Positions 1-64,000 of a stretch of 64,000 bases of DNA are shown in pieces. This DNA comes from Candidatus Sericytochromatia bacterium (GTDB lineage Bacteria > Cyanobacteriota > Sericytochromatia > UBA7694). The position numbers were made by a program, and so were the translations under genes. The notes beneath the pieces are model-generated. The model was not told the origin of the DNA. It made no database searches and was given only the letters and a program-made list of their open reading frames with translations. Positions within the stretch are counted from its first letter, which is position 1; every line of letters begins with the position of its first letter. The stretch spans positions 10,159 to 74,158 of the forward strand of contig JACYMC010000148.1 of the NCBI GenBank assembly GCA_015272195.1, read 5' to 3'.

Positions 1-186
1 TCATTGCTGCAGCTGGAGGATCTGGCACTTGAAATTGAACTGATGCCTGACCCGGCCATTGAGCCGGGGGGCTGTCGCGTGGTCAGCGCAGCAGGTGAAA
101 TTGACGCAACCCTGCAGACCCAGTTTGAAGCGGTGGCCCGTTCTTTTCTGCAGCTTGCTTCTGAACCGCCGGATCCCCTACAATAA
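1..186 (+). CDS. fliH: C-terminal fragment of a FliH/YscL-family protein (regulator of the type III secretion/flagellar export ATPase). The 5' end lies outside the window.
   Basis: Translation ...DPAIEPGGCRVVSAAGEIDATLQTQFEAV matches the conserved FliH/YscL C-terminal motif (E. coli FliH: DPTLHPGGCKVSADEGDLDASVATRWQEL). The ORF continues off the 5' edge. fliW-csrA lie immediately downstream. Confidence 0.55.
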   Translation, partial: SLLQLEDLALEIELMPDPAIEPGGCRVVSAAGEIDATLQTQFEAVARSFLQLASEPPDPLQ

Positions 187-214
187 AGCCACACTGACGC
201 GAGGATAATGCATC

Positions 215-640
215 ATGACAGCCGCTGAACACCCCCCACAGACGCTCCGGTTTCTGGCGCAGGGTCTGCTGGGATTTGAATCTGTGCTTGACTATGAACT
301 GTCGGCTTACGATCAGGAAACCCCTTTTTACTGGCTGCGCGCCAGCAGCGATCCCGATCTGGCCTTTTTGGTGATGGAGCCCGGTTTATTGCTGGATGAC
401 TATGCCTTTGACCTGTCCGATGAAGACGCGCAGGCTCTGGATATCCAAAGTCCTGAAGAGATTCTGGTACTGGTGATCCTGACCATTCCCGAAGACCCGC
501 TGCAGATGAGCGCCAATTTGCTGGGACCCCTGGTGTTTAACCGCCGCACCCATCTGGGCCGCCAGCTGATTCTGGATGCCCAGCGTTATCCGCTGCGTTT
601 TCCGGTGTTGCCTGCTGAAGACGAGGCCCCGGCATGTTAG
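215..640 (+). CDS. fliW: Flagellar assembly factor FliW
   Basis: 141 aa. LGFESxxxYxL...FYWLRS...LAFLVMEP...SPEEILVLVILTIPED...SANLLGPLVFN aligns along the full length with B. subtilis FliW. The ORF overlaps csrA by 7 nt. Confidence 0.85.
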   Translation: MTAAEHPPQTLRFLAQGLLGFESVLDYELSAYDQETPFYWLRASSDPDLAFLVMEPGLLLDDYAFDLSDEDAQALDIQSPEEILVLVILTIPEDPLQMSANLLGPLVFNRRTHLGRQLILDAQRYPLRFPVLPAEDEAPAC

Positions 641-888
641 TGCTGAGCCGCAAGCTCAACGAAAGCATCATGATCGGCGACAATATCGAGGTCATGGTGC
701 TCGAAATCCGCGATAATTTTGTCAAACTGGGCATCAAAGCGCCCCGCGATGTGAGCGTGCACCGGCTGGAAGTGCACGAAGAAATTCTGCGTGAAAACCA
801 GCGGGCCAGTCAGCAACCGCAGCCTGGCGATCTCAACCGGGCTGCTGAGGCCTTGCGCAAGCGCAAAAAGACCGATGCCGGTTCCTGA
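634..888 (+). CDS. csrA: Carbon storage regulator CsrA (translational repressor, FliW partner)
   Basis: 84 aa. MLVLSRKLNESIMIGDNIEVMVLEIRDNFVKLGIKAPRDVSVHRLEV is the canonical CsrA fold sequence. Gene order fliW-csrA. Confidence 0.9.
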   Translation: MLVLSRKLNESIMIGDNIEVMVLEIRDNFVKLGIKAPRDVSVHRLEVHEEILRENQRASQQPQPGDLNRAAEALRKRKKTDAGS

Positions 889-1648
889 ATTGCCCGCCCT
901 GAAACATGCCCGCAAAATCCTGTCTTTGGTCTTGCTCAGCAGTCTGGGGCTGCAGCTCATGCAGTCCAGCGTCAAAGCGGCGCCGGCCAGCACCATTTAT
1001 CGTCAGCCGGTGCTGGCCATGGTGCCTGTACACAGCGAAAGCGGACCTGAAGCGCTCTGCAATACGGCACTTTATCAGCAGATACTGCGCAGCCAGACGT
1101 ATCAGCTCTTGCCGCAATGGTATGTTGAGGAGCGCTTGCCGCAGGCCATTCAGCCCGACCCCCTGGCATGGGAGCAGGTCTTCAGTTATCTGCCTGAAGC
1201 TGAACTGGCGCTGTTTTCTCATTTGCAGTCTGACCAGGGTCTGGAACTCGTATCCGTACTGGTCAGCCGCAGTGCGCAGGGGCCTCCCCAGATTCTTAAA
1301 GCACGGGTTCAGCCTGTCAGTCGCAGCAACCTGGCCAGCGGCTGTGAAAACATGGCCCGCCAGCTGCTCAATCTCGAGACGGAGACCCGCTTTCGCAGCC
1401 CGGCGCTCTCGGCCAGCCTCTCCCTGCTGATTCCTGGCGCGGGGCATTTTTATCAGGGCACGCTGGAAGGCACCCTGCTGGGCATTTTTTTTCTGGGGGC
1501 CTCTCTGACCTTTGCCTGGCTGGGTTTTGGTCAGGCGCAGCAAACGCCTTTAAGCAACTCACAATGGGGGGGACTGCTCTTGCTGGTCAGTCTGACGGAC
1601 ATTTTGAGTGCCTATTTTATGGCCGCCCAGGAACCCCAGCGCCCGTGA
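875..1648 (+). CDS. Hypothetical secreted/membrane protein: N-terminal signal-like segment and two C-terminal TM helices
   Basis: The ORF runs 791..1648. The most plausible start is ATG 875 (MPVPELPALKHARKILSLVLLSSLGLQLMQSSVKA), overlapping the csrA stop. Hydrophobic segments GTLLGIFFLGASLTFAWLGF and GGLLLLVSLTDILSAYFMA sit near the C-terminus. No recognisable family. Confidence 0.5.
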   Translation: MPVPELPALKHARKILSLVLLSSLGLQLMQSSVKAAPASTIYRQPVLAMVPVHSESGPEALCNTALYQQILRSQTYQLLPQWYVEERLPQAIQPDPLAWEQVFSYLPEAELALFSHLQSDQGLELVSVLVSRSAQGPPQILKARVQPVSRSNLASGCENMARQLLNLETETRFRSPALSASLSLLIPGAGHFYQGTLEGTLLGIFFLGASLTFAWLGFGQAQQTPLSNSQWGGLLLLVSLTDILSAYFMAAQEPQRP

Positions 1649-1824
1649 CGGCAAGCCTCAGAACAGGACTGGTGTTTTTAGCGCTGACGTGTGTCTTGCT
1701 GACTTTAAATGCCTGTGCCGCTGCTACCGCACTTTACCTGATTCAGCGCCCGGAGCCGGTCACAGACAACAGTCCATCACTGGCTGAATCCCCGGCACCG
1801 GCGTCTCTGTTGCGTCGCAATTAA
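1645..1824 (+). CDS. Possible small lipoprotein (59 aa) with a GTG start overlapping the upstream stop (GTGA)
   Basis: VTASLRTGLVFLALTCVLLTLNAC... has a signal peptide and a lipobox-like LNAC. Its 3' end overlaps the topA stop convergently. It is short and could be spurious. Confidence 0.3.
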   Translation: MTASLRTGLVFLALTCVLLTLNACAAATALYLIQRPEPVTDNSPSLAESPAPASLLRRN

Positions 1825-4406
1825 GGCGCTGTATCGTCTTTTTTGGCTTTACTGGCGCGCGTGCCGGTTGTTTTTGCGCTTTTGGTCTTGCTGGCTGTGC
1901 TGCCTGCTTTGCTGGTTTTTTTGGCCGTGCTCTGTTTTTTAGTGGTGCTTTTGGCTGTGGTTTTACTGGCGCTTTTAGCGGTACTTTTACTTGTGCTTTT
2001 GGCAGCAGTTTTGCCTGTGCTTTTAGCAGCGGCTTTGGCCGTTGTCTTGGCCGTGCTTTTGGCAGCGGTTTTGGTCCCGCGCTTTTTGTCAGGTGCCTGC
2101 TCAATCAGGGTCATGACGGTTTCAAAGCTCAGATCCATGGGGTCTGTATCTTTGGGAACCTTGACATTCTTTTTGCCAAATTTAATATAGGGGCCCCAGC
2201 GTCCTTTTAAAATCTGCACTTCGGGGTTTTCGTCAAAGCTGCGGATAAATTTTTCGGCATCGGCTTTACGCTTGGCTTCAATCAGCTCAATGGCCCGTTC
2301 CAGGCTCAGCTGCAGGGGGTCTTCCTCTTTGGGAATGGAGGTAAACTTGCCTTCATGGCGTACATAAGGTCCAAAGGGCCCTTTGCTAATCACCACTTCC
2401 TGGCCTTCGTATTCACCCAGCGTGCGGGGCAGCTTAAACAACTCCAGAGCCTGTTCCAGGGTGATGGTATCAATAAACTGATCTTTGTTGAGCGGTGCAA
2501 AGCGGGGCTTTTCTTCGTCGTCGGCACTGCCAATCTGAACAATCGGGCCAAAGCGTCCCAGACGGGCCACCACTTTTTTGCCTGAAGCCGGATCCTGTCC
2601 CAGTTCGCGGCTGCCGGCCACCTCGGCCCGATCCACATCTTTGGTTTTTTCGACCTTGGGATGAAAGTCATGAAAATAAAAGTCTGCAATCATCTCGTTC
2701 CAGGCTTTTTTGCCCTGTGAGATGCTGTCAAACTCCTCTTCGACCTGGGCGGTAAAATGGTAGTCCACCACATTGGCAAAGTATTCGACCAGAAAATCGG
2801 TCACAATCTTGGCCAGGCTGGTGGGAAAGAGCTTGCCCTTTTCTGTGCCATAGATCTCGGTTTTTTGTTCCTGGCTGATCTGCTGGTTCTCGAGCTTCAG
2901 CTCCCAGTACTGGCGGGGTTTGCCGTCGCGGCTCTCTTTTTCGACATAGCCGCGCTTCTGAATGGTCGAGATGGTCGGGGCATAGGTCGAAGGGCGGCCA
3001 ATGCCCAGCTCTTCCATGTGCTTCACCAGACTGGCCTCTGTATAGCGGGCGGGGGGCTTGCTGAAGGTCTCGCGGGCGGTCATATACATCAGGGGCAGCT
3101 GCTGGCCCACGTTCAGGGGCGGCAGCATTTTGGCCTCTTCGCGATCGTCATCGTCATGGCCTTCAAGATAGACCTTTAAGAAGCCATCAAAGCGAATCAC
3201 TTCACCTGTGGCTGTCAGGGTCTCATCCATGCCTGAAATGGCAATGGTAGCCGTGGTTTTTTCGATGCGGGCCTCGCTCATCTGAGAGGCGACGGCACGC
3301 TTCCAGATTAGCTCATAAAGGGCCTGTTCGCCACTGTCACTGCCGGCCTGCGACACAGCAAAATCGGTGGGGCGGATGGCTTCGTGGGCTTCCTGAGCAG
3401 ATTCAGATTTGGTTTTAAAGCGCCGGGGCTCGAGATAAGCTTCGCCATAATTGCCACGAATCACCTGGGCTGCACTCTGTAAGGCATCTTCAGATAAATT
3501 CAGCGAGTCGGTACGCATATAGGTGATTTTACCGGCTTCGTACAGGCGCTGGGCCAGGGTCATGGTGCGGGCCACCGAAAAACCCAGCTTGCGGCTGGCT
3601 TCCTGCTGCAGGGTCGAGGTGGTAAAGGGGGCTGAGGGCTTGCGGCGACCTTCTTTGACCTGTAGTCTGGCCACCGAAAAATGGGCTTGCAGGCAGGCGT
3701 TTAAAAAGGCCTGGGCTTCTTCGCGCCGGGCATAACGTTTGGGCAGCTCGGCCTTGAGCTGCTTGCCGGCCTCTACTTCCAGCAGGGCCTGCACCCGAAA
3801 GCTGGATTCAGCCTGAAAACGCTCGATTTCGCGCTCGCGCTCAACCACCATGCGCACGGCCACCGACTGTACCCGGCCAGCCGACAGGCCAGCCTTGATT
3901 TTTTTCCAGAGCAGGGGTGAGAGTTCAAAGCCCACCAGACGGTCCAGAATGCGGCGGGCCTGCTGGGCATTGACCAGATTCTGATCGATCTGGCGCGGGT
4001 TTTCAATGGCCTGGGTAATGGCATTTTTGGTGATCTCGCGAAAGACAATCCGGCGAGTGTCTTCGGTTTTGAGTTTCAGCGACTCCTGCAAATGCCAGGA
4101 GATGGCCTCACCCTCGCGATCGTCGTCTGACGCCAGGTAGACCAGGCTGGCATCTTTGGCCAGGCGCTTCAGCTCTTTGATGACTTCTTTTTTGTCCTGA
4201 GAGACTTCGTAGGTGGGTTTAAAGCCGTTTTCGATATCAATGGCGTTGTTTTTTTTAGGCAAATCACGGATATGGCCGTAACAGGAGACCACTTTATAAT
4301 CGCTGCCGAGATAACCTTCAATGGTTTTGGCTTTGGCTGGCGATTCCACGATCACCAGTTTGCTGGCAGTGCCAATTGTTTCTTTTGCGCGCGTTTTCGC
4401 AGCCAT
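1821..4406 (-). CDS. topA: DNA topoisomerase I with a C-terminal Lys/Ser/Thr/Ala-rich basic repeat tail
   Basis: 861 aa. N-terminus KLVIVESPAKAKTIEGYLGSDYKVVSCYGHIRDLP (TOPRIM). Core type IA topoisomerase motifs are present. The last ~85 aa are KSTAKTTAKAAAKSTGKTAAKSTSK... repeats. Confidence 0.92.
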   Translation of the reverse strand: MAAKTRAKETIGTASKLVIVESPAKAKTIEGYLGSDYKVVSCYGHIRDLPKKNNAIDIENGFKPTYEVSQDKKEVIKELKRLAKDASLVYLASDDDREGEAISWHLQESLKLKTEDTRRIVFREITKNAITQAIENPRQIDQNLVNAQQARRILDRLVGFELSPLLWKKIKAGLSAGRVQSVAVRMVVEREREIERFQAESSFRVQALLEVEAGKQLKAELPKRYARREEAQAFLNACLQAHFSVARLQVKEGRRKPSAPFTTSTLQQEASRKLGFSVARTMTLAQRLYEAGKITYMRTDSLNLSEDALQSAAQVIRGNYGEAYLEPRRFKTKSESAQEAHEAIRPTDFAVSQAGSDSGEQALYELIWKRAVASQMSEARIEKTTATIAISGMDETLTATGEVIRFDGFLKVYLEGHDDDDREEAKMLPPLNVGQQLPLMYMTARETFSKPPARYTEASLVKHMEELGIGRPSTYAPTISTIQKRGYVEKESRDGKPRQYWELKLENQQISQEQKTEIYGTEKGKLFPTSLAKIVTDFLVEYFANVVDYHFTAQVEEEFDSISQGKKAWNEMIADFYFHDFHPKVEKTKDVDRAEVAGSRELGQDPASGKKVVARLGRFGPIVQIGSADDEEKPRFAPLNKDQFIDTITLEQALELFKLPRTLGEYEGQEVVISKGPFGPYVRHEGKFTSIPKEEDPLQLSLERAIELIEAKRKADAEKFIRSFDENPEVQILKGRWGPYIKFGKKNVKVPKDTDPMDLSFETVMTLIEQAPDKKRGTKTAAKSTAKTTAKAAAKSTGKTAAKSTSKSTAKSASKTTAKSTTKKQSTAKKTSKAGSTASKTKSAKTTGTRASKAKKDDTAP
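1824..2080. repeat. Imperfect tandem nucleotide repeats encoding the KST/AK-rich basic tail of TopA
   Basis: Repeated gctgtgct/ttttggc/cttttggc units are visible in the sequence. Alternative frames give Leu/Ala-rich and Pro/Lys-rich pseudo-ORFs (1843..2190 +, 1760..2104 -). Confidence 0.6.
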
Positions 4407-4427
4407 GCTTTGTGTCCTTGCTGTGAT

Positions 4428-5540
4428 TTAGAGACGAAATGTTTTTTTATAGCGCTTACCCGGCAACTGTTCCACGATCCCCTTCATTTCCAGTACGGTA
4501 AGCAAGCCGAGAATTGCCTGTGGACTCAGAGCGCTCTGAGCGGCCAATGCATCCACGTGCATTGGATGTTCACCCAGTAATACATAAACGCGTGCTTCGT
4601 CATTTGTCAAGTCATTGGGCTCAAAATCATGGTTTTTTTTCTCGCTTTGCACCACCCAGCCCATGGCTTCCAAAACCTCGTCAGGATGGCGCAAAAGCTG
4701 CGCACCCTGCTGGATCAGCGCGTTGGTTCCCTGGCTTTGCGGGGCGTCAATGGCACCGGGCACGGCAAAAACTTCCCGTCCCTGCTCATGGGCTGCATCC
4801 ACGGTGATCAGGGTGCCACTTTTGAGGCCTGCCTCCACCACAATCACACCCCGTGACAGTCCGCTGACAATGCGATTGCGCATCGGAAAGGTCCAGTTGC
4901 GTGGTGGGTGATCCGGGGGCAGCTCAGACAGCACCAGTCCCTCACGGCAGAGACGCTGATAGAGCGACCAGTGACTGGGGGGCGAAGGGTTATCAAGACC
5001 GGAGCCCAGGACAGCCACGGTCATGCCCCCCGCTTTCAGTGCGCCCTGGTGGGCCAGGGCGTCAATACCGAGAGCCATGCCGCTGATAATACACACGCCT
5101 GCGCTGGCCAGGGCCTCCGCAAACTGCAGTGCCACCCGCTGGCCATAAACACTGGGAGAGCGGGTGCCCACCATGGCCACACTGCGGCTCAGCGCAGACC
5201 AGCGCTCAGCCTGCCCGCGCCAGTACAGCAGCAGCGGCGGGTCATAAATTTCAGCCAGCCAGGCCGGATAGTCAGCATCGCCCAAAAAACAGAGCTGTAT
5301 CTCACGCGCCAGAACGCTTTGGTAGAGGACTTCGGGGTCGTGCTGGCGGCGAAAAGCCTTAAATTTTTCGACCAGGCTGGCCGAAAAACGCGGCAGGGCC
5401 TGTAGCTGGTCAGCCGAAGCCCGCCAGGCGGCTTCAGCTGAGCCCAGGCTCTCCAGCAGAATGCGGCCGCGCAAGGGGCCAATCTGCGGAAAATGATTCA
5501 GCGCCAGCCGATAAATTTTTTCGGTTTCAGAAAGTGACAT
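4428..5540 (-). CDS. dprA: DNA processing protein DprA (Smf)
   Basis: 370 aa. Rossmann-like core VAMVGTRSPSVYG...ISGMALGIDALAHQGAL...VAVLGSGLD...GVIVVEAGLKSGTLITVDAA. Conserved smf-topA synteny, with a 21-nt gap to topA. Confidence 0.88.
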   Translation of the reverse strand: MSLSETEKIYRLALNHFPQIGPLRGRILLESLGSAEAAWRASADQLQALPRFSASLVEKFKAFRRQHDPEVLYQSVLAREIQLCFLGDADYPAWLAEIYDPPLLLYWRGQAERWSALSRSVAMVGTRSPSVYGQRVALQFAEALASAGVCIISGMALGIDALAHQGALKAGGMTVAVLGSGLDNPSPPSHWSLYQRLCREGLVLSELPPDHPPRNWTFPMRNRIVSGLSRGVIVVEAGLKSGTLITVDAAHEQGREVFAVPGAIDAPQSQGTNALIQQGAQLLRHPDEVLEAMGWVVQSEKKNHDFEPNDLTNDEARVYVLLGEHPMHVDALAAQSALSPQAILGLLTVLEMKGIVEQLPGKRYKKTFRL

Positions 5541-5545
5541 GCCCC

Positions 5546-6649
5546 TTAACGCTGGGGATAAAGCGTGCGCCCGGCCTGAAAGGGACGCAAGTCGGGACGG
5601 CCACCGGGAAACTTATCCCAGACATCTGTCTGATCAATTTTGGTGTAGTCCGGCATCAGGGTCAGCAGCGTTCCGCGATCGTTCACGGCTTTAACGTAGC
5701 CGGCCCGCAGGTGGCGCTTGTATTCTTCCATAAAAAAGTCAAAGGGGTCGCTGGGCTCCATATCCACCATCTGCATTTCGGCTTCGCGGTGCAGTTCATT
5801 CATCATCAGCACATTGCCCCCAAAGACGTACATAAAATTTTGGCTGGAGCGCTCGGGCAGGACGCGCTGAGGAATGCGCTCGGGGCTATCAAAGAACAGG
5901 CGCATAAAGCCCTGCTGTACGTCTACAGCCACGACATGTCCCTGCACCTGGGGCGGCGGGAAGAGTTTGGCCAGATCCAGAATCACCACATTGCCCTGAA
6001 AGGTCAGGCCCCGTTCGGGGGTCATGCTGATCAGTTTGCCCGTGGTCAGCCCCAGCAGATCCATAATACTTTTGACCTGAATGCCGGCAGCTTTGATGGA
6101 GTCAGGCACCAGCTGCAGCTTGCCGTCAGCGGTGGGCATCATGGTACCTTCCATGGTGAAGGGCACCCAGAAGACCTGTTTCATTTTGCCGCTCATGCGC
6201 AGCTTGCCGGGCAAAAAATCAACCTGTACATCTTTGATCGGGCTGTCGGGGAAGTTAAAGGTGTATTTGTTTTTGAGCCGGGTGATGTTGGCGCTGTCGA
6301 CAATCAGCTCACCGCGCGCAACGTGGGTTACAAAAGAGCGGGGATCATCAAAAATCAGGGGGTCTCCGGCCCGCTTGGGCTCCAGGCGGCCTTCGAGGTA
6401 TTTGACGGTGGCGCCGATTTCCGGATCGACGCGTAAAAAGACGTTCTGAAGCACGGTATAGGTGGTGGTGCGGGGCATGTCGGGCTGATAGCCGTGGGTG
6501 TCCGGGTCGGGTTGATAGATATTGTCCTGGGTGGGATCGTAAGGCGGCAGATTGGGGTACAGGGGATTGTTGGCGCCCCTGCCGCCACAGGCGGTGAGCA
6601 AAAACAGGCAAATCAGCAGCAGTACTGCAGATTTAACGCGCTGTGACAT
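5546..6649 (-). CDS. Hypothetical lipoprotein
   Basis: Start at MSQRVKSAVLLLICLFLLTACGG (lipobox LTAC), preceded by GGGAGAG 6 nt upstream. No recognisable family. It is the first gene of the lipoprotein-dprA-topA minus-strand unit. Confidence 0.6.
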   Translation of the reverse strand: MSQRVKSAVLLLICLFLLTACGGRGANNPLYPNLPPYDPTQDNIYQPDPDTHGYQPDMPRTTTYTVLQNVFLRVDPEIGATVKYLEGRLEPKRAGDPLIFDDPRSFVTHVARGELIVDSANITRLKNKYTFNFPDSPIKDVQVDFLPGKLRMSGKMKQVFWVPFTMEGTMMPTADGKLQLVPDSIKAAGIQVKSIMDLLGLTTGKLISMTPERGLTFQGNVVILDLAKLFPPPQVQGHVVAVDVQQGFMRLFFDSPERIPQRVLPERSSQNFMYVFGGNVLMMNELHREAEMQMVDMEPSDPFDFFMEEYKRHLRAGYVKAVNDRGTLLTLMPDYTKIDQTDVWDKFPGGRPDLRPFQAGRTLYPQR

Positions 6650-6815
6650 GGTTTGCTCTCCCTCTGAATTGATCTGTATTGCTGTCATTATCGGCCTTTC
6701 TTACATAAACTTTCGTGCTTTCTTAATATAAATTTAATTATTCAGAATCCGCTGTCTGCCTGTCCTGCCTAAGCCCCTGTGCAGCCGGCTTTAAAAGCCG
6801 TTACACTGTCGCAGG

Positions 6816-8978
6816 ATGTCAGATTTTCAACTTACTTCAGAACAACAGCGGGTGATGAGCCATGTGCAGGGACCGGCCCTGGTCTTTGCGGTGGCCGGTG
6901 CCGGCAAAACCACGGCCATGGTCCATCGCATTGCCCATCTGGTGCAGCAGGGCCACTTTGCTGCATCGCGTATTCTGGCCACCTCTTTCTCACGGGCCAC
7001 GGTCAGCGATTTGCAGCGGGCGCTGCAGGCCTGGCCGGCCTGTGATGCGGTGCATGTGATGACCTTGCATGCAGTAGGACGTCAGGTGCTGCAGCGGGCT
7101 GAGGCGCTGGGGCTGCGGCAGGGCTGGCGCTTTGGCGCCGAAAACGCCGGTACCGAAAACCGCCTGCTGAAGCAGGTGCTGGGGCAGGCCAGACAGGCGG
7201 GTATCCAGGTGCCCAACCCGTTTGACGAGCAGGATTTTTTAACCTATATCAGCATCTGTAAGGGCAATTTCCAGTACCCGGCACTTCCGGCCCATTTGCC
7301 CGCAGACGTGCAGGACCAGGTGTGTCTGGCCACAGCCCCCGAGAGTCTGCCCGATTACCTGGCATTGTACGCACTGTTTGAAACCCAGCGACAGGCACAA
7401 AAGCTGCTCACTTTTGACGATATGCTGCTGTCTGCCTGGGAGGACCTGTGCTGTCATGAGACTCTGCGCAGTGTGTTCCAGCAACGCTGGGATTGTCTGC
7501 TGGTCGATGAGTTTCAGGATGTGAATGCTGTACAATATGCCCTGCTGGATATTCTCAGTGCGCAGCACCGTAATTATATGGCCATTGGGGATGATGATCA
7601 GACCATTTACGAATGGCGGGGGGCCAGCCCGCGCTTTATTCTGGGCTTTCCGCAGCAGTATGGCGCCGTGAAGTACGTGCTGCACGAAAACTTTCGCTCG
7701 CGTGCGGCCCCCCTCGCTCTGGCCAACCGGGTGATCGCTCACAACCAGCAGCGTGAACCCAAGTTCCTGAGGCTGACACGGGGCTTTGACGGCCAGACCA
7801 GGGTTTATCATCCCCGCGACGAGCAGGCCCAGGCCCAGCAGATTGTCAGCCATATCATGCAGGCCTGTCAGCAGGGCTACCACTTTGAGGATCAGGCGAT
7901 TCTGGTGCGTCTCTATGCCCAGACCCCCCATCTGGAGCAGGCCCTGATTCAGGCGCGTATTCCGTACCAGATTGTGGGGGCGCGTCCCTTTTATCAGCGG
8001 CGCGAAATCATGACCCTGCGCGCCTATCTCTACCTGCTGCACTGCGAAAACCTGCAGTCCCAGAACTATGTCCTGACCGGCAGCCAGCTGAGCCGTCTGC
8101 TGCAAGCCTGGCAACTCTGTGCCAACCGTCCCCAGCGCTACCTGAATCGTCTGCAGATTCAGGGCATTGCCCAGCAGCTGCAGGCTGGTATGCTGCTGAG
8201 CGAGGTGTTGCGGCAGGCCGCCGCGCAGACCGATGTGGTTTATCAGCGCAAACATCTCGAAAAGCTGGCTGAGGCCTTGACTGCACTGCAGTCACGCTTA
8301 CAGGAGCTGTCTGCTGCAGAAGTGCTGGAGGCCCTGGATGAGCGCATTCAGTACCGGCGCTTTTTGCGCCGGCACAGTGGGCTTGCCGAAACAGGTGAGG
8401 CACGTGCACAGAGTGTCAGCGCTTTTCTGGCGTATGCCCAGCAGCTGGGTTCAGCCGAATCGCTCGATGCCCGGCTGACACAACTGGCGGATCATGCGCT
8501 ACAGGCACATGGCGGGGTCGTGATCACCAGTATTTTCCGTGCCAAAGGCCTGGAATGGCCTCTGGTCTATCTGCCCCACTGCAATCTGGGCTATCTGCCT
8601 GCTCAGGAGGGTCGCCCGCTGGAAGAAGAGCGCCGCTTATTTTATGTGGGACTGACCCGCCCGCGTGAAAACCTTTACCTGTATTCTCTGCGCAGCTTGC
8701 CCGCCTCTCCCTTCTTGGCAGAGGCGGCCTATGAGCAAACCCTGAGCCAGGTGCAGCGCCTGCAGCAAATTCTGACCCGGCCCGTGCAGCACTGGCAGCG
8801 CAGCGACCTGCTGCTGCTGGCACAGAGCCAGACCGATCTGGCGCTCAGCAACTATCTGCGCGACTGGTGGCAGGTTCCCACCGGGTTGCGCCAGAAGGTG
8901 ATAGAAGATTTGTCCCGTCTCAGGCGTGATGCTGATCCGCTGGCTTTGCCTGCAGTCTGTCAGGCAGGCGGATCCTGA
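6816..8978 (+). CDS. UvrD/PcrA/Rep-family ATP-dependent DNA helicase with a ~200-aa C-terminal extension
   Basis: 720 aa. LTSEQQRVMSHVQGPALVFAVAGAGKTT (Walker A), LLVDEFQDVN (motif II), ENFRS (motif IV), VGLTRPRENLYL near the C-terminus. Confidence 0.85.
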   Translation: MSDFQLTSEQQRVMSHVQGPALVFAVAGAGKTTAMVHRIAHLVQQGHFAASRILATSFSRATVSDLQRALQAWPACDAVHVMTLHAVGRQVLQRAEALGLRQGWRFGAENAGTENRLLKQVLGQARQAGIQVPNPFDEQDFLTYISICKGNFQYPALPAHLPADVQDQVCLATAPESLPDYLALYALFETQRQAQKLLTFDDMLLSAWEDLCCHETLRSVFQQRWDCLLVDEFQDVNAVQYALLDILSAQHRNYMAIGDDDQTIYEWRGASPRFILGFPQQYGAVKYVLHENFRSRAAPLALANRVIAHNQQREPKFLRLTRGFDGQTRVYHPRDEQAQAQQIVSHIMQACQQGYHFEDQAILVRLYAQTPHLEQALIQARIPYQIVGARPFYQRREIMTLRAYLYLLHCENLQSQNYVLTGSQLSRLLQAWQLCANRPQRYLNRLQIQGIAQQLQAGMLLSEVLRQAAAQTDVVYQRKHLEKLAEALTALQSRLQELSAAEVLEALDERIQYRRFLRRHSGLAETGEARAQSVSAFLAYAQQLGSAESLDARLTQLADHALQAHGGVVITSIFRAKGLEWPLVYLPHCNLGYLPAQEGRPLEEERRLFYVGLTRPRENLYLYSLRSLPASPFLAEAAYEQTLSQVQRLQQILTRPVQHWQRSDLLLLAQSQTDLALSNYLRDWWQVPTGLRQKVIEDLSRLRRDADPLALPAVCQAGGS

Positions 8979-10056
8979 AGTGCGCGCCTGCCGGCGATTC
9001 TGACAGACAGCTGATGTCTCCCTGCAGCAAACCCAGCATCTTTTTGACGATGGTCAGGCCCAGGCCAATGGAGCTCTCGCCGGATGTCGGGGCCGCTGAG
9101 CGGGGGCCCTGCTGTTCAAAGAGATTCTCTTTTTCTTCGCAACTGAAGCCCGGGCCCTGATCCTCTATTTCGAGCTGCCACGTGTCAGCGTCAGCGCGTG
9201 ACCAGCGCACAAACACCCTGCCCCGGGGGGGCGAGTACTTCAGGGCATTTGAAATCAGATTGTCCAGCATTTGCTCAAAGGCCCCGCAGTCGCTTTCCAC
9301 CTGCAGATCAGCCGGCCCGCTCAGCTCAAACACAATTGTTTTATGCTGTGCCCAGTCGCGGTGTTGCTCCAGAACCTGATCGATCACGGTTGCCACAGTA
9401 AATGTGCTGATCTCAGGCTGACGCCGCCCCAGTAAAATGGTTTCGCGCCGCAAAAACTGGTGGATCATGCCCTCCATGCGCGTGGCGGCCAGCCACATGT
9501 TTTCAAGCCGGCGTTGCAGGCGCTCTGGCATTTCTCCCAGATGTTTCTGCAGGAACTCCAGCCCGGAAATCAGGACGGTCAGGGGCGTACGCAGGTCGTG
9601 AGAGACAATCTGCAATAACTCACTTTTGGAGCGGTTCAGCAGCTCCAGATGGGCGTTTTGCTCCAGAATCTGATCGCGGGCTTTTTTGAGCTCCAGGTGG
9701 GTGCGCACCCGTGCCCGCAGTTCCATGGGTTCCACAGGCTTGGTGATATAGTCCACTGCACCCAGTTCAAAGCCCTGTACAGCCTGCCGGGTGCTGGCAT
9801 TGGCGGTTAAAAAAATCACCGGTACACGTGCTGTCTGACGATCTGCTTTGAGGGCGCGACACACCGCAAAGCCATCCATACCCGGCATGTGCAAATCCAG
9901 TAAAATCAGATCAAAGGGCTTGTCCTGGGCTAGTTTTAAAGCCAGGGAGCCACTGCTGGCAAAACTGAGCTGATAACCTTCTTTTTTGAGCATGGAGGCC
10001 ACAATCTGAATGTTTTGCGGCAGATCATCCACAATCAGAATATGATCAGTCGGCAT
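8920..10056 (-). CDS. Hybrid response regulator/histidine kinase (N-terminal REC, HisKA, HATPase_c)
   Basis: 378 aa. ILIVDDLPQNIQIV...DLILLDLHMPGMDGF (receiver), then SHDLRTPLTVL (H-box), then an ATPase domain (GLGLTIVKKM). Confidence 0.85.
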   Translation of the reverse strand: MPTDHILIVDDLPQNIQIVASMLKKEGYQLSFASSGSLALKLAQDKPFDLILLDLHMPGMDGFAVCRALKADRQTARVPVIFLTANASTRQAVQGFELGAVDYITKPVEPMELRARVRTHLELKKARDQILEQNAHLELLNRSKSELLQIVSHDLRTPLTVLISGLEFLQKHLGEMPERLQRRLENMWLAATRMEGMIHQFLRRETILLGRRQPEISTFTVATVIDQVLEQHRDWAQHKTIVFELSGPADLQVESDCGAFEQMLDNLISNALKYSPPRGRVFVRWSRADADTWQLEIEDQGPGFSCEEKENLFEQQGPRSAAPTSGESSIGLGLTIVKKMLGLLQGDISCLSESPAGAHFRIRLPDRLQAKPADQHHA

Positions 10057-12002
10057 CAGATTTGATCCCGCAGGGTTTCAAGCAAATCTGGAAATCCCGA
10101 CAGCAACTGCTCGATCAGGACCACATCAAAGCGCCCGGCTGCAGCGCCCAGCAGTTCTGAAAACTGCAACAGTTTCCGCTGCTGTGTTTGCTGGGCCGTT
10201 TCTGCCAGCTCCTGTACAAAGGCGGTAATCATGTCAAAAGAATGGCTCTGACGGACGGCCTCCCAACGGGATACCAGATTTTGAAACTCCAGTTTTTCAG
10301 AAACAGGTTCTGATGGGAGTAAGGCGTCTGGTGACTGTACAGCAGCCTCAGCAACCCAGGCTATGTTCAGTGCGTGTTGATCAAAGGGTGGTGTCAGCCA
10401 GCTCTTGATCTGAAACTGTCTTGCCAGTGCGGTGTCAAAAGGGCTGGCTGACAGCACGGATAAAGGCGTCTCTGGAAAATCCTGGCGCAGAGCACTTAAA
10501 CTCATATAGGGGTTTTCGCCTTGCAAGGGGAGCTGCAAGAGAATCCAGTGCGGCTGCAAGCCTTCTGGCAGCAGCTCCAGGCTGGTGAGGGCCAGCATGC
10601 TGATGCCCTCACCAGCATAGAGGGGGGCCAGCAGTTCCTGGATATGGGGCTCCGCAATGATCAGGGTGTGCTGCATTGGCCAGGTGACTGTTGAGGGTGT
10701 TTCAGACAGATTATCAGCCACACGCTGCACAGCAGGTAAAAAAAGAGTAAAGCAGGCGCCCTGCTGCGGCTGGCTGGTGAGTGTAATTTGCCCTTGCATC
10801 ATCTGGACCAGTCGTTGGACAATGCTCAGACCCAGGCCGGTTCCGCCGTATTGCTTGGCAGTCTGCCCTTCTTGCTGCATAAAGGCATTAAAAATCAGGG
10901 CCTGGGAGCTTTCAGGAATGCCAATGCCCGTATCCTGAAAACTCAGGCTCAGATCTACGCAGTCGGGGGCACTCTGACTGGGCCGGGCATCAATCTGCAC
11001 CTGAATCTGGCCTTCGGCCGTAAACTTAACGGCATTGCCCATCAGGTTAAAAAAAATCTGTCGGATGCGGGTTTCGTCCAGATACAGCAGATCAGGCAAA
11101 TCCGGTGTAATGTCAATGTAAAAGCCCACCTGTTTTTCGCTGGCTTTCAGGGCAAACAGGCTTCCAATTTCACGCGCCACAGCCCGCAGATTAACGGGGG
11201 CCAGCTGTAACTGCATTTTGCCCACTTCCAGTTTGGATAGATCCAGCAAGTCGTTGAGCAGCCGAAGCAGATTCTGACCACTGATGGCGATCGCAGTCAT
11301 GTAGTCCTGCAGCAGCGGATAGTCAAATTGTTCCTGAATCAGTTGCACATAGCCCAGAATGGCGTGGATGGGTGTGCGGATCTCATGAGACATATTGGCC
11401 AGAAACTCAGATTTGGCCTGATGTGCTGCTTCAGCCGCTTCTTTGGCAGTCTGCAGTTCACGGGTGCGGAGCTGAACACGCTGCTCCAGCTGCTGGTTCA
11501 GCGTTTGTAAGAGGCTTTCGCGCAAGCGGGTGGCTTCGATCTGGTGCTTTAAGTCGGTGGCGTTGACAAACACACCGGACCAGAGAATCCGATCCACATG
11601 GCGTTCAGGTATAGAACGCGCAAAAACCCAGCGTTCTCCATGCAAAGGGTGCCTAAAGCGAAAGCTGGTTTCAAACAGCGAAAGCTGGCGCGCTGAAACT
11701 TGAATGAGCTCGGCAATATGCTCGCGTTCCTCTTTGTTTTGCAGTAACAGGTCCCACCAATTGGTATCCGGTCCTGTTAAAAGGGATTCCGGATAGCCCA
11801 GCAAGTCTTCGCAGCCCTTGCTCAGATAGGTAAAGTAAGACTGCCCGGTGTCCAACTCCAGACAAAATGCATAAATGCAGCCGGGAATCGAATCGGCAAT
11901 TTTCTGCAGACGGGCTTCTGCTTCGGCGGCAAGCTGGCGGGCCTGCTGCAGTGCGGGACCGCCTGTCAAAAAGTCAGAATCAGACTGAGGCACAGCTGAC
12001 AT
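10056..12002 (-). CDS. PAS-containing sensor histidine kinase with a C-terminal degenerate receiver/HPt-like region
   Basis: 648 aa. N-terminal PAS-like region, coiled coil, [15 protein letters not shown] (H-box), [13 protein letters not shown] (G2 box). C-terminal ~200 aa: [13 protein letters not shown]... Its stop overlaps the start of the downstream hybrid kinase. Confidence 0.85.
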
Positions 12003-12039
12003 CAGATCAGCACCTCAGCCTGCGTCAGAAGCATTTTGA

Positions 12040-14973
12040 TCAGGGCGCAATCCGGTACAGATCAGGCTGATTTAACTGGTGGGTATAGAGCTGGTTATTC
12101 AGCCAGAGCAGACCCACCGTCGGCTGAAGACCCTGCAGCACGGGCACCAGATTGGTGCGCTGACCGCGCGGGTTCACACGTTCAATGCCCGTACCCAGTG
12201 TCAGATACAGGTTTGCGTCTGTATCCACGGTCAGATGACCGTTGCCGTTACCCATGTCCTTCGCAAAGTTGCTGTCCAGCAAATCCACGTCACCCTGGGC
12301 ATTCAGGGTCAGCCGGAAGACCGACAGGTTATTACCCAGTGAAACATACATAAAATTATCGTCTGCTGTCAGCTGAATATCCCGAATCGGGGTCGGCAGG
12401 CCTGAAGCGAGCGTTTCAGGACGACCAAAGATATTGCCATTGAAGCTCATTCTGACAATGCGTCCCTGGCTGGGCAGGGCCACATAAATCTGGTTAGCGG
12501 TGCGGTTATAGGCAATGGCACCCGGCTCGGCACCCAGATCGGCGGACTCAGCCGCTCGGCGGCTGAGGCGCAGTTCTGTCCCCGTACCGGCCACTTCATA
12601 ATGTGATATACGATAGGTGGGGCGAATATCGGGCAGCTCCCGGTTTTTGCCCGCCAGGGTGGCGTCAAAATTGCTGATTAAGAAATTCCCGGCGCTGTCC
12701 AGGGCCACATCTCTGAAGATCGAGTCATGGGTGATATCTGCTGCCACATCACGCGTCAGCACATTGCCATTGCCATCAAAATTCAGAATACTGGAGGCTG
12801 AGCCCAGCTGAGACGTCATCAGAAAGTGATTGCGTACCGTGTCCAGCGTATAATGCTCTGAACGGCCATTGCCGTTCAGGCGGGCCTGGCTCAGGGCGCT
12901 CAGGCGGGGAAAGAGGGTAAACGAGCGATTGTTATTGCTGGGCACATTATCGGTGGTGACCTGTACCTGGGCTTCGGTTGGCAGCTCACTCAGTTTGCTG
13001 GCCAGACCGTCGGGTACGGGCGCCACCAGTGTGCGCCGATCTGTCGAAACGCTGCGAGGCTGGCTGCTGGCCTGCCCATAGTCTGTGATAAAGGTGATGC
13101 GGTTATTGGCCAGCGTGGGGTCAAAGCCTGCGCCACTGACGGTGATGACCCGGTCTGCAAAGGGGGCGTCGCGGGTAATGACGGTTTCCTGCATCACGCT
13201 GGTGACCACAGGTCCAGGTCCACCAACCACAATCTGGGCCTCAGAGCGGTTTCCGGCTTCATCCACGGCCTCAATATTAAGCAGATCCCCGGAGTCTGCC
13301 GCCAGACGGCCTTCAAAAGCGCCCGCTTCGGTGGTCTGCAGCTGTACGGCGTTGCCCAGTTTGGGGCCTGTAATGATCAGGGTCACACGGCCCTGGTCCT
13401 CAATTGCAGCGGTACCACCGGTGATAATGGTTTCAAAAGACTGACCGCTGGGGTTGCGGGCCACAATACGGTCTGTGACCACACGAGGGTTGAGGGTGTC
13501 GGTACGGATATTGACCAGGGTCGGCAGACTGGCATCTCCGCCCACAATCGAGCGCACGCGCAGCGCGTGATTGGAGTTGCGCTTGAGCGGCACCTGAATA
13601 CTGTAGTTGCTTTCGCTGGCGCCCAATGCCACTGATACGGGCTGGGTACCGCCCTCCACGGTGACCAGGCTGCCGGTCTGGGCTGTGCCCTGCAGCACCA
13701 CAAAATCTTCAGCCGTTACGGGCGGTACATTGTTGACCGTGGGCCCTGGCACACCCCCGGCAGCAGCCAGGTTATTGCGCACGGTGGCGTCACTCTGTAT
13801 GACGGGCTCAATCACCGAAAGCACGGCTGAAATATTATTGGCGCCGCCCAGTGCGGCCCCGTCGGTGCTGCGCTGAACGGCGTCCAGAATGGCAATGATT
13901 TCAGGGGCTGAAAACTCACTGATGGGCACCTTGGGGCGGCTGAGTACCGTGCCATTATTGATGATCAGACGGGTGGTCATTTCGCTCAGCGGCGAGATAT
14001 CCAGCTGGGCACTGCCGCTCAGCATAGCGCGCATCAGACTGGGACCTGAACCCACGGACACCACAAACTCACTGCCCAGCTGGGCTTCTGCGGGCAATAC
14101 AAAAGAATACGAGCCATCTGAGCGGGTGCGGGCCGTGGCCAGCGGCAAACCGACCACATTGCCATTGTTATCAATGCGCGAAAGCGTGACCGCCACATCA
14201 GAAGAGACCGCCTGCAGGCCGGTCAGGGCTTCAGCCGGAGGCATCAGAAACTGATCAATGCGAAATCCAGGGGCTGCAGCTACCCGGCCGTTGGGCGCCA
14301 GCACGCGACCAGACACCACGCGGGTCAGTAATTGGTCCAGGCGGGTGGTCAGGGTGGCATTGGCTTTGAGGCTGGAGAGGGTGTTAGAGAGGGCATTGGC
14401 AAGGTCTACGGTGGAATAATCAATGCTCTGGGTGCCCTGCAGCGAGAGCTGGCGGGCCTCTTGGATCACAGTGACAGGCACAGAGAGCAGCGGCTCCCGG
14501 CGGTCAACCATTAACTGGACCATCGCGGTGGTCACAGGGGTTAAATCCAACTGTTCCTCGGTCACAAAATTGCGCAGATAATTGCCCGTGGCATAGTTGC
14601 CGGCTTCCAGCACCAGATTGGTGGCTGGCAGGGTCATATCGGTGGCCGAGACATCCAGGGTGTAGCGGCCATTGGCATCTGTGCGTCCGGTGGCAATCGG
14701 TTCGCTGGAGACCGGGCGACCCTCGTCATCAATGCGCAGCAGGCGCACTTCAACGCCCGCCGGAACGGGCACCAGACCCGTGGCCGCGTGGGCATCTGTC
14801 ATCAGCAGCCCCAGCGGGTCAAAGCTCATTTGTACCGGGCGAATCGACTGGTCCTGCTGAGGAACCATCACGCTGCCCTGGAGTCGGTAAACATCAAGGG
14901 TCACTTGCTGTGGCGGCTGACAGGATAAAATCAGGAGAGATGCTGCGCTGGCCAGGGCGAGATAGCGTTTCAT
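12040..14973 (-). CDS. Large (977 aa) secreted lipoprotein with carboxypeptidase-regulatory-like/Ig-like modules and a C-terminal NHL/beta-propeller-like repeat region
   Basis: MKRYLALASAASLLILSCQ (signal plus lipobox). Repeated GRY(T/S)L...beta-sandwich-like segments. C-terminal repeats NQIYVAL / NFMYVSL / NLYLTLG are typical of propeller blades. Confidence 0.6.
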   Translation of the reverse strand: MKRYLALASAASLLILSCQPPQQVTLDVYRLQGSVMVPQQDQSIRPVQMSFDPLGLLMTDAHAATGLVPVPAGVEVRLLRIDDEGRPVSSEPIATGRTDANGRYTLDVSATDMTLPATNLVLEAGNYATGNYLRNFVTEEQLDLTPVTTAMVQLMVDRREPLLSVPVTVIQEARQLSLQGTQSIDYSTVDLANALSNTLSSLKANATLTTRLDQLLTRVVSGRVLAPNGRVAAAPGFRIDQFLMPPAEALTGLQAVSSDVAVTLSRIDNNGNVVGLPLATARTRSDGSYSFVLPAEAQLGSEFVVSVGSGPSLMRAMLSGSAQLDISPLSEMTTRLIINNGTVLSRPKVPISEFSAPEIIAILDAVQRSTDGAALGGANNISAVLSVIEPVIQSDATVRNNLAAAGGVPGPTVNNVPPVTAEDFVVLQGTAQTGSLVTVEGGTQPVSVALGASESNYSIQVPLKRNSNHALRVRSIVGGDASLPTLVNIRTDTLNPRVVTDRIVARNPSGQSFETIITGGTAAIEDQGRVTLIITGPKLGNAVQLQTTEAGAFEGRLAADSGDLLNIEAVDEAGNRSEAQIVVGGPGPVVTSVMQETVITRDAPFADRVITVSGAGFDPTLANNRITFITDYGQASSQPRSVSTDRRTLVAPVPDGLASKLSELPTEAQVQVTTDNVPSNNNRSFTLFPRLSALSQARLNGNGRSEHYTLDTVRNHFLMTSQLGSASSILNFDGNGNVLTRDVAADITHDSIFRDVALDSAGNFLISNFDATLAGKNRELPDIRPTYRISHYEVAGTGTELRLSRRAAESADLGAEPGAIAYNRTANQIYVALPSQGRIVRMSFNGNIFGRPETLASGLPTPIRDIQLTADDNFMYVSLGNNLSVFRLTLNAQGDVDLLDSNFAKDMGNGNGHLTVDTDANLYLTLGTGIERVNPRGQRTNLVPVLQGLQPTVGLLWLNNQLYTHQLNQPDLYRIAP

Positions 14974-15274
14974 GGCAATTTGGTAAGCTCCTCAATAATT
15001 AACTTGCAGATTTTGGGTGTATCAGATGCAGTAAAAATAATAGCACAACCGTCTGACAATGCAAAAAAGCCCCCGGCTTAAATCTGCTCTTAATATTTGA
15101 GTGTGTGTGTTTTGTTTCTTGTTAAAAAATAATTAAGCGGGTTCACTTCGACAGGTGTACATGCCGATATAGGACGCGTAAGAGTGTGTTTTTACTTTTA
15201 CTTCAATCCCTACCGGCACCAAAGTCTCAGGTTCCTGGGCTCAAGATTTTCAAGGTATTCACAGGAGTGATGAT
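14974..15274. promoter_or_regulatory. AT-rich 301-nt divergent intergenic/leader region shared by the 977-aa lipoprotein-kinase operon and the giant-protein operon
   Basis: Far lower GC than the flanks. Contains a (GT)5 run (~15099-15110), a GCCGATAT element (15163-15170), and an AGGAG RBS 7 nt upstream of ATG 15275. Confidence 0.5.
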
Positions 15275-18200
15275 ATGACGAGTATTTTTTCCGGCAATCT
15301 CTACAATAACTATGTTAAAGACCAGAATACCGCTCGTCTGCAAAGGTTTGATGTCAACCGCTTTAACGCCAGTATTCCCGCTTTGTCAGAGCAAAGCCGC
15401 CGGGAGCAGGAGCTGCGTGAAGGCCTCGAGTACCACCAGGCCCGTATGGCCGATCTGCAAACCAAGCTTAACGAACTGACCGAAAAGCTCAATAACCTGT
15501 ATCGTCAGTTTATTGACTCGCAGGTCATGTTTCAGCGTGTAGGCCCCAGCAACAAGTATCACGGTACCAGCGATATGACCAACCGGCTGCGCAATGCCAC
15601 CGATGAAACCACGCCTTTCAACACCGGCCACCCGGCCGGTGTCAACGGCCTGTTGCCCTACGACAGTCCTGAGCGCATCCGCAACTACACCTATAATCCC
15701 TTCTTCGGCTCCAAGGCCATTGATGAAAGTGACGTCACTCTCAACCGCACCTTCTGGCGTGAACCCAACATCGTGCTGGAGGATGCCTATACCGAAAACG
15801 GGGCCTTCTGGTCCACGGTCTCTTACCTCTGGGGCTGGGATCTCGACCGCATCAATGCCACTTACGTCACCACCAATGATGATGAGCCTCTGCGTGGCAA
15901 CACCCATCTGCGCCTGAATAACACCGGCGGTCTGGGTCCCGGCACGGTGATCACCATCGGGGGTACCGAATACACCGTTTCCAATCTGGTGACCTACGAA
16001 GACAAAAACGGCAACACCGTCACCGATGTGCTGATCCCCCAGATCATCAGTCTGCCGGATGTCGGCACCACCGTCACCTGGGCGGCTGGCAGCGCAGAAG
16101 TTCAGACCGGCACCTTCCGTGAAACCTATAACAACTTACAGATCAATACCACCGCGCTGCAGCCCAACAAAGAGCAGCATCCGCCGGTGCGTACGGGTGA
16201 CCGCATTCCCATTGTCAACCAGAATGACCCCCGCGTCCCGCCGCCTGCGGTCAACTATCCCTTTCTGGCCATTGATGGGATTCGCCCGGGGGGCGCGGAC
16301 TTCAGCCACGCCCAGAACACCGAAGGCCGCAACGAAGTCGGCCAGGACAGCCTGAACTGGGGCTGGGAGTTTGACGATCTGCCCCTGGCGCTGGAAGTGA
16401 CCGGCACACGTCAGGATGCCAATGGTAATATTGTGGCCAGCGGTTACAAGGTGGTCTATGACATTCCCCGCACCCATCCCCAGTACGCGCGCTACCGGCA
16501 CCTCGACGGCACCGAGCCCATGATCATTGATGCGCCCACGGCGATGGTCAAAAACCGCATTCATCAGAACAGCTTTGACTATTCTGGTTTTATCGAACTG
16601 GGGGATGGCAGTTTTAACGCCAGTTATTCTACTATTCTCTCGCCCCTGCCAGGCCGTACCAATGCCGGTCACCCCAGCGGCACCAATGTCAGCCCCTACC
16701 CGGTCGACTTCCGCAACGAGTATCTGCACGCGGGCAATTACGCCCAGGATAGCAGCGGCAACTGGAACCAGAACCCGGCAACCTCCACCGCCCGCACTTA
16801 TATCGAGCTCAGTTCCTGCTCCCCCTTCAGCCTGGGTGCCAATACACACGTTTCATTCAACTACGATTATACGGTCACTCAGAATGCCGTTTCAGGCTTT
16901 TACAAGAGCCCCTCAGATGACGGTGCCGTACCTGGTACCTCAGGCAACGGCTTTCTGGCGCATACCTGGAGCGGTAGCAGTGTCAGCAACCCTTATCGCG
17001 GTTCAGTCGGAGGGTCGGGCCCGTTTGAGCCACCCCCACCTTATGCCGCTGTTGGGGCTACCTGGCCCGGTGGTCCCAATGCCTTTGAAGGTTACCCGAT
17101 TAACCGCGATTTTATTCAACCCGGCGTCAGTCTTCCCGAGACAGCGGGACAATTTGGGGTGATTCTCGGTGCGGTTAACACCGCTGGTGACCCCTTATCT
17201 GACCCGCGCTATGACCCCTTTCACTGGGGCGCGGGGATTGTCAGTCCGGGTATTGCCTCCGCGATTGAACCGACCAACACAGGCAATGGCGGCAATGGGT
17301 TGGGTCCGTTGCGAGTCAACAGTGTCGCTGCGCTGAACCTGGGCGGCTTGCCTGCCAATATCACGGTCAATGGCAATCCTTACACGGTCACCAGTATTGT
17401 TGGCAACACCATCTTCACCAGCACGCCCATCTCAGCCGCCGACCTGGCACCAGGCAATACGGTTGTGGGTACTGACGGCGTCAGCTCAACGGGCGTTGCT
17501 GTGGGCAATACCGGCAACGGTAGACCCAGCGCACTGATTGTTGGCAGTCCCACCACTTTTGGTATTGGGACCTTTGTTGGCGTCGACGGCTTCGTTGGAA
17601 CCTATGAAGTCGTTGGCTACACGCTGGCAGATGGTACAACCCCGGGGACTCCTCCTCCGGGCGATCCGGGCGGTCTGATTCTGAACCCTCCGCTCAGTGG
17701 TTTTCCAACCAGTGGTAATGTCTTTATTCCCGGCACGGGCGGTGGCGCCCCGGTGGGCGGTGGCTCTGATGAGTCTCTGCGTCTGGTCATGTCGCAGGAA
17801 CGTGAGCTGGGCAACCCGGCCACGCTTGAGAATGACAAGCTCTTTTTGCATGTGCTCTTTGATGGCGATATTCATGGCATTGATATCAACATCCGTGACT
17901 TTAAGATTGTATCCTACAGCTTTGGCAATCAGGGCACCTGGGAAAACGGCCTGTATAACCCGCTCAACGACACCACCCTCGGCAATGGTCCGCTGGACGT
18001 CACAGGCGATAACAGCCTTAGCGTTCAGAACGATGTGATCAACAAATACCAGGCCGATAAGTATAACTTCACCCAGTTTCATAACGAGTACAATAACGCG
18101 GCTGAAAATGGCGATCTCAAAGATATTGTGCGCAGCCCGTATGAGTATGCCTTGTTTAATATTGGCGCAGACAGTGTCAGTGGCGAATCTTCTTATCTCT

Positions 18201-21200
18201 ATGGTGAAACCTGGGTCGATATCAACAACCGTCGCATCAACCTGGGATTGGATGATTACAACAACAACACCCACCAGCCCGACTGGGCCAATGGCGCCGG
18301 TGAATCCACTTTCCAGGGCGGTGCCGTTACCGCACCCGCGACGGATCCCAATAACCCCAACTTCTTTTTGAGTGACAATGTGCAGGGCGTTTATGGTTTT
18401 ATTGCCCCTGTACACCCTGGCGATAGCTGCATTCAGAACACCCCCGGTGTGATTCAGACTGCGCTGAACGCCACAGTGGATGATGCGCTGCCCTATACCA
18501 CCCACCGTTACGAAGATCGCAGCCCCAATCACCTGTCAGCAGATCCTGCCGATCCCATGCGCACCTCGACGCCCAACGCCGGCGTGATCGCCGCCGCCGT
18601 GCCCAATTATTATGTGGGTACTGATGGGGTCAACTACACCAAAGCCAACCCCGGTATTGGTGATGGCGTGGTCGATCGCATCATGGGCGGCGATGATATC
18701 GACTACCGCCTCACAATCCCTACCACTGATCTCAACGTGCTGCAAAAAGAAAATGACATTGTGTTTAACTTTGGCAGCTTGCCCACCCGCAACTACTCCA
18801 TTGGCATTTACGAGCCCTTTATGGAGTACCGCAGCGTGCCCGGCTACCAGACCGTTGCGCGCTATCGCGTTGACGAAGCGGGCAATATCTACGACCGCTT
18901 TGGCGAAGGTTACTACGATCCCAATGATCCTGTCGATGCAGTGATCATGCAGGAGCTTTACCCCACCCGTGAACTGGGCAGCGGTACCAGTGCCGTGCCC
19001 CTGGTCAACGGCCAGGTCAGCAACTTTGATGGTACTTACGACAATCAGGGCAACTACGACCCCATCGACAGCGGCCTGCTCGGTCACAACCGCTTTTCAG
19101 AGCTGGGCGATGACTACAACCTCTTTGACTATGTGCCCGATCTGAAGGTGGATCCCTTTGCCGGGGATCCCAATATTCTGCGCGGTGAAGTTTATGTGGG
19201 CTCTTTGCCCACCAACTTTTACTATTACCGCGAAGGGCTCGATAACTCGCTCGACGGTCCCACCGGCGATTTGGCGGCGGGTGATCCCAATGGCCCGCTG
19301 CAGAATAACTTTAACCGCCAGGCTGCCCTGAACTTTGACGGCCGTTCGACCAATGTGGACGGTCAGTTCAACAGCCAGCACACGATTGTCTACAACACTA
19401 CCATGCCGACCTTCTCGACCGTCATGCTCGGTTACGCTGAACAGGATGCCCGCCTTAACAACCAGAAGGCCACCACCACCTTTGCTACCTGGGAAGGCTT
19501 CCCTGGCATGGGTGCGCCTACGGCCCCTGCCGTCCGACTCATCGGTACCACGGGTACAGTCGATAATGCGCTGGACGCCCTGGGCTTAAGCTACGATAAA
19601 TTTGCTGAAATGGATAACAATTCATCGATCACGGTGGATACACGCGTCGACTCCAGTCGCCAGGGCCATCTGCTGATTTATGAGTATGCCCCTGATTACA
19701 GTCAGGAGCCTATTCTGCGTACGGCCAATGTCATTGCCAACCCCACGGGCACGGGCGCGGCCTACGGCAACGGTAACGGTGGAAGCGTCTGGCTGAGTGA
19801 TGTCAGTTTTATTCAGGTGGGTGATGTGCTGACCTTTGATGATGGGACTGGACCCCGCACCAAAATTGTGACCGAACGCAACCTGACTGGCCCAGGCAAT
19901 GCAGGCTCCATCCGCTTTGAGGCAAATCAGCCAAACCCAGGAGATAACGTTCCTGTTGAAGGACCCATTACATTCGGCGTCTTCCGCAAGCGTGAAGCGG
20001 TGATGCGTGCCATTCCACACGCGATTCCGCTGCCGCTGGATCCCACAGATGATCCCTTTGTGTTTGACTCTTACAACGTCAAAACCACCATGGCCCGTAC
20101 CGGCTCGGTTTATGATCCGGTCAGCGACACAACAATTGTGCATGTTGACAACGCAGCGGCCTTTTTAACCTCACCGATTCCACCGACCATGACCATTGAG
20201 ATTGGCGCGCCGCCTTATTACACGGGTACCATTACCTCATCGGACGTGGATATCACCACCACGCCGAATATTATCCGCGTTCCTGGCAACGTGTCCCCGC
20301 TGCCGGTGTATGATACCCCGGTGGTCATGCGGGGGCCCCAGTTTACCGTACAGGTCGCTGACGGCGATGCGCCCAACTCTCAATTCACTATTACCTATGA
20401 CGACCGGGGCACCAATCTGCCGGGCAATATTGCCACGGTTGAGTTGTCACCCGAAATGGACCGGGCGGGCCGCTTTCTGGGTGATGATGCCCGTACGGTT
20501 GCCGATACTGAAACGGCCAACGTGGCGCCAGAGTACTTTGCCGGTTCACCCCCGGGTTATGTGCAGCCCGATGCGCAGATCAACCTGCAGCTGGTGGCCC
20601 AGGACAAAGACGGCAACCAGCAGCCGCGTCGCCTGCGTGAAATCCGTGTGACCATCGATTCTGGTGAGCAGATTATTCTGGGCCCCACGGGCGCCATTCG
20701 CCAGTATTATGGCACCAATGCCGCCTCTTTTAACGGCGATGGCACAGCAGCCAATGGCACACCCGATCCCAATGAACCGAATGGCATCGATATCAACGAA
20801 GCCTGGCCTGTGGCCCTCTACGACAAGTTCAACGATTTGCTGAATCCCACCTCCACAGACGATCTGGGTATTTCAGTGGGGTACTATCAGGGTATTCTGG
20901 ATGGTGCCACCACCACCGTGATTCCGGTGACCACTGTCGGTGAATTTGAGTTTGCCGAAGGCAAAGAAGTCACCATCAATGGTGAAACCCGTATCATTGA
21001 TACCGTGGACACTGGAGCCAACACCATTACTCTGACTGAGCCCCTGACCCGTCCGCCACGGGTGGGCGATCGTGTGAATCTGGGCAATAGCATCGGCACA
21101 GAAGACCTGATCATGTACCTCAACCGCAGCCAGGCCATGTCAACCAATGCGCCGATTGAAATTGAAATGGTCTGGCAGGACTATGAGGTGACGGGTTATC

Positions 21201-21562
21201 CGCCCACCACCACTTTACTGGCTGGCACCTATATAGAGCAGGTGGGCTTCAGAAAACCCAATCCCGGTGATGCCCCACAGGACGCCGACTACGATGCGTT
21301 GAACCACCTGGTGGTCAACAAAGGCCGCAGCGGTGGCTCAGGCGATAACGCCTTTGTGCAGGAACTGAAGCGCATTATTGACAATCCTGAGTACCAGGAG
21401 TTGCTGCGCTACGACCTGATGAAGAATGTGTTTATTTCACATGCTTCCAACGATCCCTACAACAACGTTGTGGCCTCCAAGCTGATGTTGACCTGGGATC
21501 GCAACCGCCGCCGGACAGAAATTCAGCTGACGTCGTTTACGGCCTTTTATAAGTCCGCCTAA
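15275..21562 (+). CDS. Giant (2095 aa) hypothetical protein, Asn/Gly/Thr/Pro/Asp-rich, with an N-terminal coiled coil and no signal peptide
   Basis: A single uninterrupted ORF with a strong RBS. aa ~35-90 are a heptad coiled coil (SEQSRREQELREGLEYHQARMADLQTKLNELTEKLNNLYRQF). A Gly-rich low-complexity tract lies at ~aa 650-830. There are at least four copies of a ~25-aa motif: ITIGGTEYTVSNL, ITVNGNPYTVTSI, VGDVLTFDDGTGPRTKIVTE, VTINGETRIIDTV. No recognisable catalytic motif. Confidence 0.75.
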   Translation: MTSIFSGNLYNNYVKDQNTARLQRFDVNRFNASIPALSEQSRREQELREGLEYHQARMADLQTKLNELTEKLNNLYRQFIDSQVMFQRVGPSNKYHGTSDMTNRLRNATDETTPFNTGHPAGVNGLLPYDSPERIRNYTYNPFFGSKAIDESDVTLNRTFWREPNIVLEDAYTENGAFWSTVSYLWGWDLDRINATYVTTNDDEPLRGNTHLRLNNTGGLGPGTVITIGGTEYTVSNLVTYEDKNGNTVTDVLIPQIISLPDVGTTVTWAAGSAEVQTGTFRETYNNLQINTTALQPNKEQHPPVRTGDRIPIVNQNDPRVPPPAVNYPFLAIDGIRPGGADFSHAQNTEGRNEVGQDSLNWGWEFDDLPLALEVTGTRQDANGNIVASGYKVVYDIPRTHPQYARYRHLDGTEPMIIDAPTAMVKNRIHQNSFDYSGFIELGDGSFNASYSTILSPLPGRTNAGHPSGTNVSPYPVDFRNEYLHAGNYAQDSSGNWNQNPATSTARTYIELSSCSPFSLGANTHVSFNYDYTVTQNAVSGFYKSPSDDGAVPGTSGNGFLAHTWSGSSVSNPYRGSVGGSGPFEPPPPYAAVGATWPGGPNAFEGYPINRDFIQPGVSLPETAGQFGVILGAVNTAGDPLSDPRYDPFHWGAGIVSPGIASAIEPTNTGNGGNGLGPLRVNSVAALNLGGLPANITVNGNPYTVTSIVGNTIFTSTPISAADLAPGNTVVGTDGVSSTGVAVGNTGNGRPSALIVGSPTTFGIGTFVGVDGFVGTYEVVGYTLADGTTPGTPPPGDPGGLILNPPLSGFPTSGNVFIPGTGGGAPVGGGSDESLRLVMSQERELGNPATLENDKLFLHVLFDGDIHGIDINIRDFKIVSYSFGNQGTWENGLYNPLNDTTLGNGPLDVTGDNSLSVQNDVINKYQADKYNFTQFHNEYNNAAENGDLKDIVRSPYEYALFNIGADSVSGESSYLYGETWVDINNRRINLGLDDYNNNTHQPDWANGAGESTFQGGAVTAPATDPNNPNFFLSDNVQGVYGFIAPVHPGDSCIQNTPGVIQTALNATVDDALPYTTHRYEDRSPNHLSADPADPMRTSTPNAGVIAAAVPNYYVGTDGVNYTKANPGIGDGVVDRIMGGDDIDYRLTIPTTDLNVLQKENDIVFNFGSLPTRNYSIGIYEPFMEYRSVPGYQTVARYRVDEAGNIYDRFGEGYYDPNDPVDAVIMQELYPTRELGSGTSAVPLVNGQVSNFDGTYDNQGNYDPIDSGLLGHNRFSELGDDYNLFDYVPDLKVDPFAGDPNILRGEVYVGSLPTNFYYYREGLDNSLDGPTGDLAAGDPNGPLQNNFNRQAALNFDGRSTNVDGQFNSQHTIVYNTTMPTFSTVMLGYAEQDARLNNQKATTTFATWEGFPGMGAPTAPAVRLIGTTGTVDNALDALGLSYDKFAEMDNNSSITVDTRVDSSRQGHLLIYEYAPDYSQEPILRTANVIANPTGTGAAYGNGNGGSVWLSDVSFIQVGDVLTFDDGTGPRTKIVTERNLTGPGNAGSIRFEANQPNPGDNVPVEGPITFGVFRKREAVMRAIPHAIPLPLDPTDDPFVFDSYNVKTTMARTGSVYDPVSDTTIVHVDNAAAFLTSPIPPTMTIEIGAPPYYTGTITSSDVDITTTPNIIRVPGNVSPLPVYDTPVVMRGPQFTVQVADGDAPNSQFTITYDDRGTNLPGNIATVELSPEMDRAGRFLGDDARTVADTETANVAPEYFAGSPPGYVQPDAQINLQLVAQDKDGNQQPRRLREIRVTIDSGEQIILGPTGAIRQYYGTNAASFNGDGTAANGTPDPNEPNGIDINEAWPVALYDKFNDLLNPTSTDDLGISVGYYQGILDGATTTVIPVTTVGEFEFAEGKEVTINGETRIIDTVDTGANTITLTEPLTRPPRVGDRVNLGNSIGTEDLIMYLNRSQAMSTNAPIEIEMVWQDYEVTGYPPTTTLLAGTYIEQVGFRKPNPGDAPQDADYDALNHLVVNKGRSGGSGDNAFVQELKRIIDNPEYQELLRYDLMKNVFISHASNDPYNNVVASKLMLTWDRNRRRTEIQLTSFTAFYKSA

Positions 21563-24500
21563 ATGCAGACCTGTCCGCAGCATCACCTTAAAACGGGTAA
21601 AATCTGCCGGGAGTGTGGCCATGTGTATCCCCTGGCAACAGGGGATACTTTTGGTGCACTGGAAGTCATTGAAAGAATACCTGGGCCTGCGCGGCTGCAT
21701 CTTTACCATTGCCGTCACCAGGATCAGGACTATGCGCTCTGGGAAGGGCTCGAAATTTACCAGCCCACTTACCGTGAGCAGATGATTCGTGTGCTGGACG
21801 CACAGCCTTTGTCCGGTGTGCCTGAAGTGCAGAATTTCTCGATTGATGATATGCCCAGTGAAGCCAATATTTTATATCTGTTGTACGACTGGGCTCCCTA
21901 TGCAAGCAGTCAGACGCTCGATAGCCTCAGTCAGCAGGCGGGTATTTTGCCGGCTGAGCAGATCCATCTGATCATGACGCAGCTGCTCGAACTTCTGGCT
22001 GAACTGGAGTTGCGCCAGTGGGTCTGGAACAGCTTTCACAGCCATTACCTTTATTTTGATCCAGAACAGCAGAAGGTTTTCCCAGGGCTGGCGTTTTATG
22101 CCCAGGAGTTGACCCCAGGTGCCATCAGTCCGGTGGTGTTTAAAGGTTTTTCACCGCCTGAGCAGATTCGCTCCGGCGAGGTGTTTCGGGAAACCGATCG
22201 CTTTGGCCTGGCCATGACGCTGGTGCAGTTGTGTACAGGTCTCTCGCCGGCGCTCTGGGCGCCTGATTTGCCCGGCTTCAAACGCTATCAGTACATCTGG
22301 GGCAAAGCGCTGATGGATTTTTATACCCAGCTGATGCAGCCGGTAGAACAGGTGCCCGCCAGCCGTCTGATCGACAGCTGGAAAGCCCTCAAAACAGATC
22401 TGCTGTCGCATAAAATCCTGCCGGCGATGCAGGAAGAGCTCCGGGTTTTTAATGCTGGTCTGCAGGCTTATACGGCTCAGGACCTCAATACGGCCCTCGA
22501 AAACTGGCTCAGTGTTCAGCGTGGAAGCCTGCACAATCCGCATCTGGCTGCTTATATTGCGCGCGCCCTCTGGAAAAAGCACCTGAAACATGAGGCCCTG
22601 GCCTGGTATGGCGAGGCCATCCGGCGTGAATCCCTGGGGCTGTTTTATCAGGAGGTGGGCGCCTGCTATGAAGCCGACAAGCAGACAGAACGGGCAGAGC
22701 GCGCTTACAGACAGGCCGTGACACGCATCCCCTATATGCCAGAGCCCTATAACGGCCTGGGTCGTTGTGCCAAAAACCGCCAGAATTTTAAAACCGCCAA
22801 ACTGTGTTTTGAAAAATCACTTCAGATTCATCCAACCTGGGAAGCCCGTGAAATGCTGGATGAAATCGCCGCCATTCAGTTTCCGACCACGCACAAAAGC
22901 AAACACCAGCCCCAGACCCCGACCCGGGCTTCTCTGCAAATTAACCTGACGCCAACCCTCTGGGAGCATTTTGATAAAAACAAAAATATTGCCGCCTACC
23001 GCGTCAAAGAAGTGGGAGAGCAAATTGGCCCTTATACCATTGACGCGGTTTTGCGCGAGCGCAATCTGGTCAAAGGCAACCGATCCTCTATTTATCGGGT
23101 GCATAACGCCGCTGCCGAATCGTTTTTTGTTAAGGAAGTGCTGCTGGATGTCTCTGGCAGCGGGACCTTTTACAAAGAAAAAGTTCTGTTGCAAAAGCTT
23201 AGTCATCCGGGTATTCCTCCCGTGCATGACAGCTTTGAAGCCAATGACTGTGGCTATCTGGTTCAGCCTTTTCTGCAAGTACCCTCTTTGGAGCAGTATC
23301 TGAATACCGAAGGCATTTTACCTGAAGCTGAAATCCGCGCGATTTTGACGCAGGGCTTGCAGCTGATTGCCTATCTGCAAAGCCAGCAGATCATTCATGC
23401 CGATATCAAACCCGAAAACCTGCACTGGGATGCTGCCGCCCAACAACTGTATCTGACCGACTTTGATATTGCCGTTGAGCACAAGCCCGCACGTCCCCAA
23501 AACAATTTTTCTGTGGGGGTGACGGCGGGTTTTGCTGCGCCTGAACAACTTGAAATCAAAGCGGTTAACCTCACAACAGATGTCTTTGCCCTCGCACTGA
23601 CCTGCCTCAATCTGAGCACAGGCTTAAATCCCAAACTCTTTTATCACCATCAGAAACGGGCTTACAGATCCTGTACCCAACTGCCGCAGTTGAGCCGGCC
23701 TTTTGGTAAATTTTTAGACAAACTGCTGACCTGCGATCTGAAACAACGCGCTCAGCGTTATCAGCAGGCCCAGGACCTGTTAGCTGAACTCCAGCAGGCC
23801 TTTGCCCAGGCTCCCAAAGTGCTGAGTAAAGCCCAGCGTGAAGTGGGGCATCTGATTCGGGAAGTGGCCCTTTGTCATCAGGATCCAGAGCGACTGGCTG
23901 CCATTGCAGCCCAGTTGCATCACAAGAGCCAGGACGCCAAAGTTGACTATCTGCTGGCTTTTGCTTATCTGGATCATCAACAGTGGGATGCGGCCTTTGT
24001 CGCCTACGATCGGGCCATGGCCAAAGATCCCCGCTGGCTGTTACCCTATTACGGCAAAAGTGCGGCCCTCGCCGATCAGGGCAAGCATTCTGATGCCATT
24101 GCCCTGCTTAAAAAAAGCCTTGATTACTGCAAAACCGAGAGCCTGCCTTACAGCTTGCTGGCCCGCTGCTTTATTGCCCAAAAAAAATTCAAACTGGCGC
24201 TGCAGCTTTATCAGAAAGCCTTGAAACTGGACCCCACCAACAAACAAATCTATCTCGATACCGCCCATTTGCACATCCGTCTGGGTGGATTTGAAAGCGC
24301 CCGCAAACTCTGTGAGCAGGCCCTGGAGTATGCCCCGACATCGGCCCGGGCCTTTCAGCTCCTGCAAATGATCTGCGGTATTCAGGAAAACTACCCCGCA
24401 GCCATTGAGTATGGTGAGCGGGCTGCCATGCTCAGACCCCATCGCATCAATGTTCAGTATGATCTGGGTTTCTCATATTTTCGCGCGGGTTACTATATCA

Positions 24501-24712
24501 AAGCGCTCAAACAATTTCAGCGCTGCCTGGAGTTGGATCCGGAGCATGTGCAAAGCCTTTATTATCTGGCTGACAGCTTACTGGAGCTGGGCCGTCTGGA
24601 AGAAGCGCGCAAATACTTTCAGAAAGTTCGTTTACATGCTGAACTGCAGGAAGCCGTCAAGCGTAAACTGGCGTTAATTGAGGACAGTCTATCTCAAAAC
24701 ACAGCAGCCTGA
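21563..24712 (+). CDS. Multidomain signalling protein: N-terminal Zn-ribbon, degenerate (pseudo)kinase domain, TPRs, active-looking Ser/Thr protein kinase domain, C-terminal TPR array
   Basis: 1049 aa. The ATG abuts the giant-protein TAA (TAAATG). CPQHH...CRECGH is a zinc ribbon. The first kinase-like domain lacks HRD/K. The second has VKEVLL (beta3 K), IIHADIKPENLHW (~23394-23417), LTDFDIAV, GFAAPEQL and DVFALALT. TPR-like repeats lie between the two kinase-like domains and at the C-terminus (e.g. AYLDHQQWDAAFVAYDRAMAKDP). Confidence 0.8.
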   Translation: MQTCPQHHLKTGKICRECGHVYPLATGDTFGALEVIERIPGPARLHLYHCRHQDQDYALWEGLEIYQPTYREQMIRVLDAQPLSGVPEVQNFSIDDMPSEANILYLLYDWAPYASSQTLDSLSQQAGILPAEQIHLIMTQLLELLAELELRQWVWNSFHSHYLYFDPEQQKVFPGLAFYAQELTPGAISPVVFKGFSPPEQIRSGEVFRETDRFGLAMTLVQLCTGLSPALWAPDLPGFKRYQYIWGKALMDFYTQLMQPVEQVPASRLIDSWKALKTDLLSHKILPAMQEELRVFNAGLQAYTAQDLNTALENWLSVQRGSLHNPHLAAYIARALWKKHLKHEALAWYGEAIRRESLGLFYQEVGACYEADKQTERAERAYRQAVTRIPYMPEPYNGLGRCAKNRQNFKTAKLCFEKSLQIHPTWEAREMLDEIAAIQFPTTHKSKHQPQTPTRASLQINLTPTLWEHFDKNKNIAAYRVKEVGEQIGPYTIDAVLRERNLVKGNRSSIYRVHNAAAESFFVKEVLLDVSGSGTFYKEKVLLQKLSHPGIPPVHDSFEANDCGYLVQPFLQVPSLEQYLNTEGILPEAEIRAILTQGLQLIAYLQSQQIIHADIKPENLHWDAAAQQLYLTDFDIAVEHKPARPQNNFSVGVTAGFAAPEQLEIKAVNLTTDVFALALTCLNLSTGLNPKLFYHHQKRAYRSCTQLPQLSRPFGKFLDKLLTCDLKQRAQRYQQAQDLLAELQQAFAQAPKVLSKAQREVGHLIREVALCHQDPERLAAIAAQLHHKSQDAKVDYLLAFAYLDHQQWDAAFVAYDRAMAKDPRWLLPYYGKSAALADQGKHSDAIALLKKSLDYCKTESLPYSLLARCFIAQKKFKLALQLYQKALKLDPTNKQIYLDTAHLHIRLGGFESARKLCEQALEYAPTSARAFQLLQMICGIQENYPAAIEYGERAAMLRPHRINVQYDLGFSYFRAGYYIKALKQFQRCLELDPEHVQSLYYLADSLLELGRLEEARKYFQKVRLHAELQEAVKRKLALIEDSLSQNTAA

Positions 24713-26191
24713 CTAAAACAGCAGGCCGTCAAAATCAGCGTCAACAAAGTGAAAGAAACAGACGCTGACCCGTGAGCCGCTGGGCAGAGGGTTGCGCCAG
24801 TGTGGATAACGGCTGCCCCGGTAGACAATGGCGTCTCCCATTTCCAGACGGACGGCTTCAATACCCTGCGGCAGCTCCAGATAAATCGGCCAGGCCTGTG
24901 CTCGGGTCTGCTCAGGATCTGTGTCCAGAACCAGTGAAACATTCCAGGCACATTGTTCCCGGTCGGTGTGGCGGGGCAGTCGGGCCCCTGAATGATACAG
25001 GGCAAAATAACAATAAGAAGCTTTCAGGGGTGTCTGGGTGATTTCTGAAATGACCGGATAAAACTGCTGGTGTAAAAACCGGCACATGGGCTCATTATGC
25101 ATGCCAAAACGATTGCTGACAAAGGGATCACCGTTTAGCAGATAACCTTCCTGGTGAATGCTTCGTAAGTAGTGTCTGGCTGCGGCAATCTGCAAAGGGT
25201 TCAGCAAACCGGGAATCACGCAGAAATCTGTCGCTGCAAGCTGTTTCTGCAGCGTCTGACGGTCTGGCCGGGACGCTGTCAGCAATAATCCGGCATCCTG
25301 CCAGGTTCGGCGCTCGGCCTCGGTCAGATCCGTTAGGGGCAGCTTACCTTCCAGCAGTGCCTGCAACCGCTCTTTATGTTCTGCAGGCACCTGAAAGGGG
25401 GTCCAGATGTGGTTGCGCGGATCTTTGAGCCAGAGCAGGGGTGGTTGCATCTGAATGCGGTCTGACACAAAGGGCAGTTGCACGGCTTCAGGTAAATCAG
25501 GACCCTCCTGCCAGCCCCAGCTGGGATTCAGCTGTAAAGATTCTGCCAGCGGCTGGACGCGCGCAGCATAAGGGTACAGCGGATCGTCTGCCTGCAGCCT
25601 GGGGGTATAAGATACCGCCTGCGGCACTTTATCGGGTGCACAGAGCAGGCCCAGCTGTTGCAGGATGCGGGCTTCCTGAACAGAGAAATGTTTGTGGGTC
25701 GCCGTAAAGAAGCGCCAGAGCAGACGGCAGATATCAGGCTGGCGTTCCCAGTCAAACAACTGGGCCCGCACATGCTGATGCCGCAGCGGCACGTCTACTT
25801 CCACCTGCAGGCGGGCCTGAAAATTAAAGCTCAGCCAATTTTGCTTGCTTTCTGGCGGCGGCTGGTAAGTTTGCAGTGCTGTTGATTCATCTGTTGCAGA
25901 GGCCAGGATGCCGCGTAGAGACAGTTTTTCAAAGGGCAATAAAAGCCCCATATGTCTGAGCAAGGCAATATCGGTCGCATGCAGCAAAGGCTGTTCTTCA
26001 GCCGGCTCAGAGGCTTGAAACAGGCTCCAGAAGATCTGGCAAAGTCGTGGATCGTCACTCCACTTGATAATAAAGGGTTGTTGGGGATCTGAATAACCAG
26101 GAACCCAGATTCCCAGCTTGAGATCGGCAAAAGGATGAATCACCCAGGGCATTACCTGAGGCCCCGGGTGAGACGTTGCCGGCATATGCAT
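24713..26191 (-). CDS. Hypothetical protein with a C-terminal Fe(II)/2-oxoglutarate-dependent oxygenase-like (cupin, HxD...H) domain
   Basis: 492 aa. C-terminus ...YHSGARLPRHTDREQ...(~50 aa)...RGSRYPHWRNP...RVSV gives an HxD...H facial-triad-like spacing, with an Arg/Ser downstream. The N-terminal ~300 aa carry three repeats ending in a GLLL motif (LLRHMGLLLPFEK, ILQQLGLLCAPDK, TWQDAGLLLTASR). The gene ends zero nt from the convergent kinase gene. Confidence 0.5.
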   Translation of the reverse strand: MHMPATSHPGPQVMPWVIHPFADLKLGIWVPGYSDPQQPFIIKWSDDPRLCQIFWSLFQASEPAEEQPLLHATDIALLRHMGLLLPFEKLSLRGILASATDESTALQTYQPPPESKQNWLSFNFQARLQVEVDVPLRHQHVRAQLFDWERQPDICRLLWRFFTATHKHFSVQEARILQQLGLLCAPDKVPQAVSYTPRLQADDPLYPYAARVQPLAESLQLNPSWGWQEGPDLPEAVQLPFVSDRIQMQPPLLWLKDPRNHIWTPFQVPAEHKERLQALLEGKLPLTDLTEAERRTWQDAGLLLTASRPDRQTLQKQLAATDFCVIPGLLNPLQIAAARHYLRSIHQEGYLLNGDPFVSNRFGMHNEPMCRFLHQQFYPVISEITQTPLKASYCYFALYHSGARLPRHTDREQCAWNVSLVLDTDPEQTRAQAWPIYLELPQGIEAVRLEMGDAIVYRGSRYPHWRNPLPSGSRVSVCFFHFVDADFDGLLF

Positions 26192-26196
26192 CCGGC

Positions 26197-28845
26197 TTAA
26201 AAAGCAGGTGCGACGGCGTTGCCGGTGTTGGCGTAGTTACCACCAATTTTAGGCCAGGGAGCGTCGGCCTTATTGGTGGCCAGCCCCTGAACATCCACTT
26301 TCAGTGAACGCAAATAGGTAAAATCACCATAATTGCCTGAGCGCGTTGTGATGTACATATAGCCATCGTGAAACGCATTGCCTGCAGAAAAGAAGCCGCC
26401 AGGAAATATCTGGCTTTTGACTTCACCGTCGACCGGATTTAACTCATAAATACGGCCATCCACAGTGGATGAGGCAATGTACAAGGCCAGACTGCCATCG
26501 GTTTTCTTGACCACGTCCGGTGAGCCAAAAAGCATCAGCGGAGGCCGCATCCGCCCGACCTGGGTTTTCCAGTTCAGAATCAGGGGATCGTTCCAGTTAT
26601 TGCCCTGCCGGAAAGAGTGCACTTCGCCGTAATCGTTGGCCACATAAATATGGGTTTCGCCGCCGATATTGGCGAGGGTTGGGGGAAAGTTGGTCTGGCC
26701 GGTTACCGCAAACTTGGCTTCGGTGGTATAAACCTTGGCCAGTTGACGCGATGCCGGGTGGTAGGCGTACAAATAGCCCTCAGAATCAAAGTTGTTGCCA
26801 CCGACATTAAACATTTTGTAGGCGGTGAAATACACGACCTCTTCGCCATTGGGCAATTGATCAATGACCGGGCTGCTGTTTTCGTGCAGCATCTCACCCT
26901 GTGGCAGGGGGAAGCGCAGGCGGCGCAGGTTGCCATAGACCTGCAGCTCTTGGTCCAGGCCATCGAGGGGATTGTTTTCGTTGACATCAATCACCACCAG
27001 CTCAGGCGCATTGGTTTCGTTGTTCTGGGCTCCCGTCAGGGCAAACAGGCGCTTACTGGGTACCGTTTCTCCGGTCACATTGCCGTCGGCATCTTTGATG
27101 GTGTCGGTATAGAGCTTTTCTGACAGAGCGCCACCTGTTGTAAAGTTCAGCTGAGAAGATCGTACGGGTAAGGTGTTGCCGTTATGATCCAGCTCATTCT
27201 CTATAAATTGACCGCCCAGGACTTTAGATGCTTTATACAGGGGGGCAAAGCCTACCAGCTGACCATCTTTGATTTTATAGATGCCCCGGAAGGGAAAATC
27301 AGAGTTTACGCCGTTAAATGCGGCATACACCACGTCGGTCTGTGCGCAGCCTTCGCCTTCGCGATCGAGCACCGGCACAAAACGCGTACGGTTCATATCC
27401 AGCAGGCGCGGGTTATCATCATCATGCGCACAGACCTGACATGCAGCGTCCGGATCGTCGGCCGGCTGGGCAAAATCATAACGCCAGAGGGTTTGCAGAT
27501 TATCCTGACGCAGAGCATAAACCGTGCCGTTGCCTGGTACGTTGCCTTCCAGATTAACCGGGTTGGCGTATCGGCGCGACATGACAAATACGGCTGGCTG
27601 CGATCCCGGGCCACCATTACAGCTGGTATCATCAGCAGTACGGGTCACACCCAGAGCAGGGTGAGGGCTGTCGATGCGGTTGAGATCGTTGCGGAAGACC
27701 ATGCCGCCAAACTGTCCATTGCCCAGCAGCTGAACAGCCTGGATGGTTTCCTGGCTGTCGCGGATGGTTACATCCAACACGCGGTTATTTAAAAACAGAC
27801 GCTTGGTCTCAGGGTTAAAGGCAAGGGTACCACCTGTCGAATCTCTTTGCTGCAAACGCTGCCGGCCGACCAGAAACAGAGGGAATCGGTAATCCGCTGG
27901 ATTGGCGTTTTGCCCTGATTCTGCGGTTAACTCAAGGGTGCTGCCCGCCAAAGAATGATCTGCCTGAATGATACCATCAGACAAATGTTCTGCAATTTTA
28001 AAGAAGTCAATATCGGCCAGTGAAATCGGGGGCGGCAGGGCCATGCCCTCCTCGCTTTCCGGCGTCAGTGCTTCAATACGCGAAAAGCGCACCAGACTGT
28101 TGCTGACCGGCAAAGCCAGTTCAGGCTCATTGCCACCCTGTTCCGTGGCCGGAAAATTAGCGGTAGGATTGCTGTCTGCTCCCGTAAAAGCATCGGCAAA
28201 AGCCTGAAGTTTATCGAGGTCCAGCTTGATCTGAAACTGAGGGTTCGACACTGTGCCGTCCAACTCGTAGCCGAGCTGCAGCGGTGATAGCGTGGTTTGC
28301 AGGGCTTCGAGAATGCGGGCTGCCACGGTGGTGCGCTGATTGATAACCACTTCTTCGGATGGAACGTGAAACGCTGCTTTAAGCTGCTGAATTTCACTCT
28401 GGTCATTATTATTCGAGTACAGACGGAGGGTTACCACCCAGTTAAAACCACCCGGTACATCGGCACCCAGCAGGAACTGATTGCCACTGACCGGTACAAA
28501 GCCGTTTTCGTCGGCGCCGTTGGCGTAAATAGGGGTACGTTGCCCCATGGCGTCTAAAAAGTACTTGTTCCAGATTTCAAGTTTGGCGTACTGGGCTGTG
28601 GCCACTTGCTGCGTGCTGAAGCCACCGCCTGCACCGGGTAAATCCACGCGAAAGCTCACCTGGTGGTTTTGCTGAGCGGCTTCCTGCTGTGCCTGGGCAA
28701 GCTGCTGGGCATACTGAGAGCTGACGCCCGACTGAGAGCTGACGCGCGGAGAAACCAGCGTTGGAGACGAGCCAGGAGCCATGCACGCTGATAAAGCCAA
28801 CGTCAAGGCGGCACTGAAAGCAAAACCTTTAGAAAAATACTTCAT
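26197..28845 (-). CDS. Secreted lipoprotein (882 aa) with a beta-propeller (PQQ/WD-like repeat) C-terminal region
   Basis: MKYFSKGFAFSAALTLALSAC (lipobox LSAC). A Gln-rich linker. C-terminal repeated GxxYxx/YVANDYGEVHSF / YIASSTVDGRIYEL blades. 5 nt upstream of the oxygenase gene. Confidence 0.6.
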   Translation of the reverse strand: MKYFSKGFAFSAALTLALSACMAPGSSPTLVSPRVSSQSGVSSQYAQQLAQAQQEAAQQNHQVSFRVDLPGAGGGFSTQQVATAQYAKLEIWNKYFLDAMGQRTPIYANGADENGFVPVSGNQFLLGADVPGGFNWVVTLRLYSNNNDQSEIQQLKAAFHVPSEEVVINQRTTVAARILEALQTTLSPLQLGYELDGTVSNPQFQIKLDLDKLQAFADAFTGADSNPTANFPATEQGGNEPELALPVSNSLVRFSRIEALTPESEEGMALPPPISLADIDFFKIAEHLSDGIIQADHSLAGSTLELTAESGQNANPADYRFPLFLVGRQRLQQRDSTGGTLAFNPETKRLFLNNRVLDVTIRDSQETIQAVQLLGNGQFGGMVFRNDLNRIDSPHPALGVTRTADDTSCNGGPGSQPAVFVMSRRYANPVNLEGNVPGNGTVYALRQDNLQTLWRYDFAQPADDPDAACQVCAHDDDNPRLLDMNRTRFVPVLDREGEGCAQTDVVYAAFNGVNSDFPFRGIYKIKDGQLVGFAPLYKASKVLGGQFIENELDHNGNTLPVRSSQLNFTTGGALSEKLYTDTIKDADGNVTGETVPSKRLFALTGAQNNETNAPELVVIDVNENNPLDGLDQELQVYGNLRRLRFPLPQGEMLHENSSPVIDQLPNGEEVVYFTAYKMFNVGGNNFDSEGYLYAYHPASRQLAKVYTTEAKFAVTGQTNFPPTLANIGGETHIYVANDYGEVHSFRQGNNWNDPLILNWKTQVGRMRPPLMLFGSPDVVKKTDGSLALYIASSTVDGRIYELNPVDGEVKSQIFPGGFFSAGNAFHDGYMYITTRSGNYGDFTYLRSLKVDVQGLATNKADAPWPKIGGNYANTGNAVAPAF

Positions 28846-29266
28846 TGTGAACTGATCCTCCCTAAAACCTGTTTGCTGAAGCGCCAGATGTGTTTTGACG
28901 CCTCTGTTTTGATGTTTTCAACAAACAAGTGCCTGTCTCCTGAGCTGCTGCTTTTAATCTACACCATATTACAAGTCAGAAAAAAGCGTATGCAGATAGA
29001 TTGCTGCTTGTTGATTTGTAGGTGCTGAACTTGCTGTGCCGCCTGAATTTAATGTTGATTTAAAAAAAAAGCTTGTTTTTGTTGCGTAAAAGAAACAATG
29101 TTATTTCTTGATTAAAAACAATTTGTTTTTGCTGGCTCTCAGGCACGAACAAGCGCGAGAATAAGATAAGAAACACATCAAGGTCTCTCTTTGCAGAACC
29201 GCACATACCTGAAACGAATCGGCCGGAAACCCATAAGGTGTTGTTTGAAATGAAGGAGTCTGAAAA
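28846..29266. promoter_or_regulatory. 421-nt AT-rich divergent promoter region between the two beta-propeller lipoprotein operons
   Basis: An A9 run (~29055-29063), several TTGTTTTTG repeats, and AGGAG 7 nt before ATG 29267. Confidence 0.45.
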
Positions 29267-31282
29267 ATGAAAATCAAAACTTACGCCAAGCTTTCAGCCG
29301 GTCTGGCCGCCACCACTCTGATCAGTGTCAGCTGTAACTCCAGTGCGGTTAATACGCCCACCACAAACCTGGAGCCAGGTGCGACATCCAGTGCTGCCGC
29401 TGTACCGGTTAATCCCCTGCCCAGTACCGGTGGCAGCCAGGGTGTACAGACATCTCCCACTGGCAGTGAAAGCACTGAGCCCGGCCTGAGTTTACCTCTG
29501 GGTGTGAACCCCAGCACCTGTCGGCCTCTGGCAACGGTTTCAGGTCCTTCCGGCGAAATCAGAGGGTATCTTAAAATATCTACCAGTCTCTCCTGCGTTG
29601 AGGGCGTTAAGCGCATTCAGTATATGTACCGCCTGAAACCCGTCGGCGAATTCAATATGCTGGGTGGAGCCCACACCCAGGCAGACTCCAGCTACGAATT
29701 CAATACCAGCACCCTGCCCGATGGTGAATACGAAATCGTCAGTAAAATTGAGCTGGATAACGGTGATATCCTGATGAGTGCTGCCCTGACGCTCACCATT
29801 GCCAACACTCAGATTGTTTCCGTCAGCGGTGGTGGCGGTGGTGGCACACCCACAAACACACAGCCCACCAACCCGGATAATAATAACAATAATCCCCCAC
29901 CGCAGGGTCCTGAAGCGCCTCTGACCATGCCTGAAGGCAACGTTGTGGTGGGTGCCGGCAAAACATTCCAGGTTGCGTCAGGCACACCCAAATTTATGCT
30001 GGATTTTGGCGGCAGCGCTTCTTCCAGTCCGCTGGTCGATCCTAATGGCAATACCTTTTTTGTGGCAGGCAATCAGTTTCTGTCTTTTGCCAGCAATGGT
30101 GCGCAAAGCGGGTCGGTCAGCCTGAGCTACACCCACGAGCAGGGCCATACGGTGTCAGACTTCAATGTCACCGCGCCTGCGGCCATGTTTGTTAAAGATG
30201 GCCAAACCCTGATTTACTTTGGCGACAATTATGGCCGGATTCATGTGATGGATGTGACCGATCCCAGCAACCCGGTGCGCAAATTTAATCCGCCGCCGCG
30301 CCTTGATATCGCCGCTTATAACGATACGCTGATTGACCCCAATCTCGCCAGCAGTATTTTGCAGGTGGAGTATACGGCACCGGCTCTGGATTGCGATGGT
30401 AACATGTACATGAACTCCCGCGATCGCCGCTTGCTGAAGCTGAATCTTCAGACGGGTGAGATCGATACCGTTATGGACCGCCTCAGTGTACCGGGCACTT
30501 TCCCTGCAGAGCAAACCCGCAACACACGCTATGCCAGCCCGGTGATAGATGTCGAGAATAATCGTGTACTGACCGGATCTCAGTATGGTTTTCATGTCAT
30601 TAACACCAATAACTTCAATGAAAAGTACAGCTTTGTCCCCACGACTGCCTGTCGCTCGGATGGTCAGTGCGACTATGCCGCAGCGCCTGTTGATCAGGCC
30701 ATCAACTCTCTGCTGGCTTTTGATAACCAGGGCTTTGCCTATGTGATCAGCGAAGCCGGTACGGTGTTTAAGCTGGATGTCAGCAAACTGGTTCAGAATC
30801 AGGACCCTGTGGTCTGGAGTGTTTTTGTGGGTGACGGCGACAACTCACCTGTGATTGGCACCGATGGGACGATTTACGTGGCGTCTGAAGCCGGTACCCT
30901 GACAGCCATTTCACCGGGCGGTGAAATTCTTTTCCGTATTGGCCTCAGCGGAGTGGTTGAATTTGCCTCGCCCGTGATTGGTCAGGGCCCTGATGGTGAG
31001 GATATTGTTTATATCGGCACCGAAAACGGGATGGTTTACGGCTTTAACGGCAGCCATGTGGCTGAAGGGGGCGTGCCTTTCAAGCAGGAGTTTACCCGCG
31101 ATGTTCAGGGCCCCATTCGCAATCATTTGGCCATGGGGCCTGACGGCAGCCTGTATGCCAGTTCTCTTGACGGTCGGGTACACGCTATGTACTCCAAGAG
31201 CACGGGGCTTTCCAGCACCGCACAATGGGCCAAAACCCAAAAAGATGCTTATGGCTCCGGGCGCATTGGTTCATGTCCATAA
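29267..31282 (+). CDS. Secreted lipoprotein (671 aa) with a PQQ-like beta-propeller
   Basis: MKIKTYAKLSAGLAATTLISVSCNSS (lipobox VSC). A poly-Gly/Asn/Pro linker (GGGGGTPTNTQPTNPDNNNNNPPPQ). Repeated ...DGTIYVASEAGTLTAISPGGEILFRIGLSG... / GMVYGFNGS motifs typical of PQQ propeller blades. Confidence 0.65.
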   Translation: MKIKTYAKLSAGLAATTLISVSCNSSAVNTPTTNLEPGATSSAAAVPVNPLPSTGGSQGVQTSPTGSESTEPGLSLPLGVNPSTCRPLATVSGPSGEIRGYLKISTSLSCVEGVKRIQYMYRLKPVGEFNMLGGAHTQADSSYEFNTSTLPDGEYEIVSKIELDNGDILMSAALTLTIANTQIVSVSGGGGGGTPTNTQPTNPDNNNNNPPPQGPEAPLTMPEGNVVVGAGKTFQVASGTPKFMLDFGGSASSSPLVDPNGNTFFVAGNQFLSFASNGAQSGSVSLSYTHEQGHTVSDFNVTAPAAMFVKDGQTLIYFGDNYGRIHVMDVTDPSNPVRKFNPPPRLDIAAYNDTLIDPNLASSILQVEYTAPALDCDGNMYMNSRDRRLLKLNLQTGEIDTVMDRLSVPGTFPAEQTRNTRYASPVIDVENNRVLTGSQYGFHVINTNNFNEKYSFVPTTACRSDGQCDYAAAPVDQAINSLLAFDNQGFAYVISEAGTVFKLDVSKLVQNQDPVVWSVFVGDGDNSPVIGTDGTIYVASEAGTLTAISPGGEILFRIGLSGVVEFASPVIGQGPDGEDIVYIGTENGMVYGFNGSHVAEGGVPFKQEFTRDVQGPIRNHLAMGPDGSLYASSLDGRVHAMYSKSTGLSSTAQWAKTQKDAYGSGRIGSCP

Positions 31283-33150
31283 GCCCCACAAGCTTTGAAT
31301 GGGAAATTCTTTCCGCGCTCAACGATTTACACACCCGGACTTTTGAACGGGCCCGTGAAACCTGCGAGCGCATCCTTAAAGCAGTGCCGGGACATCCTTA
31401 TGCCACACACTTGCTGGGTCTGATTGCTGAACACCAGGACGCACCAGAAGAAGCCATTCAACTGATGGCCGAATCCATTGCTCTGAAGCCGGAAGAAGCC
31501 AGCTTTCACTTCAATCAGGGGCTTATCTATAGTAAGCAGGAGCGTTATGCTGAAGCTGCCAGGGCTTTTGATAATGCCATCACCCAGCAGCCAGATTACC
31601 TCACAGCCTATCTTCAGCTGGGTCTTGCCCAGCTGAAGAGTGGTGAACAAACAGCTGCTCAGGCGGCTTTTGCCTATATTCTGGATCGCGAACCCGATCC
31701 GGAACTGCAGGAATACCTCCGTCAAAGTGGTGCTTCTGAGGCCACTCTGCTTCATTATCAGGGAGTTCTCAGCAGTGCTGCTGGGAACGAAACGGCAGCA
31801 GAACAAGCCTATCAGCAAGCCCTGGCTCTGGAGCCTGATCATGCACGGGCGCAACTGGGCCTTGCCCGGCTTTATCTTAAGCAGGCCCGCTATCAGGCGG
31901 CCAGGGATCTGCTTGAAACGCACCTGACACAGCATGCTTCTGCTGACGCCCGGCATTTGCTGGCCCAGGTTCTGAACCAGCAGCAAGCGTACACACAGGC
32001 CCATCAGCTGCTTGTGACAGCACTGCAGCAAGCGCCCGACAATCTTCAGTTGCAGCACAGCCTGGCCGAAAACCTGCTTTATGCCCGGCAGCAGGAAGAC
32101 TGTCTCAACGCCTGGCAGGATGTGGCCTGCACAAAATGGCGCGATCTCAGCTTTTTGCGCACCTCAATGGATCAAATCCAGAAAGCTCCCAACGCCGGCT
32201 TTTTGTTTCATCAGGCGCTGATCGCAGATTATCAGACGGCTGAGAGCCTGTTGACGGCGCTGGAGCCTGAAAGCCAGGCTTACCTGCATTGTCAGGCCTT
32301 TAAAGATTTTTGTGGCCAGGCTCTCAACGAGCTCGATGTCTGGAAAACAACGCAGGCTCCCCTGGAAAATATCTGGGGGATTGAAGGCGTTGAGCAGGCC
32401 GAGCCTTTTGAAGCCATTCATATTGCTCTGTTTGAACGTCTTTGTTATTTGCGGGCCCATCTGCTGGATCAGCAGATTCCCCGCTGGTCTGCCTCAGAAA
32501 TGGCATCATCACAGCCTGTTCTGGCTTTGTCTTCAGCGGCCTGCCAAAAGCTTGAGCAGGACTTTCTGGCCTATTTTCCGCCTTTTGCCACTGCGGATCA
32601 TGTTTTGACAGACAGTGCGCTGAAGACCCTGCAGACTTTTTACGCCACCTTTCCGCTGGCGCATATTTTCTGGCGGCAGCCCTATACTCTCTATGCGGAC
32701 CTCAGTGATGGTATTTTGCACCCTTTACTCTGGCAGCTGAGCACGGAACTACAGCAGGCATTGCCCCAGTTGCTGCAGCAGCGTGGCCTGAAACAGCTCT
32801 GGCTGGAGCAGGTCTTTGCCGGCCAGTCAGAACGTGCCGACTATGCTGTGCAGTCCACCACAGAACATCTGCTCGTCAAACTGTGGTTGCAGGTCCAGCC
32901 CCAGCAGGAAGAAATCCGCATCTTTGATGTCAAACTGCCAGACTTTGAAAATGCTGCACAAACCCGGCAGCTGCTGTCAGATCAGCGCGGCATGCAGGCG
33001 CTGCTGAATCAGGCCAGAAAGGTTTATACTACCGCTTCAGCCGAAAATCGCCTGCTGCTGATGCAAGGCAATCTGCTGTATCAGCACCGTTTTGTGAATG
33101 CAGGCCAAAGCGCGGGGCTCTGCCTGAGCCTGCTTTTTGGTCCCGTCTAA
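31273..33150 (+). CDS. TPR-repeat protein (~626 aa)
   Basis: Start at ATG 31273 (MSISPTSFEW), overlapping the upstream stop by 10 nt. Multiple 34-aa TPR units (AIQLMAESIALKPEEASFHFNQGLIYSKQERYAEAARAFDNAITQQPDY...). Confidence 0.7.
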   Translation: MSISPTSFEWEILSALNDLHTRTFERARETCERILKAVPGHPYATHLLGLIAEHQDAPEEAIQLMAESIALKPEEASFHFNQGLIYSKQERYAEAARAFDNAITQQPDYLTAYLQLGLAQLKSGEQTAAQAAFAYILDREPDPELQEYLRQSGASEATLLHYQGVLSSAAGNETAAEQAYQQALALEPDHARAQLGLARLYLKQARYQAARDLLETHLTQHASADARHLLAQVLNQQQAYTQAHQLLVTALQQAPDNLQLQHSLAENLLYARQQEDCLNAWQDVACTKWRDLSFLRTSMDQIQKAPNAGFLFHQALIADYQTAESLLTALEPESQAYLHCQAFKDFCGQALNELDVWKTTQAPLENIWGIEGVEQAEPFEAIHIALFERLCYLRAHLLDQQIPRWSASEMASSQPVLALSSAACQKLEQDFLAYFPPFATADHVLTDSALKTLQTFYATFPLAHIFWRQPYTLYADLSDGILHPLLWQLSTELQQALPQLLQQRGLKQLWLEQVFAGQSERADYAVQSTTEHLLVKLWLQVQPQQEEIRIFDVKLPDFENAAQTRQLLSDQRGMQALLNQARKVYTTASAENRLLLMQGNLLYQHRFVNAGQSAGLCLSLLFGPV

Positions 33151-33151
33151 T

Positions 33152-33772
33152 ATGCTGCCTCCGGAAGCCCTGTCTGCTCAGGGACTGCTCTATGTCAAAC
33201 GGCAGTTTCTGACGCTGGCAGAATGCCAGCAGCTTGTTTCAGATCTGCATCAGTCAGAGCACGCCCCCTCTCTGACTTACTACGCACATTCAGGCCCTGT
33301 GGTGGATGCCTCTTATCGCAGCACCCGTGAGATCAACGTCTCCAGGCACGTGAGAGATCAGGTGGTGCAAAAGCTGATCGTGTTGCATCAGGAAATGCAG
33401 GACTATTTTCAGCTCCAGTTTGTGAATATGGAAGGCCTGCAGTTTCTGAGCTACCAACCGGGTGACTTTTTTAAAGCCCACCGCGATAACCACAGCAGCC
33501 CCAATCCGCTGGCTGAACGCAAGCTAAGTTTGTTGTTATTTCTTAATGCGCCAAAAGAAGCGCTGACAGACTCGCTGCCAGCGGAGCTTTATGACTACGA
33601 AGGCGGGCTGTTGGTGTTTTATCGCCCGTCACGCCGTCCGCCTTACCAGCCTGTAGGCATGCCTTTACAGGTGGCTCCGGGCATGCTGATCGGTTTTCGG
33701 CCGGACGTTTTGCACGAAGTCACCCCCGTGATTTCGGGGCAGCGCTTTACCATTGTGACCTGGCTGTCCTGA
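33152..33772 (+). CDS. Prolyl 4-hydroxylase-like Fe(II)/2OG oxygenase (P4Hc/PKHD-type)
   Basis: 206 aa. The ATG lies 1 nt after the TPR-gene stop. YQPGDFFKAHRDN (HxD), LLLFLN, YEGGLLVF, DVLHEV (distal His), RFTIVTW (2OG-binding Arg). Full-length match to the P4H-alpha C-terminal domain architecture. Confidence 0.8.
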   Translation: MLPPEALSAQGLLYVKRQFLTLAECQQLVSDLHQSEHAPSLTYYAHSGPVVDASYRSTREINVSRHVRDQVVQKLIVLHQEMQDYFQLQFVNMEGLQFLSYQPGDFFKAHRDNHSSPNPLAERKLSLLLFLNAPKEALTDSLPAELYDYEGGLLVFYRPSRRPPYQPVGMPLQVAPGMLIGFRPDVLHEVTPVISGQRFTIVTWLS

Positions 33773-33843
33773 CAAGTGCGTCCTTTCTCCGGTATGATAA
33801 CTACGAGCTGCTGAGAGTCTCCCCGACATTGTGGAGGTCATTC

Positions 33844-34764
33844 ATGGATTTGCACGTCTTACAACAGGTGAACCGTTCAGAGCATCTGCACGCCCGTCAC
33901 GAAAAAGCCCGACAGATTTACCAGCTCGGGCTGGAATATCTGAAGCGGGCCCAGGCTGATGAGCTGGACCGCGTTTTATTGCGCAATGCTGCCCGCTGCT
34001 TTGCGGCAGCTATTGAGCACAATCGTAAAGATGCCCGCCCTTTGTTGAAACAGGCTTATCTCTTTTTGCTGACGGGCAATGGACGCAAAGCTGTCAAATA
34101 TCTGCAGGAAGCCCAGCGACTGTTGCCACCAGAACACCCCGAACTGCAGCGTCTGCTGCAATATGCCCAGCGCCCTGCCCAGCAGAAAAAAAGCGCGCGT
34201 CACTCGCAACATACGGGACCCAACCCTGATAAGCTCAAAGCACTGTATCAAAAAACAGAGGCCGAGCTGGACCGCCTGATGGCCAGGGCTTACCGGGAAC
34301 TGCCGAATCTGCAGCCCACCTGGGCCAGTCCGGTCTGGCGTGGATACTGCAAACTGCAGCAGGAGTACGATGCAGCTTATCAAAAGCTGTGTGATCGTCT
34401 GGATCAGCTCTCACCCTACATGGATACCCAGCGTCTGGATCAGCAATTGCAAAAGCTCGAAATCAGCCTCAACCGCCTGGATGACGTCTGTGAGCACTCC
34501 GAAACCATGGTCAAACTGCGGCAGCGTATCGAAGCCGCACAACAGGCACTGGAACACAAGCTTACGCTGGCCCGCAGTGCCCAGTTGAGCGCCGAAGCGC
34601 TGCAACAGGCACTGACAGACGACGCCAACCTTTGTGATGAACTGGCTGATGAGCTGGATATGCTGGAAGGATCAGGTTTTAACGTGGCCGCACTGATACC
34701 GGGTTATGAAGCGTTGGTGAGCGCTTATCAGGCACTTGAACAGCACCAAGGAGGCATCGCATGA
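33844..34764 (+). CDS. Hypothetical coiled-coil protein
   Basis: GGAGG RBS 6 nt before ATG 33844 (the listed ORF begins at an upstream TTG, 33829). Alpha-helical, Gln/Leu/Arg-rich. No known motif. Confidence 0.55.
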   Translation: MDLHVLQQVNRSEHLHARHEKARQIYQLGLEYLKRAQADELDRVLLRNAARCFAAAIEHNRKDARPLLKQAYLFLLTGNGRKAVKYLQEAQRLLPPEHPELQRLLQYAQRPAQQKKSARHSQHTGPNPDKLKALYQKTEAELDRLMARAYRELPNLQPTWASPVWRGYCKLQQEYDAAYQKLCDRLDQLSPYMDTQRLDQQLQKLEISLNRLDDVCEHSETMVKLRQRIEAAQQALEHKLTLARSAQLSAEALQQALTDDANLCDELADELDMLEGSGFNVAALIPGYEALVSAYQALEQHQGGIA

Positions 34765-35273
34765 ATATCTCAGGCGCCAACCCCATGCAGAACCTGGCAC
34801 CGCTGCAGCAGCCCCAGGTTGTGCGCGCCCCCCAGGCTCCTCAGCAAACAGAAGCGCCCAAAGCCCCGCCGCCGGCTGAGCGACCTGTTCAGAGTCAGGC
34901 GGAAGCCCCCGTTCAGCCCACCGAAGACATGCAGGAATTGGTTGCCGATCTGAGCACAGAAGCCCTTGAAACAGATGTGCCCGAACTGGAAGGTGAAGAC
35001 ACAGGTCTGGACGATGAACCCCTGGAAGACCTGGACGATCTGGCAGAAGACCTGGGCGTGGAAATTGAGGAGAGCGAAGAAGCTGAAGGCGAAGTAGAAG
35101 AGCTCTCTGAAGCGGATGAAGAAGACGAGGTGGAAGAAGACGAAGAGGATGAGCTCGGCGATAAACCTGAAGGTGAAGGCCACGGACAGGCCGAAGCAGA
35201 TGATGAAGAGGAAGATGAAGACGAGGACGAAGAAACAGAAGCTCACGCTGAAGGTGACGATACCAGACCGTGA
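34761..35273 (+). CDS. Highly acidic (Glu/Asp-rich) small protein
   Basis: 170 aa. ATGA overlap with the upstream gene. The C-terminal half is nearly all E/D (EEDEVEEDEEDELGD...DDEEEDEDEDEETEAH). The N-terminus is Pro/Gln-rich. Confidence 0.55.
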   Translation: MNISGANPMQNLAPLQQPQVVRAPQAPQQTEAPKAPPPAERPVQSQAEAPVQPTEDMQELVADLSTEALETDVPELEGEDTGLDDEPLEDLDDLAEDLGVEIEESEEAEGEVEELSEADEEDEVEEDEEDELGDKPEGEGHGQAEADDEEEDEDEDEETEAHAEGDDTRP

Positions 35274-36313
35274 GTAAGCAGATTGATCTGGCTATGCCTG
35301 CCGATCTGCCGCAGCTTCAGGCCATCTTACGCCAGGTTCCCGTGGGCTCAGCCAGTCAGGCCTATACCTTGCGGCGTGAACCTGACTTTTTTGGCCTGCT
35401 GAATTTTCAGGGCTTGGACCATCGCATTCTGGTGGCGCGTTCTTCAGCAGAATCTGAGCGCATTGTCGGGCTGATGAGTGTGATTCTGGAGCGGGTCTAT
35501 CTGGAGGGCCAGGTGCGTCAGGTGGCTTATACAGGGGATTTACGTTTGCTGCCCGAAGCCCGCGGCCACGGCCTGGCAGATGCTCTGATGCAGGAGGCCA
35601 TTGTTCAGGCCAGACAAATGGGCGGCGAAGATATCCCGGTATTTACCTGTGTGGCCACAGACAACCCGGCCGGTCTGCGCAAAAATCAGAAGCTGGCTGC
35701 CAGTATGGGGTTGACCATGCACGAATTGACCCGCCTGAATGCCTGTTTTTTTACGGCTTTGCCCTTGCTGCAGCGCAAGCCAGCGGGTCTCAGGCTGCGC
35801 TGTGCTGAAGCCCAGGATATGCCGGCCATGGCAGCCCTCTGGGCTGAGCTGGCCCCCCGACGCCACCTCAGCCGGGCCTATGCCGACTGGTCGACAGATA
35901 CTCACTTCCCGCCTTTGCGGCCACAGGATTGGCTGCTGGCAGAGTACAAGGGCCGGCTGATCGGATTTATGGGGCTCTGGCAGCAGCAGGCCCTGCGCCA
36001 GGTGCATTTATTGCAGCTGCCTTTGCCCCTGCGCCTGCTGGGCCAAAGCCCCTCGGGCCCTTTAAAACTGGCCCATGCGGTGCACCTTTGCCTGCAGCCG
36101 GCTTATCGCAACTATTTGCCTGAACTGGTCAAACACGGCCTGCAAATCATTCGCCAGCGGGGCGCGCTGGTTCTGGCGATGGCTATGGATACGCAAGATC
36201 CGTTGACCGAGTGGCTACCTATGTCATTGGGGCGTACTTCTGAGTTGCGCCTGCTGGGATCCTGTCTGCCGGATCCCGCTTATCCTTATCATGTGGAGAC
36301 GGCACTTGGCTAA
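35270..36313 (+). CDS. Tandem GNAT-fold N-acetyltransferase
   Basis: GTG start overlapping the upstream stop (GTGA). RGHGLADALMQEAIVQARQMG resembles GNAT motif A. A second GNAT-like half lies in the C-terminal region. Confidence 0.6.
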   Translation: MSKQIDLAMPADLPQLQAILRQVPVGSASQAYTLRREPDFFGLLNFQGLDHRILVARSSAESERIVGLMSVILERVYLEGQVRQVAYTGDLRLLPEARGHGLADALMQEAIVQARQMGGEDIPVFTCVATDNPAGLRKNQKLAASMGLTMHELTRLNACFFTALPLLQRKPAGLRLRCAEAQDMPAMAALWAELAPRRHLSRAYADWSTDTHFPPLRPQDWLLAEYKGRLIGFMGLWQQQALRQVHLLQLPLPLRLLGQSPSGPLKLAHAVHLCLQPAYRNYLPELVKHGLQIIRQRGALVLAMAMDTQDPLTEWLPMSLGRTSELRLLGSCLPDPAYPYHVETALG

Positions 36314-37127
36314 TCACTACGCGCTTTTGCAATCGGTTTACTTTAAACTTCCTCCGACTGAAGTACCGGGTGAGGCCGGGGCCCTGGCTAATCCCCCTGT
36401 GCAAAGCATTATACCAGCCATCCAGCGCCTGGGCGCGTTATGCAAAATGGGCGTGATGGGTGCAGACATTGCCCTGTTGCTGCTGCGCTTTTCAAAGCTG
36501 ATTCTGAATCCCAACGATATCTCCCCGATTTTTAAAGGCAGCTCTTTTTTAAAGCACAAAAGTTTTCAGCTCTCGCTGCAGACCTTTTATGAAGATCCTG
36601 AAACAGCAGAGTTGCTGCGCACGCGCTATCTTTCAGAAGCACCTTATGATCTTGATGTTCTGCTGCAGCTGCCGCCAGACACCCTGGGCCATGCCTTTGC
36701 CAGTCATATGCGCAGCAATCAACTGGAAGTGGTTTTTTACCCGCCGCTCGAAAAAACCGACGATGACGATATTGCCTATCTGCGTCGCCGGGCCCGCCAG
36801 ACGCACGATATTCATCATGTGGTGCTGGGCTATCCGGCCATTGATGTGGGCGAGATGGCGATTTCTGCTTTTTATCTCTCGCAGCACCGGGTGCCGCTTT
36901 CGGCTTTGCTGATTGGTTTTGGTTTTTTATACACTATTTTGCGTGAACCCCAGCGCATTGAAGAGCTGATTAAAGCCATTGAAACCGGCTGGCAGGCCGG
37001 TCAGCAGGCCCGCCGCCTGCTGGGCATCCGCTGGGAGGAGTACTGGGAAACCCCCCTGGAAACGCTGCGCCAGGAGCTGCGTATTCCGCTGCCGCCGCCA
37101 ATTTTTACGCAAGGAGCCAAGTCATGA
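36291..37127 (+). CDS. Coq4-family protein (ubiquinone biosynthesis Coq4 homologue; putative metal-binding HDxxH)
   Basis: 278 aa. RRRARQTHDIHHVVLGYPAIDVGEMAISAFYLSQ matches the Coq4 HDxxH-(x)n-E signature. Overlaps the GNAT gene by 23 nt. Confidence 0.6.
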   Translation: MWRRHLANHYALLQSVYFKLPPTEVPGEAGALANPPVQSIIPAIQRLGALCKMGVMGADIALLLLRFSKLILNPNDISPIFKGSSFLKHKSFQLSLQTFYEDPETAELLRTRYLSEAPYDLDVLLQLPPDTLGHAFASHMRSNQLEVVFYPPLEKTDDDDIAYLRRRARQTHDIHHVVLGYPAIDVGEMAISAFYLSQHRVPLSALLIGFGFLYTILREPQRIEELIKAIETGWQAGQQARRLLGIRWEEYWETPLETLRQELRIPLPPPIFTQGAKS

Positions 37128-38431
37128 GCAATCTGTCCATTGCCCGTCTGACGCCACCGACAAACTATTCTGCAGGTCGTCCTGAGCCAGCCAGCCCGGC
37201 TGACAGGTCCACATCCCAGGCGCCTGCCCGTGAAGCTGTCAGCGATAAAAGCGCCGTGTCGGCCGCTCAGGGCACAGCCCCGGCCCAGCTGCCCTGGGTA
37301 GATGGGGTCACCGCCTTACAGCCTGCCAGTTCCAGTCAGGTCAAAGCGGCGATTCAAAACGCGATTGAACAAAGCTTTGCTCGTGTCCCGGATCGCCCAG
37401 GTGAAAATCGCCATCAGCTCAACGCCCGCCTGCAGGCGGATGCGGGTGCGGGGGCCAAAGGCGCCCGACCCCATTACAATGGGGCGGATATCATTGTGAT
37501 TGCTTTTGAGGGTACCGGGGCTTTTGAGCCCCGTCAGGCGCCGGTTATGCAGGCCACGGTTGAAATTCTGCGTCAGCAGGGCCTGGGGTTGAGCGGTACA
37601 GCAAGCGCTCTGAATTATCTGGTGGACCAGGCGCTCGACAGCAAAACCGGTCAGACCGGAAAATGGTCCGGCCTGGCTGCCGGTCCGCTCGAAAGCCTGC
37701 TGAACGATGATGCGCTGGCGGCACAGACCCAGTGGTTCAGTTTTGCCTCTGAAGAGTTTGAGGTCCTGGCCGGGGACAATCCCACCGAGCAATTGGCACC
37801 CAGACAATTGCTGGCTGAAATCCAGGGCAGCCTTAGCGGTCAGACACCGGGCATTTCACAGGCGCTGAAGGCTGTTCAGGCCCTGCGCGAGCAGGCCCAG
37901 GCCCAGGGCAAAACACCCCGCTTTGTGATTGTCAGCCACAGCAGCGGCGGGCGCAGCGCGGTCAAGTTTATGGAGCAGGCCAAAGCCTTGCCTGCCATCA
38001 ACGGCCAGGCGTTTAACAGTCCGCTGCTCTTTAGCATTGACCCTGTGCGTGAGGCCCATGAAGCGTTGGGCGAGGCCCTGAGTGATGTCTACCTGCGTGC
38101 GGGTACCCAGCACAATCTCAACCGTCTGCGCGGCTTGCTGGGCTGGGCGCCGGCTCCCGTCAAACATCCTGCCGTACAGTCTCAGCCTCAGCCCGAAAGC
38201 CTCTATAAACCCGGAAACGCCCAGAAGGCCATCAATTTTTATCAGCGTCAGGATCGCGAAGGGCTGAAAATGGATGCCGTTCGCTTTGGCATTCACGGCA
38301 GCCCGCTGGCGCGGGGTGAAAACATTGAGATCAAAGGGGTGGGCAGTGCCGGACACGGAGAAATTGCCTACCAGCAGCAGGTGACTAATCGCTTTCTGGC
38401 CGAGTTGCGCAAACTGACGCCCGGACCCTGA
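37124..38431 (+). CDS. Putative alpha/beta-hydrolase (GxSxG nucleophile motif)
   Basis: 435 aa. ATGA overlap. FVIVSHSSGGRSA (GxSxG, ~37931-37950). The N-terminal 100 aa are low-complexity Ala/Pro/Ser-rich. No signal peptide is evident. Confidence 0.45.
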   Translation: MSNLSIARLTPPTNYSAGRPEPASPADRSTSQAPAREAVSDKSAVSAAQGTAPAQLPWVDGVTALQPASSSQVKAAIQNAIEQSFARVPDRPGENRHQLNARLQADAGAGAKGARPHYNGADIIVIAFEGTGAFEPRQAPVMQATVEILRQQGLGLSGTASALNYLVDQALDSKTGQTGKWSGLAAGPLESLLNDDALAAQTQWFSFASEEFEVLAGDNPTEQLAPRQLLAEIQGSLSGQTPGISQALKAVQALREQAQAQGKTPRFVIVSHSSGGRSAVKFMEQAKALPAINGQAFNSPLLFSIDPVREAHEALGEALSDVYLRAGTQHNLNRLRGLLGWAPAPVKHPAVQSQPQPESLYKPGNAQKAINFYQRQDREGLKMDAVRFGIHGSPLARGENIEIKGVGSAGHGEIAYQQQVTNRFLAELRKLTPGP

Positions 38432-38452
38432 GACAGTGACCGAAAGCCTGGC

Positions 38453-39313
38453 TTAAGTCAGCTTCAGCCGAGCGTTATTGAGTCGGGCCAAGTCTTCCAG
38501 GCCAAAGACTTCGCCCCGCAGACCCAGATCAAATTCAGCGCTCAGGAGTTCCAGGCTTTCGCTGCTGTGGCCCATTTTGCGCAGCACGTTGCGCAGGGTT
38601 TTGCGGCGCTGCTGATAAATGGCTTGTACCAGCTGCCAGTAGGCGTTGAGATCTGTGCTGCTGATCGGCATACTCTGGCGCGGCTGCAGACGCACAAAGG
38701 CTGAGTCGACTTTGGGCTGGGGCTGAAAGAGATGGCGCGGTAAAATGCTCAGGATCTCGTTTTCAGCCGCAAAGTGCGCCTGAATGCTCAGCACGCCATA
38801 GGCTTTTTCACCCGGCTGGGCCACCAGTTTATCGGCCACTTCTTTTTGTACCATCAGGCCAATATCTGCAAAAATAGGCGTATCTGCGTTGAGGGGCTGC
38901 GTCAGAGCGGGTATATTCAGGGCCTTGTGCAGCAGGGGGGTGGTGAGATGGTAGGGAATATTGGCGACAAGCTTGCGCCGGGACCAGGGCACGTCAGCCA
39001 GCAGTTCGCGGAAGTCCGTGCGCATCACGTCCTGGTGCAGCAGCTCCAGTCGGGGTTCATGTGCATATTGCTGACGCAGCCGGGCAAAGAGCTGGGGGTC
39101 TACTTCAATGGCGATCACCCGCTGGACCCGTTCCAGCAGCAGTTCGGTCAGAATGCCCTGGCCAGGGCCCACTTCAATGACGGTGTCAGTTGTTTCCAGC
39201 TCCAGTGGGTCAAGGGAAAGGGCCAGCAGCTCAGGGTCCTGAAAAAAGTTCTGGCTCCAGTATTTTTTTGCGCGTATGGGTTGAGACATGGCTTCAGTAT
39301 AAGCCATTTGCAC
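38453..39313 (-). CDS. rsmA: 16S rRNA (adenine1518/1519-N6)-dimethyltransferase RsmA/KsgA
   Basis: WSQNFFQDPELL...VIEVGPGQGILTELL...ANIPYHLTTPLL are canonical KsgA motifs. Confidence 0.88.
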   Translation of the reverse strand: MQMAYTEAMSQPIRAKKYWSQNFFQDPELLALSLDPLELETTDTVIEVGPGQGILTELLLERVQRVIAIEVDPQLFARLRQQYAHEPRLELLHQDVMRTDFRELLADVPWSRRKLVANIPYHLTTPLLHKALNIPALTQPLNADTPIFADIGLMVQKEVADKLVAQPGEKAYGVLSIQAHFAAENEILSILPRHLFQPQPKVDSAFVRLQPRQSMPISSTDLNAYWQLVQAIYQQRRKTLRNVLRKMGHSSESLELLSAEFDLGLRGEVFGLEDLARLNNARLKLT

Positions 39314-39342
39314 CTGCCTGAAGAATCAGGTACAATGCTCTT

Positions 39343-40050
39343 ATGAAATACAAAACACTTGGTGTTTTCACAGCTGCCCTGTTCTGCTATGGAACAGGGC
39401 AACTCGTGTTTAAGCCTTTGCCTGCCCAGGCCCAGGTAAACAAACAAAGCCGTCCCCAGGAAATCCAGCGCTTTCTGAAAGTGCTGCAAACCGAGCGCAA
39501 CGAATGGGAGCGCGCCCGCGCCGCCACCTGGCTGGGCGTTCTGGAGGCCGAAGAAGCTCTGGGCCAACTGCACAAATCCCTGACTTCAGATGTCAGTAAT
39601 CAGGTGCGCATCAATGCCTCCAACGCCATTGCCCGCATCAACAAAAAAGCCAGCGTCAAAAAACTGGTGGCCGCCATTCCCGATAACCGGGGCCGCACCG
39701 ATGTGCAGCTGGCCATTATCCGCGCCCTGGGCGATATGAAAGACAACTCAGTTGACGCGATTCCCGTACTGGTTCGCTTTCTGCGCACCCCCAGCCCCTA
39801 TGTGCGTGAAGCCACCGTCGAAGCCCTCTGGAAAATCCGCGACCCCCGCGTGATCGATGTGCTCAACCGCCTGCTGGAACAGGAGCAAGAGCTGGTGGTG
39901 AAACTGACGCTGACCAGCGTGATCGCCGACTTTCGCAGCCCGGAATCGGTGGCGATTCTGGAGCGCATTACCAAACGGGCCAATGAGCACGTGGATGTCA
40001 AAGCCAACGCCCGCGACGCCCTCGATAAACTCGCCCAGATGGGCTTATAA
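39343..40050 (+). CDS. HEAT/PBS-lyase-like repeat protein with an N-terminal signal-like segment
   Basis: 235 aa. Repeated ...RARAATWLGVLEAEEAL / VRINASNAIARI / VQLAIIRALGDM / VREATVEALWKIRDPRVIDVL units are typical of HEAT_2/PBS lyase repeats. Confidence 0.6.
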   Translation: MKYKTLGVFTAALFCYGTGQLVFKPLPAQAQVNKQSRPQEIQRFLKVLQTERNEWERARAATWLGVLEAEEALGQLHKSLTSDVSNQVRINASNAIARINKKASVKKLVAAIPDNRGRTDVQLAIIRALGDMKDNSVDAIPVLVRFLRTPSPYVREATVEALWKIRDPRVIDVLNRLLEQEQELVVKLTLTSVIADFRSPESVAILERITKRANEHVDVKANARDALDKLAQMGL

Positions 40051-40139
40051 ACACTTCGCCTGATTTTTGTCGCGTACGCCGCGCTTATTCCCCTGTGACT
40101 GAGGCCAGGGCCCTGACCGCGTCTGAACTTTAACGCGCT

Positions 40140-42305
40140 TCAGCTCTTGCGTACGGCCAGCAAAACAACCGGGGTATCTTCTTTGAGTCCCTGGGTTTCC
40201 TGTTCGATCAGGGCCAGCATCTGGGCCATTTCCACCAGGCCGCTGAGATCCAGCAGGCGGCGATCCAGCACCAGATACACATCGGGTATCAGGCCACCGG
40301 CATCGCCAAAAGCGGTCAGCTGCTCCACCAGGCGGGGTAGGCGCTTGCGCAGGGCTTTGATTTCGGTGCATTCTGCCAGGGCATCATTGAGCTGCAGGCG
40401 CACCGTCCCTTTTTGATCCAGCACCCGCAGATTCAGCTGCGCCTGCTGCCAGAGTCCCAGCAGGCGGCGGCGTGTAACTGTCGCGCCCCAGACGCTGAGG
40501 CGTTCGGTGCGCCCCAGGCAGCTGACGGTTTCGGCGTTGACGTGCAGGCTGCGGGCCGCCTGGCTCTGAAGGGCGGCATCATCCAGCAGGTTCTCACCCG
40601 CTTCAGCATCCGTACGCAGGGCGCTGGCCCCGGTGGCGACGGCCATGACTTTTTTGTTGCGCGTGTCAATTTCAATGCTGACTTCAATGGTTTCGGGTGC
40701 TGCACCCATTTCAAGTACGGAGTCGTAGGCCGCCTGGCGCAGGCTGAGCAGATCGTCATTGCTGGGGTTGATCAGGTTGCGCTCGACGCTGTCACGGATC
40801 AGGCCCAGCGCGGCGCCAATGGCAGAGATGACCTCTGTATGCTCGGTAATGCTGTGCTCAAAACCCAGATGCTGCGCGGCAAAAGGCACAATGGCCATGG
40901 CCCCGCCGCCGCCGCCGACAAACTGAATCAGTTCGCGATCCAGCTTGTATTCGCGCATCAGCTGACGAATGGTGGGACGAATTTTTTCGGCCGCCCGCAC
41001 CTGAATCTGAGTGGCCAGTGCCTCCGGTGTGGTCTGCAGTTTTTTGGCCGCCGCCTGCATCACCTGCTGCACGGCCGCTCGGTTGGCCTCGCCATGCCCG
41101 CTGACTTTGACCAGATCAAGGTAATGCGCTGCTTCGGTGGGCGTCAGGGTATAGGCTTTGCCCTGAGCACTCAGTTTGAGATAATCCGACGGGTCACCCG
41201 GTCGCGGCTGAATCTGGCTGACTTCAAGGTCTGAGAAGTCTGTCTGCTCAGCAAAGGCTGGATAGGCCAGGCCAGCAATATGAGCCGAGCGCGGTCCGAC
41301 ATCCAGCACCGGCTGCGCGCCTTTGCGCTGAATACGGGGAATCGAGCCGCCGGCAATGCCCAGGGTCCGCACATCCAGGGTCTGAATATACAGACGGTGG
41401 CCGCCAATCTGGGCGGATTTGACCTGGGGCTTGCCGTTGCGGATCACGGTGATATCGCTCGAGGTCCCGCCGACCTCAATAAAAATCCCGTCAGAGACCC
41501 GCGCAAACATCAAAGCGGCTGCGACGCCCGCTGCCGGGCCCGAAAGCATGGTCAGAATCGGTCGGCGACGCATTTCATCAATGCTCATAATGCCGCCATC
41601 AGAGCGCATCACCATGACCGGGGTCTGAATGCCGCTGTCGCGGATGGCCTGCTCGGTACGGTTGGCGGTTTCGAGCATGCGGGGCATCATGCTGGCGTTG
41701 ATAACCGCCGTGCGGGTGCGCACCTTGAGGCCGTAAAGCTTGGAGATATCGCTGGCCGCAGTGGCCAGCAGACCCATGTCGCGTGCGGCTTCGGCAATCA
41801 GCTGTTCCCGCTCGGGCCGATCCACACCAAAGGCCTCCGAAGCCACAATCACTTCAGCGCCTTCGGCCTGCAGCTCCCTGATCAGCTTTTGGACCAGGTT
41901 TTTATCAAGGGTCTGGCGGGCCGTGTCCACAAAACGGTGGTGCAGGGGCAAAATCTTGCCCGGCGCCAGCTCCAGCCCTTTGAGATGGGTTTCGCTGCGG
42001 GCGCGCCAGCCTTCAAAGCCCTCACCCAGACCGATGACCCCTACCGGGGCCACATCCCCTTCGAGCAGGGCGTTGGTGGCCTGGGTGGTGGAGTGGGCGA
42101 TCAGAACAATTTCGTCGGCAGCAATCTCAGCGCTGGCCAGCAGGGCCTGCAAAGCGTCAATCACGCCCTGTGCGACACCGATTTCTGCCGTATGGGTGGT
42201 GGGTACGCAGGCTTTGCCCACCAGCGCCAGCTGGCCCACTTCTATCGCCACAGCATGGGTAAAGGTGCCGCCCACGTCAATGCCGATTTTGATCTTGCGC
42301 AGACT
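40140..42305 (-). CDS. Hydantoinase/oxoprolinase-family protein with an additional ~230-aa C-terminal domain
   Basis: Start at MSLRKIKIGIDVGGTFTHAV (Hydant_A_N-like). Central ...AVINASMMPRMLE...IEVGGTSSDITVI (hydantoinase A). The start codon overlaps the stop of the upstream transporter gene. Confidence 0.6.
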   Translation of the reverse strand, partial: SLRKIKIGIDVGGTFTHAVAIEVGQLALVGKACVPTTHTAEIGVAQGVIDALQALLASAEIAADEIVLIAHSTTQATNALLEGDVAPVGVIGLGEGFEGWRARSETHLKGLELAPGKILPLHHRFVDTARQTLDKNLVQKLIRELQAEGAEVIVASEAFGVDRPEREQLIAEAARDMGLLATAASDISKLYGLKVRTRTAVINASMMPRMLETANRTEQAIRDSGIQTPVMVMRSDGGIMSIDEMRRRPILTMLSGPAAGVAAALMFARVSDGIFIEVGGTSSDITVIRNGKPQVKSAQIGGHRLYIQTLDVRTLGIAGGSIPRIQRKGAQPVLDVGPRSAHIAGLAYPAFAEQTDFSDLEVSQIQPRPGDPSDYLKLSAQGKAYTLTPTEAAHYLDLVKVSGHGEANRAAVQQVMQAAAKKLQTTPEALATQIQVRAAEKIRPTIRQLMREYKLDRELIQFVGGGGGAMAIVPFAAQHLGFEHSITEHTEVISAIGAALGLIRDSVERNLINPSNDDLLSLRQAAYDSVLEMGAAPETIEVSIEIDTRNKKVMAVATGASALRTDAEAGENLLDDAALQSQAARSLHVNAETVSCLGRTERLSVWGATVTRRRLLGLWQQAQLNLRVLDQKGTVRLQLNDALAECTEIKALRKRLPRLVEQLTAFGDAGGLIPDVYLVLDRRLLDLSGLVEMAQMLALIEQETQGLKEDTPVVLLAVRKS

Positions 42306-43801
42306 CATGCCGGGCTCCCCATAAACCACCAGGCTGAGGCAATCAGGCCCAGTATGGCGACACTCCAGGCATAGGGTAGGGTATTCCACGTGACCTTCTG
42401 GACGTCCACGCGCACTTCAGAGGCCAGCCAGACGTTCTGTGTATTGGTGGGATCAGAGATGCCCTGGATCTGACCCACAGACATCAGCAGGCCCATGACC
42501 GCTGCCGGTGGCAGGCCAGCGGCCATAAAGGCCGTGGCCAGGCCAAAGCCCATGCCCCAGAGATTCAGGGGGCCGCGGTACAGAGCCAGCGGGGCTGCCA
42601 GGCTGAAGGTGATGACATAGGCCAGCGGCTGGGTTGGAATCAGCTGGCGGGTAAAGGGCTGAATCACGTTGAGCACGGGCCAGCCTTCGGGGTAGGCTTC
42701 TTTAATGGCATCACCGCCGGGGCCCATAATGGCCACCAGAATCATGCCGATGCCAAACATCAGCAGGACGGCGGGCATCACCACACCTGCGCCTTCGATG
42801 CTGGCCTGAATCAGGGTGTTGAGCCGCCCTTTGCGGTAAGTGGCTGCAAAGGCGTAGAGCACGCCGAACACAAAGGCCGTAATAAAGTTGAGACTGTAGA
42901 CCAGGATCAGCACCAGCGGCAGCACTGGCGCCAGGTAGGCAGACCAGTGAATAGGTACGCTTTCGGCCTGGCGGTGCCGCCAGGCGCGCATCAGCACGCT
43001 GATTAACAGCAGGGCCAGGGCGGCGCCAATAGCCATCTGAATGCCCCACCAGGCCTGGCTCCAGCCTGTGGCCAGCTGCTGGCGCAAGGTCGCAGGCACA
43101 GCATAAAACCAGCCCATTACACTGCCGGCTATCAGGCCCAGGGCCAGCAGGCCGCGCAGGGCAATGGCTCGCAGGTTGATATCGTGACCGTCAAAGTAGA
43201 GTTGCAGCGTAATATAGACCAGGGCCAGGCCAAAGAGCAGGCCAAAGATCAGCAGGGCAAAGGGTCGGATCTGATCGATTGAGAGGGCCATGACACTCTG
43301 ATAAAGGGCCCAGTTGCCCACATTCAGCGTGCCGCCAATCGATACCCCAAACAGAAAAATACCCACGGTGGTCAGGGGGCCCACACCGACAGCCGCCAGC
43401 ACGGGTAAAACAATGGTGGCCACCATAATAATCGCACCCAGGCCACCCAGGGTGGTAAACAAGAGAGCAATCAGGCTGAGCATGGTCACCGAGATCAGCC
43501 AGGGGTTGTCGCCAGACAATTCGGCCCCTTTTTTAATGAAGCTTTCGGCCACGCCGGTCTTTTGCAGAATCAGACTCAGCATGCCGCCAAACATGGCAAT
43601 GGTATAGGCCGATGAGAGTTTGAGCGGCCCCTGGCCAATGACATACTCCAGCACGTGGGTGGGGCTTACGCCCCCAATCAATGCGATCAGAATGGCCATC
43701 AGGGGCAGGGCCAGAATGGCGGGCAGCAGGCGGTAAAACATCAGCAGGGTACTGATGACAAAAACGGCCAGAAGGCCCAGGGCCTGCAATCCTTCGAGCA
43801 T
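42305..43801 (-). CDS. Polytopic membrane transporter (ion-transporter superfamily, CitMHS/GntP-like permease)
   Basis: 498 aa, ~12 predicted TM helices. Repeated gly-rich helix motifs (GGLGAIIMVATIVLPVLAAVGVGP; GAGVVMPAVLLMFGIGMIL) are typical of IT-superfamily permeases. Confidence 0.55.
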   Translation of the reverse strand: MLEGLQALGLLAVFVISTLLMFYRLLPAILALPLMAILIALIGGVSPTHVLEYVIGQGPLKLSSAYTIAMFGGMLSLILQKTGVAESFIKKGAELSGDNPWLISVTMLSLIALLFTTLGGLGAIIMVATIVLPVLAAVGVGPLTTVGIFLFGVSIGGTLNVGNWALYQSVMALSIDQIRPFALLIFGLLFGLALVYITLQLYFDGHDINLRAIALRGLLALGLIAGSVMGWFYAVPATLRQQLATGWSQAWWGIQMAIGAALALLLISVLMRAWRHRQAESVPIHWSAYLAPVLPLVLILVYSLNFITAFVFGVLYAFAATYRKGRLNTLIQASIEGAGVVMPAVLLMFGIGMILVAIMGPGGDAIKEAYPEGWPVLNVIQPFTRQLIPTQPLAYVITFSLAAPLALYRGPLNLWGMGFGLATAFMAAGLPPAAVMGLLMSVGQIQGISDPTNTQNVWLASEVRVDVQKVTWNTLPYAWSVAILGLIASAWWFMGSPA

Positions 43802-43912
43802 GGGGTTCCTCTCAGCCTGCGTGATCTGAGCGCTTTGAAAAACGCTTCAAGGCATTATAACCCTGCCCGGAGCGGCTTGACTGTGATCCGGGCAGCGTGA
43901 AGCGCTGTGTTT

Positions 43913-44842
43913 TTAGCGGCTGCTGCGTTGGCGGGCGTCATCCAGCTTGGCCTGAATCTCGCGGCGGCGGCGCTGGGCGTCTTCCAGGGCATCGCGGTTG
44001 CGCTGCACCTGTTTTTCGAGTGAGCCAGCCTCATGCCAGTGAGCTTCCTGCAGCTGCTGCTCCTGCAGCTCGAGTTCAGGCTCCACGCGCTGAATAAAGC
44101 TTTCAACGCGCTGCAGGGCTTCTTCCAGGCGTCGGAGGCCCTCAGCCTGGCGCTGCTGGCGCTCGGCGCGGTGTTGTTGGCTGCGCTGCTGCAATTGCTT
44201 CCAGAGGCCATCAAAGCGCTGATGATACTGCTGGCGCTGTTCACGGCGCAGTGGGAGCTGGTTGACCTGTTTCTGACAGGTCTGAAAGGTTTCGCGGGCC
44301 AGGCGCAGCTTGGTCTCCTCATTGACTGCGGCTTCTGCTTCCTGCAGCAATTGCTGGGCCGTGCTGTCGACCTGCTGAAACAGACTGTTACGCAGCTGAC
44401 GCAGCTGTTTGCGATAGTCTTTGAACTGCTCCCAGCAGGCGTCGAGATCGCTTTTGAGCATCTGGCGGCCCTGAAAGTCGAGATGTTGACGGATGGTTTC
44501 AAGCTGATCCTGGGCTTTTTGCAGCTGTGCCTGGGCCTGTTCCCACTGGTTCAGCGCATCTGGCGAGAGTTCAAGCAGCGGCGGCATTTCAGCCAGGTGG
44601 GCTTCCAGTTCGGTCCGCACCTGGGCTGAACTGTTCTGAAACTGGGCAAATTGTTCAGACTGCAGGTTTTCCAGTTTTTCGAGATAGCGGTTCAGGTCTT
44701 CAGCGTCCAGTTTGAGCTGCTTCAGCAGGGCTTCGGTTTTCTGGCGTTCGCGGCGAAAATCAGACTGCCCCACCCGTTCTTTAAGGCTATCCAGGGCCAG
44801 CTCGGCTTCAATCAGGTTCTGGGCGGTAAGGGTTTCGTTCAT
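43913..44842 (-). CDS. Hypothetical coiled-coil protein (Gln/Arg/Leu/Glu-rich)
   Basis: 309 aa, almost entirely heptad-like (QLQEAHWHEAGSLEKQVQRNRDALEDAQRRRREIQAKLDDARQ). Confidence 0.5.
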   Translation of the reverse strand: MNETLTAQNLIEAELALDSLKERVGQSDFRRERQKTEALLKQLKLDAEDLNRYLEKLENLQSEQFAQFQNSSAQVRTELEAHLAEMPPLLELSPDALNQWEQAQAQLQKAQDQLETIRQHLDFQGRQMLKSDLDACWEQFKDYRKQLRQLRNSLFQQVDSTAQQLLQEAEAAVNEETKLRLARETFQTCQKQVNQLPLRREQRQQYHQRFDGLWKQLQQRSQQHRAERQQRQAEGLRRLEEALQRVESFIQRVEPELELQEQQLQEAHWHEAGSLEKQVQRNRDALEDAQRRRREIQAKLDDARQRSSR

Positions 44843-45034
44843 GGCTGTCTCTTTTCATCGGATGATTGTAGCGTATGCTCTCTATAATACCGAGAAAAAG
44901 CCCGTGATGGGCATCTGCGGATTTAAAAATGACTGTCATTTGTTTTTTAAATTAGTGCTTGTATAATAACCTGTGGTATTACGAAGTCAGGACTTCAGCC
45001 GAACTGCCGCAATTTTCAAGGAGTATCATGTCTT

Positions 45035-46708
45035 ATGGAAAAAATCTGGTTAAAATCTTACCCCAATGACGTGGCCCACACGATTGATCCTGACAGCCTC
45101 AGCTCCATCAATGAAATCTTTGAGACCAGTTTTAAAAAGTTCCGTGAACGCCCGGCTTTCAGCAATATGGGCACCTCTCTGACTTATGGCCAGATTGACC
45201 AGCTTAGCCAGGCTTTTGCCGCCTACCTGCAGCATGAACTGGGACTGGTCAAGGGCGACCGGGTGGCTATTATGAGCCCCAATATTCTGCAGTACCCGGT
45301 CTGTTTGTTTGGTATTCTGCGCGCCGGCCTGGTGGTGGTCAACGTGAACCCGCTTTATACCAGCCGGGAACTGGAGCATCAGCTCAAAGACTCCGGTGCC
45401 AAAGCGATTGTGATTGTTGAAAACTTTTGCCACGTCCTGGAGAGTGTGCTGAGCAAAACCCAGGTTCAGCATGTGATCACGACCCAGCTGGGCGATCTGC
45501 TCAAGTTTCCCAAGGCTCTGATTGTGAATCTGGCGGTCAAACATCTCAAAAAAATGGTGCCTGCCTGGCGTATTCCCAAAGCGGTCTCTCTCAAAGATGC
45601 CCTTGCCAAAGGTCAGGGCAAGACCCTCAAACCCGTTGATATCAAACGCAGCGATATCGCTTTTTTGCAATATACCGGCGGCACCACGGGCGTTTCCAAG
45701 GGGGCGGTACTGACCCACCGCAACATGATTGCCAATATGCTGCAGGCCCGCGAGTGGATCCGCACCAAAATCACGGAAGGCAAAGAAGTTATCATCACAC
45801 CCCTGCCGCTTTATCACATCTTTTCGCTGACAGCCAACTGCTTTATTTACGGCAGTCTGGGCGCTGAAAATGTGCTGATTACCAACCCCCGCGATATTCC
45901 TGGCTTTGTTAAAGAACTGGCCAAAGTGCGCTTCACCACCTTTACCGGCGTCAATACCCTCTTTAATGGTCTGCTGAACCATCCCGACTTTGCCAAGCTT
46001 GACTTCAGCAGCTTCCGCCTCTCACTCGGTGGCGGCATGGCCGTGCAGCGCCCGGTGGCTGAGCGCTGGAAAAAGGTTACCGGTGTGACCCTGCTGGAGG
46101 CCTACGGCCTGACTGAAACCGCTCCGGCAGCCTGTATTAATCCCCTGACCGAAACTGAATACAACGGCACCATTGGCCTGCCGGTTCCCTCAACAGAAAT
46201 CTCGATTCGCAATGACGATGGCGAAGAAATGCCGCTGGGTGAACCCGGCGAAATCTGGATTCGGGGCCCCCAGGTCATGCAGGGTTACTGGAACCAGCCC
46301 GAAGAAACCGCCAATGTGCTGACCGAAGACGGCTGGTTTAAAAGCGGTGATATCGGCTATATGGACGAGCGTGGCTATACCACTATTGTGGACCGCAAAA
46401 AGGACATGATTCTGGTTTCTGGTTTTAACGTTTATCCCAATGAGATTGAAGAGGTGGTCGTCCAGCATGACAAGGTGCTTGAGGCTGCTGCCGTCGGCAT
46501 TCCCGATGAAAAATCCGGTGAAGTTGTGAAGATTTATGTGGTCAAAAAAGACGCTTCGCTGACCGAAGAAGAAATTCTGACCCACTGCCGTGAGCATCTG
46601 ACCGGCTATAAAGTGCCCAAGGCTGTGGCTTTTCGCGATGAGCTGCCCAAAACCAATGTGGGCAAGATTTTGCGCCGGGCCCTCAAAGAAGAAACAAAAG
46701 TCAGTTAA
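45035..46708 (+). CDS. fadD: Long-chain-fatty-acid--CoA ligase (FadD-type acyl-CoA synthetase)
   Basis: 557 aa. LQYTGGTTGVSKGAVLTHRN (AMP-binding P-loop), YGLTET, GWFKSGDIGYMDERGY, PKTNVGKILRR are canonical FadD motifs. A TGTATAAT -10-like element lies upstream. Confidence 0.88.
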   Translation: MEKIWLKSYPNDVAHTIDPDSLSSINEIFETSFKKFRERPAFSNMGTSLTYGQIDQLSQAFAAYLQHELGLVKGDRVAIMSPNILQYPVCLFGILRAGLVVVNVNPLYTSRELEHQLKDSGAKAIVIVENFCHVLESVLSKTQVQHVITTQLGDLLKFPKALIVNLAVKHLKKMVPAWRIPKAVSLKDALAKGQGKTLKPVDIKRSDIAFLQYTGGTTGVSKGAVLTHRNMIANMLQAREWIRTKITEGKEVIITPLPLYHIFSLTANCFIYGSLGAENVLITNPRDIPGFVKELAKVRFTTFTGVNTLFNGLLNHPDFAKLDFSSFRLSLGGGMAVQRPVAERWKKVTGVTLLEAYGLTETAPAACINPLTETEYNGTIGLPVPSTEISIRNDDGEEMPLGEPGEIWIRGPQVMQGYWNQPEETANVLTEDGWFKSGDIGYMDERGYTTIVDRKKDMILVSGFNVYPNEIEEVVVQHDKVLEAAAVGIPDEKSGEVVKIYVVKKDASLTEEEILTHCREHLTGYKVPKAVAFRDELPKTNVGKILRRALKEETKVS

Positions 46709-46733
46709 GCCTGAAAACGACTTTGACCTTCAG

Positions 46734-46770
46734 CAGGCCCATCTTTTATCAGATGGGCCTGCTTCGCTTG
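46734..46770. terminator. Rho-independent terminator-like hairpin (11-bp perfect stem, 6-nt loop), probably bidirectional for fadD and the convergent band-7 gene
   Basis: CAGGCCCATCT-tttatc-AGATGGGCCTG followed by cttcgcttgtt. It lies between the convergent stops at 46708 and 46822. Confidence 0.6.
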
Positions 46771-46821
46771 TTCCTAGCTTTAAGGCCTGTCTGGCGAGCG
46801 GCAAAGCCCTTGTTCAGCGGC

Positions 46822-47676
46822 TCAGCTTAAGCTGCCGGTGTTGATAATGGGCTGGGCTTCGTGTTCAGACACCAGGGCCACCATCAGGTTGTTGACCATC
46901 ATGGCCTTGCGTTCGTCGTCCAGCTCCACAATCTGCTGCTCTGATAACTGCTGCAGGGCCATCTGCACCATGCCCACCGCGCCTTCTACAATTTGTTTGC
47001 GGGCAGCAATGATGGCCTGGGCCTGCTGGCGTCGCAGCATGGCCTGGGCAATTTCAGGCGCATAGGCCAGGTGGGTCAGGCGTGCTTCAATAATCTGTAC
47101 GCCCGCGGTGCGAACCCGTTCTTCCAGCTCTTTTTGCAGCGTGTCAGACACTTCTTCAGGGTCGCCACGCAGCGAAAGGCCCGGATCTTCGCCGTTATCG
47201 TAAGGATAGTGTCCGCAGAGGGTGCGAATGGCGGTTTCACTCTGAATATGAATAAAATCCTCGTAAGAATCCACGTCAAAGAGCGCACTGGAAGGTGAGG
47301 TGACCTTCCAGACAATTACCGCAGCAATTTCAATCGGGTTGCCGTTGGCGTCATTGACTTTGAGCCGCTCAGAGTTGAAGTTGCGCACGCGCTGACTGAC
47401 TTTTTGCTTGACGGCAAAGGGATTGGACCACCAGAAGCCCGCATCTTTGATGACGCCGGTATAAGAACCAAAAAAGGTTAATACGCGTGACTCATTGGGT
47501 TGCACAGCATAAAGACCAGGAAGCCCCAGAAAAACGGCACCCAGGCATAAAAGTCCGCCAAAAATAGGAACGTTGGCCCGTACAAAACCGCCGCCAAGGA
47601 TAAACATAATGACAATCATCAGCAAAGCGCCAAAACCGTTGATTTTAAAGCCGGGTTTGTCAAAGGTTCTTTGCAT
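46822..47676 (-). CDS. SPFH/band-7 (stomatin/prohibitin-like) membrane protein
   Basis: Start at [29 protein letters not shown] with GGAGGAG 5 nt upstream. Band-7 core ...[11 protein letters not shown]...[10 protein letters not shown]...[21 protein letters not shown]. Confidence 0.75.
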
Positions 47677-47761
47677 ATCGCTCCTCCTGCTTGTTTTTTG
47701 TCGCTGATTTTGCTTAGAATTGAACATAAGCTGATCATCTGCAATCTGAAGGTAAAATATC

Positions 47762-48055
47762 ATGTCTGAAGCCGAAACCGAAGCGGAGATTCTCCGGGAG
47801 CAACTGCTGCTCTATGCTGAAAACTACCACCGCTTTGTGCTGGACCTTATGCCCCGCCTGGACCGCAACTGCTCAGAAAAAGCCCTCAATGAAATCAGTG
47901 AGCTGACCGTGTATTACCGCAAAGCTTTTGCCGACCTGGCTAACCAGGGCGAGCGGCTGGCCACGCTCTACTATCTGACCAGCAGTCGCCTGCTGAGTAC
48001 CCTCTGGCGTCTGCTGGGCCGCCCCACCGATCTTGAAGATCTGATCCACCTCTAG
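47762..48055 (+). CDS. Small hypothetical protein (97 aa)
   Basis: An ORF with a plausible start and upstream promoter region. Helical. No known motif. 2 nt from the convergent photolyase-like gene. Confidence 0.4.
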   Translation: MSEAETEAEILREQLLLYAENYHRFVLDLMPRLDRNCSEKALNEISELTVYYRKAFADLANQGERLATLYYLTSSRLLSTLWRLLGRPTDLEDLIHL

Positions 48056-48057
48056 GT

Positions 48058-49551
48058 TTAGCCTGCGCTAAAGAGATTTTCTAGCCAGCGTTCAGTCACC
48101 GACAGATGCTGCTGCAATTTGTCTGGACCCATTTTGTCCAGCTGGCGATCCATGACCGCCAGCCGAGGATTGCTGCGAAAAAAATCCCGGTGTTTGGATA
48201 CAAAACGCCAGTAAAGGCCATCCCAGATGGCACACCAGGGGCCGCTTTTAAAGTCGCTCATGCGCCGCAGATAACTGGAGCCGCTGAGATAAGGCTTGGT
48301 GGTCATGGTGCCGCCATCGGCATACTGGCTCATGCCGTAGACATTGGGCACCATCACCCAGTCGTAGGCGTCAATAAAGGCCTCCATAAACCAGGTATAA
48401 ATCGCATCGGGGTGAATTTCACACAGCAGCATCAGATTGCCCAGCACCATCAGGCGTTCAATATGGTGGGCATAAGCCAGGCGCCGGGCTTTTGTGATCA
48501 CATGATCCGCCGGTAGCAGGCCCGTGCTGGCCTCATAGAATGCGCGGGGCATCGGACGGTTATGGCCCCAGTAGTTGCGGGTGCGCATGGCCACGCCGGA
48601 ATGAACGTACATCAGGCGCAAATACTCACGCCAGCCCATAATCTGGCGCACAAAGCCCTCCAGCGCGTTCAGCGGCACGGCCTCAGCTGCCGCATAGTCC
48701 AGGGTTTGCTGCAAAACCTCTGCCGGGGTCAGCAGGCCGCTGTTGAGCAGCGGTGACAGCAGTGAATGATAGACAAAATCCTGTTGCACCGCCATGGCAT
48801 CTTCGTAGTCGCCAAAGCCGCCCAGGCGCTGCTGCAAAAATTGCTGCAGCCAGCGCCGGGCTGCGCTGTGGGTCACCGGCCACAAAAAGGTATCGGCCTG
48901 GCCCCAGGCTTCAGGAAACTGCCCCCGAAGCTCGCTGCGAGCCTGTTGCAGCCAGGGATTATCAGGCGCGGCTGTAACTGCAGGGGCCTGATGCCCGCGC
49001 GGCAGTTTTTTGCGATTGTCGGGATCAAAGCTCCACTTGCCACCGAGGGGCCCGCCGCTGTCCGTGAGCAAAATGCCGCGCTGCTGGCGCTGGGCAATAT
49101 AAAACTGGGTTTGAGAATAACGGCCGCCGCGTCGGGGCAGATTTTCAGCCGCTGTGCGCGGGTTTAAAAAGGCCGGGCTGTCGTGCTGCAGCAGCGTGAT
49201 CTGGCAGCGTTCAGCGGCGCGGGCCAGGCGCTTTTCGAGCATAAAATCCACCGGATCCAGGATGTGCAGGCTATCAAGGCCTTCTTCTTTGAGGCGCTGC
49301 AGGCGTTGCTGCAGGCTGACATCCGCCGCATAGCGCCAGTGTACAACCCTGTTGCCCTGCTGTTGCAGCTGGTCGGCATAGGCCAGCAGACTGGCCCGGT
49401 GAAACAGCAGGCGCTGAATATGAAAGCGGGCTGGATAATGGGCATCTGAAAAAAACAGACTGTCTTCCAGCAGGTAGATCGGCAGCCCGGCCAGAGCAGC
49501 AGGCAGCGGATCAAAAAGTTGGTGTGGGAACAGCAGAAGGGCGGTGGACAT
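48058..49551 (-). CDS. Cryptochrome/photolyase-family protein of the FeS-BCP/CryPro type (COG3046 deoxyribodipyrimidine photolyase-related protein)
   Basis: 497 aa. The N-terminal LLLFPHQLF...LLEDSLFF...AHYPARFHIQRLLFHRASL matches the conserved N-terminus of COG3046/PhrB-like proteins. The C-terminal half has an FAD-binding-like helical domain with Cys residues (MSDFKSGPWCAIWDGLYWRF). Confidence 0.7.
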   Translation of the reverse strand: MSTALLLFPHQLFDPLPAALAGLPIYLLEDSLFFSDAHYPARFHIQRLLFHRASLLAYADQLQQQGNRVVHWRYAADVSLQQRLQRLKEEGLDSLHILDPVDFMLEKRLARAAERCQITLLQHDSPAFLNPRTAAENLPRRGGRYSQTQFYIAQRQQRGILLTDSGGPLGGKWSFDPDNRKKLPRGHQAPAVTAAPDNPWLQQARSELRGQFPEAWGQADTFLWPVTHSAARRWLQQFLQQRLGGFGDYEDAMAVQQDFVYHSLLSPLLNSGLLTPAEVLQQTLDYAAAEAVPLNALEGFVRQIMGWREYLRLMYVHSGVAMRTRNYWGHNRPMPRAFYEASTGLLPADHVITKARRLAYAHHIERLMVLGNLMLLCEIHPDAIYTWFMEAFIDAYDWVMVPNVYGMSQYADGGTMTTKPYLSGSSYLRRMSDFKSGPWCAIWDGLYWRFVSKHRDFFRSNPRLAVMDRQLDKMGPDKLQQHLSVTERWLENLFSAG

Positions 49552-49585
49552 GTTTTGCTCCTGATCATGGCATTGCGGTGACAGG

Positions 49586-49611
49586 CACAGTATAGATGCT
49601 GATACACTGTG
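49586..49611. promoter_or_regulatory. Near-perfect inverted repeat (CACAGTATA-N8-TACACTGTG) in the divergent promoter between the photolyase-like gene and the GDPD operon. Candidate operator.
   Basis: Seen directly: cacagtatagatgctgatacactgtg. It sits 40 nt upstream of ATG 49653 and 35 nt upstream of the minus-strand start at 49551. Confidence 0.45.
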
Positions 49612-49652
49612 TGTTAGAATAAAATTTCATTACAGCAAGCAATACAGAGCAT

Positions 49653-50537
49653 ATGAGCAGTTTATGGGACGAGATCCGGGCCTACCCTAAGGTCTTTCCG
49701 CAGCCCCTGACAGCGGCAGGTGAGATCTGGGTAATCGCCCATCGGGGCGCTTCGAAAGAAGCGCCCGAAAACACCCTGCCCGCTTTTCAGCTGGCCATGG
49801 ATCAGGGGGCCGATATGATTGAGCTGGATGTCAAAACCACCAAAGACGGTCAGATCGTGATCTTTCACGATCGCTTTCTGCGCCGGACGACCAACGGCGA
49901 AGGCCGCATTGAGAACCAGACGCTTGATCAGCTCAAAGCGCTGGATGCGGGCAGCTGGTTTGACCCGGTGCGTTTTGCCAATGAGCGCATTCCGACCCTG
50001 CGGGAAGTTCTGGAACTGACCGCTGGCAAAATTATGCTCAATCTGGAGATCAAAAAAGGCGCTTTCAGCCGTGAGAACGACCACTTTGAGCGCCATCTGA
50101 TCGCTCTGCTGGAAGAATACGAGATGGTTCCCCATACCCTGGTGTCGTCTTTCAGCACCCTGCCGCTGATCCGCATCAAAGAGCAGGCGCCGCGGCTTTC
50201 GACGGCCCTGCTGTATGGCGATACCATCCGCACCAATCTGCGTCCCAAGATTCCGATTTATGGTTACCAGGCCTACCAGCTGGTGCTGCGCACCCGGGCC
50301 GACGCCCTGACCGTGCGCCGCAATCTGGTGACCCGTGCTTTTTTAAAGCGCAGCAAAGAAACCGGCGTCCGAATTTTTACCTTTACGGTTGACTCGCCCA
50401 AGCAGATGAAGCGCATGATCAAGCGCCAGCTGAACGGCATTATTACCAACACCCCCGATAAGCTGCATCACTGGCTGCACAAACAAGGCGAAAAAGAGCA
50501 GGGTCAGCGCCGCCGGCTCTGGCGGCGGAAGGCCTGA
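49653..50537 (+). CDS. Glycerophosphodiester phosphodiesterase (GDPD family)
   Basis: VIAHRGASKEAPENTLPAF...GADMIELDVKTTKDGQIVIFHD are canonical GDPD catalytic motifs (H, R, E, D, H). Confidence 0.85.
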   Translation: MSSLWDEIRAYPKVFPQPLTAAGEIWVIAHRGASKEAPENTLPAFQLAMDQGADMIELDVKTTKDGQIVIFHDRFLRRTTNGEGRIENQTLDQLKALDAGSWFDPVRFANERIPTLREVLELTAGKIMLNLEIKKGAFSRENDHFERHLIALLEEYEMVPHTLVSSFSTLPLIRIKEQAPRLSTALLYGDTIRTNLRPKIPIYGYQAYQLVLRTRADALTVRRNLVTRAFLKRSKETGVRIFTFTVDSPKQMKRMIKRQLNGIITNTPDKLHHWLHKQGEKEQGQRRRLWRRKA

Positions 50538-52624
50538 TGCACCCGTTGTTCAGTCAGGCCAGACAGCTGCATGCTGAACATCAGCTGCCTGAAGCCTGGA
50601 CGGCCTATGAGGCCGCCGCCCCCACGTTGCACCAGAGCCCTGAATACTGGTTCTGGCTGGCGGTGCTGGCCTGGCAAACCAATCACCCTGAGATGGCCCA
50701 GCAGTGTCTGAATGAAATTGAGCGTCACTGGCGCGGCGGCTGGTCGCAGGACTGGAAGCCCCTCAGTCCTGAGCTTGAAAACGCTATTATGACCGTGCTG
50801 GAGTCTCTTGCAATGCCGCTGCCGCTGCGTTATCAGATTGAAAGGGCGCTGCTGGCCTATCCAGCGCTGAATGGTCAGCATCGTGCCAGTATCTGGTATC
50901 GTTGGCTCGACAGCGCTCAGGCCTCAGCCGCTGAGCTGCAGCAGGAGATTACCCGGCGTCCGGCCTGGTGGCAGGGCAAAGATCTGCTGGCCAGCTATTA
51001 TCTGTTTCGGGGCCAGCCCGCGACGGCCAGCCGTTTGTGGCAGGAGCTGCTGGCCCAGCACCCGGATTTTGCCGAAGGCTATGCCCAAATCGGTCATTGT
51101 GAGCTGAGTCTGGGCCGCTATGAGAGTGCCCTGGAGCACTATCAGCAAAGCCTGCAGCTCCAGTCCCAGCAGCCCCTGCTGCATTATCATCTGGGGCGAC
51201 TGTATCTTTCGCTATTGCAGGCAGACAAGGCCCGTGCGGCCTTTGGGCAGGCCAGCGCCCTGATGCCCCATAACCTGCTCTGGCGCTTTCAGATGGATTG
51301 GGTCTATCTGCCCCTGCCATCTTTGCAAAGCGATCGGACCCGACTGTGTACGCAACTGGCGCAGATTCCCACGCAGTACCACCAGCTGATCAGCCTCGCG
51401 CAGGCCTCAGACAGCCTGCGCACCACCAGCTTTGAGCCCTGTTTTGATATCAATTACCTGACCGAAGCCGATGCCCCGATCCGGCAGGCCTTTGGTGATA
51501 TGTTTGTCTTGCCCGCCCCGCCCCGCTGGGGCCCCGCGGCCGATGCCCTGCGCATTGGTCTGGTGGTGACCCCGGAGCAGGAAAAACTCTTTTTGTTTGG
51601 CAATCAGATTTTATGGTCTGAAATGGCCCAGACCGGCCTGGAAATTACGCTTTTTTGCCTGCAGCGCTCCCGTCCCCTGTTGCAGGCCTGGGCCGACAGC
51701 GCAGGCATTACCCTGCAGACCCTTTCACCTGTGCTGGCCCAGGCTGCCCGTGAGATTCAGGCCTTTGAGCTGGACCTGGTCTATTTCTGGGAAAGCGGCA
51801 CCGATGCCTTTAACTATCTGCTGCCTTTTTATCAGCTGGGCAGGGTGCAGTTTACTTCCTGGGGCAGTGTCAGCACCACGGGCAACCCCCGCATGCAGTA
51901 CTTTTTGAGCACCGAGAGTCTGGACCCACCGGTCAACGATACCCATTACCGCGAAAAACTGCTACGCCTGCCCGCACTGCCCCTACTGTACAGTGCCGAT
52001 CAGATTCAGGCCAGTCAGCGGGTCTGGCGTGGAACCCAGCTGCCCGAAGATGCGGTGCTGGTGGGTGCCCCCCATAACCTGCTCAAGTTTAGCCCTGATT
52101 TTTTGCGGGCCCTGGCTGAGATCCTGAACGAGACACCGCAGGCCCGGCTGGTGCTCTGTGAGAGCCCGCTGCCGGCCTGGAATACCGCGATGCAGGACCA
52201 GATGGCGCAGGTGCTCGGTGCGGCAGTGGCTCAGGTCATCTGGCTGTCCCGCTTGCCGGCGCCGGATTTTCTGGCCCTGCTGACCCAGCTGGATCTCTTA
52301 CTCGACCCCTTTTATTTTGGCGCAGGCAAGCTGGCCTTTGAAGCCCTGGGGCTGGGCTGCCCGATCCTGACCTGGCCGGGCCAGCGGCTGCGGGGCCGTA
52401 TTGTAGCTGCGGCTTATCGCCAGATGCATTACACCCCTTTGATCTGTGAGATCCAGGCTGACTATGTTGCCAAAGCCCGGCATCTGCTGGCCCATCCGAG
52501 GGCTTTACAAACCCATCGCCAGGCCTTAATCCAGCGTCGCCAGAATCTGATGCGCCATCCCCAGGCGCTGACAGGTTGGCTTGAAGCCCTCGGCACCATG
52601 GGAAGCCTGGCTGCAAAGGCCTGA
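50537..52624 (+). CDS. TPR-repeat protein with a C-terminal O-GlcNAc-transferase-like (GT41/SPINDLY-type) glycosyltransferase domain
   Basis: 695 aa. The start overlaps the GDPD stop (TGATG). N-terminal TPRs. The C-terminal ~350 aa (…LVLCESPLPAWNTAMQ…LSRLPAPDFLALLTQLDLLLDPFYFGAGKLAFEALGLGCPILTWPGQ…) resemble the OGT C-terminal catalytic lobe. Confidence 0.6.
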   Translation: MHPLFSQARQLHAEHQLPEAWTAYEAAAPTLHQSPEYWFWLAVLAWQTNHPEMAQQCLNEIERHWRGGWSQDWKPLSPELENAIMTVLESLAMPLPLRYQIERALLAYPALNGQHRASIWYRWLDSAQASAAELQQEITRRPAWWQGKDLLASYYLFRGQPATASRLWQELLAQHPDFAEGYAQIGHCELSLGRYESALEHYQQSLQLQSQQPLLHYHLGRLYLSLLQADKARAAFGQASALMPHNLLWRFQMDWVYLPLPSLQSDRTRLCTQLAQIPTQYHQLISLAQASDSLRTTSFEPCFDINYLTEADAPIRQAFGDMFVLPAPPRWGPAADALRIGLVVTPEQEKLFLFGNQILWSEMAQTGLEITLFCLQRSRPLLQAWADSAGITLQTLSPVLAQAAREIQAFELDLVYFWESGTDAFNYLLPFYQLGRVQFTSWGSVSTTGNPRMQYFLSTESLDPPVNDTHYREKLLRLPALPLLYSADQIQASQRVWRGTQLPEDAVLVGAPHNLLKFSPDFLRALAEILNETPQARLVLCESPLPAWNTAMQDQMAQVLGAAVAQVIWLSRLPAPDFLALLTQLDLLLDPFYFGAGKLAFEALGLGCPILTWPGQRLRGRIVAAAYRQMHYTPLICEIQADYVAKARHLLAHPRALQTHRQALIQRRQNLMRHPQALTGWLEALGTMGSLAAKA

Positions 52625-53481
52625 ATGCCGCGCGCAGGCGATGCCAGCTTATCGCGCCGCCGCGACATTGCCCGGCGCCTGTCGCCCTATGTTTTACGGG
52701 CCAGCACCGAAGCTGCTCGCAGTCTGACCGGGCCAGACTCTGCAGGTCTTTATCTGGGCTATTATTCCTATAACGGTATTGAGCAGGCCTTTGAAGCTTA
52801 TGGGGTTTATGAAGCCCTGGATCGTCTGGGCTTTGACCGGATTCAGCTCCAGCTGCATACGGCGGATCCCTTTGAGCATCGCCTGATGCTCTATGACCAG
52901 GAGGTTAAGCCAGAGCGCTTGCTGCACGAAATCGTGGTGCGTCGCCGGCAGCTGTACTTTGACCGTTCCGACAGTGTCGACAGCCGGTTTGACGGGCAGC
53001 ATTTTGGGCTGCTGGGCATTGAGTGGATGTGCCTGCAGAATCCCCGCCAGTCCTTTAGCGAGCTGCGGCCGGCCCTGCCCGGTCAGCAATACCCCGGCCT
53101 GGGTCTGGGTCAGCTGGTGCTGGATCTCTTGCAGCTGACGGCTGAACGTCTGGTGCTGGACGGCATTATTACCATCCCCGCCTGGTTTCACAACGCTGTG
53201 TTTTACCATACGCGCTTCAGGTATCTCAGCCTCAGTACCGAAGCCCGGTTGCAGGCGCTGTACCGCCAGCTGGTGCGGCCGCTGGGACTGCACAGGGTGG
53301 CCTGGGCGATTGAACAACAGCAGGTCTGCGAAAACGGCCAGTCCTTTGAATGGTTTCATGAAGACATGATCCTGCCCCTGGCGCCGGCTTTAAAAGCCGG
53401 CCTGATCGGGGCTGCCACACGCCGGGTGATCCGCCGGACGCGAGAGAATTTTGTCTTTACGCTGCGGGATCCGGCTGAAGC

Positions 53482-53485
<4 letters not shown>
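52625..53485 (+). CDS. Hypothetical protein (286 aa)
   Basis: The ATG immediately follows the upstream TGA. No recognisable motif. The 3' end overlaps the convergent spoVR by 4 nt. Confidence 0.45.
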
Positions 53486-54976
<1,491 letters not shown>

Positions 54977-54993
<17 letters not shown>

Positions 54994-56092
54994 GAAATTC
55001 TTTGATAGCCGTCAGAATGGCGTCTTTGTTTTCAATTTTGCTGAGGGTGATTTTGTCTTCTTCGCCAAAGTGCTTGCTGAGCTCCTTGATAAACTTGCCC
55101 GAGCCGTAGCGGCTTTCGACCTGACCATAACAAAACAGATTGCTGGCCGGCAGCAGAATATCGCGGATGATCTGAATCGAGGCCTCGTTATCGCGCTCAG
55201 ACCAGTTGTCGCCGTCTGAAAAGTGAAAGGGGTAAATGTTCCACTGATCGGCCGGGTACTCTTTCTGGATCATCTCGGCACAGAGCTTATAGGCGCTGGA
55301 GATCACCGTGCCGCCGCTTTCGCGGATGCGGAAGAAGGTGTCCTTATCGACCTCTTTGGCGACCGTATCGTGAATAATATAGCGGGTTTGCAGCCCCTTG
55401 TAATGGCTGCGCAGCCAGGTGTCGATCCAGAAGGAGGTGATGCGCACAATCTCTTTTTGCTCGTCTTCCATGGAGCCCGAGACGTCCATCATCAGAATGA
55501 TGACCGCATTGGTCACTGGCTCGGGCACTTCCTGGCAGTAGCGGTAGCGCTGATCTTTGCGGATCGGAATGATCATGGGATCGTCTGGGTTGTATTCTCC
55601 GGCTGAGATCTGGCGCTTCAGGGCCTCTTTGTAGGTGCGCTTAAAGTGACGCAGCGAGTTGGGCCCCACATGGGTAATGCTTTTGTAGCGCCCTTTCTGG
55701 CTTTGAAGTTGCTCGCTGCCCTTGGGTTCAATATTGGGCAGCTCCAGCTCTTCGGCCATGATCTCCACAAACTCATCAAAGGTAAACTCGACCTCAATGG
55801 CGTGCTGGCCTTCCTGATCGCCGGCCTGGCCAGCACCTGAGCCTTCGCCCTGCTCGCTACCGACCGGATCCCCCGGCTCACCCTCGCCAGAACCCACGCC
55901 CCCGCCTTTGTTGCCGTCGAGCTTAAAGCGGGGGATATCGATCTGGGGGATGGGCACAGAGACAATGTCTTTGCCCTGCTTGCCCATCATCTCACCCTGG
56001 GTCACGTACTTCTTGAGGTTTTCGCGCACCTTGCCACGAATGATCCGCTTGAAGCGCCCCAGGTCCTGATCAATTTTGGTCTGGTTTACCAT
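54977..56092 (-). CDS. yeaH: YeaH/YhbH-family protein (DUF444, UPF0229; vWA-like)
   Basis: 371 aa. Conserved N-terminus [29 protein letters not shown]…, a gly-rich acidic linker, and a C-terminal vWA-like segment ([10 protein letters not shown]). Confidence 0.85.
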
Positions 56093-58132
56093 TTAGCGGT
56101 CCTTCACGTCCCCACGGGCAAAGATGCTGGCCACAAAGTTGAGCACATCGGTGGCCGAGGCCTCGTTATAGCCGTGGTTTTTGATCAGGCGCTCTTTGAC
56201 AATATCGATCTGCTGCTGGGCTTTTTCGTCCATCACGTTGCTCAGCAGGCTGGTGAGCTTGATCGAGTCCTTGCGGTCCTCAAACAGCTTCAGTTCCAGG
56301 GCCTTCTGCAGGCGGGCGTTGGTGTTGAACTCAAAGGTCTTGCCCTCAATCGCCAGGGCCCCGATGTAGTTCATGATCTCCCGGCGGAAGTCGTCTTTGC
56401 GGCTTTCGGGGATGTCGATTTTTTCTTCGATGGCCCGCATCAGGTTCTCATCGGGCTGCTCGTAGTTGCCGGTGTACTTGTTTTTGACCTTTTCTTTCTG
56501 GGTATAGGCTTTCACGTTCTCGATGTAATTACCCGCCAGATTGCGGATGGCCTCCTCGTCAGCAGAGATCGCACGCTGCACTTCGCTTTTGACGATGTTT
56601 TCGTACTCCTCTTTGACCACGCCGAGCAGTTCCTTGTAACGTTTTTTTTCGTCCTCGGAATTGAGCAGGCCGTGGTGTTTGAGGCCCGCGTCCAGCTCGT
56701 TCATCACCATAAAGGGGTTGATGTATTTTTCGTCGGCGTATTTGACCAGGGCATTGGAGAGTTTGTCCTGGATGTAGCGCGGTGAGATACCGCTCAGACC
56801 CTCGCGCACGGCCTCTTTGCGCAGCTCCTTGACGTTGTCTTCGGTAAAGCCGGGCACCATCTGGCCGTTGTAGAGCTTGAGCTTCTGCAGCAGGGTCAGC
56901 TGGTGCTTTTTGGGCTCCTCAAGACGGGTCAGAATGGCCCACATGGAGGCCATTTCGATGGTGTGGGGCGCAATATGCATCTCCTTGATTTTGCGCGGAT
57001 TAAAATCTTTTTCGTAGATTTTGATCTCTTCGCTGAGCTTGGTGATATACGGGATATCAATGCGGATGGTGCGGTCGCGCAGGGCCTCCATAAACTCGTT
57101 GCTCTGCAGCTTGCGGAACTCCGGTTCGTTGGTGTGGCCAATGATCACCTCGTCGATATCGGTCTGGGCAAACTTCTTGGGTTTGATCACGTGCTCCTGC
57201 GAAGCGGTCAGCAGGTCATACAAAAAGGCCACGTCCAGCTTGAGCACCTCAATAAACTCAATGATGCCCCGGTTGGCCACGTTGAACTCCCCGTCAAAGT
57301 TAAAGGCACGGGGGTCAGAGTCGGAACCGTATTCGGCAATTTTGCGGTAGTTAATGTCGCCCGTCAGCTCGGTGGAGTCCTGGTTTTTTTCGTCCTTGGG
57401 CTGAAAGGTGCCAATGCCCGTGCGATCGCGCTCGGAGATCACCATGCGGCGCACCTTGATGTGCTTGAGCACCTGGGTCCAGTCGCCGTCATACTTTTCC
57501 ATAAAATCGTTGTAGTAATAGCGGCAGAGCGGGTTGAGGTTGCCCTCAATCACAATGCGATCTTCGGTAGCCACCCGCTCATTGATCTTTTCCATGACCT
57601 GCTCCCGCACGTCCTGGGGCAGCAGTTTCAGCGGCTCTTCGTGCATGGGGCTGGGAATCACCGTGCCGTCATCGAGGACCCAGCTGTAGGTATACATGGC
57701 CCCTTCGGGGGTGCGGGAGTAGCGCTCCAGGCTCTTTTTGAGCAGGCGGGCGACGGTTGACTTAGAGGAGCCGACCGGACCATGCAGCAGAATCACGCGC
57801 TTTTCAGTACCGTAGCGGCGAGCTGCGGCCTTGAGCACCTGTACCAGCTTCATCAGGTGAATGTCGAGGCCAAAGATGGCGTCCGAGCCCTGACCATAAG
57901 GGTCATTAAAAAATTTATAGCGAATGATACGCTTTTTGTATTCAGTGTACTCCTCTGAACCAAAGGACATCACCATGTCAAAGACGCGCTGAAAGGCGGA
58001 GCGGGCCACTTTGGGGTTATCGTAGACCATATCCAGATAGTCTTCAAAACTGCCCTCCCAGTGCAAAGCACGGTATTCATCCGCATTCTGCAGGGATTTG
58101 ACGTAGGAAATGAGTTCGGAACCTTGACCCAT
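56093..58132 (-). CDS. prkA: PrkA/YeaG-family serine protein kinase (AAA+ plus kinase-like)
   Basis: Start at ATG 58132 ([10 protein letters not shown]…) with GAAGGAG 7 nt upstream. [34 protein letters not shown] matches the PrkA N-terminus. Walker [13 protein letters not shown]. Confidence 0.9.
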
Positions 58133-58167
58133 GAAACTGCTCCTTCGCAATCAATCGTATTTACTGT

Positions 58168-58419
58168 TTATGGTACAGATCTGTGCCGGGCTTCCGTAGC
58201 GCTGGTCACCGCCGGGGCCGGGCAAAAGTCAAAAAGATCCGCCGGCTGGCAGTTGAGCAACTGGCACAGGCTTTCGAGGTACTCCAGCCGGATCATGGTG
58301 GGGCATTCTTCTTTAAGCTGGAGAACCGTATTGCGGTGCACGCCCAGCTGGTCAGCCAGCTGTTTGTTGCTGACCCGGCGCTGCTGCATCAGTTCCCGCA
58401 GTTTCCATCGAAGGCCCAT
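58168..58419 (-). CDS. XRE-family helix-turn-helix transcriptional regulator (84 aa)
   Basis: MGLRWKLRELMQQRRVSNKQLADQLGVHRNTVLQLKEE… is a Cro/C1-type HTH. Located immediately upstream of, and co-oriented with, prkA. Confidence 0.7.
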   Translation of the reverse strand: MGLRWKLRELMQQRRVSNKQLADQLGVHRNTVLQLKEECPTMIRLEYLESLCQLLNCQPADLFDFCPAPAVTSATEARHRSVP

Positions 58420-58440
58420 CCGGTGATTACCTTTCTGGCT

Positions 58441-58460
58441 TTGTGTTGATCCTAACACAA
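58441..58460. promoter_or_regulatory. Perfect inverted repeat TTGTGTT-N6-AACACAA in the divergent promoter upstream of the XRE-prkA operon. Candidate operator.
   Basis: Seen directly: ttgtgttgatcctaacacaa. It sits 22 nt upstream of the XRE gene start on the minus strand. Confidence 0.5.
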
Positions 58461-58566
58461 ATGCCGGCTTTAATTCCACACAGATGCACAAGAAAGCTGT
58501 GCAGCCCTGCGCGGCAGGGCATGCTAAAATCAGGTTCATATCAGATCCAGAGAGTGATAAACACCC

Positions 58567-59706
58567 ATGAAACTGGCTTTTATCTGCGACGGAGAACAGG
58601 ACGATCAGCTGCACTGGTCAGGGACTATCTGGCAACTTTCACAGGCCCTCAAAGCCCAGGGAGCTGAGCTGCTGCACCTGAATATCAAAGATTACCTTGC
58701 CGAAGGCATTTACCGCTCAATCACCACCACACCCTATGTTTCAGCCGACTCCCTCTGGCATGCCATCAGCCCCACCTGCCTGCAATGGCTGGCGCGCTGC
58801 CTCGAAAAGAAACTGGCCCAGCACCGACCGGATGCAGTGCTGTCGCATGGGGCTTTTGGTCTGGCCTATCTGCAGACCGATCTGCCCTGTTTTTACTGGG
58901 AGGACATGCCTTCGGTGCTTTTAACCCAAACCTACCCCCGTTACCGGGACAGTGATCCCCTGATTCTCAAAAGCTGGGAGCAGGCCGAGCAACTGGCTTT
59001 TTTAAACGTGCGGCACCTGTTTTTTCCTTCCGACTGGTCGTCGCAAACCGCCTGCCGGCATTACGAACTGGATGCGGCGCGGATCAGTGTGCTGCCTTTT
59101 GGGGCCAATCTGAACCCCACACCGGATGCTGAGACCCTTCAGACGCTCTGGCAGCAACGCCAGACCAAATCCTGGCAGATGCTGTTTATTGGCAAGGACT
59201 GGGAACGCAAAGGCGGACCGTGTGTGCTGGAGATGCTGCAGCATTTAAACCAGGCGGGCTTAAAGATTCAGCTGCAGCTGGTGGGCTGTACCCCTGAAAT
59301 TCCTGCTGATCTGGCAGAGCAGGTGCATCTGCACGGCTTTTTAAACAAAGCTCAGCCTGCTGATCAGGTGCGGCTGCGGCAATTGCTGAGCGAGAGTCAT
59401 TTGCTGGTGATGCCCTCACGGGCCGAAGGTTTTGGGGTGGTCTACGCCGAAGCGGCGGCTTATGGCTTGCCCGTGTTGGCTGCTGATGTGGGTGGGGTCA
59501 GTTCGGCTGTCAAAGACAACGGCATCCTCCTGCCCGCTGAGGCCAGTGCTGCCGACTATGCCGCCGCTGTGCTGGCCCTGCACCAGGACCCGGAACGCTA
59601 TCAGCAGCTCGCTGAAGCGGCTTACCGCCGCTACCGCGAAGAACTCAACTGGACCGTATTCAGTCAGAAGATACTGCAACAGATCCGGGCTGACAGCAGG
59701 CTTTAA
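58567..59706 (+). CDS. Glycosyltransferase family 4 (GT-B, GT1-like)
   Basis: LVMPSRAEGFGVVYAEAAAYGLPVLAADVGGVSSAV is the canonical GT4 EX7E region. Confidence 0.8.
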   Translation: MKLAFICDGEQDDQLHWSGTIWQLSQALKAQGAELLHLNIKDYLAEGIYRSITTTPYVSADSLWHAISPTCLQWLARCLEKKLAQHRPDAVLSHGAFGLAYLQTDLPCFYWEDMPSVLLTQTYPRYRDSDPLILKSWEQAEQLAFLNVRHLFFPSDWSSQTACRHYELDAARISVLPFGANLNPTPDAETLQTLWQQRQTKSWQMLFIGKDWERKGGPCVLEMLQHLNQAGLKIQLQLVGCTPEIPADLAEQVHLHGFLNKAQPADQVRLRQLLSESHLLVMPSRAEGFGVVYAEAAAYGLPVLAADVGGVSSAVKDNGILLPAEASAADYAAAVLALHQDPERYQQLAEAAYRRYREELNWTVFSQKILQQIRADSRL

Positions 59707-60881
59707 TCCCAGCGCTTCTGGTAGTTGACGCCAATGGCGGCGTCTTCAGATTTCATGCCTTCAAACTGCTGGCTGTAGAGGGCATAGACACCCACGGATT
59801 CATCGGGCGAGATTTGCTTGTTGAGGCCTACCGTGGCGCGCACGCGCTGCTCGTGAAATTCATAGCTGGTGCGGCCTTCCACAAAGACATTGTCGCGCAG
59901 GCCACCGTACTCACCGGGCTTGTGATTCAGAATGCGGCGGGCTGAGACATGGGCCTCGGGCCGGAACTCGCCGTTCATTTTGTAGGGCAGATCGGCTTCC
60001 ACCCGCACTTCGGTCTGGGCCGGGCCCTGCACGCGCACCAGATCCACTTTGGGGCGCAGCTTTAACTCTTCAAAGTCGAGGCCGCGAATGCTCACGCCCA
60101 GACGCGGGCGCAGATAGCGCACCTTGTACTGCTCTTCGGGATTTTGATCGGGCAGGGGAATCAGCGCATCGCGGGCTGACATGGCCGGTTCTGAAGCCTG
60201 CACCTGTGGCTGGGCCTGGCTGTTACCAAAGCTGTCGCCAAAGAAGTCTTTGACGCCCCCCTTAAAATAATCTTCAAATTCGTCTTTGTCGCGGTCAAAG
60301 AGGGTAATAAAGAAGCGATCTTCAACATAGCGCTGCATACCCTTGCGATCGCGGCCTGTGATCGAGATGCTGGCCAGATCTTCGCCGTAGCGCTGCAGGG
60401 CCTTCATGACTTCTTTGGATTCGTTTTCGGTGATATGTACCTGGCCCACATGCTCCATATAACCGGGCTGATATTGCTGCATGGCCGCCTGATTTAATTT
60501 GGCTTGCAGTGAGCCGCGCTCGGGGTTGTTGGCCGCATGGCGGAAGCGGTCAAAAGCACGGGCTTCGGCGGCTTTAAGCTGATGGGCCTGGCTGGGTGTG
60601 ACGCTCAGGGTGCCAAACACTTTGGGACCCGGTTCTGGCAGGCTGTCGACGTGCACGGCATTGCCAAAGACCTGCGCGGGTGCGGGTGTCTCTGCCGCAA
60701 ATCGAATCTGACGGGCGGGCTGGCCATTGGTCTGGCCTTTGAGCGAAAAATGAAAACTGTCGCTTTCAGCAGCAGATTGCGCAGGACGTACGGTGGCTGA
60801 GGGGCTGGACTGAATGCTACGGGGACCAGGGCCTGAAGCCCCGCCGCCAGGCGGCGTAGAAGATATGCGCTGAAGTTCCAT
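59703..60881 (-). CDS. Hypothetical protein (392 aa), possibly a beta-rich/OMP-like C-terminal half
   Basis: No signal peptide is evident. The N-terminus is low-complexity Pro/Ser/Ala-rich. The C-terminal region has alternating hydrophobic patterns and ends …AIGVNYQKRWD. Confidence 0.4.
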   Translation of the reverse strand: MELQRISSTPPGGGASGPGPRSIQSSPSATVRPAQSAAESDSFHFSLKGQTNGQPARQIRFAAETPAPAQVFGNAVHVDSLPEPGPKVFGTLSVTPSQAHQLKAAEARAFDRFRHAANNPERGSLQAKLNQAAMQQYQPGYMEHVGQVHITENESKEVMKALQRYGEDLASISITGRDRKGMQRYVEDRFFITLFDRDKDEFEDYFKGGVKDFFGDSFGNSQAQPQVQASEPAMSARDALIPLPDQNPEEQYKVRYLRPRLGVSIRGLDFEELKLRPKVDLVRVQGPAQTEVRVEADLPYKMNGEFRPEAHVSARRILNHKPGEYGGLRDNVFVEGRTSYEFHEQRVRATVGLNKQISPDESVGVYALYSQQFEGMKSEDAAIGVNYQKRWD

Positions 60882-60986
60882 AATATAGATCTACCCTCTG
60901 ACACTGTGTACTTATGATTTAGATTATCCTGTCTTTAACCATTTATCTGACTTGTATTAACCTAAAATTAAACGTATGATAAGCAT

Positions 60987-61463
60987 ATGTCTGAAATCAT
61001 TGCTTTTAACGATTTGCCCGCCTGGTGTGCAGCCCACCGGGGCCGGCGTCTGGTATTGACCAACGGCTGCTTTGATATTCTGCACATCGGCCATCTGCGC
61101 TACCTGCAGACCGCACGCCAGCAGGGCGATCTGCTGCTGGTAGGCGTCAACGCCGATGCCTCGGTCCGAGCGCTCAAGGGCCCCGGTCGTCCGGTCAACC
61201 GCGACCAGGATCGGGCTGAGCTGCTGGCGGGTCTGCGCTGCGTGGATGCCGTGAGTATTTTTGCTGAAACCACTGCCGATGAACTGATTGCCCAGGTGCA
61301 GCCTTCGCTTTATGCCAAAGCGGGCGACTATACTCTCGATAATCTGCCCGAAAGCCCTACCCTGCAAAAGTACGGCATTCAGGCCGTTTTTTTGCCTTTT
61401 GAAAGTGGCTACTCCACCACCAGCACCCTGGCAAAAGCCCGCCAGGAGGGTGATGCAGAGTGA
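60987..61463 (+). CDS. D-glycero-beta-D-manno-heptose 1-phosphate adenylyltransferase (RfaE domain II/HldC-like cytidylyltransferase fold)
   Basis: 158 aa. LVLTNGCFDILHIGHLRYLQTARQQGDLLLVGVNADASVRALKGPGRPVN aligns with RfaE domain II, HxGH motif included. Confidence 0.8.
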   Translation: MSEIIAFNDLPAWCAAHRGRRLVLTNGCFDILHIGHLRYLQTARQQGDLLLVGVNADASVRALKGPGRPVNRDQDRAELLAGLRCVDAVSIFAETTADELIAQVQPSLYAKAGDYTLDNLPESPTLQKYGIQAVFLPFESGYSTTSTLAKARQEGDAE

Positions 61464-61539
61464 ATCTGAAGCTAAAACCTTTAAAATTTACTGAGGAACG
61501 TTACAATAGAAGAGAGAAAAAAGTCCAAAGGACCAGACC

Positions 61540-64000
<2,461 letters not shown>

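What the first reader, a model, noticed from the sequence alone, without database searches (positions are those of the whole stretch)
21560..24712. Zn-ribbon, pseudokinase, TPR, Ser/Thr kinase, TPR protein translationally coupled (TAAATG) to the giant gene
Its start codon directly abuts the stop of the 2095-aa gene, which implies co-translation. The protein has two kinase-fold domains. The first has lost the catalytic motifs (SHYLYFDPEQ replaces HRDLKPEN). The second keeps the beta3 Lys, HADIKPEN, DFD and APE. TPR arrays lie between the two kinase-like domains and at the C-terminus, and a CPxH…CxxC zinc ribbon opens the N-terminus. Tandem pseudokinase-kinase architectures (JAK-like logic) are uncommon in bacteria. 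Its obvious candidate substrate or partner is the giant protein.
Basis: partly seen in the sequence, partly recalled or inferred. Interest (0 to 1): 0.7.

Follow-up and report, generated by a model that had tools for sequence, protein, structure and literature searches.

The report
Tandem pseudokinase-kinase partnered with giant protein
This is a real gene for a soluble bacterial signalling protein made of a dead and a probably live copy of the same zinc-finger/kinase/TPR module, and across an uncultured sister group of the cyanobacteria it always sits directly behind a 2,000-residue protein of unknown function, which gives a testable kinase-partner pair but no proven function.

Summary
ORF 21563-24712 (+) encodes a 1049-aa protein whose ATG abuts the TAA of the 2095-aa gene.

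- **Second domain.** Residues 501-731 are a Hanks-type kinase (Pfam E 1e-31). They keep K524, HADIKPEN, DFD and APE, but there is no glycine-rich loop.
- **First domain.** Residues ~27-285 are a paralogue of that kinase domain (BLASTP E 4e-15; profile-profile 98.8%). They lack the Lys, the catalytic Asp/Asn and the DFG Asp.
- **TPR arrays and zinc motif.** Both TPR arrays are present, and a conserved Cys-His-Cys-Cys motif opens the protein.
- **Origin.** In 8 of 14 orthologues a second zinc motif precedes the active domain. The protein is therefore a tandem duplication of a PknG-like zinc-ribbon/kinase/TPR module. The window's lineage lost the second motif.
- **Conserved pairing.** The giant-kinase pair, 1 nt of overlap to 16 nt apart, recurs in 15 loci from Sericytochromatia MAGs, down to 22% kinase identity. 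A beta-propeller lipoprotein gene accompanies it.
- **Exceptions.** One paralogous class of giants has no kinase.
- **RNA stem-loop.** A strong stem-loop of variable sequence sits in the first ~90 nt of the kinase ORF in all 13 type-A loci.

Both structure predictions failed. The giant's function and the kinase's substrate remain unknown. Verdict: a new variant of known kinds, of moderate interest.

The parts
15275..21562 (+). Giant gene: 2095 aa, 226 kDa, pI 4.4, rich in G/T/N/P/D, with 2 Cys. It has no signal peptide or TM segment, no Pfam/NCBIfam/PADLOC match, and near-invariant N-terminus (MTSIFSG) and C-terminus (..AYYKS[AIV]).
21560..21565 (+). TAAATG junction. The giant's stop directly abuts the kinase's start, with no Shine-Dalgarno-like sequence upstream in this lineage.
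   Evidence: Orthologous junctions run from 1 nt of overlap to 16 nt apart (TAATG overlap in L009 and L020; tGAGGAtATG in L006/7/15/17).
21563..24712 (+). Kinase gene, 1049 aa, soluble (no signal peptide or TM segment).
21563..21634 (+). N-terminal zinc-ribbon-like motif, aa 1-24: C4, H8, C15, C18.
   Evidence: The C-P-x-G-H...C-x-x-C-G motif is conserved in 12 of 14 orthologues. Only weak Pfam hits (E 0.04-0.09). Metal binding was not tested.
21625..21648 (+). RNA stem-loop inside the kinase ORF: 10-bp stem GTATCCCCTG/CAGGGGATAC, loop GCAA, then TTTTGG. It is the most stable 40-nt window of the whole two-gene operon.
   Evidence: MFE -29.9 kcal/mol for 21610-21665, z -4.76
21635..22417 (+). 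Pseudokinase domain, aa 25-285. W60 replaces the beta3 Lys, S157 the catalytic Asp, Y162 the Asn and L176 the DFG Asp. E200 (PPE), D212 and G226 are retained.
   Evidence: dN/dS 0.09-0.12.
22430..22867 (+). First TPR array, aa ~290-435.
22868..23017 (+). Linker, aa ~436-485. In 8 of 14 orthologues this position carries a second C-x-x-G-H...C-x-x-C motif, which this lineage has lost.
23018..23812 (+). Hanks-type Ser/Thr kinase domain, aa 486-750: K524, E539, H612-A-D614-I-K616-P-E-N619, D633-F-D, T654, A-P-E661, D673, R729. It has no GxGxxG loop.
23900..24652 (+). Second TPR array, aa ~780-1030 (about seven repeats).
26197..28845 (-). 882-aa lipoprotein (lipobox LSAC) with a C-terminal beta-propeller-like region. 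It is the third conserved member of the locus, present in 18 of the loci examined.
12040..14973 (-). 977-aa lipoprotein (LILSC), divergent from the giant gene. It is conserved only in the window's close relatives.
24713..26191 (-). 492-aa protein with no known domain, convergent with the kinase gene at zero spacing. It is conserved only in close relatives.

Best explanation
**What is shown**
- The gene encodes a soluble cytoplasmic protein built as zinc ribbon, pseudokinase, TPR, (lost zinc ribbon), Ser/Thr kinase, TPR.
- It arose by tandem duplication of a whole zinc-ribbon/kinase/TPR module, the layout known from PknG.
- The N-terminal copy lost every catalytic residue before the known Sericytochromatia diverged. 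It has been kept under purifying selection ever since.
- The C-terminal copy keeps the catalytic core.
- The gene is the distal cistron of a two-gene operon with a lineage-specific, acidic 226-kDa protein. A beta-propeller lipoprotein gene is part of the same conserved neighbourhood.

**What is inferred**
- The protein is the dedicated phospho-regulator of this giant-protein system.
- The TPR arrays and the pseudokinase dock the partner. The partner could be the giant itself, through its invariant termini, or a PknG-style relay from the envelope lipoprotein.
- The pseudokinase may also control the adjacent active domain, which would phosphorylate Ser/Thr on the giant or on its assembly or export factors.
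- Expression is tied to the giant gene by the abutting or overlapping stop-start junction.
- A strong stem-loop just after the giant's stop probably ends or stabilises most giant transcripts there. The structural protein would then be made in excess over the kinase.

The confidence of 0.55 is for the whole statement. The architecture, the duplication and the linkage are close to certain. The regulatory mechanism is about even odds.
For: - **Architecture.** Pfam Pkinase and TPR matches. The internal paralogy is shown by BLASTP E 4e-15 and by hhalign 98.8%, E 5.8e-17 over 235 columns.
- **Duplication of the whole module.** A second C-x-x-G-H...C-x-x-C motif sits just before the active domain in 8 of 14 orthologues, mirroring the N-terminal motif.
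- **Catalytic core.** H, D, P, N, DFG-D, APE-E, alphaF-D, G, P and R are invariant and the beta3 K nearly so across 11-14 orthologues. The best PDB relatives are Hanks kinases, E 4e-30.
- **Ancient pseudokinase.** No orthologue has the Lys, HxD..N or a conserved DFG Asp in domain 1.
- **Purifying selection.** dN/dS is 0.09-0.12 in domain 1 against 0.11-0.13 in the active domain.
- **Linkage.** The kinase follows the giant, 1 nt of overlap to 16 nt downstream, in 15 loci, and a kinase start follows it in L023. The lipoprotein is present in 18 loci.
- **Location.** No signal peptide or TM segment in the kinase or the giant. Lipoboxes are present in the neighbours.
- **Stem-loop.** It ranks 1-9 of about 3100 windows in all 13 type-A loci, with at least 8 different sequences. 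It is more stable than synonymous-codon shuffles, z -1.7 to -4.7. A comparable hairpin follows kinase-less giants.
- **PknG precedent.** PknG is a soluble Rdx-kinase-TPR protein encoded in an operon with a lipoprotein and a membrane protein (PMC8546545).
Against: - There is no biochemical evidence of any kind.
- The active domain has no glycine-rich loop in any orthologue. The alphaC Glu is not conserved across the family, so ATP binding or activity could be weak or unusual.
- One paralogous class of giants (type B: L005, L008, L011, L013, L022) has no adjacent kinase. The giant therefore does not strictly need a cis-encoded kinase.
- The giant's composition (pI 4.4, 2 Cys, G/T/N/D-rich) looks extracellular, which sits awkwardly with a cytoplasmic kinase acting on the mature protein.
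- Both AlphaFold models were unusable (pLDDT 37.7 and 34.9). The fold of domain 1 and any domain-domain contact are therefore unverified.
- The U-tract after the stem-loop is present in only some lineages.
Confidence: 0.55

Rival explanations
1. Both kinase-like domains are catalytically dead. The protein is a pure scaffold or chaperone that uses its two TPR arrays and two kinase folds to hold the giant protein, for folding, assembly or delivery to an export route.
For: - No orthologue has a GxGxxG loop in the second domain, and the alphaC Glu varies.
- Type-C orthologues have replaced the catalytic-loop Lys (HGDI[T/S]P).
- The TPR arrays are the most conserved parts (dN/dS 0.03-0.10).
- TPR proteins commonly act as chaperones for secreted substrates (established knowledge; the weak LcrH/SycD-type NCBIfam match is far below its cut-off).
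Against: The invariance of H-x-D, N, DFG-Asp, APE-Glu, alphaF-Asp and Arg, and the near-invariance of the beta3 Lys, at 21-28% overall identity is hard to explain without catalysis. The truly degenerate first domain shows what decay looks like in the same protein.
Confidence: 0.2
2. The kinase is a PknG-like signalling kinase whose substrates lie elsewhere, for example metabolic or transcriptional regulators or the nearby two-component proteins. Its position behind the giant gene reflects co-expression or sensing of the envelope through the lipoprotein, not action on the giant.
For: - PknG is a soluble Rdx-kinase-TPR protein in an operon with a lipoprotein and a membrane protein that feed it signals, and its substrate is encoded elsewhere (PMC8546545).
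- A lipoprotein (C1) is conserved in the locus. A multi-pass membrane protein (C3) sits upstream in 8 type-A loci.
- A histidine kinase gene recurs upstream in the window, L009, L010 and L020.
- Type-B giants do without a kinase.
Against: The stop-start junction with the giant is kept across all lineages, while the other neighbours vary. This points to the giant as the constant partner. No FHA-domain or other classic substrate gene was seen among the roughly 30 window ORFs scanned.
Confidence: 0.15
3. The locus is an anti-phage or conflict system in which a Ser/Thr kinase works with a very large sensor or effector protein.
For: The kinase domain matches PADLOC kinase models (PD-T4-6 up to E 3e-43, mad6, MkoA) and NCBIfam MADS6 and PglW.
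Against: - The matches cover only the generic kinase domain and lie far below the curated cut-offs (70.7 against 460 bits).
- The giant and all other neighbours have no PADLOC match, and the giant has no phage match.
- The locus sits among housekeeping genes (topoisomerase I, DprA, UvrD, KsgA).
- It is kept in conserved order in every Sericytochromatia MAG that was recovered, which is unlike a patchy defence island.
Confidence: 0.05

Closest known systems
PknG (Mycobacterium / Corynebacterium Ser/Thr kinase)
   Same: - It is a soluble kinase with no TM segment.
- A metal-binding Cys-knuckle domain lies immediately N-terminal to the catalytic core.
- A TPR domain lies C-terminal.
- The gene is in an operon that includes a lipoprotein (PMC8546545).
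- Each half of the protein here has this order of parts.
   Different: - Here the module is duplicated in tandem and the first copy is dead.
- The metal motif is C-P-x-G-H...C-x-x-C (Cys3His), not two CxxCG knuckles.
- No NCBIfam or PDB result places the domain near PknG in particular. The top PDB relatives are PknB/Stk1-type and DAPK-type kinases.
- The operon partners are a 2,000-aa orphan protein and a beta-propeller lipoprotein, not GlnX/GlnH.
Janus kinases (JAK/TYK2) pseudokinase-kinase tandem
   Same: A pseudokinase lies directly N-terminal to an active kinase in one polypeptide, both derived from a kinase ancestor. The logic of a dead domain available to regulate the live one is the same.
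   Different: - It is of bacterial origin and arose by an independent duplication.
- It is Ser/Thr-type (HxDxKxxN, T654), not a tyrosine kinase.
- A TPR array separates the two domains, and there is no FERM-SH2.
- The JAK JH2 domain binds ATP, whereas domain 1 here lacks all nucleotide-binding residues.
- No interdomain contact could be modelled.
Plant tandem kinase proteins (WTK1/Yr15, Pm24, Sr62 and others)
   Same: Kinase and pseudokinase domains are fused by duplication or fusion (PMC6170490, listed).
   Different: The order is usually kinase then pseudokinase. They are eukaryotic immune receptors, have no TPR or zinc ribbon, and have no operon partner.
Bacterial pseudokinase families of the bSTK atlas (CP1, DLHK, GLW, ActPs1-3, DYD)
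   Same: They are Hanks-derived bacterial domains that lack the VAIK-Lys, HRD-Asp and/or DFG-Asp (10.1101/2025.01.12.632604; PMC12599244).
   Different: Those are described as stand-alone pseudokinase proteins, and neither survey's text contains the word 'tandem'. Domain 1 here is too diverged to reach the Pfam Pkinase threshold (12.2 bits). Assignment to any of the seven families was not tested.
Threonine-phosphorylation control of secretion machines (T6SS PpkA/Fha1/PppA) and the T7SSb pseudokinase EssB/YukC
   Same: A Hanks kinase or pseudokinase fold is encoded inside a gene cluster for a large envelope or secretion structure and acts on it post-translationally. PpkA is from my own knowledge. 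YukC is covered by PMC9600267, listed.
   Different: No T6SS or T7SS components are present. PpkA and YukC are membrane proteins, whereas this one is soluble. The giant is not a known secretion substrate.

Membership tests
Hanks-type (eukaryote-like) Ser/Thr protein kinase, Pfam PF00069 - second domain | Profile match above the curated threshold | tested here: met
   110.7 bits against a cut-off of 31.7, residues 501-731. An orthologue profile hits solved Hanks kinases at E 4e-30.
Hanks-type (eukaryote-like) Ser/Thr protein kinase, Pfam PF00069 - second domain | Catalytic residues: beta3 Lys, HxD Asp, catalytic-loop Lys and Asn, DFG Asp, APE Glu, subdomain-XI Arg | tested here: met
   K524, D614, K616, N619, D633, E661 and R729 are present. 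They are invariant or nearly so in 11-14 orthologues. DFG reads DFD.
Hanks-type (eukaryote-like) Ser/Thr protein kinase, Pfam PF00069 - second domain | Glycine-rich loop GxGxxG | tested here: not met
   The loop reads LRERNLVKGNRSSIY in the window. No orthologue has GxGxxG.
Hanks-type (eukaryote-like) Ser/Thr protein kinase, Pfam PF00069 - second domain | Phosphotransfer activity | not testable with these tools
   This needs recombinant protein.
Pseudokinase (kinase fold lacking VAIK-Lys, HRD-Asp and/or DFG-Asp) - first domain | Homology to protein kinase domains | tested here: met
   BLASTP against its own kinase domain gives E 4e-15. hhalign gives 98.8%, E 5.8e-17. NCBIfam LanL kinase region matches at E 3.5e-5. 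Pfam Pkinase gives only 12.2 bits.
Pseudokinase (kinase fold lacking VAIK-Lys, HRD-Asp and/or DFG-Asp) - first domain | Loss of at least one of the three catalytic residues | tested here: met
   K to W60, D to S157, N to Y162 and DFG-D to L176 in the window. No orthologue restores them.
Pseudokinase (kinase fold lacking VAIK-Lys, HRD-Asp and/or DFG-Asp) - first domain | Kinase fold seen in a structure or a confident model | tested here: inconclusive
   The AlphaFold2 model of aa 1-480 with 3 sequences has mean pLDDT 37.7. Foldseek returns only TPR hits.
PknG family | Module order: metal-binding knuckle domain, kinase, C-terminal TPR | tested here: met
   This order is present twice in most orthologues. 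The metal motif is Cys3His rather than two CxxCG knuckles.
PknG family | Sequence membership (closest relatives are PknG) | tested here: not met
   No PknG model or chain appears among the best NCBIfam or PDB matches. All named kinase models fall far below their cut-offs.
PknG family | glnX-glnH-pknG operon | tested here: not met
   The neighbours are the giant, a beta-propeller lipoprotein and lineage-specific genes.
Zinc ribbon / rubredoxin-like knuckle | Four conserved metal ligands in two knuckles | tested here: met
   C4, H8, C15 and C18 in the window. The motif C-P-x-G-H...C-x-x-C-G is present in 12 of 14 orthologues.
Zinc ribbon / rubredoxin-like knuckle | Profile match or metal content | tested here: inconclusive
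   The best Pfam matches are E 0.04-0.09. Metal content is not testable here.
TPR repeat proteins | Profile matches above threshold | tested here: met
   TPR_2 scores 121.9 bits for the whole protein. The middle array alone scores 39.4 bits against a cut-off of 27.
Kinase-based anti-phage systems (PD-T4-6, MADS MAD6, BREX PglW) | Match above the family threshold and the companion genes of the system | tested here: not met
   MAD6 scores 70.7 against 460 bits and PglW 30.6 against 990 bits. No companion gene has a PADLOC hit.

The most novel reading that the evidence does not exclude
Sericytochromatia carry a lineage-specific, so far undescribed cell-structure system. It consists of a ~2,000-residue acidic protein with invariant termini, a beta-propeller lipoprotein and a dedicated tandem pseudokinase-kinase.

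In this reading:
- The kinase binds the giant through its TPR arrays and phosphorylates it or its export or assembly partners, which licenses assembly.
- The dead domain allosterically gates the live one. This would be an independent bacterial invention of JAK-type regulation, made by duplicating a PknG-like module.
- The stem-loop embedded in the zinc-ribbon codons sets the giant-to-kinase expression ratio.
Probability: 0.3. Interest if true: 0.7.

Novelty: new variant of a known kind. Interest (0 to 1): 0.55.

Why it matters
- **Pseudokinase-kinase tandems.** They are a central regulatory device in animals (JAKs) and plants (tandem kinase immune receptors). Two recent surveys of bacterial kinases and pseudokinases do not describe such tandems.
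- **Traceable origin.** Here the origin is unusually clear, because a whole zinc-ribbon/kinase/TPR module was duplicated. The live and dead copies can be compared within one protein across a whole bacterial class.
- **A candidate partner.** The strict linkage to one giant orphan protein supplies a candidate partner. That is rare for bacterial Ser/Thr kinases, whose substrates are usually unknown.
- **An uncharacterised protein family.** The giant family has 37 representatives among 1.84 billion proteins. It is a conserved, probably abundant component of a poorly known sister lineage of the cyanobacteria.
- **Limits.** All of the organisms are uncultured, both structure predictions failed, and nothing about function is shown.

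Tried and rejected
**Searches and models that gave nothing usable**
- The search for homologous proteins with the alignment of first domains (A3) returned nothing, not even the query itself.
- The runs that were accepted gave unusable models:
  - kinase aa 1-480 with 3 sequences, pLDDT 37.7;
  - giant aa 1-1200 with 11 sequences, pLDDT 34.9.
- Foldseek on those models gave nothing at E <= 0.001.
  - The kinase model matched only TPR proteins.
  - The giant model's top hits were phage baseplate proteins at E 5e-3, driven by one small confident beta-barrel. I do not rely on this.
- The metagenome scan from the kinase side failed. A3 has no stretch conserved enough, and A8 found no relative. The reciprocal question of whether every such kinase has a giant is therefore untested.
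- Pfam, NCBIfam and PADLOC found nothing for the giant. Pfam also found nothing informative for distant proteins that share only its N-terminal module.
- There is no phage match for the giant and no Rfam family anywhere in the window.

**Readings considered and rejected**
- A defence system: see the rival explanations.
- A single fused or read-through giant-kinase protein. The two ORFs are in the same frame in the window, separated by one TAA, but orthologues use different frames and overlaps.
- The stem-loop as a by-product of the zinc-knuckle codons. It is more stable than synonymous-codon shuffles, and it is formed by different codons in different lineages.

**Weak lead**
- Ser183 and Ser1325 are conserved only in kinase-linked giants. 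The kinase-less giants form one tight clade, so this could simply reflect shared ancestry.


Full report
**Observation.** The window holds an ORF at 21563..24712 (+) of 1049 aa. Directly upstream lies an ORF at 15275..21562 (+) of 2095 aa. The DNA reads gcc-TAA-ATG-cag, so the giant's stop abuts the kinase's start with no spacer. An identical protein is on record from a MAG annotated as Candidatus Sericytochromatia bacterium. The flanking genes are housekeeping ones: topoisomerase I, DprA, UvrD, KsgA and an acyl-CoA ligase. The locus is therefore chromosomal, not an island.

**Domains of the 1049-aa protein.**
- Pfam places a protein kinase domain at residues 501-731 (E 1e-31, 110.7 bits against a cut-off of 31.7).
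- A long TPR array covers about 780-1030.
- A shorter TPR array at about 290-435 is confirmed when that segment is scanned alone (TPR_2 E 4e-10).
- The second kinase domain has VKE with K524, E539 in helix C, H612-A-D-I-K-P-E-N619, D633-F-D, T654 and A-P-E661. This is the HxDxKxxN / T-x-x-Y-x-x-P-E signature of Ser/Thr kinases (established knowledge).
- It has no GxGxxG loop.
- Its closest solved relatives are ordinary Hanks kinases such as S. aureus PknB/Stk1-type proteins and DAPKs (profile search E 4e-30).
- It reaches no named NCBIfam kinase family.

**The first domain is a true pseudokinase.**
- Pfam alone does not see it (Pkinase E 0.11).
- It aligns to the protein's own kinase domain with 30% identity over 168 residues, E 4e-15.
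- Profiles built from 11 orthologues of each domain align over 235 columns, from the G-loop region to the C-lobe, with hhalign probability 98.8% and E 5.8e-17.
- Scanned alone, it weakly matches the kinase region of LanL (E 3.5e-5).
- In these alignments K524 corresponds to W60, D614 to S157, K616 to H159, N619 to Y162 and D633 to L176. E661, D673 and G687 correspond to the retained E200, D212 and G226.
- I could not confirm the fold structurally. The only alignment the prediction tool accepted had three close sequences, and the model was unusable (pLDDT 37.7). The fold search found only the TPR part.

**Related loci.** Only two other full-length homologues turned up in the word-indexed protein search, at 85% and 80% identity. 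Both have the same neighbourhood.
- Searching with the giant instead gave 44 homologues of 1,700-2,200 aa. None has a Pfam domain, and every one that carries an organism name comes from a Sericytochromatia MAG.
- A scan of one genome per species returned 18 loci, from MAGs labelled Sericytochromatia or Blackallbacteria and one labelled Cyanobacteria bacterium UBA7694.
- A metagenome scan added four more loci.
- tblastn and ORF calling show a 920-1125-aa protein that aligns to the window's kinase over its whole length at 22-25% identity.
  - It starts between 1 nt of overlap and 16 nt after the giant's stop in L004, L006, L007, L009, L010, L015, L017, L018, L019, L020, L021 and L024, as well as in the close relatives.
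  - L023 shows a C-P-K-G-H start before its contig ends.
- Junctions include TAATG overlaps and tGAGGAtATG, where a Shine-Dalgarno sequence overlaps the stop. The pairing is therefore old and tightly kept.

**The pairing is not universal.** Clustering the ORFs of all loci shows a conserved core. It comprises the giant (19 loci), a lipoprotein with a beta-propeller-like C-terminus homologous to the window's 882-aa protein at 26197-28845 (18 loci), and the kinase (15 loci). Three arrangements exist:

| Type | Arrangement | Loci or notes |
|---|---|---|
| A | giant, kinase, then the lipoprotein on the opposite strand | Often with a multi-pass membrane protein and an acidic coiled-coil protein upstream |
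| B | lipoprotein, giant, no kinase | L005, L008, L011, L013, L022 |
| C | lipoprotein, giant, shorter kinase | L018, L021; the kinase has no zinc motifs |

Most MAGs carry a type-A locus plus a type-B or type-C locus.

**Evolution of the kinase protein.** Evidence comes from an alignment of 14 orthologues.
- In the second domain H612, D614, P617, N619, D633, E661, D673, G687, P690 and R729 are invariant, and K524 is nearly so (Arg in L004). This holds although overall identity is only 21-28%.
- In the first domain no orthologue has the beta3 Lys, an HxD..N loop or a conserved DFG Asp. The loss is therefore ancient.
- Between the window and its two close relatives, dN/dS is 0.09-0.12 for the first domain, 0.11-0.13 for the second and 0.03-0.10 for the TPR arrays. 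The dead domain is maintained, not decaying.
- The N-terminal motif is conserved as C-P-x-G-H...C-x-x-C-G in 12 of 14 orthologues.
- In 8 of 14 orthologues a second C-x-x-G-H...C-x-x-C motif sits just before the active domain.
- The protein is thus two copies of a zinc-ribbon/kinase/TPR module. The window's lineage has lost the second zinc motif.
- That module order is the one described for PknG, which is also soluble and encoded with a lipoprotein and a membrane protein (PMC8546545). By sequence, however, this kinase is not a PknG relative.

**The giant.**
- It is 226 kDa with pI 4.4, is rich in Gly, Thr, Asn, Pro and Asp, and has two Cys.
- It has no signal peptide or TM segment. The neighbouring 977-, 882- and 671-aa proteins have lipoboxes.
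- Its N-terminus (MTSIFSG...) and C-terminus (...AYYKS[AIV]) are nearly invariant, while the middle varies.
- A profile of its first 1,200 residues finds only 37 proteins among 1.84 billion representatives. About fifteen of them (1,300-2,400 aa) share only the N-terminal ~220 positions. Those I scanned have no informative Pfam domain.
- It has no PADLOC, NCBIfam or phage match.
- The AlphaFold model was unusable except for one small beta-barrel, and the fold search gave nothing significant.
- Its function is unknown. Its composition suggests a surface or secreted structural protein, which is an inference.

**An RNA feature at the junction.** The terminator scan flagged a 10-bp stem at 21625-21648 followed by TTTTGG, 62 nt after the giant's stop and inside the kinase ORF. 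The 56-nt context folds at -29.9 kcal/mol, z -4.76.
- I slid a 40-nt window over the whole giant-plus-kinase operon. The most stable or nearly most stable window (rank 1-9 of about 3,100) lies 10-55 nt into the kinase ORF in all 13 type-A loci.
- At least eight different stem sequences and registers are involved. The feature is absent from type-C loci.
- The native sequences are more stable than synonymous-codon shuffles that keep the protein (z -1.7 to -4.7). None of 200 shuffles reaches the native value in 7 of 11 loci.
- L009 and L010 differ by paired changes on both arms of the stem (my reading of the sequences printed).
- Kinase-less type-B giants also have a strong hairpin 5-40 nt after their stop.
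- The structure therefore seems to belong to the 3' end of the giant cistron.
- My reading is an inference. I take it to be a partial terminator or a 3'-end stabiliser that lets the giant be made in excess over the kinase. It may also make kinase translation depend on ribosomes arriving from the giant.
- A U-tract is present in only some lineages.

**Mechanism.**
- *Shown:* the architecture, the internal duplication, the conservation of catalytic residues in one copy and their absence in the other, purifying selection on both, operon linkage with the giant and the lipoprotein, and the conserved stem-loop.
- *Inferred:* the protein is the dedicated regulator of the giant-protein system. The TPR arrays and the pseudokinase act as docking or allosteric parts, and the second domain acts as the catalytic output.
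- *Rivals:*
  - a catalytically dead scaffold or chaperone, because there is no G-loop;
  - a PknG-like signalling kinase with substrates elsewhere, which receives input from the lipoprotein;
  - a defence system, which is unlikely given the generic, sub-threshold matches and the conserved core-genome context.

**Comparison with known systems, and novelty.** Each half resembles PknG in layout. The whole resembles JAKs and plant tandem kinases in logic. It is a member of none of these.
- Two recent surveys of bacterial Ser/Thr kinases and pseudokinases list seven pseudokinase families and note C-terminal TPRs in five kinase families. Neither text contains the word 'tandem'.
- I therefore rate this a new variant of a known kind.
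- Interest is moderate. The case is clean and evolutionarily transparent and comes with a built-in candidate partner. But the organisms are uncultured, no structure could be obtained and function is unproven.

Noticed in passing
window 21625-21648 (+); orthologous positions +10..+55 nt of the kinase start in L001, L002, L004, L006, L007, L009, L010, L015, L017, L019, L020, L024: The strongest, or nearly strongest, local RNA stem-loop of the whole ~9.4-kb giant-plus-kinase operon lies in the first ~90 nt of the kinase ORF in every type-A locus. At least eight different stem sequences are involved. It is more stable than synonymous-codon shuffles and is absent from type-C loci. Type-B giants have a comparable hairpin just after their stop.
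   Followed up: yes
window 22958-23011 (kinase aa ~466-483); L006, L007, L009, L010, L015, L017, L019, L020 at the same alignment position: Eight of 14 orthologues carry a second C-x-x-G-H...C-x-x-C zinc motif just before the active kinase domain. The window's lineage has lost it. This shows the protein is a duplicated zinc-ribbon/kinase/TPR module.
   Followed up: yes
window 15275-24712: The giant and kinase ORFs are in the same reading frame in the window, separated by a single TAA. Read-through would give a 3,145-aa fusion. Orthologues use other frames, 4-nt gaps or 1-nt overlaps, so this looks incidental.
   Followed up: partly
L005, L008, L011, L013, L022 (type B); L018, L021 (type C): Most Sericytochromatia MAGs carry two giant loci: a type-A locus with the full kinase, plus a second locus. 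In the second locus the lipoprotein gene precedes the giant, and the kinase is either absent (B) or shorter (C). The type-C kinase has no zinc motif and reads HGDI[T/S]P.
   Followed up: partly
P0170-P0183, P0166 (proteins): About fifteen other very large proteins (1,300-2,400 aa) share only the giant's N-terminal ~220-residue module (E 1e-23 to 1e-35). This suggests a common N-terminal 'head' on different giant bodies. Those scanned have no informative Pfam domain.
   Followed up: partly
window 12040-14973 (-), 26197-28845 (-), 29267-31282 (+): Three large neighbours have lipoprotein signal peptides (LILSC, LSAC, VSC), and two have beta-propeller-like regions. The giant and the kinase have no export signal.
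   Followed up: partly
window 15899-16132 (giant aa ~209-286): This is a lineage-specific insertion in the giant and the only part modelled with confidence (pLDDT 70-84), as a small beta-barrel. Similar G-x-x-V-x-I-x-G-x-x-Y-T-V segments recur further along the protein. The top Foldseek hits were phage and diffocin baseplate proteins but were not significant (E 5e-3).
   Followed up: partly
giant aa 183 and 1325 (window 15821-15823 and 19247-19249): Ser at these positions is (near-)invariant in the 14 kinase-linked giants and is Ala or Gly in all five kinase-less giants. They are candidate phospho-sites, but the kinase-less giants are one tight clade, so this may reflect shared ancestry.
   Followed up: partly
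window 24710-24715: The kinase's stop codon (24710-24712) directly abuts the stop codon of the convergent 492-aa ORF (24713-24715). No intergenic space is left for a terminator.
   Followed up: no
window 8920-12002 (-); L009, L010, L020 upstream edges: A PAS histidine kinase and a hybrid receiver-histidine kinase lie just upstream of the locus. A homologous histidine kinase (38-39% identity) recurs about 9 kb upstream of the giant in three distant type-A loci.
   Followed up: no
L007 22064-25836; also L006, L015, L017: In one clade the locus continues with an ABC exporter-type gene (590 aa) and a radical-SAM-like gene (~660-685 aa, CxxxCxxC). I read this from the sequences only; no profile search was run.
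   Followed up: no

Follow-up and report, generated by a model that had tools for sequence, protein, structure and literature searches.

Layout of the locus

The analysed window, a 64-kb stretch of DNA from a Candidatus Sericytochromatia MAG (a non-photosynthetic lineage related to cyanobacteria), carries eight co-directional ORFs (g1-g8) on its + strand at positions 29267-38431, the run studied here, with the following features.

29267..31282, + strand: g1, 671-aa predicted lipoprotein with a C-terminal beta-propeller (ORF, Pfam, lipobox)
31273..33150, + strand: g2, 625-aa TPR protein (Pfam TPR families; start as in the sister contig L046)
33152..33772, + strand: g3, 206-aa 2OG-Fe(II) oxygenase of the prolyl-4-hydroxylase / PKHD-hydroxylase type (PF13640, PDB 3dkq)
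33769..33798, + strand: sigma-70-like promoter candidate (CTGACA, 18-nt spacer, TATGAT)
33844..34764, + strand: g4, 306-aa TPR-plus-helical protein, first cassette gene (family profile, synteny)
34761..35273, + strand: g5, 170-aa acidic protein, second cassette gene (composition, orthologue alignment)
35270..36313, + strand: g6, 347-aa tandem-GNAT acyltransferase (PF00583, AlphaFold2, Foldseek)
36306..37127, + strand: g7, 273-aa Coq4-family protein, cassette core (PF05019, motif, PDB matches)
37124..38431, + strand: g8, 435-aa divergent alpha/beta-hydrolase (invariant residues, AlphaFold2)
33844-37127, + strand: conserved cassette g4-g7 (seven distinct loci)

A preliminary description of this DNA counted nine genes; the ORFs number eight, and the tandem GNAT is a single 347-aa protein with two GNAT-fold halves. 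Its account of the ORFs, of the metal motif of g7 and of the domain content, the latter in agreement with our Pfam profile search of g1-g8, holds, whereas the overlaps of 4-23 nt that it placed between successive genes are present at five junctions only, i.e. g1/g2 (10 nt, ATG 31273 against the g1 stop), g4/g5 (ATGA), g5/g6 (GTGA), g6/g7 and g7/g8 (ATGA). At g6/g7 the overlap is 23 nt if ATG 36291 is used and 8 nt with TTG 36306, the favoured start as it agrees with both the homologue alignment and the length of the NCBI protein (273 aa). The g2/g3 junction is start-dependent, since the 14-nt overlap requires TTG 33137 while ATG 33152, equivalent to the gene call for g3 in L046, leaves a 1-nt gap, and g3/g4 do not overlap but are separated by 71 nt (33773-33843). 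Abutting or overlapping neighbours are frequent across the 64-kb window (e.g. at 10056, 21562/3, 50537, 52624/5, 56092/3 and 59703-6), and the junctions hence point to tight packing and possible translational coupling rather than to a property specific to this locus. Strict stoichiometric co-expression, as previously suggested, is not demonstrated by them, as 4-nt overlaps do not imply fixed stoichiometry.

The g3/g4 gap region harbors the best promoter-like site of the region, with 10/12 consensus matches, although the scan by itself is weak evidence, yielding 7 such sites against 4.7 expected. Both hexamers are identical in L046, where the gap region is ~90% identical as compared to 83% for the whole locus, and in L049, L039 and L041 a non-coding gap immediately precedes g4. 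In addition, a GGAGG motif is located 7 nt upstream of the g4 ATG. A transcript covering g4-g8 could begin at this site, and the cassette g4-g7 probably possesses its own promoter in this gap. No convincing terminator was detected within the g1-g8 run (13 terminator-like sites against 10.9 expected). The cassette may be transcribed as a single unit.

Conservation of the cassette and its neighbours

The full eight-gene order was found again only in the sister contig L046 (83% nucleotide identity), where a divergence of only ~17% means that synteny is expected by descent. Relative to this contig, g1 and g2 diverge faster (74-75% amino acid identity) than g4-g8 (82-92%), and g7 shows the highest identity of all eight (91.9%). 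The four-gene cassette g4-g7, on the other hand, is shared by seven distinct loci with unrelated flanks, namely the window, L046, L039, L006, L007, L008/L041 and L049, and g1, g2, g3 and g8 are missing from the flanks in the five more distant ones. The locus is composite, consisting of a conserved cassette and lineage-specific neighbours, and the single functional unit assumed earlier does not hold, as only g4-g7 stay together in distant relatives and g1-g3 and g8 accompany them in L046 alone. The evolutionary core of the cassette is the GNAT-Coq4 pair (g6-g7). In 19 distinct Sericytochromatia/Blackallbacteria loci, Coq4 is immediately preceded by g6 in the same orientation, the pair stands alone in most cassette-type and Blackallbacteria loci, e.g. 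next to dnaA, and many lineages carry g6-Coq4 without g4 and g5.

These comparisons bear on the proposal of the first description, that all eight (or nine) genes of 29267-38431 constitute one operon serving a single pathway at fixed stoichiometry. The uniform gene direction, the short or negative spacers, the lack of a convincing internal terminator and the complete order in L046 agree with such an arrangement, and g3 could be an analogue of the 2OG-type oxygenase (Cupin_8/JmjC) encoded near Coq4 in L016, L020, L023 and L060. We nevertheless regard it as quite unlikely given the shallow divergence of L046, the absence of the outer genes from the flanks in the five distant loci, the fact that the L049 genome carries its g8 homologue on another contig, the 71-nt gap with its conserved promoter-like site, and the nature of g1, which reads as an exported lipoprotein while the other products have no discernible signal peptide.

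Outside the conserved cassette, g1, g2 and g3 are lineage-specific neighbours. The signal peptide of g1 ends in ...LISVSC with a lipobox, as read directly from the sequence, and its propeller matches in Pfam are BamB-like and weak (PQQ_2 at 29.5 bits, cut-off 27.6; Beta-prop_ACSF4 weak); elsewhere it adjoins a Coq4 locus only in L046, with an orthologue of 74.7% amino acid identity. TPR repeats occupy residues ~20-300 of g2, which hits numerous TPR families in Pfam (TPR_16 among them, at 9e-20) and begins at an ATG (31273) also called in L046, while its C-terminal ~325 residues have neither detectable relatives nor a significant PDB match. The g3 product scores 46.5 bits against 2OG-FeII_Oxy_3 (PF13640, cut-off 27) and matches the PKHD-type hydroxylase 3dkq at 3.5e-5, with HRD/LHEVTPV aligned to HID/LHQVTPV of the template.

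Downstream, g8 is likewise a lineage-specific addition to the cassette. Residues 1-61 are disordered and are followed by a highly divergent alpha/beta-hydrolase, for which all Pfam matches are sub-threshold. The residues invariant across 36 homologues include a putative Ser-Asp-His triad (HSSGG 272-276, D306, GHG 410-412) and an FEGTG loop (128-132), and in Foldseek the AlphaFold2 model (pLDDT 81.5) resembles lipases, esterases and thioesterase domains only weakly (TM < 0.31). The family ranges over Sericytochromatia, Melainabacteria, Myxococcota and Halobacteriovoraceae; its members do not adjoin Coq4 in L048 or the P0191 locus, and that of the cassette-bearing L049 genome sits beside TetR and P450 genes on its separate contig.

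Proteins of the cassette

The g4 protein carries two to three TPR repeats towards its N-terminus, while its C-terminal part is helical and has a conserved D..CD..AD..D / EGSG motif. At full length it matches no Pfam family, and the match of its family profile to TPR proteins is confined to positions ~15-137. The family forms 259 clusters in a representative library, with lengths of ~300-320 aa throughout, and each Sericytochromatia genome has several paralogues. In L006, L007, L008, L039, L046 and L049 an orthologue precedes g5-g6-Coq4. Presumably, g4 is a non-catalytic adaptor. Its neighbour g5 is strongly acidic (38% Asp+Glu, computed pI ~4), of low complexity, probably disordered, and without Pfam or NCBIfam match, but has a conserved central motif, ..VPEP..E.TGL..E.L..LD..AEDLGVE.E.SE, in six aligned orthologues, a seventh being present in L049; neither a conserved Lys nor a Gly at position 2 is seen in the alignment. 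We note that a purely metabolic model leaves the co-conservation of these two non-enzymatic proteins unexplained.

For g6, GNAT Acetyltransf_1 (PF00583) is matched at 42.7 bits (cut-off 20.7) over residues 50-134, and the N-terminal half holds the acyl-CoA motif R98-G-x-G101-x-A. The AlphaFold2 model (pLDDT 90.6) identifies the tandem GNATs MAB_4324 (7Q3A, 7e-15), glucosamine N-acetyltransferase (5KF1), the mycothiol synthase MshD (1OZP) and Legionella VipF (6WQC) in Foldseek, whereas the best TM-scores, 0.65-0.66, are to N-myristoyltransferases (NMTs). All of these, including the eukaryotic NMTs, share with g6 two GNAT folds per chain of ~350 aa and a single recognisable acyl-CoA motif each (Foldseek probability 1.0, TM 0.5-0.66), yet sequence identity is only 12-16%, and g6 differs by its C-terminus, [YF]HxE..G-stop, strictly conserved in 22 distinct orthologues, and by its genomic tie to Coq4 in a family found almost only in Sericytochromatia. 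By TM-score the nearest structural neighbours of g6 are enzymes that act on proteins, the N-myristoyltransferases, which accords equally well with a protein substrate.

It is conceivable that the cassette is a protein-acylation system, in which an NMT-like g6 acylates g5 or another client presented by g4, while the hydrophobic tunnel of g7 serves to handle or deliver the lipid donor. NMTs carry their acyl-CoA motif in the N-terminal half and use their own C-terminal carboxylate as catalytic base; both the motif position and the invariant terminal Gly of g6 recall these features, in line with the TM-scores and with the fact that seven loci keep two non-enzymatic proteins, the TPR adaptor and the acidic disordered protein, together with the enzymes. 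However, g6 matches no NMT Pfam family, Foldseek ranks small-molecule tandem GNATs (MAB_4324, glucosamine N-acetyltransferase, MshD) first by E-value, g5 offers neither a conserved Lys nor a Gly at position 2, and g6-Coq4 occurs without g4 and g5 in many lineages and inside small-molecule lipid enzyme clusters, which renders this explanation unlikely.

Assignment of g7, 100% identical to the NCBI protein IGS03_11035 (273 aa), to the Coq4 family, as originally noted, is borne out by PF05019 (104 bits, cut-off 22.9) and by matches of its family profile to PDB 3MSQ (2e-49) and 6E12 (Alr8543, 5e-41). The metal site described earlier as HDIHH...E is present as HDxxH-x11-E (H167, D168, H171 and E183 in the 273-aa numbering) and is invariant in 26 homologues. 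With 6E12 (from Nostoc), 3MSQ ('putative ubiquinone biosynthesis protein') and eukaryotic COQ4, g7 shares PF05019, this motif and the core length. Unlike these, the cassette and Blackallbacteria clade is extended at the N-terminus by ~45-60 aa that include a conserved YFK motif, an extension missing from the lipid-cluster clade, and unlike cyanobacterial Coq4-like proteins and eukaryotic COQ4, g7 has a tandem GNAT as constant partner and no quinone-pathway neighbours. The same Coq4 clade is present in Bdellovibrionota and Myxococcota, which are menaquinone users.

Quinones, lipid clusters and the proposed function

The lack of a ubiquinone context stated previously is supported: no UbiA/Coq2, UbiD/X, UbiE/G/H or Coq7 families, and no other ubi/coq/plq partners such as a prenyltransferase, ring methyltransferase or hydroxylase, were found by Pfam in the scanned window ORFs (most large ORFs, excepting six between 52.6 and 63.3 kb) or in eight annotated related loci. 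Since quinone genes in bacteria frequently lie dispersed, their lack nearby counts only weakly against a quinone role. An alternative is synthesis of a true benzoquinone (ubiquinone- or plastoquinone-like), in which g7 would remove the carboxyl group of a prenylated hydroxybenzoate as a C1 or oxidative decarboxylase, with the other pathway genes elsewhere in the genome. As a clear PF05019 member with an intact catalytic/metal motif, g7 would suit the role, and decarboxylation of a lipid-tailed hydroxybenzoate is exactly that of eukaryotic COQ4 (PMC10680789; PMC7615680). However, in contrast to this quinone role, the host lineage is reported to lack Plq homologues (PMC12998194) and to carry the futalosine menaquinone pathway (PMC11874023). 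Together with the lack of partner genes in the scanned ORFs and annotated loci, the occurrence of the clade in menaquinone users and the constant association with a GNAT and fatty-acid-type enzymes, this makes a benzoquinone product very unlikely.

The latter association is evident from relatives. In L015, L017, L043, L053 and L054, g6 and Coq4 are located inside one lipid-type cluster with KASIII (PRK07204), ATP-grasp (PRK06849), an OleD-like reductase, MBL, an F390-synthetase-related protein (TIGR02304), FAAL, ACP, MMPL and a lipoprotein. Over other Sericytochromatia and Bdellovibrionota as a whole, the cluster of KASIII, ATP-grasp, reductase, MBL and F390-synthetase-related genes around Coq4 may or may not include FAAL, ACP and MMPL. 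Compact forms are KASIII-ATPgrasp-Coq4-GNAT (L057) and AMP-ligase-GNAT-Coq4-MMPL (L051). In Bdellovibrionota, Coq4 again has these KASIII, ATP-grasp, reductase and MBL genes as its neighbours, and g6 joins the Coq4-bearing cluster in Sericytochromatia. None of the KASIII/FAAL/ACP/MMPL genes occurs within the 64-kb window and the pair often stands alone, so the lipid link of g6-g7 is by homology to other lineages only. The related loci, not the window, unite a thiolase-fold KASIII, the OleD-like reductase, ATP-dependent ligases, a fatty acyl-AMP ligase, ACP, MMPL transporter and lipoprotein, and are in this respect analogous to OleABCD-type head-to-head fatty-acid condensation and to mycobacterial FAAL-ACP-MmpL-lipoprotein export of lipids. 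Nonetheless, the reductase reaches 262 bits against the OleD model, under the equivalog cut-off of 580, OleB and OleC orthologues are replaced by an MBL lactonase-like protein, ATP-grasp and the F390-synthetase-related protein, and Coq4 plus tandem GNAT has no counterpart in either system.

Based on these data, we tentatively propose, at somewhat less than even confidence, that within this composite locus the g6-g7 module of the cassette tailors a lipid-tailed, fatty-acid-derived carboxylic acid, and not ubiquinone or plastoquinone. The Coq4-like g7 would bind the hydrophobic tail, and its metal site would act on the carboxylic acid, most likely by decarboxylation, by analogy to animal COQ4, a Zn-dependent C1 decarboxylase in vitro (PMC7615680). 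The g6 GNAT would move an acyl group from acyl-CoA or acyl-ACP to the same metabolite or a precursor. In the present lineage, g8, as a divergent serine hydrolase beside the cassette, may add an esterase or thioesterase step, and the g3 2OG oxygenase and g1 lipoprotein, similarly placed outside the conserved system, may contribute as well. Of the earlier interpretation, the Coq4 protein with its metal site, the absence of a ubiquinone context and, in general terms, a pathway that modifies a small molecule and includes an acyltransferase are thus retained, in contrast to the single unit, the strict stoichiometry and the supposed rarity of Coq4 outside a ubiquinone context, since bacterial homologues are reported to be widespread (PMC5714133). 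The informative point is not the presence of Coq4 per se, but that it is constantly paired with a tandem GNAT and linked to a cluster of lipid genes.

Gene arrangement and the conserved g4-g7 cassette

The Coq4-like, GNAT and hydrolase proteins of the window are 100% identical to Candidatus Sericytochromatia MAG proteins at NCBI (IGS03 locus tags), Sericytochromatia being a non-photosynthetic sister class of Cyanobacteria. The preliminary description listed nine genes here; the ORF count is eight (g1 to g8), with the tandem GNAT being a single protein, and the domain calls made in that description hold.

Genes of the run and the gene that follows it (window positions)
29267-31282, + strand: g1, predicted lipoprotein, 671 aa
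31273-33150, + strand: g2, TPR protein, 625 aa
33152-33772, + strand: g3, predicted oxygenase, 206 aa
33844-34764, + strand: g4, TPR-plus-helical protein, 306 aa
34761-35273, + strand: g5, acidic protein, 170 aa
35270-36313, + strand: g6, tandem GNAT protein, 347 aa
36306-37127, + strand: g7, Coq4-like protein, 273 aa
37124-38431, + strand: g8, putative hydrolase, 435 aa
38453-39313, convergent to the run and next after g8: KsgA-like gene

An unbroken chain of overlaps had also been claimed. The junction sequences uphold it for g1/g2 (10 nt), g4/g5 (ATGA), g5/g6 (GTGA), g7/g8 (ATGA) and g6/g7, the last overlapping by 8 nt with a TTG start of g7 or by 23 nt with an upstream ATG; the TTG start is preferred, since it agrees with the homologue alignment and with the length of the NCBI protein (273 aa). 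The chain is interrupted, however, between g3 and g4 by a 71-nt spacer, the largest within the run, and a g2/g3 overlap requires a TTG start of g3 at 33137, while the gene call in L046, the sister contig of the locus, is equivalent to the ATG at 33152. As overlapping or abutting neighbours are frequent across the whole window, such junctions represent ordinary tight packing.

Because an exact look-up of the window Coq4-like protein, with both starts, matched no contig, gene context was taken from homologues: about 60 loci encoding relatives of g7, g6 or g8 were gathered from GTDB genomes, metagenomes and exact-protein look-ups, and homologues of all eight window proteins were mapped onto them. 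The complete eight-gene order recurs only in L046, where the synteny is expected by descent given the 83% nucleotide identity; amino acid identities to L046 are 74-75% for g1 and g2 and 82-92% for g4-g8, with the Coq4-like protein highest at 91.9%. The order g4-g5-g6-g7 is common to seven distinct loci (the window, L046, L039, L006, L007, L008/L041 and L049), the flanks of which are unrelated and include condensin-like genes, two-component systems and SRP54, and 19 distinct Sericytochromatia/Blackallbacteria loci have g6 immediately 5' of the Coq4-like gene and in the same orientation. Neither g1, g2 nor g3 was found in the flanks of mapped loci other than L046. In the genome carrying L049, the g8 homologue is located on a separate contig, beside TetR and P450 genes. 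A 462-aa gene after the Coq4-like gene in L041 was considered as a counterpart of g8 and is unrelated, its sequence resembling that of a membrane protein.

The best sigma-70-like match of the region falls in the g3/g4 gap (CTGACA, 18-nt spacer, TATGAT; 10/12), and L046 retains both hexamers unaltered, with an identity of about 90% across the gap. The distant cassettes begin with g4 behind a non-coding gap. Terminator-like hairpins are not enriched inside the run (13 versus 10.9 in shuffled sequence). An 8-bp GC-rich hairpin (GGGATCC...GGATCCC) at 36255-36278, in the 3' end of g6 and some 30 nt ahead of the start of g7, was flagged as terminator-like, such matches being no commoner than in shuffled sequence.

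One of the main rival explanations holds that all eight genes serve a single pathway, in keeping with their co-directionality and short spacers. Against this, gene order beyond close relatives is kept only for g4-g7, and the promoter-like site lies inside the run. The same restriction of synteny counts against the nine-gene unit claimed at first. We propose instead that the locus consists of a conserved g4-g7 cassette, probably under a promoter of its own as judged from the site retained in L046 and from the position of g4 behind a gap in distant cassettes, joined by lineage-specific g1-g3 upstream and g8 downstream. The obvious candidate for a regulatory region of g1-g3 is the 420-nt AT-rich intergenic stretch at 28846-29266, with long A and T runs, between g1 and a divergent 882-aa ORF.

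Elsewhere in the window, a 2095-aa ORF without a Pfam match at 1e-5 (15275-21562, + strand) abuts a gene for a 1049-aa protein with a Ser/Thr protein kinase domain and C-terminal TPRs (21563-24712, + strand). Another five large ORFs likewise lack a Pfam match at 1e-5; two of these are transcribed divergently from g1. Scanning the window for Rfam families and tRNAs gave no matches.

Large ORFs without a Pfam family
12040-14973, - strand: 977 aa
24713-26191, - strand: 492 aa
26197-28845, - strand: 882 aa
42305-43801, - strand: 498 aa
43913-44842, - strand: 309 aa

The Coq4-like protein and the tandem GNAT

The catalytic role of COQ4, C1 decarboxylation in ubiquinone synthesis, was assigned only in 2023-2024 and its mechanism is still debated; to our knowledge, no bacterial COQ4 homologue has a known function. 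The window protein g7 matches the Coq4 family (PF05019) with 104 bits (cut-off 22.9), the alignment spanning positions 48-220 of the 221 in the profile. The metal-binding residues anticipated by the preliminary description are present on alignment: the HDxxH-x11-E motif, in the definition of PMC10680789 and PMC7615680, is made up of H167, D168, H171 and E183, none of which varies among 26 homologues. The family profile also matches the cyanobacterial Coq4-like structures 3MSQ (2e-49) and 6E12/Alr8543 (5e-41), and in the latter a lipid-like ligand occupies a hydrophobic tunnel beside the metal site (Pelosi et al., PMC10680789). COQ4 rescues C1 decarboxylation and hydroxylation defects of E. coli (Pelosi et al., PMC10680789), and animal COQ4 is a Zn-dependent C1 decarboxylase in vitro, the activity of which is abolished by mutation of the motif (Nicoll et al., PMC7615680). 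Bacterial homologues have been reported as widespread and uncharacterised (PMC5714133).

A second main rival, a cryptic benzoquinone pathway to which this Coq4 family member would belong, has to be weighed against the gene content. No UbiA/Coq2, UbiD/X, ring methyltransferase or hydroxylase families were found in the Pfam tables of the scanned window ORFs, which cover most of the large ORFs except six located at 52.6-63.3 kb, and these families were likewise absent from eight Pfam-annotated related loci. In addition, a published survey recorded no plastoquinone (Plq) homologues in Sericytochromatia (PMC12998194), which have been assigned the futalosine menaquinone pathway (PMC11874023). On these grounds the non-quinone context of g7, as originally noted for this locus, appears real as far as can be seen in the scanned ORFs, the related loci and the surveys.

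Its partner g6 matches the GNAT family Acetyltransf_1 (PF00583; 42.7 bits, cut-off 20.7), and the acyl-CoA motif (Q/R-x-x-G-x-G/A) is found in the N-terminal half as R98-G-x-G101-x-A, with R98 and G99 invariant and G101 at least 90% conserved among homologues. An AlphaFold2 model based on 21 homologues (pLDDT 90.6) aligns end to end, over some 350 columns, with the tandem GNATs 7Q3A, 5KF1 and 1OZP and with N-myristoyltransferases (NMTs), so the modelled polypeptide comprises two GNAT folds. The best Foldseek E-values were obtained for MAB_4324, a glucosamine N-acetyltransferase, MshD and VipF, and the best TM-scores, 0.65-0.66, for NMTs.

In NMTs the C-terminal carboxylate serves as the catalytic base. 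The conserved end of g6 recalls this use: all 22 distinct orthologues terminate in [YF]HxE[ILMT][AGS][LMWV]G followed at once by the stop codon (window 36250-36313). As every orthologue ends at the same conserved C-terminus, this suggests a functional terminal carboxylate or tail, as in NMTs. It is here that the third main rival, a protein-acylation system, is best considered. The fold and the fixed tail recall an enzyme that acylates proteins, yet identity to NMTs is 13-15% and g6 has no match to the NMT Pfam families at E-values up to 0.1. We therefore do not claim NMT membership, which the sequence does not support, and liken g6 to a tandem GNAT.

Proteins encoded around the enzyme pair

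No Pfam family was matched by g4 or g5, and no paralogues of either were found within the window. Clustering at 50% identity divides the g4 family (P0197-P0346) into at least 259 clusters, whose proteins are uniformly about 300-320 aa long. Sericytochromatia genomes have several paralogues each, and all named members that were looked up belong to this class; no relatives turned up in metagenomes scanned with a narrower g4 alignment. The g4 protein has two to three N-terminal TPRs, and its C-terminal region is helical and carries the conserved motif D..CD..AD..D / EGSG. The g5 protein is acidic (computed pI about 4; 34-40% Asp+Glu) and of low complexity, with a conserved central motif and with no conserved Lys among its orthologues. 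We infer that both are accessory or scaffolding proteins.

For g8 the best profile match is Hydrolase_4, at 17.4 bits and thus below the cut-off of 27, and a search with 36 members of its family returned only scattered sub-threshold Pfam matches, leaving the family without a Pfam model. Its 82 homologues (P0115-P0196) occur in Sericytochromatia, Melainabacteria, Myxococcota and Halobacteriovoraceae, an odd phyletic spread shared with the Coq4 clade. Among 36 homologues the elements HSSGG, D306-P, G-H411-G and FEGTG are invariant or nearly so and include those of a putative catalytic triad. The AlphaFold2 model (pLDDT 81.5, N-terminal 61 residues disordered) weakly resembles thioesterase, lipase and esterase folds, and its Foldseek matches, all alpha/beta hydrolases or thioesterases, have TM-scores below 0.31. 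Most simply, g8 is a putative divergent serine hydrolase. Some family members have hydrophobic, signal-peptide-like N-termini; that of the window protein is Pro/Ala/Gln-rich and disordered.

Of the upstream genes, g1 carries a lipoprotein signal, as read from sequence, and weak BamB/PQQ propeller matches, and g2 has many TPR matches in its N-terminal half and no PDB relative found for its C-terminal half. The g3 protein matches 2OG-FeII_Oxy_3 (PF13640; 46.5 bits, cut-off 27) and has the HxD...H iron triad, HRD and LHEVTPV aligning with the corresponding residues of 3DKQ, which identifies it by sequence as a 2OG-Fe(II) oxygenase of the P4H/PKHD type. A defence-system reading was dropped, as the PADLOC models matched g3 only as a generic 2OG protein and g2 only through a TPR artefact below threshold.

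A recurrent lipid-type cluster and the proposed role of the enzyme pair

In one Sericytochromatia lineage (L015, L017, L043, L053 and L054), the Coq4-like gene is followed by an MMPL transporter and faces a divergent operon. A g6-type tandem GNAT gene, together with one for a lipoprotein, completes the cluster; in L043 this lipoprotein is encoded upstream of the GNAT, and comparison showed no relationship to g4 or g5.

Genes of the L043-type divergent operon
Fatty acyl-AMP ligase (FAAL)
ACP
KASIII (PRK07204, above cut-off)
ATP-grasp protein (PRK06849, just below the 406-bit cut-off)
OleD-like reductase (262 bits, below cut-off)
MBL lactonase-like protein
F390-synthetase-related protein (TIGR02304, above cut-off)

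Compact forms are KASIII-ATPgrasp-Coq4-GNAT in L057 and AMP-ligase-GNAT-Coq4-MMPL in L051. In Bdellovibrionota (L020/L045, L023/L061, L024, L027 and L060), KASIII, ATP-grasp, reductase and MBL genes flank the Coq4-like gene, together with a JmjC/Cupin_8 oxygenase. Further arrangements are Cupin_8-Rieske-GNAT-Coq4 in L016 and, in L004, esterase-Coq4 with a small GNAT on the opposite strand and then MMPL.

Spans of the recurrent cluster (positions on each contig)
L043: 341-12920
L045: 6041-11724
L023: 10001-17179
L057: 7500-11618
L051: 18-6429

In some Sericytochromatia and in Bdellovibrionota, the KASIII cluster (KASIII, ATP-grasp, OleD-like reductase, MBL lactonase-like and F390-synthetase-related genes) always goes with a Coq4-like gene, with FAAL, ACP, MMPL, lipoprotein, JmjC/Cupin_8 and Rieske genes as optional additions. 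In L060, two tandem Coq4-like paralogues (713-2238), about 50% identical to the Bacteriovoracaceae protein, adjoin Cupin_8, MBL and OleD-like reductase genes. In Blackallbacteria-type loci (L009-L014, about 10880-12247), the GNAT-Coq4 pair has no biosynthetic neighbours and is directly followed by a 455-aa ORF, apparently dnaA to judge by its N-terminal sequence. A tblastn search of the window with the L043 and L045 cluster proteins found no KASIII-cluster genes, the only matches being g6, g7 and an unrelated AMP-ligase at 45035-46708. No description of the g4-g7 cassette or of a Coq4-containing KASIII cluster was found in the searchable literature.

The best explanation of the locus is a cassette of TPR protein, acidic protein, tandem GNAT and Coq4-like protein in which the enzyme pair would tailor a lipid-like metabolite. 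By analogy, g6 and g7 may act on a lipid-tailed, fatty-acid-derived acid, because the association with the cluster recurs in other lineages and the chemistry of COQ4 is known. The small-molecule pathway suggested in the preliminary description is plausible, but not as one nine-gene unit. All readings beyond gene content and conservation are inferential.

A bolder proposal, which we consider unlikely as it stands, is that GNAT-Coq4 and the KASIII cluster, with or without FAAL, ACP and MMPL, make and export an undescribed class of fatty-acid-derived envelope or signalling lipids. Such lipids would come from menaquinone-only bacteria (Sericytochromatia, Bdellovibrionota), the decarboxylation step would fall to the Coq4-like enzyme, and the product might be a phenolic or quinone-like lipid formed without a shikimate/UbiA route; in the lineage of the window, g4 and g5 would organise g6 and g7 into a complex. 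If this were true, lipid tailoring would be the ancestral task of the COQ4 family, and its recruitment to ubiquinone synthesis in eukaryotes would have come later.

In conclusion, a bacterial Coq4 clade is identified in organisms reported to lack benzoquinone pathways; its nearly constant partner is one specific tandem GNAT, and its genes lie repeatedly inside a fatty-acid-type cluster. Three families without a whole-protein Pfam family are flagged, namely the TPR-helical g4 and acidic g5 proteins, co-conserved with the enzyme pair, and the g8 hydrolase, located beside the pair in the lineage of the window. The label 'ubiquinone biosynthesis protein COQ4', current in JGI annotations, should be avoided for these genes. 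As a lead toward the function of bacterial COQ4 homologues the system is of good experimental value, and it provides a testable handle on the role of the COQ4 family outside ubiquinone synthesis and on the possible origin of the eukaryotic enzyme.
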